A program made the position numbers and the translations under genes. A DNA stretch of 55,751 nucleotides, the filler included, from Sluysia triapertura (Eukaryota), in NCBI GenBank assembly GCA_046118255.1. It is 4 parts of 4 records of this genome, joined end to end, with 100 filler letters (N's around TTAATTAATTAA, not from the genome) between each part and the next. Parts side by side here need not be neighbours in the genome. Positions count along the whole stretch, not along the records: positions 1 to 15,965 come from JBJNIA010213920.1; 3 more parts are not named here. The stretch is one strand, 5' to 3'. This document shows positions 1 through 55,751 of this stretch, one piece after another (the stretch's first letter is position 1; the number at the start of each line of letters is the position of its first letter). Below the pieces are notes generated by a model, which was not told the DNA's origin, made no database searches, and was given only the letters and a program-made list of their open reading frames with translations.

Positions 1-660
1 TTCATTATTTCACAACATCAGAATTACAATTACACCTTCAAAATAATTGAAAACATCTCAAATTCATAGTCTAACCAGATAGGAGTCACATCACTTTCAG
101 AATTAACAGTTTATAATTAAAAACTTTATAAAAACATTTTATTCACAACACATAACCATAGAAGCACAACATAAGCCTTAAAATAAACCTAAAACTCTAC
201 AGGTTCACAATTCTTTAATACTCATTTATTCTAAGAACTTCAAATATGTTAAGAACTAGCATTACTGTGCACAAAGATTATGTTCATTGTATTTTAGGTT
301 TATGTAGAATAAATTTTCAATAATAATGTCATTATTATTATTATCACAATTTTATTTATGTATTATTTTTATTAGCCATCTTTATTAATTTATTAGTTTT
401 GTAACTACCACTATTAATTCATATGTACAGTTTATTGTCACTATTGATAGTAGTTGTGTTTTCAACATATTCAAAATCTTAGTATTACTCAACCTGTCAT
501 CAGTCTACAGGCATTTAAAATTAATTAGTGTTGCTTTACTAACTGTCGACTAATGATAGTTCATTGCATTTATTATCTATTTATTTATTATTTATTTATT
601 TCGCTGACTGCCTAATCAAAATTATGAATATCGTTTGCTTTTTGTGTTTTGATTGGGCAG
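1..660 (+). mobile_element. Cassette A: leader and regulatory module (5' end outside window)
   Basis: G-poor 1-260. TATGTAGAATAAA at 301 (also 2491 in B). GTTGTGTTTTCA shared with B. GTCATCAGT 496-504. Inverted CCAAT-type pair 608-621/647-660. Confidence 0.6.
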
Positions 661-864
661 CCACTCATATATGCAGAAGATTCATCATGAAAAGTAAAAA
701 ATTATTTAGTAGATTATTGTTATTTAAAAAACAGTTTCTTATTTTCAATTTATCGATTTTACAAGAGTGATTTTAAAAGCTAAAAAATATATAGTAGATT
801 ATTGTTACTTTACGAAACAGTTACCTATTGTCAATTTTTGATTTTCCATTATTATTTACTTTAG

Positions 865-1713
865 CGATATTGAATGGAAATTAATAGTAAAGAAGACGTG
901 GAGCTTAGATTGACAGGATTAATAAATGTTAGAGATCCTTTTTCAAAAATAAGATTTCAATGTATGTCAAATAGTGAATCACACGGTACAATAACCCCAA
1001 GAATTAATGATAAAGAAAACTTTGAAATAACTACTCTACGATTTGATGTTGTAAAATAGATGCCGAAAGACGTGATTTAACTATTAATTCTTTACTTTTA
1101 GATGAAGATGGTTTTGTTTATGATTACTTTGGCGGCATTAAAGATTTAGAAAATAGTATCCGTTTTATTGGAAACAGTGTTAATGGAATTAAAGATTATT
1201 TAAGAATTTTACGATATTTTCAATTTTTTGGAAAAGTTTCGGAACAATCCGATTCACACGTTGAAGGAATTTTATCTGATATTAAACAAAATGTCGATGG
1301 CCTAAAAATGTTAGTGGTGAACTTATTTGAGCAGAATTGAGTAAAATTATTAAAGGTAGACATGCATGTGATATATTGAAGCGAATGTTTGAAAAAACGA
1401 TTTTATGAGTTTTATGAAAACTTGAAGAAAAATGATGCTCAAAGTTTGGTTTTTAGGATTAATTATTGATAATGAAAACGAATTAGAAGTTCAATAAAGT
1501 GATTCGAATGTGAAATTAAAAAATTTACAAGATGACTTCATTATCTGGAAAAATGAAAAACCAATTCAACTGAATCAATTCCAAATGTGCCAATTTGAAT
1601 TGTTGAAATTATTAGGAAGACCGGAAATAATCGAAGAAATTATAAATTGGAAACTTCCAAAATTTCCAGTCAGTGGCAGTATACTCATTGAAGAATGGTC
1701 TTTAAAAGAGAAC
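865..1713 (+). pseudogene. TRNT1: CCA-adding enzyme (tRNA nucleotidyltransferase) pseudogene, with frameshifts and internal deletions
   Basis: Colinear motifs across frames: ELRLTG, HGTITPRIND.ENFEITTLRFDVV, DAERRDLTINS, DYFGGIKDLENSIRFIG, DYLRILRYFQFFGK, WKLPKFPVSG. The segment between TTLRxD and DAERRD is deleted. The 3' end is cut by the TGTAGTGG terminus at 1714. Confidence 0.9.
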
Positions 1714-2680
1714 TGTAGTGGCCAACACTCATAATTTAAACTCATTCAAAATACCAAATTTAATATCCATAAATCAAATTTCTCTAAAGTTTAATTTTCA
1801 CAATAATCATACTTTTACTTTCGAATTACACCAACACAAACGTCATAAAATAACACTCGATATTTTCAACACTTCATCAACTCACATATATCAACAATTC
1901 AACTAACATTTCAACCATCCATAGCACAACAAACTTCGACATGTAATCTCGAATAATTCACAATATTCATTCATAAGATATTTCAATAAACAAATCACAA
2001 TCATAATATAAACTTCACAAATCATAAATATAATAGCATTATCAAACAACCCCAACAAATACTTCACAAACATATATCATTTCCATCTAAAACCTTAATC
2101 CGCAACACCGACCTAAACTCTTTTCATTTACTCATATGCATCATTCACAATTACTCGCAACAACATTATAATATATTAAAGTTTATTTTGCAATCATCAC
2201 TCAAAATTAAAATAACTTCAACCTTTCAATAAGCATTCTAAACCACTATATCTAATGCATAAATCTTGTTTTCAAATTATAAACCTTCAATAAGCTTCAA
2301 TAAATCATTCTAACACCCTTTATTTCATTTACAATCTAAACCACAACATCTTTCAAAAACAAGTTTAAGATAACTTTAAAAATTTCGTTATCATACTGTG
2401 AAGCAACAGCAACGGATGATGCATTATAAACTCAGTTGTTGTTGTTCCTTCACAGTACAACATTTGTCTTATTTCTTTTTATCTCATATATATGTAGAAT
2501 AAAATAATTTGACAGAAAGTTCATGTTTAAGCCTTTTTCAAAGAATTTATGTGTTAATTTTATTAATAACAATAATGATAGCGATGTTATTGTTGTTGTT
2601 ATTATTGTTATTATTATCATTTTTATTATTATTATTATCATTATTGCTATTAATTTTAAATCATTTTTATTAAATTAGTT

Positions 2681-2850
2681 ACCACCGTCATCAGTACTAC
2701 TTGTGCTGATTTAAAACTGTCATCAAAATGACACCACTGATGACGGTGGTTGTGTTTTCAGCAACATTGTACAATTTTTAATTTTAATTAATACAACACC
2801 CAATCAGAGCCATCACTGTTTATTTTATTAATTACAAAACTGATTGGGTG
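2681..2850 (+). promoter_or_regulatory. Twin inverted-repeat module: 15-bp perfect hairpin plus inverted CCAAT pair
   Basis: ACCACCGTCATCAGT 2681-2695 / ACTGATGACGGTGGT 2736-2750; CACCCAATCAG 2797-2807 / CTGATTGGGTG 2840-2850; about 140 nt upstream of ATG 2991. Confidence 0.65.
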
Positions 2851-2990
2851 GATTAAAATTAGTAACTACAAAAAATCTTATGCTATACTCAATTTTTAAA
2901 AAAACGTTATCAGTATCAATAGAGTAAAATTTTCCAGACAAAATATTGAGGATTCCATTTTATATTTTTTTCAAGACTGATGTGAGATCA

Positions 2991-3797
2991 ATGTTATATT
3001 TAACAAATATCTTAACTGGCAATGTATTTTATCCTAACAAATATACGATGATGATCGATTTAGAACAAAAGGATAAAGAGTTTCATTCATTATTATTAAT
3101 CATTCCACGATCAAACAGCTTTAAAGTCTATGATTTGGATTTATTAACGGAGTTATCTGAAGAATTAAACAATTTAATTTTATTTTTTAGTAACAACTAC
3201 AAGATAGATGATTTACATACGTTTGTGTTGCGACTAATTTTCAAGATTAATACGAATTGGTGGAATATGTTTAAATTAATATATGAAATTTTAAAATCCC
3301 TCATATCAAGAAAGTGGGCCCGCCTTCTAAATTCATCATGCTTTGATAATCACAATTATGGCAAATATGTTACGATTCCATTTTGTGTTAGTCATGAAAA
3401 TAGTCTTATAATTTTTAGAATACATGTTATTAATCGTTTTTTAGTTTTAGAATATCATCAAGAATTAAATGTTTTTAGTTTAATGCGACATGGTCAATAT
3501 TTAGACATAACACTAAAATTAAGTTTGATTGATCCGACAACAAAACAAATGTCATACCGATATGAATTAGTGAAACTACGAATGAGAACCGTCCGAATCA
3601 CAGTTTTAACACCAGAGAATAGACTATCAAAAAATCATATCTTAATTTTTTATACAACGATGAATATGCCGACAAGTCTTAGTAAATTAGTTGAAATTAA
3701 ACATAAAGACCTCTACGTTAAAGTGTTCAATCAGAATATAGAGAGACGTTTATTTAAACTATTTTTTGTGACCGGTACTACCGAATACTCAACTTAG
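2991..3797 (+). CDS. Orphan ORF of cassette B (about 268 aa from ATG 2991); further decayed coding-like sequence continues to ~6660
   Basis: Long open frame in very AT-rich DNA where chance ORFs are short. Intron-like acceptors follow at ~3851 and ~6235. No domain recognised. Confidence 0.5.
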   Translation: MLYLTNILTGNVFYPNKYTMMIDLEQKDKEFHSLLLIIPRSNSFKVYDLDLLTELSEELNNLILFFSNNYKIDDLHTFVLRLIFKINTNWWNMFKLIYEILKSLISRKWARLLNSSCFDNHNYGKYVTIPFCVSHENSLIIFRIHVINRFLVLEYHQELNVFSLMRHGQYLDITLKLSLIDPTTKQMSYRYELVKLRMRTVRITVLTPENRLSKNHILIFYTTMNMPTSLSKLVEIKHKDLYVKVFNQNIERRLFKLFFVTGTTEYST

Positions 3798-6700
3798 TTA
3801 GAGTTAGTAACATTTTAATTGAAATAATTTGTTTATTTGATTATTTTGTAGATAACCAAAGCTTCGATTGGATCATGAAATGGTGGAGAGCCAAATATAA
3901 GTCTCAATATAATGACAATTTATCTTTTTCGAAATTACGTTAACTTTTTATTAATTAATAAAACCTTAATTTTTATTAAGACACCATTTATGTTAAAAGA
4001 AATAATGAGGTAGTAAAAAGCGATTTTAAACATAAGTTTACAATATACTATTATTTAAAAATTTTCGGAAATTATTATAAAAGTTATAAAAAAATTGAAG
4101 ACTGTGAATGTGAAGATATTTTCTTATATTATGTTAAGCTTTAGAATAAAAAATTTTCAGACAAATTCTGCATACTTGTTCATAATCTTTGAAATATCCT
4201 CTGGTATAAAACTCTTCAAAAAATTTAATAATGCACCCTCAAATTCGGCTTATATTTTAAAATTAACTACTCATTTTACAAATTCGATTTTAAAACTCAT
4301 CATAAAACATCGTTCTTCACAAACAAAAATCATAACGCTCAAAAAATGTTATCTTTCTAAACATCACTCGGCTCAATCCAAACTTATAACCACTATAAAG
4401 ATTACGATGATTTATAAGATTTAAACCAGTACTTTCATCTCTAACAAATAGAATTTTCGAACACCTTCTCTTAGATGAATTTTCAAAAAGATATTAAGAT
4501 AGAAAGAATAATCTTTAGGAAACTGACAGAAAATAAACAAGTTAGATAAAACGTTATTTGATTAGATTTTTACAGTTTAGTGAACGAGAAGCTCAGAGTA
4601 ATTTATGAAGTTAGAGCTTGCAATAATAACAAAGTTTGTTGAAAATTTCATAACGAATACATTTCAAGAATCAAGGTCTAAAACCGACTAGGAATTACAC
4701 GTGAGATTAAATCAAACATAACCTACCACTAAAGTTTTTTATTTTACAAAAACGCAAGTTGAAAAACTTATCAAGAAAAAAATTTGAAGGTTCCCAATTT
4801 TAATATTACGAACAAAAAATAAATATCAAGACGAATTGAAGTCGAAAATTGACTAGAATTAAGACATGAGACTAAGTAAAACATAACATAACATTTTTTA
4901 ATAATCGTATTTCACTGGTATTTTACAGATTGTACCTTTTTATTTACTACTTTTATTTCCATTTTGTTTTTATTAAAAAGAATGACTGAATTTTGTATTT
5001 CATTGTCACACATTCATTATGTGTCTCTTTTTTATGCAAATTGAATTTATTTATTTACTTGTTTATTATTCATTTGTATTTACTATTTATTGTTATAGTT
5101 ATTAGTATTATTGTAATTATAATATATAATAAAGTAATAAAAATATAATGAACAAGTTATGGTTTTTCGTTTAAAAACGTATCCATTTGTTGATAGCATT
5201 AAAACTTAATTCAGTATTGCTTATAATTCAATGAATAATAATTAAACATTAATATTAATTAATGATCACTTGTCGGACATAAGGTTTAATTATGATTGAA
5301 TAAAACCCAATAGTAACTCTAATAACGAAATAACGGATATTGAAATTAATAGCAATTTACCATTATATTATTTTGATAATATTTCAATAGTAAATGAATT
5401 TCAAATCATTGATCCAATTCAAGTAAATACTAAAAACAATCAACATCATTTATTATTTTACCTTTATCATAATCACCAAAATCATTAACAGAAGATGAGC
5501 TTTTGCATTATAAAAAAACTTAATAATTTTTACACTTATGAATTAATAAATTCTTTTGAATCAGATATTTTATTTACTAAATATTTATAAAATTGCAAAA
5601 AGTCGTTTTACAGATTGAAATTAAGAACTTTTTGACTATTTTTCCCAGGAAATAATATTAATGAAATAGCTAGATGTTAGTAAAAAGACCAAACATGGAA
5701 TGAAATATTTCAAAGTTTTATTAATGTTCTAAGAAGATTAGAATCAACAGGATCTGAATATAAATCAGTTGTATTAATTTTTGTTAAATTATACATCAAA
5801 CCATTAATTAAATGATATTATCAAAGGCCAAACAACAAAACAATGACAAAGAATCGTTCCAGAACATAGTTAGATTTGCTGTTTTTAATATAACATTAAA
5901 AACAAATATTGTCAACTATGCTATTTGAATTCTCTTTACGGAGGGCTTACGTTTAAGAACTGTTACCCCTAAACGATGAAAGGTTAGATAAAGTGGTGTG
6001 TATAGTTCATGATTCGACAACCAAACTAAGCTATACTTAGGATCATTCGTTAATACTTATTTAAGTAGAAAATCAAAAAATATAGAACCCTATATATTAT
6101 ACAATGAAAACAAAAAACGAGTGCAGACGTTAATGTACATAAACGTGCTTGATAACTGTTTTATAATGCACAAAAGAATATAAAATAATAAATAAATTAA
6201 AATTAAGGTTGCAATTAATTGATTATTTATTTTAGAAAGATTTTGAGCCTGGAGTTATTCTAGGCTTTTAAATATTAAACATTTTACGTCAATATTGACC
6301 CCGATATTAGAGTAGGAAATTTCCTATTACATATGAACTTATGATTTCATGGAAGACTCACTTATCAGATAAAAATTAATGTTGACGAATGTCCGAAAAA
6401 TAATGTATTCAAATTATCTTGCTGTAATCACTGGATATGATTACCAAAAATAATCACCGAGTATGACACTAATACCAATTATCGAATTGAATACAATTAA
6501 TAGGCAAATAATCGACGAGCAAACTATTTTCTCGTGCGAAACTCTTGCTGAATTGTCTTGTGTCTCCCGTGTAAGCTGTTATAGAAATTAACTTTAATAT
6601 TATCAATATTTCTCCAAAAGTAAAATGTTATTTTTTCTAAAGACGCCTCTAATTTAATAACTTNNNNNNNNNNNNNNNNNNNNNNNNNNNNNNNNNNNNN

Positions 6701-7209
6701 NNNNNNNNNNNNNNNNNNNNNNNNNNNNNNNNNNNNNNNNNNNNNNNNNNNNNNNNNNNNNNNNNNNNNNNNNNNNNNNNNNNNNNNNNNNNNNNNNNNN
6801 NNNNNNNNNNNNNNNNNNNNNNNNNNNNNNNNNNNNNNNNNNNNNNNNNNNNNNNNNNNNNNNNNNNNNNNNNNNNNNNNNNNNNNCTATCTTTGAAAAA
6901 TAATCAATATTTACAAATTTATTTACTATTATTTATATTATAACATTCACATTAATGTTGCTTGTTCTTTGTTTGGTATTGGGTCAGTTAAATGGTTTTG
7001 CTAGGCCATAAGCCGGCTTTAAATTAAACAATAATATTGTTTAATTAAAAAAATAAATAGTAAGACAACAAAATTAAAAATAAGAAATAACTGGAGAGGC
7101 CCTAATTCCCATACACCTTTATGTATTATGTTCAATCTCTCAAATCGTGTTAAATTATTTTTTATTTTATGAAAATGAACATTCCAAAAGACATTTACTT
7201 TAATATCCA

Positions 7210-7660
7210 TTTAACAATTATACGAAATTGCGGACTTCATGAAAAATTTAAATCTGATTAAGTTTTAAATAAAAATTTATTAATCATAATAATCAACATC
7301 ACAATCCGCACATTTACCCAACATTTCAATAGTTTATTTATTCCAATTTAAAAAAGTGACATCTTTCGACACTTTTCAATATCACTTTGATTCGTACCAT
7401 TTATCTATCAGATCACTGTAACATGTGAAAAAGTGATACTCTACAAGAAATAGATCACGTGAATGTGATGAATGAAGTAGAATTGTGTCCTATTTTAATA
7501 AACTGTTTAACGGTCATTTTTGTAATAAGATGCTGACTCAGAGTGATTACTCCTGGTTGTTTTTGATCAATTTTAATTTCACTAATAAAATTTTCAGCTC
7601 TAATGGCTTCATCATGAAACTGTAATGAATTATTCCATTTATAGCCTACAAAAAATTTGG
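7210..7660 (-). mobile_element. Decayed mariner-type transposase fragment
   Basis: Minus-strand translation KQPGVI..HLITKMTVKQFIKIG, ILLHSSHSRDLFLVEYHFF and GINKLLKCW.KCADCDVDYYD* resembles mariner PHPPYSPDLAPSDYHLF and GIHKLPERWQKCI..GDYFD. Confidence 0.6.
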
Positions 7661-7984
7661 CACATATTCATCTAAGTGCTTTCGTCAAGAAGTCGATGTT
7701 ATAAGAAATGCTATATTGAGTAATTTTCATAAAATTCTGTTATAGTTATATTTGGTACCGTGAAAATGTTAGTTAAATTATTAGTTAAATATTAGTAAGC
7801 CCAGAATGTATTATTCTGAATATATTATATGCACATTTAATAATTCCATCTTAATTTTGTACAAAGTTGTGTTAATTTTTTTTATTATATTGTAGCTACT
7901 GTAACACTGAAATTTCAAAATGTGGATGTGCATCTACTTGTACAATAATCGAAAATTATTACTTAAATTTTAAAATTTAAATAT

Positions 7985-8637
7985 TAGAATCACAAAACCA
8001 TTAAATTTCGTAGCGAAAGATATAAATTAACCAAGTAATAATCGTGAAAAATCAAAAACCTGGATTGAAAAATAATCCAAAATATTGCAGTATTTCGCGC
8101 AATAGTTTCAGAATTTGAGTTCAATGATAAACAATTTCCTTGAGCAGTCCACAATACTAAATATTAAATATTTCGTAATTATTAATAATTTCATCACTTG
8201 AAGCTGCAATTCCCAATAAACAAGAACTACAATATAAAAGAATAGTTATTGGCTTAATAAATGACAACATGTATAAACTGAATTAAATTCATTACAATCA
8301 TTAAAATAATTATTTTACCCATAAATAACTGCAGAAATAAACATTGCAAATTTTGCAGTTAACCAAATCACAAAAATTGGAGCAATCCAATTTGAAAATG
8401 CAAAAGAAATGTAGATAATTGATAAACTCAAGTAACCATCACCGGTAAATGTATAATTTGAAGTTATTTTTTCAGAATTTAAAACTGAAGACTAATATAT
8501 GAAGCGTTTAGTTTAAATTTATAGAAAAATATTACCACAAACATAGATGAAGTTTGAAACGAACCAAAAATAAACAAAAACCCAACTCCGAGAATAATAA
8601 CATTTATCAACTCTAAATTTCGCTGATAGAATGACAT
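7985..8637 (-). CDS. MFSD11: UNC93-like MFS transporter (MFSD11-like), 5' exons with short introns; possibly truncated
   Basis: ATG 8637. NVIILGVGFLFIFGSFQT | GDGYLSLSIIYISFAFSNWIAP | LLYCSSCLLGIAA | LWTAQGNCLSLNS..TIARNTAIFWIIFQS. GT-AG introns, e.g. 8535-8485. Apparent +1 frameshift at LLG-NLY near 8025. Confidence 0.85.
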
Positions 8638-9072
8638 GATAAAATCAATACATATAATATAAATATATTTTAATAGCAATTAAAGAATTAATATAATATT
8701 ATAATTTTATTAGGGATATCATTTTTCTAATAACATTTTTTGTCAACAGTATTTATAAGTGGAATATACTATTAATTTTATTTAAATAATATCTATATAT
8801 AAAAATATTTTTATTTTGATACTATTTAAATAATTTGGAAGACTATCTAAAATATATTCAAACATTAAAACAATTTAACTGGTTTAAATAATTTTACAAT
8901 GAATGTGTGCAATAAATTTATAGTTTGCTAGTGTTTTTCATTTAAATTCATTTTACTATTTCATTTCTTATAAATTAACTAAATTAATAGTACAAGCATT
9001 TATAAGAGGAAGTGATCATTTTGTAATTATATTAGTAACGGCTTGTATTCAATTTAAATATTATTATTGAAT

Positions 9073-9762
9073 ATGGATGACAATTTTCATGCTATTTCAA
9101 TTGAATCCTTATTTCATGACAAAGATCCATTATCACACAGTAGTAGAACAACTTTAGAAAGTAAACTTTGACTTTTTAATTATGCAATTATTAATCAAGA
9201 TTTATCACAGCATGGATCATTGCAAACCATTAATAACATATTAGATGAGGAATATTTAGATAAAATTCAATTAGAAATATGTCATAGATTTGAAATGAGA
9301 AAACGATCTTTCGCTGTTATTAATATATTATCATTAACCAATAATAATCAGCGTATATTTAATGCGAGAGGGTATTTTATATAAACGACGAAAATATAAT
9401 TTTATTTATAGATATATTAGATTGATGCTTTATCCAATTAAAGACGAAAAAGAAAAGGTAAATCGAACTATTATTTTTAAAAATAGTCAAAATATTGAAA
9501 TCAATGAATCATTTAGAGTAATTTTATATAGGAATTTAATTTATTGTATTGTTTTAAGTTCTATCTCGAATCAGACGAATGCGATTTTCGAACCGTATTA
9601 ATACAATTAATGGCATTAACAAAGGGTTCGAATAAAGTCATTATTGGTGAATATCATTTACGAATTAATAGAGAAACATATGCAATTAATTATGAAGTTA
9701 TTAAATTTGAATTGAAAAAGGTTATTCTTATTCATGAAAGTTTTAAATTATCAATTCATTAA
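9073..9762 (+). CDS. Probable C2-domain (synaptotagmin-like) protein, multi-exon
   Basis: ATG 9073; 39-nt intron 9161-9199. YIRLMLYP, then INESF / FKFYLESDECDFRTVLIQLM..KVIIGEYHLRI fits the C2 beta-strand pattern. Exon boundaries only partly resolved. Confidence 0.55.
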
Positions 9763-11535
9763 TGTGTTAAAAATAGTTTAAATATAATCTGAAATTATAA
9801 TCCAAAATATTTTTACACAATATATCCAATTTCATTATTGTTATGTTGTGGTTATACTCATACCTTATTAACAAGAGTAATGTGACTTTTCTATGCGATT
9901 TTTTATAGGATAATATTGTAATTGATTTAATAAAATGTCAAATTATTAAACGAAATAAATCACTAATTTTAATATTTTTGTCACCAACATATACAGGTGA
10001 TGGATTTGTTAATCTGCTATCATAAATAAATTAAATTAAATTACTGAGTTCAGCTGTGATCCATGCCTTACACACTCAAGGGTTTGTCTACAGGATTTAA
10101 GCAAAAAAATTTTAACGAAATGTTATGGAAACCAATTTGTAAGGTGAATGTATATGCTAAAATTTGATGCTAGTTCAAGAATGATTTAAATTATTGTGAG
10201 AATTTGTAATATAAGAAAACTTTTGGCTTGTTTATTTATGTATTATTTATGAGTCCTCTATGACATCGGGCTTACACACAAAGGGCTTATGTGTATCAGC
10301 CTTAATAGTAAATTGGAAAGAACTGAATGTTAAAGAAAATGCCATTGCACAGCTAAGTTTAGCGAGATTAATTTTTGAAAATATAAATTCGATCTAAAAA
10401 GATTTTTGATTAACAAATTTTATATTTAGTATAAATGATTACGAATTTATTATTGACGTGAAACTTTTAACAAATTTTGAAATTACCTAATTTGATTACT
10501 ATTCAATAAGAAAGTTAGTGTAGATCTAAAGATAATCTAAATGTTAATAATTTTCGACAAACTTATGCAATTAAATGTAGTTATTAAATATTATAAATGC
10601 AATATTAAAATTTAAATCTGTTCATATATTTACGATCATAAAATTTTCAAAATTAGATAATACAATGCTAAAAAATGTCACAATTTAAAAAATTAATTAT
10701 ATCAAATAAAAATTAAATATAGTTACTGCTTATTATATAATTGATAATAATTTACATTTATAGACAATATAAAAAAGAGAATATGTAAAGACAAAATGTA
10801 ATTGTTAATAAAATACTTAATAGCCATAATTTATTCATCAATATTATTTCTTAAATAATATTATCTGGAAGAACTTTTCTAATTTAATTTAATTCTCTAA
10901 TAAGCTTTACAAAAATTTAATTAAGAGTTTAGAGTGGTGTTTATATTTTACTTAAATTTACTTAAATAAAACTTATATAGACTAACGATTAAATACAAAG
11001 TTCTTGTTTTTCAAAATATAATTATTTCAAGTATTGAATATCAGCAAGTGATTCGAAATAGTAATTGATTAAAATCATTTCGTAAAACAAATAATTCACA
11101 ACAGTAATGTAACTGATCGAAATTGAATATTAATTTGTAAAAATGATGATCAATAATTAAACTTTTCACTTTAAATGACGCTACACTTTTGATTCAAAAT
11201 TTAAACTTTTAAAAGTTTAACTAATAATGTCTCAAAAATTAATACTTCAATGATTATTTCTACAAATAGTCATTACGCTATTTATATAGACAAATTCATA
11301 GTAAGGTCACTCGCTTGTGAGAAGTGAATCATAAAGTTTAATTGTACTTTTCTATTTGTAATATTTTTGCATAATTAAATTATTTATATTTTTACAAAAT
11401 TAAAATATAAATTAAACTATAAGATTACGTTAAGAAGAAGTACGTTTTTTGTGAATAACTTTTGAATGCGGAATGTTATGTTAAATTTGAAACTGTGTAT
11501 ATATTTGTTTTAAGAAGACCTTTCGATGAAGGTAT

Positions 11536-11654
11536 TGTTAGACTTCATAAATGGATCGAACCCGGACCTCTAGCTGCGCAGTTCGATGCTCTAACAATTT
11601 TATTTTATTATGGTCAATTTTACCAAATGGCACTTTAGGCCTTTTATCCCAACA
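11536..11654 (-). mobile_element. tRNA-containing TGTT...AACA element, copy 1 (internally deleted), GTAT target duplication
   Basis: GTAT at 11532-11535 and 11655-11658; B box GGGTTCGATCC; aligns along its length with 45819-45974. Confidence 0.8.
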
Positions 11655-12234
11655 GTATGGTTTGACCGAATTCATGCAAGAAAAGACTTAATATTGAGCA
11701 AAGTCAAATTTTAATTAATTTTTAATTATGGAATGTTGGGCGTGAAAAATCGAAAATTAATTAAATTCTAAAATGTAAAATTAAATTCATTATTTTTATT
11801 TATGTTAACAATATTGTTGATTGTTATTTTAATGTGAGAAGTAATTTAAGTAAAAATAGATTGAGTAGATAAAAGAAAATGACAGTTGATAATAAAACAA
11901 ATTTCTATGTTTTGTACCTAATAAAGTTTGACAGATCGTATCATGTAATTGTCAAAGTTGTTATTGTCTGTTTGATTTTCAAAGAGGTTTGGATGATATG
12001 TGTGAGAGAGTGTTTGGTTGTGAGATTTGGGATTGATTGGATGATGAAAGCGTATAAAATAAAAACTTTAAAAATTTTACAACACAGTAATAATAATCAC
12101 ACATTCTCACAATCCCACCGGCATTGAAGGTCCATGTATATGGTAATATTTTTATTGATTAATACTTTAATTATTTTATTATTTTAAATAAAATAAAATT
12201 AATAAGTTGTTTTTGGGAAGTATCTCAAGAATAG

Positions 12235-12505
12235 TTTTGTGGGGGACACCAAACCCAATTTATTTTATTTTGAATTAATCATTTTATTTTTAGCAGTTTG
12301 GAGCCAAACTTCTGGGAGACACTCAGCCCAATTTATGTTTTAAAATATCTTCAATTAATTATTTGATTTTTAGCGATTTTAAGTTAGCTTCGTGGGAGAC
12401 AGTCTGCCCAATTCATTTTAAAAATATTTTAAGTTAATAATTTGATTTTTAGCTAATTATAATATAATTTTGTGGGGGACATTGTCCAATTTATTTTTAA
12501 AATAT
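12235..12505. repeat. Diverged tandem repeat, unit ~77-80 bp, about 3.5 copies
   Basis: Recurrent TGGG(G/A)GACA...CCAATT...GATTTTTAGC at ~12240, 12313, 12394, 12474. Confidence 0.8.
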
Positions 12506-12807
12506 TTAACCATAATTACTGTTTTAAACTTTCTGGATATTGATATTGTTTTAGTGTTTGTTGCGTCACTCCTGGTTTCTTCATAGAGACTGTCATATCC
12601 GTGATACTATTAATGTTAATCCTGTAGTTTTAGTCATTTTAATAAAGTGTTGTTTAATAAAGTCTTATAGCAGTAATTTTTATTTGGTTTTTTTGGTAAT
12701 CATTAAATTATTGAATTGTTGTTTATTTTATTTTAAAAACTTAATCTTTGGGTTGAATAAATAACATCATCTAAGTAAGAAAATTTGTGATAATTTCATT
12801 AATATAT

Positions 12808-14311
12808 TTAATGATTGATTATTGAGGTTTTGATAAATAAATTAACCGATATTAATTTGTTTGGTTGAGTCGTGTTAAAATAAAAATAAATTGAATTTAA
12901 ATTTATAAAATTATTTTTCAATAGATCTGGGTATATTTGTGAATAATTTATGAAACTTAGTCTTTCTTGAAAAAAACTTTTTTTAGAATTTAAGATAAGT
13001 TTCATGCAGTTTTCACTGATACTATCAATCTTATGTTCACTAGAAGTAAAACATTTAAGAACACGACATAACTTATTTATAAGCAAATTATAGAAATTAA
13101 TAAATAACTTATAACAAAAATTTTATTGAACATAAAGATGAAAACTAATAATTTTGTTACTGTATCTTCGTGTAGGTCAATCCACTTCACTTCGAAAGGA
13201 TCATCTAAAGAAGAATGAATATATAATTTATAAAATAATTCAAAAGGAGAAAAATTTACGTTTTTAGATTTTCTGTTATGATCATTGCATTCATTATTTT
13301 TGTTCACAAAATAGTTTTCTTGTAACTTTCGTAATTGTAGGGATGAACGCGTCACGTTAACAATAATCTTATATTCTCTCATTATATCGTCTGATTTATT
13401 GCAATAATTCTGAATATGCTGATGATCTAATTCTGACAAAATTTCAAGATCACTGGTTATTTTGAACGATTCGATACATATTTTAAGGCAGAAAGTATGA
13501 GTAGGTACTGATGATCCGCATACTACGTGTGAAACTATTGTTACTGGAATTACTTTCACATAATCAAAACAATGCAATTTTAAAATTTGACTACTGAAAC
13601 GGGGAGTTCATAGCTACAATATTCATTCGTACTTTTAAATAGTTTAATACTCCTTAACTTTCGTACTAATTAACTTAATTCGAGCACGACAATGTGATTC
13701 ATGATTATAAGATCATTTTAAAACATCAGCATATGGATGCAAAGTTAACTGAATAAATAACAAAAATTGATCATTGTCCTTAACTGAAATACCTTGGGTA
13801 AACTTTTTAAACAAATTACACAGTAATTTCCTAATACAACTAAATAGGTATGATTTCCAATTGATAATACTAAATCGATTACGGTAACTGGAACTTACAA
13901 GACATTGATGTAGAGAAACAGGTTCCATAAATTTATGAAGTTCTAGATTCTTAATTAATGTTGACCGAAATCTATTATCAACAATTATGATGAAATTTAA
14001 TTTCAATCTTTCTAATTCATAAAGTTTGTAATAGAAAACAGCATCACAATAGACTTATAACAATCAGGTGGATCAACTGGATCATTATTTGAATACATAA
14101 ACGAATATACTCCCGATATATAGATTATATTAAGATCAACATATTTGTAAGCTTTACAGCCTCCTCGATAATTGGGCATAAACGAGAACGTTTTATATTT
14201 ATTAATTGTAATAAATGAAGACAAATCGTTATTCATTTTAACTGAGTAGACAGTTTTAATAGTATATAAAATTGATATGTAGATACTAAAAATATTAAAG
14301 ATTAAAAACAT
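12808..14311 (-). pseudogene. Chain of four co-oriented orphan ORFs, probably one broken or spliced gene with a hydrophobic N-terminus
   Basis: ORFs 14311-14012, 14006-13713, 13577-13077 and 13086-12808 lie close together on one strand. No domain recognised. Confidence 0.4.
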
Positions 14312-15965
14312 TTATGATCAAATTAAACATTTTTGTAAATAAAATTAAACATTTCTGTAAATAAAACATTTAATTAAATATTTTTGTAAAGCAATTATTT
14401 AATTAGTACAAACATTTGATTAATTAGTACAAAAGATAATGTTTAGTAATTAAGATAATATTCTATAAAAAACTTTTATCTATCTATAACATTTTAGAAA
14501 TAAATAGCATTTTAGAAATAAAAGACTTTTGCCGAAAAAATTAGATAATAAAATTTTTAATAATCTGCATAATTATAATTATTATCTACATTTTATGCTT
14601 TGAATTAACTTTTATGCCGAAATTAATTTTTATCAAACCGACATATACGTCGGAAAAAATCAAATAAATACAAAATTATAAATAGCTTACGATTTTAGTA
14701 ATTTCTCATAAGAACAACAACAGTAAAGAGAGATTTTGAAAACTTTATTGAAAGATTTTTCGATTGTACGACTAATATATTTGAGATATTTGGAATTCTT
14801 GTGGAACATTCGCTAGGATTGGATTATTTGTTGACTTGGATCACTGTAGGAAAATCTGTATCGCTACTGTGGAATTTAATTTGGGAAAGCAGTTATTGGA
14901 AGCAGCATCATATTTTACAGAGATTTTCTGTATTAAAATATACTTAAAATCACATTATTTTTCCACACCCAAGTATTCACCTGGGTTAAAATCATACTAA
15001 AATCTTATTCAATAATTTATTAGGATACTAGTTGTTCTGATCTTTGAATAGTATTCTCTATGTTGTTCATTTCAAACTCAGTATATATTTGCACCTCATC
15101 AGCATATATATGGTATTTAAAACTATAATTAAATTTTTAATAATTACAGTTTTGAGTAGTAGCTAATAAATTTTATTTGTAAAAGATCATTTTGATGAAT
15201 GACCTATTGTAGATTAATTTAATTGTCAAAATTATTAATAAGTAATTTTGGAAGTTACGTTAAAATTACCGATTGTTTTTCGAAGACCCTTCATTTATAT
15301 TTATTAATAAAATTTTAGAATCACTTTTGGGAAAGTCAATAATTTGTGTTACGTCACTTCTGGTTATTAATTTATTTGAATTAACTATCATTTTGTTCAT
15401 TTTTCTTATTTGAATACTGTTAGGTGACAGTAGTTTTGGATATTTTCGAATTTTATATTGGTAATCGTAATAGCATATAATTTTGAAAAATTGATTGGAA
15501 TCATTTACTTTTATTGCCTTAATGTTGTATTTACGTTATAATAAATATAATTAAATTTGTATTTTGGGATTTCATTAGTTTTTAAATTTTAATGAAGGTT
15601 CAATAGTAATAAGGAATCATTAGTCATAAATTGATTTTTACCGTGGATAAAGAAAAATTCTTTGTGATGATTTGTATCAGATTTTTAACAATTATTAAAA
15701 TCAATAAGATCTCAATTAATTTTGCTATTAAGTTATTGTTATAAATCATTAATTAAAGATGTAACAGTATATTATTTGTCAATTACAGATTACTGATATA
15801 AATATGATTTAAAATGGTATATGTGTAGTGTTCAGCCCATTCATAAATCGCTAATACATACAACACAAACATCCACTACATTTTACACCAACATAATATA
15901 ACTTAAATAAAATATAACATTTTTTTAGTAACTTGAATAATATATAATATACGGTAATGCAAACA

Positions 15966-16065
15966 NNNNNNNNNNNNNNNNNNNNNNNNNNNNNNNNNNN
16001 NNNNNNNNNTTAATTAATTAANNNNNNNNNNNNNNNNNNNNNNNNNNNNNNNNNNNNNNNNNNNN
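15966..16065. other. Artificial contig linker (44 N + TTAATTAATTAA + 44 N)
   Basis: Same structure at three places; the 12-mer has stops in all six frames. Confidence 0.95.
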
Positions 16066-18199
16066 CTTTATATATATTACAAATATTATCTTAATAAAAA
16101 TATCAAACTTCTATAATTATTTTTCTTAGAAAAATATTTTATTTATATGTTTTCGTAAAAATAATTTCCAACAATTCTTATATTTGTCACAATAACTTAT
16201 CAGTACCATTGCTGATCCAACTTCGTAAAGCACTTACTTGAGTAATTTCTTCTTCATAATAGGAGATAATAAAGTATGCTGACACAGTAATACCTGACTG
16301 TACATGTATAAATAACAAAAAAACAATTTAAACATTAATTTTGTCCAATCATTACGCTGAAACAAGGTGGTTTATAGTGTAATTGGCGGTGAGAGAATGA
16401 TGAATACATGTGGATAGTAAAATTTGAGAATAACTTTATCAATGAGTGATTAATGTAGAAACTAAATTAGAACAGTGATTTTCAAACAATTTGTTTGTTA
16501 AAATATTTACTTTATTTTTTCTTAAATGGCAGCAAGATATGTGTTAAATAAACCACATTGGTTTTATTATTACTATCAATACAATCATCATTGTTATATT
16601 ATTGTATTATTAATTAATTGATTAATTTATTAATAAATGATGATCAATAATTGATCATTATTGGTATTTGAGGCACCTAAAAACTGTATTTTGATGTATT
16701 TATTTTTTCTGTTTCTTGTGTTTATTGCCAATAAACTTTGTTTTATTTCTAATTCATCAGTACATACTGTTTACATTATGTGTATGTGTGTGTGCGTGTG
16801 TTGAAACTATTGTATAAATAGTATCATTTATAGAAAATTTTTAATTGACTATAATGAAAATAAATTGTTAAATTGTGTTACATAGTGCGAAGTTTTGTGG
16901 TTCGACAAAAGTCTGATAAGAACTTTGATTTTAATTTTCGGTATTTGTTTATAATTTTTGTTTTTACATCATTTTTTACTTTGTCAATATCGACAGAAAA
17001 TTAATATTTTATTGTTATTACTATTATCATTATATTAATATTATTATTTTATATAATTATTATTGCATAAAGAGAGAAAGAGTTTCATTTTTCTACTTAG
17101 TTTATAAATAATAAATGTTTGTTTAAATTGTGAATATTAAAAACAAATTAATATTGAAAACTATAATGATGAAGTTCGATATTGTTATAAAAACTGTCTT
17201 CTTTTTTATGTGTTGTTTATAATGATATATTACTACATAAGCTTAATCTTTTAAATATTATTACAGTCATCATCATCATCATCATCTTCCAATGTTTTTT
17301 TATTTCTATTACTGTGTTGTTTTTAACAAACATCTATAATTAATGTTGACAAACTAAACATAAAAGAAGTATAAGAAATATTGAACAAGAAATTCTATTA
17401 ATTTATATATAATCGTAATTATACTAACAGATTTATTTTGACTTACAATTTTTTATTTAAAATTTTTCAAATAAAACCCAAAAAAGAAAAGAATTTTTAT
17501 TAATTGAATCAAACATTTAAATATTAAAATCAAATTAATATATACAAAGAAAAAATAACTAAAAATATTATTTTATTTTTTAATTATTGCTAAAAGTTTC
17601 ATTTTGTTTTAATAATTGTTTACTATTTTAATTATAACACAAATGAAAAAGAAAGTAAATTTAATAATTTATTAAGAAATGTTTTAATAAAAAATTTAAT
17701 TAATTATTCATAGAATTTAATAATATTAATGTGTTATTTGTGAAATGTAAATTTTAAATAAAAATAATTAAAAAATATTTAAGTAAATAATAAAAATGTT
17801 TAAATATATAAGCAACTAATAGCACAACTTATTAAAACAATTAAAATTTAATTGTATTAAAATTCACAAGTTTTATTTAAAAAATTTCAAATAAAATATA
17901 AAATATAGTACTTAAATTTATTACAAGTTATATTATTGCTGAAATTAACTCATTTTAGTAGAAAAATAGAAAAAAATTAATAATTTAAAACCATTTACAT
18001 TGAAATCAATTTTAATTGGGTTAAATTATTTTTGTTTCAATTTACACGCAATAGTATTATTAACTTTAAACTCGGAATTAAAGGATAAAAATATGTTTAA
18101 AATTAAAATTAAAATTTTACTTTAAATTTATTATAAAATTTTTATTGCAAATTTTATACTGCTTACAAATTTCTTTTAATTAGTTACTTATTTTGAAGC

Positions 18200-20124
18200 T
18201 TTTATTTAATTTATTCAATAAGAATAAAAATATGATCGAGTAAGATTCAGTAGTAATAGACACAGAAAATTAAATGTAAGAAATTTGTCAACATCTGCAA
18301 GAAGTTGATACACCATAAGATAAAACTGGTATTGTTTAAAATTATTAAGAAATTGTTTTCTTATATAGAAATGCTTTAAATAACTTTTGCTTCTTGTATT
18401 TATCACTATGACATAAATATTAAAAAGCACTAAAAAATATGTCAGCCTTTATAATATTTGTGAATTAAAGAAAGAACATTATTTTATTTTTCAAATACTT
18501 TATAAGTTCCCAATCATTTGTTACTTTCACAGTAATCCAATATTTTAATATTCTTCGATAGTTGCTATTTAAGTTTATAACTCATCATACATTTGATTAT
18601 ACTTAAGTTATTATTAAAATGGGAAATATAAAATGTTTTGCTTTGCTATAAATTTAAATGAAGATCTTTTGCGTTTATGATGAATCAAAGGTTTATATCA
18701 GAACATTTCTCTGGAGTTTTTACTAAGAAATGAAATATTGAAAAGGTCTTGTTTGTTTTTTATGTCGCATAATATTTTTGATAAAGATATTTATTGTTAA
18801 AATAGTATTTAGAAGACATCCTTGTTATAAATCAGGATTACATTTAATAATTTGAAAACTTAAATTTATATTAACACGTTGATATTCCTCACAGATGAGA
18901 CTCTTTTATCACTGTATTTATTTCTATTTCTATCACTATGATCATGTTCAATTTTAAACTTAAAAATTAAACACAAACTTAAACTAAAAATAATTTTACT
19001 ACTGTTTACTGTATTACACTTTATATTCACAGTATGTTTATTAGCCTTTAAGAAAATAAAACAAAAACACTAAATTTTATCTAATCTAAAGTTATTACAA
19101 TTATTTAGAATAATTAAATGATTATAATAATTAGCGATGTTACGAAACCCGGAAAATAATTATTTGATTAAAATGACAACATATTATTTCCAATTGATAT
19201 CACTACACTTATTACTAAAATACTTAATTAAAAAAATTTTGTGTGTGTGCCAATAGCATACAAGCCAATGAAATATGAATTGTAGCAAATTGATATTGAT
19301 TGGCAAAACATAAGTTAAACATAGCGAACACAATTTTTGTTTTAAATAGAGACCTATGCTTGTTATAGATTTCTTTCTTTATAAATTAAACTTTGTTTTC
19401 TTTGAAGAATAGAAATGAAGTTCTTTGATGAATTGTGTAAAATGTTGTAAAGTTTAACAAAGAATGTCAAAAGATATTTTAAATACTTTACTAAAGTATG
19501 ATTTCGAAGTGATTATAGAGATATATTATGATTTAAATGAACGGTACAGGTTGTAGAAAAAGACTAATTATAAAGATTTAAAATTGAATAATAGGGGCAT
19601 TATGATGAATAGTTTTGAATACAAATGATCCAATGAATGATGATGTGTAGGATTTAAAACACGAAATTCTTTATTGAAGGTTTAAGATAGTTTGTCATTA
19701 GAAAAATGAATATTTCTGTAGTACAGAAAAGCTTTCAAATCTTCGCTAATATTTATTATTTTAAGGCTACTGAGTGTATTATATAATTTTTGATCCATTT
19801 AAGGCATGCGTAAATTACCATGATACAGTAGGAGAAAAACAAGGGTGAAAAATATGTTTAATAAGATTGTTAATAAATGTTGAAATAATTTAATGAAAGA
19901 TATTATGAATAAAATGTTTTGATGATTACTATAAAATGTTGAAGTATTTAACAATGTTGTTGAAAGAATGTGAAAACATAATATTTGAAGATTTAGTAAT
20001 TTTAAAAAGAAGGTGAATTTTCTCACCTGGTTTGTAATTTTCAATGATTGCATTAAAAATTTTATTGCGCGATTTGTGACATATATATTGGTGAAACTCG
20101 TGTGTTGTGAGTTGAGCCACTACA
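18200..20124 (-). mobile_element. Cassette E (weaker member): TGTAGTGGCTCAAC terminus, skewed leader, CCAAT cluster, decayed cargo
   Basis: GTTGAGCCACTACA 20111-20124; C-poor plus strand ~19360-20110; GCCAAT 19249 and 19264, GATTGGC 19298. Left boundary approximate. Confidence 0.45.
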
Positions 20125-23117
20125 AAATGAAAATCACGATTCCATCCAATAAAATTACAATAAATTATTATTATTTATAGAAACTTAATATTAATAAGTT
20201 ATGTAATACATATAAGTTTATATAACGACAATATGAACTACGAAATAAGTTTCAAATACACCAATCATAAATAATTCATTTTTCTCTCTAATCGAAAAAT
20301 GTGCATTAATTTAATAGTTTAAAAAATAAATAAAAATAAAATTATTTGTTTGTTTATATCTTTATTGATAAATCAAAAATACATAAATAATAAGCTTTTG
20401 AAAATAATTGTTTTTTATTTTATAAAAAATATTATAAATCTACTACTGTTTAAATAATTAATATATTAGTAACATATAATAATTTTGTTAATATTTTGTA
20501 ATTAAAAATATAATATGAAAAACTACATATATTGTAATATGACTATATTCAAGATTGATTGATGACTTATTGACAGTTCTGTTTAAATTAGTAGTACTAT
20601 ATGGTTCACTAATACTTTTCATTCCTATATTATTAATTTTTAACACATTATTATTATTATTATCATTATTGTTATTGTTATTATTATTACTGATGCTGAT
20701 GACGACCCTATTTACAAAATTCCCCATAGTATCATCTATTAAAATGATAAATTCAACAAAACAATAATTTGTGTGTAATTCTAAAATTATTGAAATAACA
20801 TTGTTTTACAACTGAGTCATCAATTTATAATAATAAGTATTATTATTATTATTATCACTTTTATTTATTATTACTTTTAATTTTTTTTCCATAACTTTTG
20901 CCATATGAATATTAATAATAATTACAAAAACTCGATTTTGAGAGATTTAAGTATGAAATAATAGATACTTGAATATGATAAATTGAGAAATCCATTTTTT
21001 TCATTTTTTTTAATTAGAAATTTAAATTAATTTATAATTATGTTTGTTTTTATTATTTTATAAATTAATATGAAATTATTTTAAATATTTTATTTTAAAT
21101 ATTATTACTAAATAAATACTTTTAAATATTTCTTTTAAAAAATTAATATTAATTATTGAAACTTAATTATTTATATATTATGTTTTATTTTTATTTATTT
21201 TTAATTTTTATTCAGTACGTAAATTATATTAGTCAAAATTATAAAATTATACAAATTAAAAAAATATAAAATTAATTTTTATACCCCTCCGTCTAGAATA
21301 AGTATCCGATTTTTGTAAAAATTAATATTTTTGAAAAATTATCAAAATAAATCAAATCTAAAAACATAAAATTATATATTTTATTGAAACTTAACTACAA
21401 ATATCGTTTCTGAGAAACTTTTGAGAGTCATTTGAATTTATGATGTCATACTTGGAAATGGGAAGCTTACTAAATGGTCGTTTTTCGTATTATGCACTTC
21501 CACTTAGTTTCATGGTTTCTACTACACACTACTGGTGACAAAGAAAAACCTATAAAAGTGTTTTAAAAAGGATTGTAAACTTTTAAAAATTTTCAAAACG
21601 AAATAAAATATCAAAAAAAACGAATTATCTGTAAGGCTATATCAATTGAACATGTCAGAAACATCATTTAAATATCGTAAAATAATAAGGCTTATTTATT
21701 AACATGTTTGCATATCAGTTCTTGTGTGGCTTGTCTACCTTATCAGTTTTAGATAAGATTTTGCACTTTTTTTCGCACTTAAAAAATTCATTGCCATTTA
21801 AAGTCATTTCATAAGAAAAATTTCCATGGGCTGTGGTACAAGATTGCTCTAATGAATATCTTTTCACATTTTGTGATCCGGATTTATGTAAATTATATCT
21901 TCAATAAAAGACTGCCACCAACATGTGCAAAATGTGTTATATATGATGATTTATATATATGATGAAAAATGATTTAAAAATGGCTCATACATCATGAAGT
22001 TAAATCATTTAATAGGCCAGTATTAATATACTTGACTTAAATAAGGCAACTTTCGAGATTGGAGCACATTAGAAGAACTTGAAGAATTGTTGTGATTCAT
22101 TTCCGAAGTATTATTGTCCGATAAATAAACAAATAATAAATTTATAGCATTAATATCTAATATAAAATAATCACTTAAAGGCGCATTGAATAAATCTTTC
22201 ATTAAATAGAAATAACTCTATCTTCATAAATATTCTCTAGTATATTTTAAAACAAATTGTATTATTATTGTTTATTCAGTAAATTCTACGTACCATTTAT
22301 TTTGATTTCAGCATTTTTTTTATATTCAGCACTTCTATAACATAAACATTTATAACTTACTGTCTTGACTTTGATTTCTCTTCTTTCTTTTCTTATGTTA
22401 AAGTACTACTTGAGATTATTTTTCTTTGAAAATTAGTTTTGCTTATTGATTTAGTAGTAACTACAATTTTTTCACTTTGCTGCTTGGAATTGAAATATAT
22501 TTTATGACTTATCAATGAATGAACAATTAATAAATTTTCTATTACATTTGATATTTTCTTCAAAGTTCATTTTTGAATCCCATACGGAATCCTATATTTA
22601 ACATACAATTAACATTGTTTCATTTATTTTAGCATTGCCACTATTTTCATTTATGCAGATGATAAAATCTGAATTTTCTTCATTTTATCAATTTTTATCA
22701 TTTATTGGTTTTTTTGTTCTTTTAAATAATACTTTCACATTTAGTATATATATATTCGAAGTACGTGCGGTATTTATAAATCTATGATTATTTTATACAA
22801 GGAAAATTATTTTTATACATTATATACAATCATAAACCAAGTATTGATCCATTCTTCGCTCGACTTCTTTCTTTTAAAACCATTTTTTGTACTTTTTCAA
22901 ATATTTACCATGTTTTTAAATCTTTATTCTGAATCAAGGAATTTAATTTGATTTTTAATAATTTATTTAAAGTAGTAAATTTAGTGTAATAATTAAATTA
23001 AACAATGTTTTACAAAGTATTCTTACACTTTATAATCGGATAAGTTTTTAATATCTATTCAATAATAAATTAATAATAATAATAATCAATAATTATTAAT
23101 AATTAATTATTTTTCAG

Positions 23118-23342
23118 ATAGCACAATTTAAACCTCTAATTGACATCAACTGTTCATCGGATTTGAAGTTATTTTTGTGTAGTGCATTTGCCCCAATTTG
23201 TTTACCTAATTGGCCCGAAAAAGTGCACGCTTGTCGATCTTTATGTGATGGTGCCAAAAATGCCTGTTTACCAGTTATGGAACGATATGGATTTAAGTGG
23301 CCAGAAAATATCGATTGTAGAACACTTCATGATGAAGATGAA
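23118..23342 (+). CDS. Internal exon encoding a frizzled-type cysteine-rich domain (Frizzled or sFRP-like)
   Basis: TTTTCAG acceptor, GTAAGT donor. IAQFKPLIDINCSSDLKLFLCSAFAPICL..ACRSLCDGAKNACLPVMERYGFKWPENIDC has canonical FZ cysteine spacing. Confidence 0.95.
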
Positions 23343-26129
23343 GTAAGTTCTTTTTTAATAAATTTGAAATTAAATTTTAACGCAATATGTAATGATTGGG
23401 CAATATAATCGACTATTTGAAATCAGTTAGAAAGAAATATTAGAAGAAATCGAAAATTTGAAAAATAACCCTGAACTATGGTCATTTATCTTTTCTTATC
23501 TTTTATATTAAATGTTAAATTCATTTTCAAAAATTAATGTGTTTGTTATTCAGGTCTTTGTAAGGAATTTTACCTTAAAAATGAATAATAATTCGTACAG
23601 GATTTAAAGCATAAATTAATTATTTTAATCTTTCAATGTATCCATTTTAAATAACAAAAAGTATTTCAAATAATAACTAAACTCTTTAAAATACCTAGAC
23701 CACTCTGAAAATATGATGATCTCACAATTAGAATAGAATTCAAAAACTGTTATTTCGAGTGTAACAGAGCATAACGCCATATAATTTATTTCATCTTCCT
23801 TATTAAAATCCAAAACTCAAACTAATCGAAAAATTGTTTTCAAAATGAAAATGACTAATCACAAATCTCGAAATACAATAGTCATATGAGAGAAGAGAAT
23901 AGTTGTAATTTATTTAACAATTTCGATTTTCTATTTAAATTCAATTTATTTAAGATATGTTTAACTCATTATACACCAGTGACCCATTTTGGGACACATT
24001 TTCAAATTTTTTTTCTTCTAAATATGATAAAGCCATTAAATTAATGATATCATATCATATGTACCAAGAAAGTATTTAAAGTAATAACAATTATGGTAAA
24101 AATAGTTCAAATTGGTTAGTATAAGTATTAATGTACTTATAATTTTTCTTTGATGATTTTGTCGGTTTTTCTAACCTTTTTTTGAATAAATTAAATTATT
24201 TAAAAACATTAATTTACGGTCTAAACCTTGTAAAACGAATAAGTAATAAATAATTGTCAATAAAATTACTAAATAATTCAATAAAAATTGAATACCATTA
24301 AAAGTTAAGTTCATCAAGTTTGGACTGTCTTTGCTGAAATTTAAAACTGTGAATAGAATAAATTTAGAATTATTTTAGTTGAATTTGATTATTGTCAAAT
24401 TAAAATTTATCAATCCATGATTTGGAAAATCAATTTTAAATAGACTTATTAGTTCAAGAACAATTTCGAGATCTTCAAAAGACTAAATTCAATATAATTT
24501 TCAAATTAGATATTAAAAAATATAATACAACAATTTTTCCTTATTTAAACTTTATTTATTATTTAAAATATGTATAAAATTAAATTATTTGAAACGTAAA
24601 TTTTTTTAACAAAACCCTCAGAAATGTTTATTCACGAGGCACATGAATTTCTTTTGCTTATAGTAATAATTTTTACGATCGAATTTTCTGACTTTCTGTG
24701 ATGGAAAATCTGAGCGTCCACTTTTTGATTACAATTACGTCTCCTGGTTAAACTCACCTTTTTTCTGTATTCATAACAATCTGAAGTTAGTTACCCATTC
24801 TAATAATTCATTTTCATTTTATTATTACACTTTTAGACTTATAAATATTGACTTAATAAATTGAATATGAAATATTTTGGTTTTAATTTTTAATTATTAA
24901 TAAGTCATACAAATTAAATACAAATTAAATACGAATATATTTATATTAGTGATAATAATACAATAATCACGATATATTTGAATTTTAAAAATTAAATCTG
25001 TAATGTGGTTTAACAATTTTATAAAAGTATAATTTGTTTTAATTATAGTAATAATTGAAACAATGAAAATATTATCTCTATAATTCAACCATTGAATTAT
25101 TTATAATTTATTCTTACAATAATCATAAATACATTTTAATCAAAATGCATCATAATAGATCTATCATCTATTTGTGTAACTGAGCAAGGATAAAAACATA
25201 AAAGAGATACTTGTTTTATTCTTTAATTTACATTGTCAAGGTGCAGATTTCATTAAATGAGTTAAATGTTACAGCAATACTCATTTGATATAGATTTTAA
25301 CATTAATTCTGTTTTTGAATAGTACTTTTAAGGATGTTTCGGCAGTTCATTCGATGAAAAATATTTTTTCAATTCTGAATATGACAAACAATGCTTTAGT
25401 AGTTCTAATTTATTTTTATTATTATTATTTTTATTATTATTATTACTATTTTTATTATTTCAAGCATTTCTTCCAAAAAATCTTCGTTTGAAAATGTAAA
25501 GTTGAATATTTGAATATTTAAATTGAATATTTGCTTATATAAATATTTTTTTACAACATTGGCTGTGTTGATATGTTGGATGTGGTTTTTGTTCTTCATT
25601 TATAACGGTGAGAATATAATCCAAAAAATGTACTAACTTCTCAAATAATTGTAACGTATGTATTAATGTATTATGTATATTTGATATTTTATTTTCACAT
25701 TATATTTTTTGATATTTTAAATATTAAAATTATTGATGTATTAAATTTAAATTTTAAATATTTAAATTTAAAATAATGTATTTAAAATATTAATTATTAA
25801 AAAATATTAAATAATTAATGTATTAAAAATTATTAAATTTAAAAAAGCATATTATTGTTTTAATTATTAAATTTATTTGATTTATAAAATTACTAAAAAT
25901 AGTGTTTAGAAACACTATAAACATAGTTTCGAAAAGCTACACTGGCACACAAATATAGTTTTGAAGTTATTGATTTTACTGATATATTTATAGCTCAATA
26001 AACGAAAATCATTTTTAAAAACATTATTCGAAGCAATTATTAATATTTGGACAAAACTAATTAAAGAAGATTAATTGTTTGGAAAAATTTATTATAAAAT
26101 TTATTATATAAAATTTGCAATAACTCACG

Positions 26130-27430
26130 TCAAACTTCGGCAATTCTATGACATTCTCACTGCCTGAAAAAAGGGATACCGCAAAATTTTAATACGAGAT
26201 AAGAGAAACTACATACTTTTTTTGTTCCATTTTAATCGGTTTCGATACAAAAGACTCATGCTTCACATAATTCAATAGCAGAAGAATTTCCAAATGCATG
26301 GAATGTATTAATAAAAGTAATAAAGATAAGACAAAAAAATATACCAAAGAGTGTCTAGGATATGTAATTTCGAGTGGAACATTTTAAGTTATTTTGTGAT
26401 TGGTAGAAATTAAACTGTTTCACGTCTAATTTTAGAATCCAATGTTTTTTGCGATTACATGATTATCTGGTAGAGATAATGCGTCAAGGATATTTATTTC
26501 ATTAGATCTAAATTCTGGCAAGATAGCTCACTTGGAGAAATAAAAAGAACCAGCGAAAATGATAAGTTGTACAAGGAATTAAGGCCTGTGCTTTTGTAAA
26601 GTAATCAAAATATTAAATATTTCGCTAAAAGATTCTCTAACTATGTAAGATCAAATAATATAATTTTTATATAATGTGCATTCCTGAAGTTATAAAGAAA
26701 AGATTATTGGAGGTAGCACGTATAAGTCATATTGGTATCACTAAAATTTCTGAGTTAATAAAAGCTTATTACTTATGCCAGAAAATGAGCCATGATGTTA
26801 AAGAATATTTTAAGAATGGATATTTGCAATTGTTTTGTCATGAAATTCTGAAACTATTGAAAACTGTTGAATATAATTTCAAGAATCATCCCAACGGATA
26901 CAAAATAGATTTCACATTTCAATTAAAATAGACGCAAGCATTGTAATCTTTCAATTCAAGAACTTATTCTTGCTGAGTGAAATCCCACAAATGACAATAT
27001 CGAGAAATATATCCACAAATTTATCCACAAGCAAATAAAATAGTAAATAGAATAACGATTATTGTTTGAAAGTTCTAGCACAAATAGTGGCATTTCTCGT
27101 GTCATTGGTTTATGTTCTACAGTACTATGTATTATAGTCAAGAAATATACATTTACATCATTATAATGAAAATAGAAATTGCCGATTAAATATTTTATTG
27201 CTGGTGAGAGATTGACGTTATGATACAAATCGGAGAATAAAATTATCTACGATACTATGGTAATTTGGATCGTAAAATGGAAAAAAATTAAAATTCAGGT
27301 TGTCATTAATTGATAATTAATTTGAACGCTCATATTATAGGTAAATTATTGTGTATAATTTGGTATAAACGAAGGTTTTTTTCTGCCAGATAATAATTGA
27401 ATATTTATAAACTTGCAAAATAAACTCAAT
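26130..27430 (+). mobile_element. Decayed Ty3/Gypsy pol remnant (RNase H to integrase)
   Basis: CIPEVIKKRLLEVARISHIGITKISELIKAYY..MSHDVKEY is an integrase zinc-binding (H2C2-type) pattern. Upstream FLRLHDY..GRDN and downstream IDF and YPQAN-like remnants are in the expected order. Boundaries approximate. Confidence 0.75.
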
Positions 27431-27463
27431 TTTACTTTAAACGGGCTGGAAAAAGAATCGATG

Positions 27464-27563
27464 NNNNNNNNNNNNNNNNNNNNNNNNNNNNNNNNNNNNN
27501 NNNNNNNTTAATTAATTAANNNNNNNNNNNNNNNNNNNNNNNNNNNNNNNNNNNNNNNNNNNN
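27464..27563. other. Artificial contig linker
   Basis: 44 N + TTAATTAATTAA + 44 N. Confidence 0.95.
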
Positions 27564-27637
27564 GGTAGAGCAGTCGGACTGCGCAGACGATGGTCCCGGG
27601 TTCGATCCCCGGTCAGTCCATTTTACGAAGTCTAACA
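27564..27637 (+). mobile_element. tRNA-containing element, copy 2 (5' part lost in the gap)
   Basis: GGTAGAGCA...ACTGCGCA...GGGTTCGATCCCCGGTCAGTCCATTTTACGAAGTCTAACA; same 3' end as the other copies. Confidence 0.8.
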
Positions 27638-28861
27638 TATAGAATGTAGATAATATTCTTAATTAACTTCGCATAAAATAAAGTTAAATTATTAATATCT
27701 TGTTTTTCTTTTTCCTTAATTATGTTTCTCCAGTAACCTTGACTGTCTCACCTCAACTTAAATTTCGTATCTGCAAAGCTTATCATTTTGTGTATTTTTT
27801 CTACACTGAAAACTTATCATTACCGCATTGGAATATAATATATGCAACTATATTTTAAAGTCTTTCTCTATTTATATCAAAGTTAATTTGTTTGTGTGTA
27901 GACACACTTGCTTCAAAAATGTAAAACCAGCTAGCAGAAAATGTCAAATTACTGAAAGATTATGAATATTTAAGAAAAAGACAAAGTTCTTTCTGCAAAA
28001 TATTATAATGAATGATTTATTTTAAGATTTTTTGAATATTTATCTTCTAGTAGATATTAGCGCAATATAAATTAATATATAATAATAATAATAATGATAA
28101 TAATAATAATTATTATTAAAATACATAAAACTCCATCTCACAAATATGTATATCAATCTTTTTTCGTGATTATTAAATATATAACTTTATTGGACTGCAT
28201 AACCGTTGGATAATAATAAGCAAACACAGTAAAGCGTTACTGAAGTAAAAAGTAATGAAGATGAAAACATTCAGTTATGCAAAAAATTAGAGATTCCAGA
28301 CAATTGTAATATTTTGAGTTCCTTGAAAGGGCATTTTTTCTGATGTACCTTTGAACTTTAAGATCATTTAAGAATATCTGAAAATTTGATAAGCGTCCAA
28401 GATCATTGGATAAACTTATAAAATAATCAAAAAAAATGCTTGTGAAATAATAATTAGCTTAGACAGGTAGAAAAAGGAATCGACTAGTGAATGTGAAAAC
28501 ACCTAGAAACTTCTTAATCTTTTTGAAGCACTAAAGAACGTTAGAGTCTTTATAAAACCTTAAAGCGCAAAATAGAATAAATTCTAAAAATAGATTAATT
28601 AACTAAAATCGTATTAAGTTAATTAAGAAAAAAATATGTTTGAATAAGGAACGATATGATAAAATCGTGATTATCTATGCAAGAAAACCATTCATATTGA
28701 GCTAAGTCAAAATTTTAATTAATTATGAAAAGCGAAATATTAAATTATACACATTAAACATGAATATTAATCGAATAAGTGACGATTGAAATGAATGAGA
28801 CATTTATAAATGAACTTAAGATGTTTTTGAAATGATTTGTTACATATTATGACTTATGATA

Positions 28862-29052
28862 TGTAGTGGGTGTACCTGTAACTATAAGTAAACCATTTTA
28901 ACATAATCTATATTATAACTCACTTAGATTAATTTGTAATTTGCTTTATCTTAAATCAAGGGTCTAATTTTACGTTTACGTAAATGCTTTAACAATTTAT
29001 GTCGAAATTCTTTAGTAATTTATGTGAATAGTTCACAATGAACACCACTACA
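28862..29052. mobile_element. 191-bp element bounded by TGTAGTGG...CCACTACA (solo LTR or MITE)
   Basis: Perfect 8-bp inverted termini, extendable to TGTAGTGG(G)TGT. No clean target duplication. Confidence 0.45.
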
Positions 29053-30163
29053 ATTAATTTTTATTGATGAAGCAAATAATTTGACAAACTACGTTGTAAG
29101 AATTTTGAAAATTTTAAAATAGCGCAAGAAAATGTTAAAGTTTGTTTGGCTTTAAATTTTTTATCTCAATGAATTTCACCTTCATTAAATCATGGAGAAT
29201 AAAAACGTTTACAGAAATTTAAGCTTGATTTAATTTTCTTAATAAAGCAACCTTGTACAATAAAAACTTATCAATTTTTTCTAATTTTTCGAAGTGGCGA
29301 CTTCTTGAATATAATCAATGATTGAAAAACATATTTGAAATTGAAATCGTGTGTATTTAAATTGTAAATTTTGACTGCAAATTGTGCTACTTATAGAGTA
29401 ATTAGCGACCAATCATTTCCAGTGATTTATATTTTTTGAAAATTAAATTCTTTAAAAGTTGATATTTTCATTAAACATTTATTTAACGAAAAATTAAAAC
29501 TATTTTGTTTAATTTAACAAAACTTTTCTAAATAATGTGAAATCATTTTCAGTTTCGCCTAAATCAAATTCTATTAGTGTTCAAACTATTTGAAACATAT
29601 TAGTCAAACAAATCATTCAAGTCACAAAAAGCAAATTTTCGAGAAAAATGAAAATGATTCATTTAATAAAGAATTTTTTTACTTATATCTTAGGCACATC
29701 AAAATCTGTGATTGTTGTAAATATCGAGATACTGTTGTACATAAATTAAAGAGAATTTTAGCTATTTCTCTACATATTTTTCCGTCACAATATCATAAGT
29801 TAATATAGTCATCATTCCAAGAACGTCACTCTCCGGGTCAGTAAAATAAAAATAATAGATTAATATTTATTTATTCATATAGCAATACAAAATTATCAAG
29901 ACATTAACATATTGTATCAGGAAAATTTCAAAAAAGTGTGATTTATGAAAATAAGATGATTTCCAGCAAATCTTGCGCCTTAACATTATTTACAATCAGC
30001 CAATTAAGATCGTAAAAATAAGACAATTGAATATTGAACAATTAACACGTTTAATAATCACAAATAAAAGATGTCCACAAATTTTACCAAAATCAAAACA
30101 AATATTAAAACTGCTTCGTTAATATATTTAAACCATTTATTAATGTATATTAAACTTAAAAAT

Positions 30164-30187
30164 ACACACACACACACACACACACAC
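30164..30187. repeat. (CA)n microsatellite, downstream of the macoilin stop
   Basis: Direct observation. Confidence 0.9.
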
Positions 30188-30867
30188 TGTCTTCTTCTAT
30201 AACTTGCAATAACTTTTCACTATACATAATATACACAAACTTAGAAAATTTAAAATATATTAATCATACACTAATTTTTGATAATTACCACGCCTATTAT
30301 TTAGTTGCTTCGTTTAAACATCACTCCACTATTATCCCATCAACCACCACTTTGTATGAAAAAGAAATATTTACTTACCTTAAGTTGAAGGCTTTACGTA
30401 CTTTTAACGAATAATTTGTCACAGAAAAACTGTTGCTAATTTTATTAAATATAATGGTATAGCACAAAAAAATAAAACTCAAAATTACTTCACAAAATAC
30501 TTTCGTTTCATTACATATATATATTCGAGAAGATAAATATTACGAAATTACTGAAAATAATATAACTTCTATTTTAAACAGAAAATAAATGAAAAAATGT
30601 GACACAATTGTCTTTATTATGAAATTAAATGATGAAAGAAATTTAATTTGTAAGTTTTAGTTTAATTAATTTGAAATCCAAAACACTGTTTACGGAAAAC
30701 GTGTTCACCCATGTTCCATGGAACCTTTAATGAATGTAGTATACAAAGACCACAATTTTGTATTAGCTTAATAAATATCTGAAATACATTTACATTTAAC
30801 TTGTAATATTCTAGCTTTTGGAATAAAACTTTACAATGAAATTATTATTAATTTAAGGTTTTAAATC

Positions 30868-31469
30868 CTAATTATTGTTGTTGTCTTTTACGACACCAGT
30901 GCCAATGCTACTAAAATTACTATTGCTGTAGAGACCGTGATTACCAATATCAGCACTGATATGGTTATTATGACAATTATTTGTCTTCATGTTACCATGA
31001 TTACCACTGTTATGATTTGTTATAATCACATTGGTACTAGTAGTAGGGTTATTACAACTAGTACTATTGATAGAGATATCATTGAAAAATATATTGTTGT
31101 TTGACGTTGGTATAGCCACTGCAGTCATTAGATACTGTTGCGATCGTTGTGTAATATGATGAGTGAGGCGAGTCGGATAATGTGACGGTTGTTGTTGGGA
31201 TTGGTCCATATACGAATTGTATACATGTGGAGGAGATGTTGGCGTACGTCTGTGAAGATATGACATCGAATTAGTGTTGTTGGTAACAGAGGGCATGCCA
31301 CTACTAGTGATACCGCCATTGTTATTATTATGATGATGTTGCACTACTTGAGTCACCGGATATGAATGCTGCTGTTGCTGTTGTTGTTGCAAATGATATT
31401 CGGAAGCACTTACTCCAGCTCCATTAAGATTTAATTGAAGAATTTGATAATCTTTCTGGGTTAATTGTT
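30868..31469 (-). CDS. MACO1: Macoilin terminal exon with a long Q/N/H/T-rich tail
   Basis: AG acceptor 31471-31470. The phase-1 join gives NE|QLTQKDYQI, matching macoilin GQILQKDQEI. Stop at 30868. Confidence 0.75.
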
Positions 31470-31559
31470 CTATCAAATTACAAAAATGATTTTAATAGAT
31501 GACTGTGTAAAGTGCATGAAATCAAAAAATATAATACCTTTTTTAATAATCAATCAGTA

Positions 31560-32150
31560 TAATTTCTGTAAGCATAGCAACAGAACAATAAATATCTAGA
31601 TGATTGATCTTATTTCTAATGTACATTATGGTAACGAATACAAGTTATTCATCAATGGACACATCAATACACATGTTAGCTCCTGGAGTGAATAATGTCA
31701 ATCAGTCAAAAATTAGTTCCATTATTTAACATATTCGTAAGAATCGAGTCGATCCTATTTCCGGCTACTGAAGTTAGTGGTTGCTAATTCAAAACTTGTT
31801 CTAATAATCATAGAAGAGTAATAGCCAAGAAAGATAAGAGATTTTTCGCAGATAACCTATCTAGCATATCAATAAAAAACTTGTTGCATCAATCCAATCT
31901 TCACAGTCTATGTTACGAACCACACCATTTGAAAAGTAATCTTGACGGGCTCATTGATTGGATTGAAATTTTTATTATTCTATTTTATATTTCATAAACA
32001 ATCACAAAAGAAGCCCTCTCAACTTTCTGGAACCGTTATTGTAATTTTCAATAGCTGATATTTGTTTCATCATTAATAAGCTAATTACAATAAACGCAAT
32101 ATGATTAACCCATTCAATATCAATGATCTCATTTGAAACACCGATAAAGT
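31560..32150 (-). mobile_element. Decayed piggyBac transposase fragment inside the macoilin intron
   Basis: Minus-strand LINDETN, SR.NRIDSILTNM and FTPGANMCIDVS resemble piggyBac IVEETN, MSRNRFEQIL and YTPGENLTVDE, in order. Confidence 0.55.
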
Positions 32151-32870
32151 TGCCTTTTTATATTTTTCAAATTATTTTTGTGTCGTCTTTCTTATAAACT
32201 AATAAAACGTTGATACTTAATGTTACCAAAATAAACATCACAAAAGAGCAGCAAAAATACAAAATTAAAAACTGAATACGAACTAGTTCTTAAATTAAGC
32301 AGTTATTATTTTAATAATTAATTTAATGACAATTAATTATTTTTAAATACTTAAACACAAGTACAACATTTAAAGAACATTTTCTCCATAAATTTTACTT
32401 CTACGATGACTGTCTTAAAAGTATAAAGTAATTTAACAAAAATACAATAAATGAATGTGTGGATATATTCAGATGAATCACAGTAAAATAATTATAATTT
32501 AGAAAATAATTTATTACTATCAACAATAAGTAACTTCAAATTGTCTAAATTTTATCAAAAAACTAAAAAATAAAATGTTTTTAAACGTTTTAAGCCAACC
32601 AATGATTTTATTAGAGTGATGATGGTAGGCAGGTTCCAGTTAATTTTTAGAAAAAAACACAATTATAATGAATGTGTAACAATGATATTTATAAGAATTA
32701 CTTAGTGAATATGCTCTGTTCAAGTTACATAACACGAGAAGAAACAAGTCTTTAAGTAAATAATAAATTAAATATATTAAATTATTAAGAGTTATTAAAA
32801 GTTATTTATAAAATATAAAAATACTTAAAATACGGAAATTATCGAAAAATAACAATGACAGCAATAATTC

Positions 32871-32937
<67 letters not shown>

Positions 32938-33236
32938 CATTAAGTGCATTAACTTCTTTTAAAGAACTATGATAAGCCGAAATCAGGTTTTGTTTAATTT
33001 TGTTTTCATCGCTCAGAGTTCTGACCAGATGTTCTTTTTCTTCATTTAATTTTGTCATTATGTCTTGCATTTGTTTAGTTTCCTCGGCCTTTTTGCGTAA
33101 TTTTGGTATTTCCTGCAATTCTAATTCCAATTGTTTAATTTGATCTTCACGAGATTGTTTTTCTTTTTTCAAAGATTTTAATTCACCCTCCAATTGTCGA
33201 CGTTTGAATTTGCAAGATTCTGTACATTCAACAGAT
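32938..33236 (-). CDS. MACO1: Macoilin coiled-coil exon
   Basis: ECTESCKFKRRQLEGELK..REDQIKQLELELQE..HLVRTLSDENKIKQNLISA matches the macoilin ECTE..KEDQIRELE..HLENSLSAETRIKLDLFSA pattern; AG/GT boundaries. Confidence 0.85.
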
Positions 33237-33259
33237 CTAAAATAATGAATAATAGAGAT

Positions 33260-33315
<56 letters not shown>

Positions 33316-36300
33316 TCAAAGTTTTTTTTGGAAAAAGTTGAAAATGAAGAAATAAACAAATGATTAAATTTTAATATTGAAACCGGAATTATAAATTTAT
33401 TATTATATACATTTTATCTACTTTTAAATAATAGTAAATAAAATAAGTTAATTAATATTATTGAAAAGTAAGTAAAATTACGTTATATCTTTTTTGTAAC
33501 ATCTCTCAATATTATTCAACTTAAAAATTATTTATTATTATTACTTAAGCATTATTTCAACAAATAACACATAGTTTCATAAATATAAAATTAAACTATT
33601 ATACAAAATAGAATAAATACAAAAATTATTAAAAAACTAAATCAGGAAACAAAAATATCAAAATTTTGTACATAAAAATAAATAAAGAAAAACAAAGAAA
33701 TAAACAATTGTTAAGTAGACACCATTTTAAAAATATATTATTCAAAAAAAATAATTAATTCTATTTGGATGATGTTTTACTCATGGGATCAGTTCATACT
33801 CAACAGATAATTTAGAGGTAATTCCACAGGCAATAATTATTAATAAAGCGAATAAAATAATAGATGGATTAATATATTATATAACTAAGTTATTTTGTTT
33901 TGAATAAGCCGATTTGACAATTAAAACTAAAATAAAGAAATTTGTACTTTTTCGAAAATGAACTCTTACGAACAGTTACAAAATTTCCCAATTTCGATAA
34001 TGTAGTCTTTGTTTGTCCTTAATATTTTTATAAAGTATTGTTTTAAATGCACGTTTAAACAGTATTTTGTTCAATCTGAACAATGCAATTTTCAAAACAA
34101 TAAATAGATTATTTTTTTTAATTAAAAATCTGTATTTGACTTAGAAAAATCACTTTTAATCGGAGTAGATAATTTTTTGGAAATTCTCTTGAAAAAAGCA
34201 TCAAGCAAAATACTAAAGAATTGTTAAGTTCTTTGTGTACATCATTTTCAGATAATTGTATTTTAAATAGAAATGTCATTCAGCAATTTATGCTCATCGG
34301 TAATCATATGGAACAAGGTTTAAATGAAGATATCACATATTTATTGAATAATACCGATGTTTTGAAATCAAAGAATGAATACGAATGAACAGAGTATTAG
34401 AAGAACTAAATAATTAATGATTAATGATGTCAAAACTAACAATAGCTATACAATTCTGCGTAGTGTGAGAAAATTAGATTTAACTTTTATTTCATTATTT
34501 GAAAACGAATGATTGATTCTTTTCGATGTAAACAATGTTATACCATTTGTATCGGTTACTTAATAATCATTTATATGATTTTAACTAAAGAAAGAAATTG
34601 GCCACATAATGGAATTTAACTATAGAAAAATTATTAGAATATTGGCCATAGAATATTATTATGTATATTTTTCCCGTTGATGTATATACAAAAAACAAGA
34701 AAGATTTGTTTCTACTGCTAGAAATTATTGTGGTACTATGCAATATTTATATTTGACACTTTAAATATTCGATACTTTACACAATTCTTCAAATGAATCG
34801 ATAACTTTTTTGTTCACATATAAAAAGTAGTAAATAACTTTTGGACATTAAGATTCAAACTCTTTCGGTATAACAATGTCTAATTTAATTAAGTATTTAT
34901 ATAAGAATATTTAATAACTTTATTAACGATTTTCATGTTTAATTACTTTTGACTCGTCTCTGATTTTCTAAATTCAATATGAATTTGAATCTAATATTTT
35001 CCTAAAAATCTAAAACATTTATTTATTATAACAATAGATAATGCTTAAACAATGATTTGTGATGCATATTTTTATTTTGTACAATTTGTTATTTATATCC
35101 GCCTTGTTTGTTTGTGTCTGTTAGTATTCATTTTTTTAGTGAATTCATTTTTTTATTGAGTGTAATGCATTCCAACCCTCTTCCTTCGCATTTGTCTATC
35201 AGTTACTAGTTTCTGCTTTATAATTAGTAGTGCTTTTGATTACTTTTTTGGTGTTTGTAAAGCCATTTTCTAAGTTCTTTTTAACTGCTGTCTGAGTTAC
35301 AATAGAATTTCGGCCTGTTATAATATTTAAGATTTATTTTAAGTTGTTTTTTACAATATTTACAATGGGTTCTTTCAGTTATATTGAATTAATTTTAAAT
35401 TTAACAAATGTACTTCTTATAATTAAGTTAATAAGTCTTCTCAATCTAGTAATTTCAAATTGCAGAAATAAAATATTAACCATTTAGCTGCTGTTAGATC
35501 TCTGAAATTCAAAGTTTCGCAGTCGATTTCAGGAGAAATATAGTCAATAACTTCATTATCAAAGATACACATGTTTACACTATGTTACTGCTTCAACAAA
35601 TGTATTTTTAAATGTAGGGACAATATTTTATAATATTTTCACCATATTCTATGTTTGTTTTTACCATTTTAGTAGAAAAAATCGGCATGCTTTTGAACCA
35701 TCCTTACAAATTATTTTCTCCGATCCTTATATAGATCGAAATATTGATGTATACTATTTTGCAATCAAAATAACAAATTTGAATCCCAAAGTTCCACTTT
35801 TATCTAAAACTCTAATATTACAGTGTTAAACATCTTAGTTGTTAATCCTTAACTATTTTTATTGAATCAACAAACAATGTCAAGTCACAAAACCATATTG
35901 AAAAGTCTGTGTTTTGAAGAAAATGGTCCAGATCATTCAAAGTACATGTCAAATTGAATAGTATGAAGAACTGGAAAGATTAATACATTATATTGGTCAT
36001 TTTAAATCTTGTGGTTTAAATACTACTAAATTAACTGTTTCAGTGCGGGAGAATTTTCTTATGCATATGCTAAAAGTCCGGGATGAAATACGTATTATTT
36101 TTTGGGGGGGAACAATGAAAATGGTCATAATTAACACTAATCGTTATGTAACAAGTAATTTTGATCAAAAAATATTTTACTTTCACTTATTACAAAAATG
36201 TTTTGCTGCACAAATAAATGAGTAAAGTATACTAACCAACAGCAGCATCTTCGCATTATCGATACAAAACAAAAGCGCTATCGCGCTGCACCGGACTCAA

Positions 36301-36434
36301 ACGATTAATGATACTATTTCTATTAACAATAGCTGATACAAGGACAATTTTGATGGAAAGTTTTCACAATTTATGGTTTCGATCAGATTTAGAAAGTTAG
36401 AGATCGAGACAGCATTAATTAATATTTTCTAATA

Positions 36435-36810
36435 TACAGGGTAACCAGACAGTCAAGACGACACAATTTATAAAAATCCTATTTATTATTACATAGTAAA
36501 ATTATGTACACAATCTAACGCAGTAAATGCTCAAAATGTTGGAGGCCTTCTTCAATGCATTTTGCAGTCCTTCGAACGACAGAATATCAAACACTTCGGC
36601 ATAAGTCTTCACTAATTTCTATGCAAGAATTCATTTTTATTGTCACGAGTTTATTTTCCGTTTCGAATTCTTTAACACACCCCAAAGAAAGAAATCAGGA
36701 GAAGTATTCATATTCTTAGTGAGTTTACATCAACAAATCAACGGACTGTTCGATGTAAACGCATTTCAGTACACTTAGATCACGAATATCATGACTGCCC
36801 GGTTACTTTA
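36435..36810 (-). mobile_element. Tc1/mariner-superfamily 3' remnant with TA-CAGGGT terminus
   Basis: Minus-strand SPDFFLWGVLKN and VVRRTAKCIEEGLQHFEHLL; TACAGGGT at 36435. Confidence 0.75.
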
Positions 36811-37509
36811 AGGTTTTGAAAAATAATAACATTATTCATTTTTCATCCAGGTTTTCCAAAATATTTAATAGTATGATATAAAAAATAATTCTAATATATT
36901 GCTATATTTATGTTTCTTGAAGATAAAGACAATAATAATCGATTCAAAATCTACTTCCACCATTTCGCTGAATTACTAAAAAATGATGTTAATCGAATAT
37001 TAATGTTATTACAATTTACACATTTGAAAAGATATATTTTGAAATTGGTTTAGAAATTTAAAGTTACAACATAATAGAATCATTAAAATTAGTGTAATGT
37101 GCTGATTTTAACTAATATTCAATTTTATTGTAATGAAAAATGTATCACAAAAAATTATAATTACATTACTTTTAAGTACAATCGAATAATAATAATAATA
37201 TTAATAATAATAATAAAATAATTTTTAAAAACAAAATTGAAGTGAATTTATATTACATAAACCATTCACACAAAAATTATCCTTTGTATCGCACTAATTA
37301 TCTAATTATTTAGATCGAATTTTTTCCCACTACTAAGTATTTATTAATTTATTACTAAGTTACGAATTTAATATAAAATTAAAGTATTTGCTACAGATTT
37401 TAAAAAGAAATTTAAATATATATATAAGCATTTTCATTATTTCACATTATATCTTGCTAATTATGTATTGTTTAATTTATACAAAATCACATGTTAAAAT
37501 TCTTATTAA

Positions 37510-37580
37510 CACATTATGAGTGGGTATTTAGAATAACAGTTCATAAAACGGGTAATAATACCCGCCCCGCTCATAGTGTG
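37510..37580. mobile_element. 71-bp piggyBac-type mini element
   Basis: TTAA at 37506-37509 and 37581-37584; 15-bp TIR CACATTATGAGTGGG / CCCGCTCATAGTGTG (13/15). Confidence 0.8.
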
Positions 37581-39412
37581 TTAACAAATTACATCAACTA
37601 ATTCTCAAAATATTATCCGATATTCACAATAGTTCAAAAACAAACTCATTCAAAATAATCCATTTAATACTTCGAACTCCTTATTACAGTCTTGCCCTAC
37701 GGTTACTGCTTACTAAATAGAACCAGAAAAAATTATAAAAATATAATTTGTATGCTTCAGTTTTTTCTTTATTTACAGCTATTTATTAAGATAGTTTAAG
37801 AAACTTATGTCTTTTGGTAATAAAAGAATTAGTTGGTTGTATTGTATTAGTTTTAACATGACCATTTAACTTATAAAAATATTTTAGTTGTCATCTACTT
37901 TTTTTGCGATTTTGTGAGGCAGGAAGTTAGGCTCCAATTTCTTCAAACTATTTTTTTTACTTTCAGTTAGAACTGGTGGAATAATAGCAACACTATCATT
38001 TTTCTCTAATACTTTAAGACTGCTAATATGTCTATAAAAAGGTGATGCTGCATTTATGTATATAACAGAAAACGTGTGCAGTTTTAGGAATTTTTGTTTC
38101 TAATAAATATTACATTCATTAATCGTAGTTCTGCACATAAGGTGGGTGGAAAAGGCGATAAAGATGAATGAATTAAAAATAAAGACAATTCGAACAAATG
38201 GTAAAGCATATGATTTACTAAGATGTATTAGCTAAACATAAAATTTAATAAGGATATAGATATTAATGAGATACTTAAAAATAAATTAGAATACATTGTT
38301 TTATAAAAATTTAATTTTTTTCAGCTAAAAAATACAAAAAAATGGATATGGGAGAACAAACAAGTATTCGAATGATTTGACGATCTTATGCATAAATGAT
38401 AAAATGAGTTTGATGTCTAATAATTAAAATTCATGAACATGGACATCAAGATTAGCCACAAGTGAAGAAAAAGGAATAGCATCAGGATATAATTTCGGAG
38501 AATAATATTTAATATTAAAATTAATTTATGTTAAATTTTAATTTTGCATTATAATTAATAATTTGCACAATATTATTACTAGGAGTAGTCTTATTTAACT
38601 TATAGTTAACCTTATGATTACAACTTATAACTAGCTTAGAAGTGGTATTTTTAATTGGTACTTTTAGGTCGTGCGCTTGTCTAAAATTCATATGTATTAT
38701 ATACTTCAATCTTACGCAATATCCATATTTGAACAAACACGAGCCCATTATTTGGTAAGTTGTACAATTGATTATTTGAGTTCCGGGCTATAAACCCATA
38801 TGAATGCCACCACATAAGTCAAATAACAATTATAGTATTATTTATTAGAGGATTTTCTACATGAACAATATCTCCGGTAAATGGATAAATTATCAGTAGA
38901 AATTCAATAGCCGTAGAGAATTCGTAGAAAAAAGATTTTGTAATAAATGGTGATTCTGTACTTAGACAACTTTTGAGTCATGCTTTAGTTCATATTCGAA
39001 TTACCTTGTCAAATTAATTTAAAGTAACTGATAATCGAAAAGATTATTGTAAATGCTATCCAATAAAGATATATTTACTAATGTATGATTCATTGCGACA
39101 GCAATTTGTTATACAATATTGCACTGTCAGATTAGCTTTATGTTTTCGTACAATTGACTAGCTCGATATATTTTTAATAATCACAAAATAGATACAGATT
39201 ATTACTTATTCTTTAAAGATAATATACTCTTAATAATCATAGTTGTAAATCAATGTCTTTACACAATACAAATATAATATTTAAAATTTATTGGTGACAA
39301 AACACGTCATACGTTAATACCTATATTTAACAAAATAAATATAACAAAAAGCATTGCTTAACTAACCACAACAATAATAATAAATATAGAATTAAATATA
39401 GCGTTATGAAAG

Positions 39413-40001
39413 TCTATATACCCATTTGTGTATCCGTGTACCCATGTCTATGTGCCCATCGAAATAATTTTTTTAATATATAAAAGTTGACAATAGTATT
39501 AGAAATATGAAAGAATTTATTTAATATTAAATAAAACTTTCTCTTTTTCTTCTTCTTTGTAGCCATGTTCTCAAGTTTCTGTAGAATTCCTCACACAGTT
39601 TTGAATAATTATTATTTAGTGATAAAATGTGATTTAAAGACTCTTCAATTGTAAGATCCGGATCGACGATATTTATTGAATTATATTGCCTTAATTATTG
39701 AAAATTATTCTTCAGTGGGATTCGATTCGGGTGAATAAGGAATCAAGAATTTAAAAACAATGTTGTTTTTACGCAATATGGTTAAAACCTCATTTGATTT
39801 ATGATTATTATTATGAAATAATAATTATTCAATACAGTATGAAGGATTCTATAAAAATATGAGAAAACGGCTAGAGAAGAAGAAAAGAAAATTTTATTTA
39901 ATATTAAATATATTCTTTCACATTTCTAAAACTATTGTCAACTTTTATGTATTAAAAAATTATTTCGATGGATATATAGAGTTTCACACATGGTATATAG
40001 A
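39413..40001 (-). mobile_element. IS630/Tc1-derived deleted element with ~200-bp inverted arms
   Basis: Arms 39413-39617 and 39816-40001 are diverged reverse complements. The centre encodes (minus) HKSNEVL..FKFLIPYSPESNPTEE*FSIIKA, the DDE_3-type PYSPELNPIE motif. Confidence 0.85.
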
Positions 40002-41141
40002 TTTGCATGACCCTGTAATTTAATGGAGATCAAGCTTCAATCACAAAAATTTTGAATCAGCTTTCTTTACTTGTTTTTGATTATATATTTCTTCTGAATA
40101 TTTATCAAAAATGCGATCGTTTGTAGTTAGATAATAGCTTAGGAGATTAAAATTTTGAAGTAGAAGTAATTATTTTATGTTATTGCTTTTTCTTGTAGTT
40201 ATAAGCCGACCAACTTTTATAATTAAATTTCGACTATAATTTTCATCGACTTCCAATTTATCATCTCCCAGCAATTACCCAAAGATAATGGGATTTGCGA
40301 CAAACAATTACTTTATCTTAATAGCATGACAAAATCAAATTTTAATATGAATATCATATTAATATTTACTGTTTATATAATATATCAAATTAAATATAAA
40401 ATCAATTTTTATAATTTTTAATACAATAGGTCGTTACATTATGTTACACGTATGTTTCAATAACCTGTTTTATTTGGTACCTTATTTCAGGGCTCAGACC
40501 TGAGGGAGGTACTTAGAGGGTCAACGAATGAATACATGAGCTCCGCCGAAATTTTATGCATGGTTAGAGTATTCATATATTCGTTTCCTAATCCATGAAT
40601 TTGGTTTCTATTTTATATATACACTTTGAACATGCATACTGTTCGTTACAAATATAATTGTTACAAATATAATTTAGATTAAATTTAAATTTTAAGTTAT
40701 AATTTTTATTAAATTTAAATATTATACTATTCGACTTTAGGACAAAATGTTGGTTTAACTTTTCAAAATTACCATACGTTATTAATTTTGGTTTAATAAA
40801 AATATCTTGAAAAATAAAAAAAATTTATGCATCATAAATTTATATTTAAACAATTGGATCCTGCGTATGCCCTTTAACAGTCTCAGTTCACTATCTAAAA
40901 AAATATAAAAATTCAAAATATTGTGAATATAAATAAATAATTCATTTACTTTTTGATTATCAGTGGCTACGTTACTGCTGCTTAAATTAGTAGTAAATGT
41001 TCTAAGACTTCTGAGTAAACTCTCTATCCTAGATGAGTGGTGATCGTGATTCGTTTCATTTTTTATGTTGAAATCTAATTCGTAGGCAGAATGTGCGCAG
41101 CAGCATTAGATTCCGTTCATTAGATAATGGACAAAGTACAA

Positions 41142-43353
41142 TCACATTAGACTGGTTAGAAACAAATTTGCCTTTTTATAATCATTAATTTTATAATCGT
41201 TAATTTCGTAATCATTAATTTTATAAACATTAAGTTCGTAATCGACTGTTTTATAATCGTTAGGTTCGCAATCAACATCTTTAATCACTTCATTGAGAGT
41301 AAAAAATATAAACAAATCATTCCTATTTTGAATGCATAATTTAAAACTTCTAATAGTTGTATTACCTTTAAAAGACAAGTCTATATTGGGTGGAGTATGG
41401 ATTTCCAGAGTGATACTCTTTATTGTTGCATAACAGTTAAATTTATTTAATGAATAAAGAATGAGATTAAATAAACGCATTATTAATAACATTCACTATT
41501 CATTTAGAATAACATTGTATATTCTAAACTATAATTAAACTCGTCATTAACAACACCATTCTGATCATCGTTCTCAGATCATTGATTCTGCATACGTTGT
41601 ACCTTTTCTGATTACATCAGTTACATGTAACTAATTTCTTGGAAGGCTTTCAAGCTTACTATGGTTGTTATGTCAAGACACCCAGTTATGGAGGTAAACT
41701 CTTCACACCAATTTGGGTGGTGGATGATATTATGATGGTGTGATAATGATTTTAAAAGTTTATGTTTTTGAATTGAATAAATTTTTAAATGGTTGATTTT
41801 ACGTAGTTTATAACGATTGATGGTTTTATAATTTTTTAGCACCAAATGATTCCTTAAATAATTTGGACCTCTGAAGAAATAAGCGTGTTTGGTATTAATT
41901 AAGAAATTTCTAGTTAGGTTAGAATTTTCAGGTCTTAATACGACATTTATACTAAGGATAGCCTTGATAGTATATGACAGAAAGATCTGGTTAAAATTGT
42001 GATTAGCTACGGTTGACTTTAGTAAGATACGTATCGTACCTATTAACGTTTTTGTATACGTAGGTTTGAGTTTAGGGTTATCACTACAACCATCGTAAGA
42101 TATTGACTGATGTGGACATTTCAATTCTTTATAATGTTTTTTATCATGAGACAATATTCTGACACTTTGAATTAAAAAATTAGAATTATGTAATTTAAAT
42201 TCAAAGACAAATATAAAGAATTTAATCAAGAAAATTTTATTGAATATGATAATACAATTATTTTTGATGCTAATATCTTCCATTATTTGATTTTCGTATT
42301 TAACCACATTTTGTTGCTCTCCACCATTCGAGTTTCTATAATTGTAATCTAAAATATAGAATAATAGTTATATAAAATTAAGTCTTACATTCGCTATGTT
42401 ACCGTAAATGTAATAGTAAATAGACTTGCATAATTTCGTTATATTTAAAGTTAATTTCATACCTTCAATTACTGACAGAGGTGTAGATAATAGCTTGCTC
42501 GGCAGGAATAACTTGATTTTGTCAACTCGTGATTTATTAGAGTATTTTGCGATGACAATTTCCATCAACAGTAACGACTCACTCGATTCCTAACTAACTT
42601 TTTTCAACTGATTCTTATAAAATTGTGACGAATGCGCCAAACTTTTCTGTGATAATAAACGAATTAGACTATTTGATTTTTCATCGTCATATGTAACAGA
42701 TTGGTAGGTTGATAATCTATTTTCTTTTAGGTCACGTTGGATTATTGATTCACCAATAAAATTTCCTCTAACAAATAATGGCTTAAGAATTATCATATAA
42801 ACGCTTTTTGATATATACAATTGTTTTAAAGTATTTTTCCAACAATATAATTTGCTACATAAAACGAGAATAATTCACAACATGTTGCTGAATATCGCTC
42901 ATTTTTGTACCAAATTTCATTTGAAAAGGAATAATCGAAATGAATTTTAACATCTTTTACGATTATATTATTTAGAAAATATACTTTAGACATAGCAGTT
43001 AAACGGGTAATTTTTGGACGGCTCTAGCTATTAGTTGAATCAGTATCATCTTTTTGACTTGATCTATCAGTTTTACTATTTTTATTGTGACTTATTGCTG
43101 GTATTTTAACGCGACATTGAGTTTCATCATCACTTATCCAAAATACTTCACTGCAAAAATTATCTTCACATGGAACGTGTAAATCTTCATCGCAACTATT
43201 CTGGCTCTGTAGTATACATTTGACATTATCCAGATTGTGTTTGGTAACATTAGAAAAGGTAGCAGTTATCATGTAGCCATCTGAAGTTTGTTCGGCTTTT
43301 TGCTTTAGGTCATGACAATTTTCATCAAGCTTATTCAATTTTGGTAACATCAT
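41142..43353 (-). pseudogene. Cassette C cargo: five co-oriented orphan ORFs, probably one spliced or decayed gene
   Basis: ORF chain on one strand; GTAAGA...TTTTAG short intron ~42388-42349; 15-nt repeat (DYKIN) near the 3' end. Confidence 0.5.
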
Positions 43354-43471
43354 TATATAAAATCAGTTTACATAAAGTTCACAGTTTGTTGAAATAGTTG
43401 CATAAAATTTTTTTGTTACTTTGTAATAAAAATTGTGATATTTTTAGTTTTTACATTTCTCTTGTTTAGCT

Positions 43472-43634
43472 CACCCAATCAGAGTCTTAGCAAGAACAAT
43501 TAATAGTATGAACTCTGATTGGGTGGTGTACAAAAACTATTAACGTGAAATGAAGATCGATACAACTGATGACTGACCACCATCAGTGTTGGCACTTAAA
43601 TGAAAAATGTAACGTATAGTGTCAACACTGGTAG
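43472..43634 (-). promoter_or_regulatory. Cassette C twin inverted-repeat module
   Basis: CACCCAATCAGAGT 43472-43485 / ACTCTGATTGGGTG 43512-43525 (14/14); ACTGATGAC 43565; CAGTGTTGGCACT 43584-43596 / AGTGTCAACACTG 43618-43630. Confidence 0.65.
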
Positions 43635-43705
43635 CAACCAGGTTGATCATCGTTTAATTAAAATTTTATCATTTTAATGAATTGATAATAATAATAATAA
43701 TAATA

Positions 43706-43805
43706 NNNNNNNNNNNNNNNNNNNNNNNNNNNNNNNNNNNNNNNNNNNNTTAATTAATTAANNNNNNNNNNNNNNNNNNNNNNNNNNNNNNNNNNNNNNN
43801 NNNNN
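43706..43805. other. Artificial contig linker
   Basis: 44 N + TTAATTAATTAA + 44 N. Confidence 0.95.
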
Positions 43806-45818
43806 TTTATAATAATTATAATTTTTAACATTATTATAAATTTTTCTAACAATTAAAAAATTCTAAAAAATTCTAAAAATACGTAAAAATTTATACATTC
43901 TTACATTTTAATACAAAATAATTTATTTTTATAAAGAAAAATTATTCAAAATTATTCTTTTGAACTTAATGACTTTCAAACTCCACAAGTTGAAAGTATT
44001 GAAAGTATCACGAGTACATTTGTGCTGGCAATGCGTAATACCATGCAACCACGAGTATATTCGTAGTTTATAGCAATTAGGTTAATAATAACTTTTTTTA
44101 AAGATTTTATCAGAGCACAGTATTAGTTTTATTATTTCGAAATTCAAAAAAAATTGTTGAAAAAATAGATAGTAAGATAATAATTATTTGCAAAACATAT
44201 TTTATTATAACATTATTATGGCCAAGAAATAAGCTTAGTTACAAACCGAAATGATGTTTCTCATTCATCTAATAAAATTTGATTTATGAAATATTCCTAT
44301 CCGCCTACTCACAAATAATTAAATTTAAAAATAAAATATCAATATTTAAACATTTAATTAATCGAAGTGAACCTTTTTTTTCGAAATTAATTAATAAAAA
44401 TTATTTTTTTGTACAATTTGTCAAAAATAAAGAAAAAATTAAAAAAGCATTTACATTAAAGCACATCAAATATCAAAATCTAAATAATAACAAAATATCT
44501 TCTAAATTGATATTTATTATAAATTCTATTCATTTTCACTGCTTACAAATACTAATTGATTTTACATTTGTATATTTGCGGTAAATTGTCAGTTTGATAA
44601 AGTACAAACAATCGAACATTTCTAAAATTAGATTCCTAATAGTAAAAATGAAAACTCAAATTATAAAGCTTAAAATTGTATTAAAAATAAATAATTATAA
44701 TAACCACAAGAATTAATATTAAAGTTTTTAAAATAAACTTCGTTATCGAAATATCAGCTTAAAATACAGCATAAATTTATTATATGATTTTAGGGAAAAA
44801 AATTTCCTTAAATAATTTAAATTGAAGAAAATGTAAAATTAAAATAATGATTTTAATAAAATAATTTTTGTGAATTATTTCTTATTTTAATGGTTTCAAT
44901 TACAGCTTATATTCTTTTCTAAAACGAGGAAATTTAATCTGGTGTTCATTAACATTTTCATCTTAAAATTATTAATAATAATAATAATTATTATTATTAT
45001 TGTTATTAATATTTTATATTAATCTTTTACTACTTTCTAATTTAGAATTTACTTCCGGTAGCTAGTATATATTAGAACTACATCTCTACTATTAATAATA
45101 CATTTATTACATTAAAAATATTATAATTTATTTTTTAATTATTCTTTTTGCAAATGCTTGATGGAGAGATGTTTTCTACTTGAATCATAATAATTTGACT
45201 CTGTTTTAGTTTCAAATAATATAGATTTTGATCTACTTAAATGCTTTAAGAATTTTCTGTTTAAAAATAATACTAAAATAATTGAACGAAATAAATTCTG
45301 GATAAATACATAATCAGAAATTGTATCACTTTAATATATGTGGACGAAATTGATCAGCAACAATGTGTGGAATAAGATTACAAAATATATAAGATAAAGA
45401 TACATTTTATGAGTAAATAAAATTGGCTTTATGATGAAATTAATTATTAGGAAATTATTATAGAATATAATCAATAAAATGTGGTATCCTCGAAAAATAC
45501 TATGTAAGGGGAAATATTTCATTTCAAATCTCATGCATAGACAATATTAATGTTGAATAAGAAAATTTTGTAGAATGATTAATTGGAATTATTGATTGAA
45601 TCCAAAGATTTTTAAATTCAGAAAACTTCTATTTAACATTAATGAAAAATTTATTGAATATCTAATAAGTAAGTACGATATACTTTTGAGAGTTTGTGTG
45701 ATGTTATAGAATTAAATTCAAAGGAATTTATTAAATTATAAATAAATTGAGGAAATTTTACGAGAACGAAAATTAATTAGGATTAAAATTTCATTATTTT
45801 CTTTTAGGAATTGAATAA

Positions 45819-45974
45819 TGTTATACTTCGTAAAATGGACTGACCGGCGATCGAACCCGGAACCTCTCGTGCGCAGTTCGAATGCTTTACCACTGAGCTG
45901 TCAGCCCCGTCTAACAATTTTTAGATTACTCTATTCAATTATACCAAATGGCACCTTAGGCCTACATCCAAACA
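45819..45974 (-). mobile_element. tRNA-containing TGTT...AACA element, copy 3 (full length; tRNA-like part 45836-45907)
   Basis: Minus strand GGGCTGA..AGCTCAGTGGTAAAGC..GGGTTCGATC..TCAGTCCA gives A and B boxes and a 7-bp acceptor stem with G3:U70. Flanks are ATAA/ATAG. Confidence 0.85.
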
Positions 45975-48399
45975 ATAGTATAAAACTGTATAAGGTAAAA
46001 TCTAAAGTATTTATTTAATATAATTCTTTTAACATCGAAATATACAAAATGAGATTTACTATATTTATTAACTATGACAAATATTAGATCAATAAAATTA
46101 TTATGAAATGTTAATTTGAAATTTGAAGTTGATAGACGTATTATATTGTGGGATACTACAAGCTATACAAAGTTATTGTCATAGGAGAAAAATTCACTAC
46201 AATAAAAACTTACTTCTAGTTTCAGTTCATAATTTATTATAGTTGGCTGTTCTTTATGATCGATACAAATAAGACCGTCATCATTTAGAAGAATTGAACT
46301 AATTGATTCTACTTTCAGTGAAACCAATAGCTTAACAATACGATCTAAATGGAAATTACTGTTTATTATTACGTTTCATAATAAACGTAATTATGAAACG
46401 TTGTTAGCATATTGACGTCCATACCCGAGGCATTTGTACCAAACGAACATAGTGCGGTTCTATAGAGGTTATTATAAAAATCGCAGTTTAGATGATTATT
46501 TAATGTGATGAAACATCGACATGTAGAGTAATAGAATTTACTTCTTTAACGTATTCTTAATTTTTGATGTCGCTATTCTTGAATTCTTTGATATTATTAC
46601 CTTTAACATTCAGTCTTCTATTCATGGTTATATTCATTAAATGATTAGAATAAGTATGTTCATTGTACTGACAAGGCTTCATTACATACATTACTTCGTT
46701 ATCTGGTAAATTGATTATATATTGTCATTATCTAAATCTGAAAGCTGGAATGTCGTTTCAACCTTTCTTTGATCATTTGCATTACAACCATTAATAATTA
46801 ATTCAAGATTCTTGAGAAACATAATTTTTTTTCATTCTTTAATTAAAAATTATCTTTCAAATTAATAAAATTAATTGTATCTTTATTGATCACTAATAAT
46901 GATACATATTGTTTATCTTAATTTTTAATATTGAGTTTTATTTTTTATCACCAATACTAATATAACCTGAAAGTTTTATTTTCAAAATACAAGGATTGTT
47001 TTTTGAACGAATAGTCACCAATTATGCTAAAAAATTACCAAAATCTTTCTTATATTAGTTATTATTTTAATCTCTGAACAAGATTCCAACTAACTTAGAT
47101 TTTATTGGTTGGCTAATGAGAAACAATTATGCACAATTAATTTTTTGTTGCTACATCATTTGCAACTGTGATATGATGACAATGGTTGAGGAAAAATAAT
47201 TAAAACAGTCTAGGTTGGTAGTAATTACAAAATGTCAACTAACTAATTGGCTCAGTTATTTCAAGAGATTCGTTTTAACAAGATCTATTTAGACTAATAT
47301 CACAATTTTTTCCCACAAGTAGTAAGTGTTAGGTTGTCGTCACAACCCTCAAAAATTACATAAAATGCTTTAAAATTATTTAAAAATCAATTAAAACTAT
47401 TTATAAATCTTTAAAATCACTTAAAAAATAATTATTTTTCAAAAAAGAAATTCTTTTTCGAAAAAAGAAAATAAAATTTCTAAAAAACAAAAATGTTTTA
47501 GAACATTCCATCGATTTTCAATGGCTGATGACAACTATATAAACTATCATCAGCATATGAAAATCTCCATTTTTTTCGTCGCCATTTTGATTTGGATACT
47601 ATTTCAAAGATTTAACTTTTTAGTGTATTCGAGCAATCTGCAAATTCTTTATCAATTCCATGTTAAAAGTAATTTATTTTTCCTAAGTTGATATTAATTT
47701 TGTTTACGAAAATTAATATTAAAAAATTTATTTAATATCTAAATTTTAAGGTCTCCTTGATTTATTGAGGGGTAAAATACAGGAAAAATCTTATTTAATC
47801 ATAAGTTAAATATTGATCATCAGTTTTAACTGTAACAAACTTTTATTTAATTGAGGTTTCTCCTTGTTCTACAACTTTTTAAGTTTTGTAATTCAAATTA
47901 TAAAAGTTTTATTTTATTTAATAAAAATTTTGAATTTTATACAGCAAATTGTGCTTTCATTTACTGAATATTAGAGCACCAATCTTTAAATTTGTAATTA
48001 CCAACTTATTTAGTTACAGAGACGCCAATGATATGTTTTAAGACACTGTAAACGGACCCTGTCAAAAATTATTTTTCCGTGGGTTACAAGTTAGAAAAAC
48101 TGCAGCATAAGTTTAATTTTTGTATAAGTTTTTCCTTCTTTAAAGGAAGGATTAAAATATCCAGATAAAATATATTATTTTTTCCACTATTTTAAGGCTA
48201 GTGTTAAACTTATAATTAAAGTGAATGGTCAGTATTAAATTAAAGATCTAAAGATTTTTTTGATATAATATTAATTTGTTTACACATAATATATATATTT
48301 CTATTACAACTTTTTATTGTATTTTTTGGTATTTTGAAATCATTAATAAATTAATATCGATTCAACATCCAAAAAATGTTTAACTTGACTTGCTAATTA

Positions 48400-51300
48400 T
48401 AAATATTTAAATTTTAAATAAAAACAAGTGTAAAACCTTTAAAAAATTTCCAATAACAAATTGTACATAAAATAAACATTTACTTTACAATTACCACGAT
48501 CACAAGAGACCTAAAAACCAATATAAACCAATTTTATAAATAATCGATGTTAAGCAATTACTTATGTGAGCTGTATTTAAAAAAGACCATTATTAAACCA
48601 TGAGTAATAATTAAATCGATCAAAATAAAAAGCAACATCATGCGAAAAATCAAATCTGTTTTTAGGTTACACATTAAGAAGACAAAACATCTTTTGCAGA
48701 TACAATGATTCTTTAGGTGCTAAGTAAGTAGATATGTCCATGCTAATAAACCAATGCATTTTGCATTTTTTGTTATTAATATATTGAGGTTATGAACTCA
48801 ATAAGAATTTAGGACAGTACAAATATTATAATAACACAAATGAAGGACCATAGGAATATTTTAATATACAAACTTGGTATATAATAGTATACGTAAACTG
48901 CAATAACCATAGAATCTTCGCAATCGTAACCATGGATATGTAATTTATAATACTATGCATCGCATTCATATATAAATTTTATAAGTATGGTTTGTTGTCA
49001 CTTGTTCTAGTAACGTTCTTTTTTCTGAATAGCTGAACATTAAAATCGACTTTAACTAGTTAAAATAAAGAAACCCTAAGACATGTCTCCGAGCAAAATA
49101 ACCGATGTTCAATCTATTAATACCAAATCCAAACTTAATATAATACTCTAACAAAAATTTATGCCAAAATCTAAACTACTAGTAAACCATATATTCGAGA
49201 TAAATCACTAGTAAACCAATAAAAAGGAACCTATCCAGGCGAAAGATAGATACTTTATTAATTTTATAAAGAAGAGTTTTATAATAATTAAATGAGCTTG
49301 AAATCATTTCTCTTGATGTTATCTGAGACATTTTAACAAATCTTAAATAAATTATAAAATAATTAAAAGTCCAAAAACTAAAATGTATACATTTATTAAT
49401 TGACTTTAAAATTAAAATTTTAACTTTTCTTGAAGGTATTCTATACATCACTTTGAACCTCATCTTAACTTTAGTTTTTGAAATAAAAAGAACATTTAGA
49501 AAACTATAAACATAAGCAATTAAAATATTTACATTATCAAATTTTACCAATGAATTTGTCCTAGTAATACAAGAATAAATACTTGAAATTTGTTGTCTCG
49601 GATATTTTTAACATACTGTAATAGGATGGCAGAGATGTTTTTTGATAGATCGGATATGGTCTGTAGTTACTTCCACAACCAATCTTGACAAGAATTGATG
49701 GCTGTTTTTGTTGTAATCTACTGTATGTTGTTGATCGAAGTTTGGTACCATCACAATATTCCGATAATAATTATGTTTTAAAAATTTCATTTCATTAAAA
49801 TAACAATAATATAATCTTTTACAAAAAGAATAATAATAGCAATGATCTATTTCTTTACAAAAATCATAATAACCGGTTATTACGTTGAAAGATGAATCCG
49901 CATACATAAGCATAAAGAAATTAGGATAGACATTTGAATGTTTAAAATAACTTAATCGAAATATGGCATTTATAGAAGTATCAGGTTTAACTAAATCGAA
50001 TAATAAAATTTTGGTATTAAATGCTGTTACGAGTAGAAATATTATACGAGCTATAAAATTATCTAATGATTTTGATAAAACTTTAAAAACTCCTTTTGAA
50101 TTTTTAATTATATCTAATTTAATACTTTGTTTAGCAAGTACCAACTTTACGTAAACTAGGTAACGCATAGAACATCTTTTAGTAATATACAGCTTCTGTT
50201 CTGAGGATTATACAAAAGAATTCTACTTTCTTGGAAATGAATTTGATAGTTTTTTGTTTTAAAGAATCTTTTGTTTCACAATAGTCATACCTACTTGGGA
50301 TATACTTATTTAATTCATCATATACCTCCACACACAAATCTAACGATTTCAACGAAATCAAACAAAAGTCATTTTTACTAAATAAGACATTAATTTTCTC
50401 ATCACTTGTAGAACTACAATCAAACAACCGATTTGATAAAATAGTCTCTTTGGTTTGCGGTTTAATTATATATACATAAATACATGGTTTAACTCTTCTT
50501 TAACTTTCATACTTAAAATTTACCTTTTGCCATTTCTTTTTATCAAAATATTCAACATCATATATTTGCATTATTACCAAAATAAAATCGAGTAATTAAA
50601 GTGATTAACGAAATTTTTTAACTACTATTATTTTTAGGTTGTACTATTTTCACATTTCTATCAGGGCTTCCAATTATCCAATTAAACAAATTCAACCTGA
50701 TTGGATGACAGGCAGAAAATACAAAAATGATAATTACTGATGATAGTATAAAATTGAATTCTTTGAAACTGTACACGATCTTCCTTTAATTCTTACAGAT
50801 TTTTAACATATTGAAATAAATTAAAAATGTATTTGGGACTAAAGTTTTTAAGAATTGTTTTGAAAGAATTGATAAGTATAATTAACCTTTGATATGAGTA
50901 ATGAGATGAAATAGAGAATATTAGAATGAGTTGTGGATAAAAGGCTTGTTGAGAAGATTGTAATTTGATGAACAACAATATAACTCTTAGTATATAATGT
51001 TATATAATGGTATTATTGTATAAGGTTTTGTGTGATTTGTTTGTTTGATGTTTTTATGGTGTTGTATTGTGTTGTTGATGGTTATGTATAGACGAATAGT
51101 GAATTTAAGATATAATTAATTCGAAGATGTGAAGTAGGTATTTTACATGTTTCAAGTAGATTTGCTGGTGTTATCTAATGGTATTATAAGTTTGTCACTA
51201 TGATTTAGTTAAAGTGTAGTGTAAAATGAAGGATTCGAAAGTATTGAGTGGATTATCTGAAATGTATTTGTTGTTGGATTATTGTGAATGTCGAGTAACA

Positions 51301-51494
51301 TGTTTTTGGTGGATTAGTTAGTGTAAATTGGTAATGTTGGGTGTAATTGTGATTTGTATGTTGTGGAATTGTGGGTGTGAATTGATTTTAAAAGGTATGT
51401 AAGAGATGAATGTATGAGTGTTAAAGTGTGATGAAAAGAAGAAAAATATTAGTTTTTAATAAAATTTTAGTGGTTGTAAAAGTTGGCCACTACA
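48400..51494 (-). mobile_element. Cassette D: TGTAGTGGCCAAC terminus, skewed leader, CCAAT module, orphan cargo; distal boundary uncertain
   Basis: GTTGGCCACTACA 51482-51494; C-poor plus strand ~50900-51480; ACTGATGAT 50736; ATCAGG 50660 / CCTGATTGG 50696. Confidence 0.6.
49179..50571 (-). pseudogene. Cassette D cargo: orphan ORF chain
   Basis: ATG ~50571 (MQIYDVEYFDKKKMAK) followed by a GTAAAT donor, then ORFs of 82, 186 and 123 aa separated by stops or frameshifts. Confidence 0.45.
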
Positions 51495-51903
51495 TTGGTA
51501 CTGAAATAGCTTATTCAGATTTGATTGGTTTTGTATTGTTATATTATCATTGATGATTATATGCAAAAATCTTTATTATTATTATTATTCCTTGTTTTTC
51601 ATGTGTAATAAAAATATTGATCATTGATTATCTCAGTTGATAAACTGAAATTATCCAATAAAACTTTAAAATAATGATGCCAATATAAGTTTTAAGTAAC
51701 TCTCTATATATAACATGGTACCTAATTGATGGATGATGATTATTAGTATTTTTGCAGTATTTGTATCATTATTGGGTTATTGGAGGAATTGTTGGTGGTG
51801 GTGGTTATGATAAACTTCAGTATGTAGTAGAAGGTACAGACGGCAGTGACCGTTGATATATGTGAATGTTCCGAATGGACAAATGATCATTGTCATTACT
51901 AGG

Positions 51904-51960
51904 CAGGGCCGGATCTAGGGTTTTGAGCGACCCGGACAAAACAAAATTTGGCGCCCTTTC
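51904..51960 (+). mobile_element. Possible hAT-type MITE terminus
   Basis: GC-rich CAGGGCCGGATCTAGGG...GGCGCCC, typical of non-autonomous hAT ends; partner end not found. Confidence 0.35.
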
Positions 51961-52384
51961 ATACAAGAATATACAAATTTATTGCGAATTAAAAAAATCA
52001 AAATTACACAATAAAGAACTGTGTAAAAAATTTATTTAAAAAACAGTACAATAGTTATTTGCTTACAAGCGATACAACATATGGAATAATGTAACAAGCG
52101 CATTTGAAGTTTGTCTAAATAAATACTTCGATGAAATCTCATTTTGTTATTTAGAAGCCCTCTAAATTCGGTCTAATTAATTATTGATTATCTTGAATAA
52201 TGGATGTATGAAAAGTCTGGGATCTGTATGACACTAGCTCTTCGGGAAAGAAAATTGTTAAACAATTTAAACCTTTTAAACAATGTACTGTGTGCGGTCT
52301 CTTGATAAATTTTTATACACCGCAAGACCGTTAACAATCAACATGAAATAGTACGACTAATTATGACACAGTCTTATTATTTAG

Positions 52385-52625
52385 CTATTGAATGTCTTAG
52401 TGGGGTCGAAGAATTACCGAACTGTTCGAGATATTCACTTTATTAAAGGTTGTATGGAACGAGCGACAACAATTTTAACAAAAGGCTGGCCACGTTTCGA
52501 TGTGAAACAGGAATTTGAGTTACAGTATCGCGATTTGGTTCGTTTGATTCAAATTCTAGATCATGTTGTTTTAAAAGTACGAGAACGACCAGGCAATTGG
52601 CAAGTATTCTGTGATAAGTGTCCTG
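52385..52625 (+). CDS. UBR4: UBR4 internal exon
   Basis: TTTAG acceptor; LQYRDLVRL..RERPGNWQVFC; phase-1 donor joins in frame to 52735. Confidence 0.8.
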
Positions 52626-52674
52626 GTTTGTTTATGCTATTATTATTATCATTATTAATATCATCATCATCATC

Positions 52675-52734
<60 letters not shown>

Positions 52735-53708
52735 ATATATTAGATATGATTTTGCACAAATGTGTAACAATTAATACAAACTATTTTATGATAACTGAGC
52801 GTCTTCTTTATCTCTTATATGTTGCTTTACTGGATGACAAATCAGGTGCAGGACACACTACAACTGCTACTAAATTAAAATCCACAACAAATCATTACGA
52901 TATTAGTTACAAACGTATCAAAACTTTATTAGTAGATCGTAATGCATTCTGTAATTTGATTGGCCAATTTGTAGACAAATTAATTTGCTCATCTAATCAG
53001 GCAGAACCAATGAAGTGGTTGGCGGAAGCAGTCATTGAAAAATTTTTACAATTCGAAAATAGTACTACTCATAATGAATGTGGTTCCTCGATGTATGAAA
53101 TTAGTCAAGTTATTTTACAAGTGTGGTGTTCGAAAGTGGTTAATCAATCTGGCGAGTCATCACAACAATTGACATTGCAATTGTGTGATTTGTCTGCTCA
53201 TATGGCTATACATACTCAGAATTATGCTTTGAAACATCTGTTGGTGACGAGTCTTATCAATAACATTATTCAGTCAGCTGATGAAGTAATAAATTTGGCT
53301 CGTGAAAGACGAGAACAAGCTGCAGAATTATCGCGTTGGATAACAGGTCGTGTCGATTTAGAACCATGCCATGTCTGCGTGCGAGCAGATTGTCCGCAAA
53401 ATTTGTATTGTTGGGATAGTGAGCCTACCGATACTAGACGTAGTCAATTAGCAGCATCAAGAAGTGCTACGAGTGGGGCTGGATCTGCATCAGGTATAGG
53501 AGGAAATATGTCAATTGAACTAAGGTTACACAATTATGTACCACCAACAACACCTGCAAATCAAGATGCAGCAATTACCGGAGTTAGTAATGTTGCGACT
53601 GCTACTACTACTACCACGACTGCCACGACAGCTAATGTTAACGCAACTACTACACCTAATGTCAACACAACCACGGAATCTTCAACTGCAAATTCGTCAG
53701 CATTACAA
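52735..53708 (+). CDS. UBR4: UBR4 internal exon
   Basis: In-frame CAG acceptor and GTAAGT donor; DLEPCHVC resembles UBR4 LESDPCLVC. Confidence 0.85.
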
Positions 53709-53819
53709 GTAAGTGGTATTATTTTTCACAACGAATAGATTAAGTATCTAGCAAAATAATGTCTCAATATAATAATTAAGTCGCAATTTTCTAAACTATT
53801 TTCTCAAAACATCGTTTAG

Positions 53820-54691
53820 GAACGTCCTCCAGTATCCATTTCACCTGCTGTGCGAGCTTCATCAAATGTTCACGTATTTTATTTGCGTTCTTTCTATACT
53901 CTCGAATCAGTCAGTCTACGATTTAGTGCCTCGGGATATGGAGGAGCCAGTACTGCTGCTGCTGTAGCCAGTTCTAACCGAGCCCGCATGCTATTTATGG
54001 CAGCAGGACCTATTGGTACTGCAAGTGGAGGAGCGTCAGTTTCAAACATGCTAGCGAGTGCAATTTGTGCTGTAACTATTTTCTATTCTGATACCAGTAC
54101 AGTTGCTCCTAGTCAGATGTTAGATTCAGTGCATTACTGGCAACTACTCGGAACATATCCATTACCTCGCGATTCCATTTCTGGATCAGGAACCTTACAG
54201 CTCACTTTGCCAGTTCCAGTAACTGCTTGTTATCTTATTATCAAGTACGATCTATCTCCTGCGTCTATTTTGGCTGCTGTTAGTTCACCCAATCAAAACA
54301 ACATGGCGTCTGTTATTAACCAGTTAGCACACAGTTTTACTAAATACACTCCAGCATCAGTAGCAGCAGCAACGGCAAGTAGTGGCGGACTTGGATCTAA
54401 TGGTATAGAAGGTAATATTCTTGTTAATGTACACAATTTTACTGGTCACATAAATTTAGTAACAAGTGCTGCATCCAATATTACCATAGCAGGTGCACCG
54501 CACACGGAACCACTCAAATGTCCTCGTTGTCATTCTGGCAACATTCAAGGTAGTGTATGCTTAACCTGTCGCGATAATATCAATCAATGTTATCGTTGTC
54601 GAGCTATCAATTATGCAGGAGTTGAATCGTTTATATGCTCCAACTGTTTCAGTTGCCGTTATGGAAAAATCGAATTCACGATCAAAGCGAG
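53820..54691 (+). CDS. UBR4: UBR4 internal exon with the cysteine-rich domain
   Basis: LKCPRC..VCLTCRDNINQCYRCRAINY..FICSNCFSCRYGKIEF matches the UBR4/p600/BIG pattern [51 protein letters not shown] donor. Confidence 0.92.
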
Positions 54692-55580
54692 GTAAATTTT
54701 ATTGTACATTAATTAATTAATTAATTAAAGCAACATCTATCCAGAACTAACTTGAATCGTAAGGTTTTGTTGCATTTTAAGAAACAATATAAAAACTCAA
54801 AATAGATATATTTGAACATGAGATATTGAAGTTCTGTTACAACAATTTCTTGATATGTTTACAGTTACCGTCGATCATTACATCGATCCTATTCGAAATA
54901 TCTCCAATTTTCCATGTTAACTCAAGAATTGGTCGAATTGTTTAGGTTTTCTAGAGCCAATAATTAAGGTGAATAAGGTTTAGTTTTTCTCGAGAAGTGA
55001 CTCATACTGCTCCAAACGTTTATCTGAGTCATTCTGGCTAAATGTGGAAGAGCATCTGATTTTGTTGACTTCTTCTACAAGATCATCGATTGTGTTCTCT
55101 AAGGATAAAGCTTCATTCGCCACAGGGTGTATTACTCTGATGATTTTGAAATACCTATCTCATTAATCAGGTAGACAGTTGTCAAAGTTTTCAACTGAGT
55201 TTTCTCTTTCTATTTGATGCTCAGATAATGGGTTTCTGTCTTGAGCTCCTTTTAAGGTAGAGTCAGATTGCCGTGTTGGGTTTTTCTTCTTGCCAAAGTG
55301 ACTTATTTAAAAGAAAACAAATATTGGTAAACTTCATAATATATTAATTATAATTTTAAGTTTAATAATTATATACGAAAAAAAGAAATTTCACAATTCA
55401 CAGCAGTGTGTATTTAGAGTTGTTTTGTTATTTTATTTTTACTATTACAATATGCAATAATTACAATTATAATTTCCATTTATAATTTGATTATTAATAA
55501 TCTGACTTGTGAATTATATTTACTGTTTGATATTATTAAATTGTACGAGATTTATTGTATAAATTAATAATTTATAATTA

Positions 55581-55672
55581 TTAGTAGTAGTGGCAGTAAT
55601 GATAATAGTAGTAATACTACTAGTAGTAGTAGAAGTAGAAGTAGTAGTAGTAGTAAGAGTAGAAGTAGAAGT

Positions 55673-55751
<79 letters not shown>
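55581..55751. repeat. Compound (TAG)n/(TAA)n microsatellite
   Basis: Direct observation. Confidence 0.9.

Follow-up and report, generated by a model that had tools for sequence, protein, structure and literature searches.

A dispersed repeat family with a shared front end and variable cargo in Sluysia triapertura, and its fit to LTR-mediated retroposition

Introduction

LTR-mediated retrocopies are documented at 15 loci in Drosophila, 3 in human and 8 in mouse, and partial, intronless, re-amplified retrocopies are known inside LTR elements (both from the consulted part of PMC5131818). CA-rich U3 regions are also known (PMC3601003, in the part consulted).

Here we analyse a stretch of 55,751 nucleotides, called the window below, from the AT-rich animal genome of Sluysia triapertura (GCA_046118255.1). 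It consists of four pieces joined by N44-TTAATTAATTAA-N44, with an extra gap of 223 N at 6664-6886, and has ~24% GC. The initial annotation had proposed an undescribed class of cargo-carrying cassettes. Our data instead fit LTR-mediated retroposition, as far as the consulted part of PMC5131818 describes it. On balance, we think that the window probably holds a non-autonomous Gypsy-type LTR family in which host mRNAs were captured by template switching and then copied in trans. This reading is favoured over an undescribed class because both cargoes that could be identified derive from host genes and are processed and damaged.

Results

The terminus TGTAGTGGC(T)CAAC occurs at 1714 (+), 20124 (-) and 51494 (-), where the initial annotation had placed it, giving three matches against 0 in 100 shuffles. 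All three visible termini begin TGTAGTGGC, which agrees with the TG(T) start of an LTR, and each opens a G-poor tract. The G depletion reported behind the terminus was borne out: the skew (C-G)/(C+G) over the next 600 nt is 0.75 in copy B, 0.77 in D and 0.44 in E, against a background in which 0.40 was reached at 310 of 20,885 sampled positions. The terminus of B and the other members of the family are as follows.

1..680 (+): front end of copy A, with a partial G-poor tract, a decayed hairpin 2, GTCATCAGT at 496 and hairpin 3 at ~606-664 (z=-4.33)
1714..1726 (+): 5' terminus of copy B, TGTAGTGGCCAAC, cutting the TRNT1 copy of A
19240..20124 (-): copy E, with terminus, weaker G-poor tract and CCAAT pair; weak family link
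37579..37687 (+): fragment H, a piece of D-type tract that shares 75% identity with D across 107 nt (E=9.4e-6)
41142..43705 (-): copy C, with (ATT)n and hairpins 2 and 3, followed by ORFs without a match (109, 220 and 116 aa, counted from ATG); the tract is missing because the scaffold ends there
49182..51494 (-): copy D, with terminus, G-poor tract to ~50790, CCAAT pair and frames without a match (106, 199 and 142 aa, stop to stop)

The short motifs of the proposed layout are present as well. GTCATCAGT lies at 496 (+), 2687 (+), 2744 (-) and 43573 (-), accompanied by inverted CCAAT pairs, and the form shared by B and C, CCCAATCAGAG..CTGATTGGGTG, was found at two loci (three matches, C on both strands) and in none of 100 shuffles. 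Scanning viral and metagenome contigs for motifs gave 0 matches. The earlier statement that the copies do not align has to be withdrawn. Each of the B and D tracts is the other's best match (196 against 123-124 for the next, among 496 real 800-nt pieces), and the same holds for the B and C leaders (84-102 against 54-57 on a real-piece background; nhmmer E=1.2e-9). The recurring layout itself is real. A and E do not align linearly above the real-window background, all that ties E to the family being its 13-nt terminus and skew, and all that ties A its motifs and one hairpin; E also shows no clear cargo ORF. These comparisons support a repeat family that is dispersed and non-autonomous, has TGT termini and combines a constant front end with changing cargo.

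That low-complexity sequence came together here by chance, or that an assembly artefact is at work, is a highly improbable account of these features. With GC this low, real AT-rich pieces outscore shuffles, and the absence of a linear alignment for A and E is what chance would give; an artefact would fit the fact that no contig across 1713/1714 is documented among the matches listed for one public run. Against chance, the terminus and the B/C hairpin pattern never arose in shuffles, the B-D and B-C matches are reciprocal best among ~500 real pieces, and the longest stop-free run in 100 block shuffles was 165 aa, with none of at least 199 aa. For B, C and D, both chance and artefact are largely refuted.

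The same public run bears on the nature of the tract. Its contigs pile up on the B tract to a summed depth of 46-49k (1600-2665), a value that by the tool's own warning is not a copy number. On the same scale, depth is ~2k over the B hairpins and ORF1, 0.9-1.8k over A and 0.9-2.2k over both identified cargoes, against 35-149 over 6397-9594; long single contigs stand at 12-14. Behind 2408, sixteen contigs carry on with the inverse of the 5' terminus (6 nt), and this pair brackets the tract, not the cargo. The inverse is decayed in B itself and was not recognised at the corresponding position of A or D. Because of the pile-up and these 16 contigs we read the tract as an LTR: the G-poor leader is probably an LTR of ~700 bp, followed by three stem-loops. 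An AATAAA lies at 2299 within the B tract. The contigs of the run also include many diverged relatives of the family.

1714..2414 (+): G-poor, CA-rich tract of B, likely an LTR of ~700 bp (skew 0.75, alignment to D, contig depth; putative 3' boundary)
2394..2457 (+): hairpin 1, which straddles the putative end of the LTR, with its loop where a primer-binding site would sit (z=-4.43)
2681..2751 (+): hairpin 2, with GTCATCAGT arms, behind an (ATT)n tract (z=-4.41)
2797..2850 (+): hairpin 3, an inverted CCAAT pair (z=-3.30)

One observation counts against the LTR reading: 3' or solo LTRs ending at 2414 would carry no CCAAT pair, yet a pair stands behind all four tract-bearing copies. All four are front ends, and a far end was found in none. 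This would suit a new one-ended expression cassette, in which tract and hairpins form a promoter or RNA module that picks up host coding sequence again and again at the same place and spreads dead-enzyme decoys. Such a cassette would also suit a cargo start 26-213 nt behind hairpin 3 (TRNT1, myotubularin), a CCAAT core that is near-invariant between covarying flanks, and the missing catalytic motif in both identified cargoes. We nevertheless consider it decidedly unlikely. Collapse of near-identical 3' LTRs at assembly breaks would account for three of the missing ends, and two cargoes are too few to establish a dead-enzyme bias where partial capture is the norm, as it is in LTR retroposition according to the consulted part of PMC5131818.

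In hairpin 3, both sides have changed in 4 of 11 pairs across five copies. Since pairing is retained despite the changed flanking letters, the CCAAT pair looks like a stem and not just a promoter box. Folding of ten leader regions placed five at z -3.3 to -4.9 and the other five not above shuffles. The hairpins are more likely a structured 5' leader, which may be analogous to a U5 leader, a term absent among the papers listed. In copy A, hairpin 1 appears to have been deleted. Positions 2416-2424 are complementary to 2136-2144 over nine Watson-Crick pairs, a post hoc and weak match that 22 of 2000 shuffles and 10 of 569 control starts equalled. In the 600-950 nt into B, where the putative LTR end would put a tRNA-type primer site, there is no TGG. 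No polypurine tract was found, the purine run ahead of B's TGT being TRNT1-derived.

Neither a second same-strand tract nor a matching end with a duplicated target was found in the window for B, C, D and E. A pattern search of the window for target duplications gave no credible match, the far ends being missing. Assembly breaks cut off B, D and E ahead of any recognised host exon; C meets no such break and carries on for 8 kb until it reaches a host exon, and a second tract does not appear in that span. In the original proposal of a non-autonomous, integrase-mobilised cassette, the dispersed non-autonomous family is upheld; its integrase mobilisation is something we infer, neither far end nor target duplication having been found. 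Some candidate features were rejected. The post-gap sequence was considered as B's 3' LTR, yet 34 of 164 real pieces scored as well or better. ACA+AGAAC near 8220, considered as B's end, lies within a host MFSD11/UNC-93 exon with no preceding tract. A hammerhead ribozyme, considered for CTGATGA, found no ribozyme match in Rfam, and the GAAA box was not seen by eye. The sole match of the Rfam scan was a tRNA-like SINE head.

The cargo is different in each copy, and two cargoes could be identified.

874..1713 (+): cargo of A, an intronless, frameshifted copy of TRNT1 (CCA-adding enzyme), by sequence homology
2991..3797 (+): cargo 1 of B (ORF1), an intact 268-aa ORF, diverged and without introns, that protein searches match to the N-terminal part of a myotubularin-related protein; it has no CX5R
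3798..6663 (+): remaining internal region of B, with broken frames and no family match, stopping at the assembly gap

The TRNT1 copy aligns to protein P0067 with internal deletions, the DxD motif being among the lost parts, and its C-terminal tail was not found in the window. In a tree of 93 TRNT1 sequences it groups with P0067 (support 0.80). B had been said to interrupt TRNT1 exactly at its TGT; the cut is there, with TRNT1 homology ending at 1707, 6 nt short of it. That B's TGT is A's own 3' LTR is disfavoured by this proximity and by the unlike tracts of A and B.

In a full HMMER scan of 1.84 billion proteins, B ORF1 gave one match (E=2.4e-10), and this sole relative is a myotubularin (PF06602, 7e-15). 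The two share 28% identity across 160 aa, interrupted by a single 3-aa gap, and the alignment scores 180 against at most 64 in 500 shuffles. The A1 profile match to MTMR6 may rest on P0121 alone. ORF1 had no match in a word-indexed protein search, Pfam, PDB sequences alone, or metagenome or viral contigs, and nothing was found in the ESM Atlas (best 0.80). Modelling with AlphaFold gave two poor structures (pLDDT 37 and 34), and the fold search was uninformative. A 282-nt contig of the public run lies on ORF1 with 30 differences. A frame intact at 28% identity hints at selection on the cargo. Among literature matches, no relevant paper joined myotubularin with LTR retrotransposon retrocopies in flatworms.

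Both cargoes are partial and align to proteins without intron-sized insertions, the parent gene structures being out of view; neighbouring host genes in the window carry introns. As host housekeeping genes, they contradict the suggestion of lineage-specific cargo. For the cargo of C and D there was no credible match in Pfam, PHROGs, NCBIfam or PDB, and no exact record.

Gag, protease, RT and integrase had no match in the cassette frames scanned (Pfam, PHROGs, NCBIfam; visible parts). Maverick/Polinton elements are defined by protein-primed polymerase, integrase and capsid genes, and Maverick/Polinton genes had no match in these frames either. The first description reported no transposase, gag, RT or capsid motif. 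Inside the cassettes there is no integrase motif either; elsewhere in the window, positions 26659-26928 hold what remains of a Gypsy-type integrase zinc finger (E=1.4e-4, under the Pfam cut-off).

The copies could instead belong to giant autonomous Gypsy elements (Burro- or Ogre-like), of which they would be the front ends, with host-derived accessory ORFs upstream of a gag-pol that was lost by assembly breaks or deletion. Domains of host type and accessory ORFs placed upstream do occur in Burro (PMC6431247, in the part consulted), the myotubularin frame of B is intact despite its divergence, and B, D and E reach breaks before a recognised host exon. We think this unlikely given the empty gag-pol scans, the different cargo in every copy, a TRNT1 piece in A that is a plain decayed host copy, and copy C, which meets a host gene with no gag-pol between.

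Pack-type DNA transposons (Ginger- or IS481EU-like, with TGT..ACA ends), whose long asymmetric subterminal regions pick up host sequence, also seem an improbable source. TGT ends are common to Ginger and IS481EU, H (+) and C (-) lie face to face on one scaffold, and a 191-bp element at 28862-29052 has inverted ends TGTAGTGG..CCACTACA; nothing relevant on TGTAGTGG was among the literature matches listed. Against this, a search of the window for an inverted partner to B, D or E turned up none, the TGT..inverse pair encloses the tract rather than the cargo, the cargo shows no intron-sized insertions, and the flanks GAAC, CCAA and ATTT fit neither Ginger target.

Discussion

Under LTR-mediated retroposition, the G-poor tract (~1714-2414) would act as the LTR that drives RNA, and RNA stem-loops would serve as priming and packaging signals. 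Gag, RT and integrase would be provided in trans by an autonomous Gypsy element. During reverse transcription, RT may jump near hairpin 3 to a co-packaged host mRNA, and pieces of captured host mRNA would thereby replace the internal coding region of the element. The chimera would then integrate and could be recopied. B would have been inserted later into the older copy A. Most cargo presumably decays; the myotubularin frame of B stayed open, possibly under selection.

A bolder version, which we regard as doubtful, is that this animal lineage has a high-copy retroelement platform which takes up host mRNAs always at the same place behind the CCAAT stem. Some of these, such as myotubularin and the CCA-adding enzyme, would be kept as open frames without catalytic activity and serve as decoys or regulators. 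The platform would then be a systematic generator of gene families and no occasional accident, possibly self-priming or one-ended.

With many relatives, 4-5 cargo-bearing copies per 56 kb would make a dense natural test set for template-switch sites and cargo survival. In genome annotation, ORFs of this kind would be mistaken for orphan genes or for duplicates of host genes.

Comparison with known systems

Ginger1, Ginger2 and IS481EU have TGT..ACA ends, which the family seems to share. They have TIRs at both ends (40-270 bp in Ginger), which were not found for B, D and E in the window (PMC2836005 and PMC10045372, consulted sections), and the consulted section of PMC2836005 gives CCGG/CCGT as the target of Ginger1 and RTATAY as that of Ginger2. 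The self-priming LTR elements Tf1 and Sushi may be comparable in having no tRNA-type primer-binding site and, behind the putative LTR, a sequence complementary to a site in the tract; here that match is 9-10 nt in one copy with weak statistics (PMC7175516 and PMC6317226, in part).

Burro, a giant Gypsy of planarians, is comparable as an LTR element from an animal with an AT-rich genome that combines domains of host type with accessory ORFs lying upstream. Unlike Burro, the visible frames scanned here match no gag-pol polyprotein, MATH, BIR, BCL2 or ankyrin domain, and neither myotubularin nor TRNT1 is among the Burro domains named in the consulted part of PMC6431247.

TRIM and LARD elements, such as ta-TRIM of taeniid cestodes, resemble the family in lacking gag-pol, in a presumed structured packaging region and in probable mobilisation in trans. 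ta-TRIM has a non-coding interior of ~590 bp, a tRNA-Leu primer-binding site, a polypurine tract and 4-5 bp target duplications, whereas here kilobases of cargo are present and those signals were not found (PMC4558846, in the part consulted).

The animal LTR-mediated retrocopies and maize Bs1 are like the family in that partial, intronless host sequence replaces element ORFs, with possible signs of recopying and possibly several parents. LTR capture of host mRNA is a known process. Compared with these cases, as given in the consulted part of PMC5131818, what differs here is the presence of several copies in one short stretch, with 4-5 cargo copies in 56 kb and a similar cargo start behind a conserved stem.

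Results

The family has a common front end, many relatives and processed-looking host cargo, and copy B is nested in copy A. Its members and the listed host exons lie as follows:

1-1713 (+), copy A
1714-6663 (+), copy B
2394-2457, hairpin 1 of B
2681-2751, hairpin 2 of B
2797-2850, hairpin 3 of B, an inverted CCAAT pair
41142-43705 (-), copy C
49182-51494 (-), copy D
19240-20124 (-), copy E
37579-37687 (+), H, a fragment of a D-type tract
7990-8500 (-), 23103-23343 (+), 32828-33240 (-), 52385-54692 (+), host exons of MFSD11/UNC-93, Frizzled CRD and macoilin (Pfam) and of what we take to be a divergent UBR4

The window is animal DNA of ~24% GC whose host genes carry introns. Its four scaffold pieces are joined by N44-TTAATTAATTAA-N44, and its single real gap is at 6664-6886. 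A/B, E and D are each antisense to the nearest listed exon, and C is co-oriented with the macoilin exon.

The terminus TGTAGTGGC(T)CAAC is found three times, at 1714 (+), 20124 (-) and 51494 (-), and in none of 100 shuffles, and each occurrence begins a G-poor tract (skew 0.75, 0.44 and 0.77; at least 0.40 at 310 of 20,885 sampled positions). The layout of terminus then G-poor tract proposed in the initial annotation thus holds, and chance is a highly improbable source of it. The claim that copies do not align outside short motifs fails: the B and D tracts score 196 (of 496 real 800-nt pieces, the closest competitor reaches 123) and the hairpin regions of C and B 102 (runner-up 54, 510 pieces). 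nhmmer links B to C (E=1.2e-9) and D to H (E=9.4e-6), and gave no link between the B and D tracts. The copies share homology that goes beyond their motifs; A and E give no linear alignment above the real-piece background. What ties A to the family is a set of motifs plus a single strong hairpin, and for E it is terminus, skew and CCAAT pair only. Separately, a 191-bp element at 28862-29052 (ends TGTAGTGG..CCACTACA, imperfect inverted repeat of ~26 bp, no target duplication around it) would be a solo LTR or MITE; it has the family's first 8 nt in common, and a 57-bp relative lies at 15824-15880.

The cargo of A, from ~874 to 1713, is a TRNT1 copy disrupted by frameshifts and stop codons. It has also lost three internal segments, among them one of ~22 residues that held the DxD motif; no intron-sized insertion was found in this copy. 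Many animals have a TRNT1 that matches the piece at 51-59% identity, and in a tree it groups with a single protein, P0067. Homology to P0067 extends to 1707 and B starts at 1714; B therefore cuts TRNT1 at its TGT, as first proposed. The TRNT1 C-terminal tail was not found within the window. Tandem duplications occur within cargo regions at 690-848 (75 nt, 83%) and 4656-4893 (76 nt, 72%).

The 268-aa ORF of B (2991-3797, +) has exactly one match among 1.84 billion proteins, the myotubularin P0121 (E=2.4e-10; 28% identity across 160 aligned aa, interrupted by a single short gap; score 180, at most 64 in 500 shuffles). P0121 in turn matches the MTMR6 structure (1e-13). It spans the N-terminal part of myotubularin, and CX5R, a myotubularin motif, is absent from every forward frame of 2991-4500. 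The long frames of C and D (248 and 199 aa between stops; maximum 165 in 100 block shuffles) gave no relative in searches of Pfam, PHROGs, NCBIfam and PDB. The cargo had been described as lineage-specific genes; this is wrong for A and B, whose recognised cargoes come from host genes. Cargo starts 26-213 nt past hairpin 3. As the annotation said of gag and RT, the cassettes gave no hit to either, nor to protease or integrase.

Outside the cassettes, a decayed Gypsy-type pol remnant lies at 26200-27400 (+), with an integrase zinc finger at 26659-26928 below cut-off (E=1.4e-4). Co-oriented frames of 99, 113, 176 and 104 aa at 12811-14311 (-), where summed depth is 271-1126 and a terminus was not recognised, are possibly further cargo. 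A decayed remnant at 14900-15500 (-), called by eye, is presumably a LINE reverse transcriptase; its summed depth is very high. A SINE-like tRNA-derived repeat recurs at 11554-11657, 27564-27638 and 45818-45977 (self-matches; Rfam tRNA match 45836-45907), and 11194-12259 is the deepest stretch within 1-15965. Beside H is inserted an 80-bp, TTAA-flanked inverted-repeat element (37507-37586), which we take to be piggyBac-like. An inverted pair (~236 nt, 78% identity) occupies 39391-40024.

Depth comes from one public sequencing run, X1, which contains the stretch. The run may be the sample from which the stretch came and therefore does not count as independent support. Contigs were mapped on 1-15965 at 80% likeness (34,789 placed of 6,252,256 read). 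Summed contig depth, which is not copy number and may be inflated by low complexity, is 49k and 46k across 1600-2665, ~2k across 2666-3731, 114-922 across 3732-6396 and 35-149 across 6397-9594; long single contigs are at 12-14. Many relatives of the B tract exist, because individual positions of the tract show a mismatch to B in 32-73 separate contigs. Sixteen contigs run on behind 2408 with the 6-nt inverse of TGTAGT (among the 6 loose ends listed of 3,992), and the G-poor composition of B stops at the same place, ~115 nt past AATAAA. We infer that this tract is a ~700-bp LTR; according to PMC3601003, Gypsy LTRs of animals can have U3 stretches rich in CA and short inverted repeats of the form TGT..ACA. 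Pack-type DNA transposons with TGT..ACA ends are an improbable source, as the targets of the copies do not fit Ginger. The 3′ boundary of the putative LTR in B is not secure. B's own inverse terminus near 2408 is decayed, and none was seen at the matching place in A and D. The CCAAT pair follows the tract in all four tract-bearing copies, which may mean that the LTR reaches past hairpin 3.

Behind the tract, the three stems of B have z = -4.43, -4.41 and -3.30, and two other copies, C (-4.91) and A (-4.33), likewise have a strong hairpin 3; the remaining 5 of 10 folded regions are not above shuffles. In hairpin 3, 90% of 50 cells are paired and 4 of the 11 pairs have changed in both partners (values this high arise in 5-13 of 500 shuffles). 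Five sequences were compared on the structure of B, with D and E imperfectly aligned. This comparison favors a stem rather than a bare promoter box, despite the near-invariant CCAAT core. Hairpin 1 spans the putative LTR end, much as the retroviral U5-leader stem does. No TGG start of a tRNA-type PBS is present in its loop. The loop is complementary to 2136-2144 over 9 nt, a post hoc match (equalled in 22 of 2000 shuffles and at 10 of 569 control starts) that resembles self-priming in Tf1 (PMC7175516).

Discussion

The feature is real, and its behaviour is that of a non-autonomous LTR element that captures genes. Membership in that class is not proven, because the tRNA-type PBS and paired ends were not seen. 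For B, C, D and E, searches of the window turned up neither a second tract nor an inverted partner, and none of the expected target duplications, those predicted for B and D included. A new one-ended cassette class is quite improbable. B, D and E reach a gap or scaffold end before any recognised host exon. Such breaks would be expected where a short-read assembly merges 3′ LTRs that are nearly identical; C does not fit and would have to be truncated. Front ends of giant Burro-like elements (PMC6431247) are an unlikely explanation.

The reading we lean toward, by a little over even, is LTR-mediated retroposition of host mRNA by a non-autonomous LTR element with a Gypsy partner. The LTR would drive transcription of the element RNA, and the stems would mediate its packaging by the autonomous partner. 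A template switch onto host mRNA may then occur near hairpin 3, and the chimera would integrate and be copied further. Literature searches, with most subscription journals and repeat databases outside their coverage, turned up no earlier description of the family. Most deserving of follow-up are how densely the copies lie, the fixed point of capture, and a myotubularin frame that is open and catalytically incomplete. The features listed for LTR-mediated retroposition in PMC5131818, namely partial copies, ORF replacement and secondary rounds, match the mechanism proposed here.
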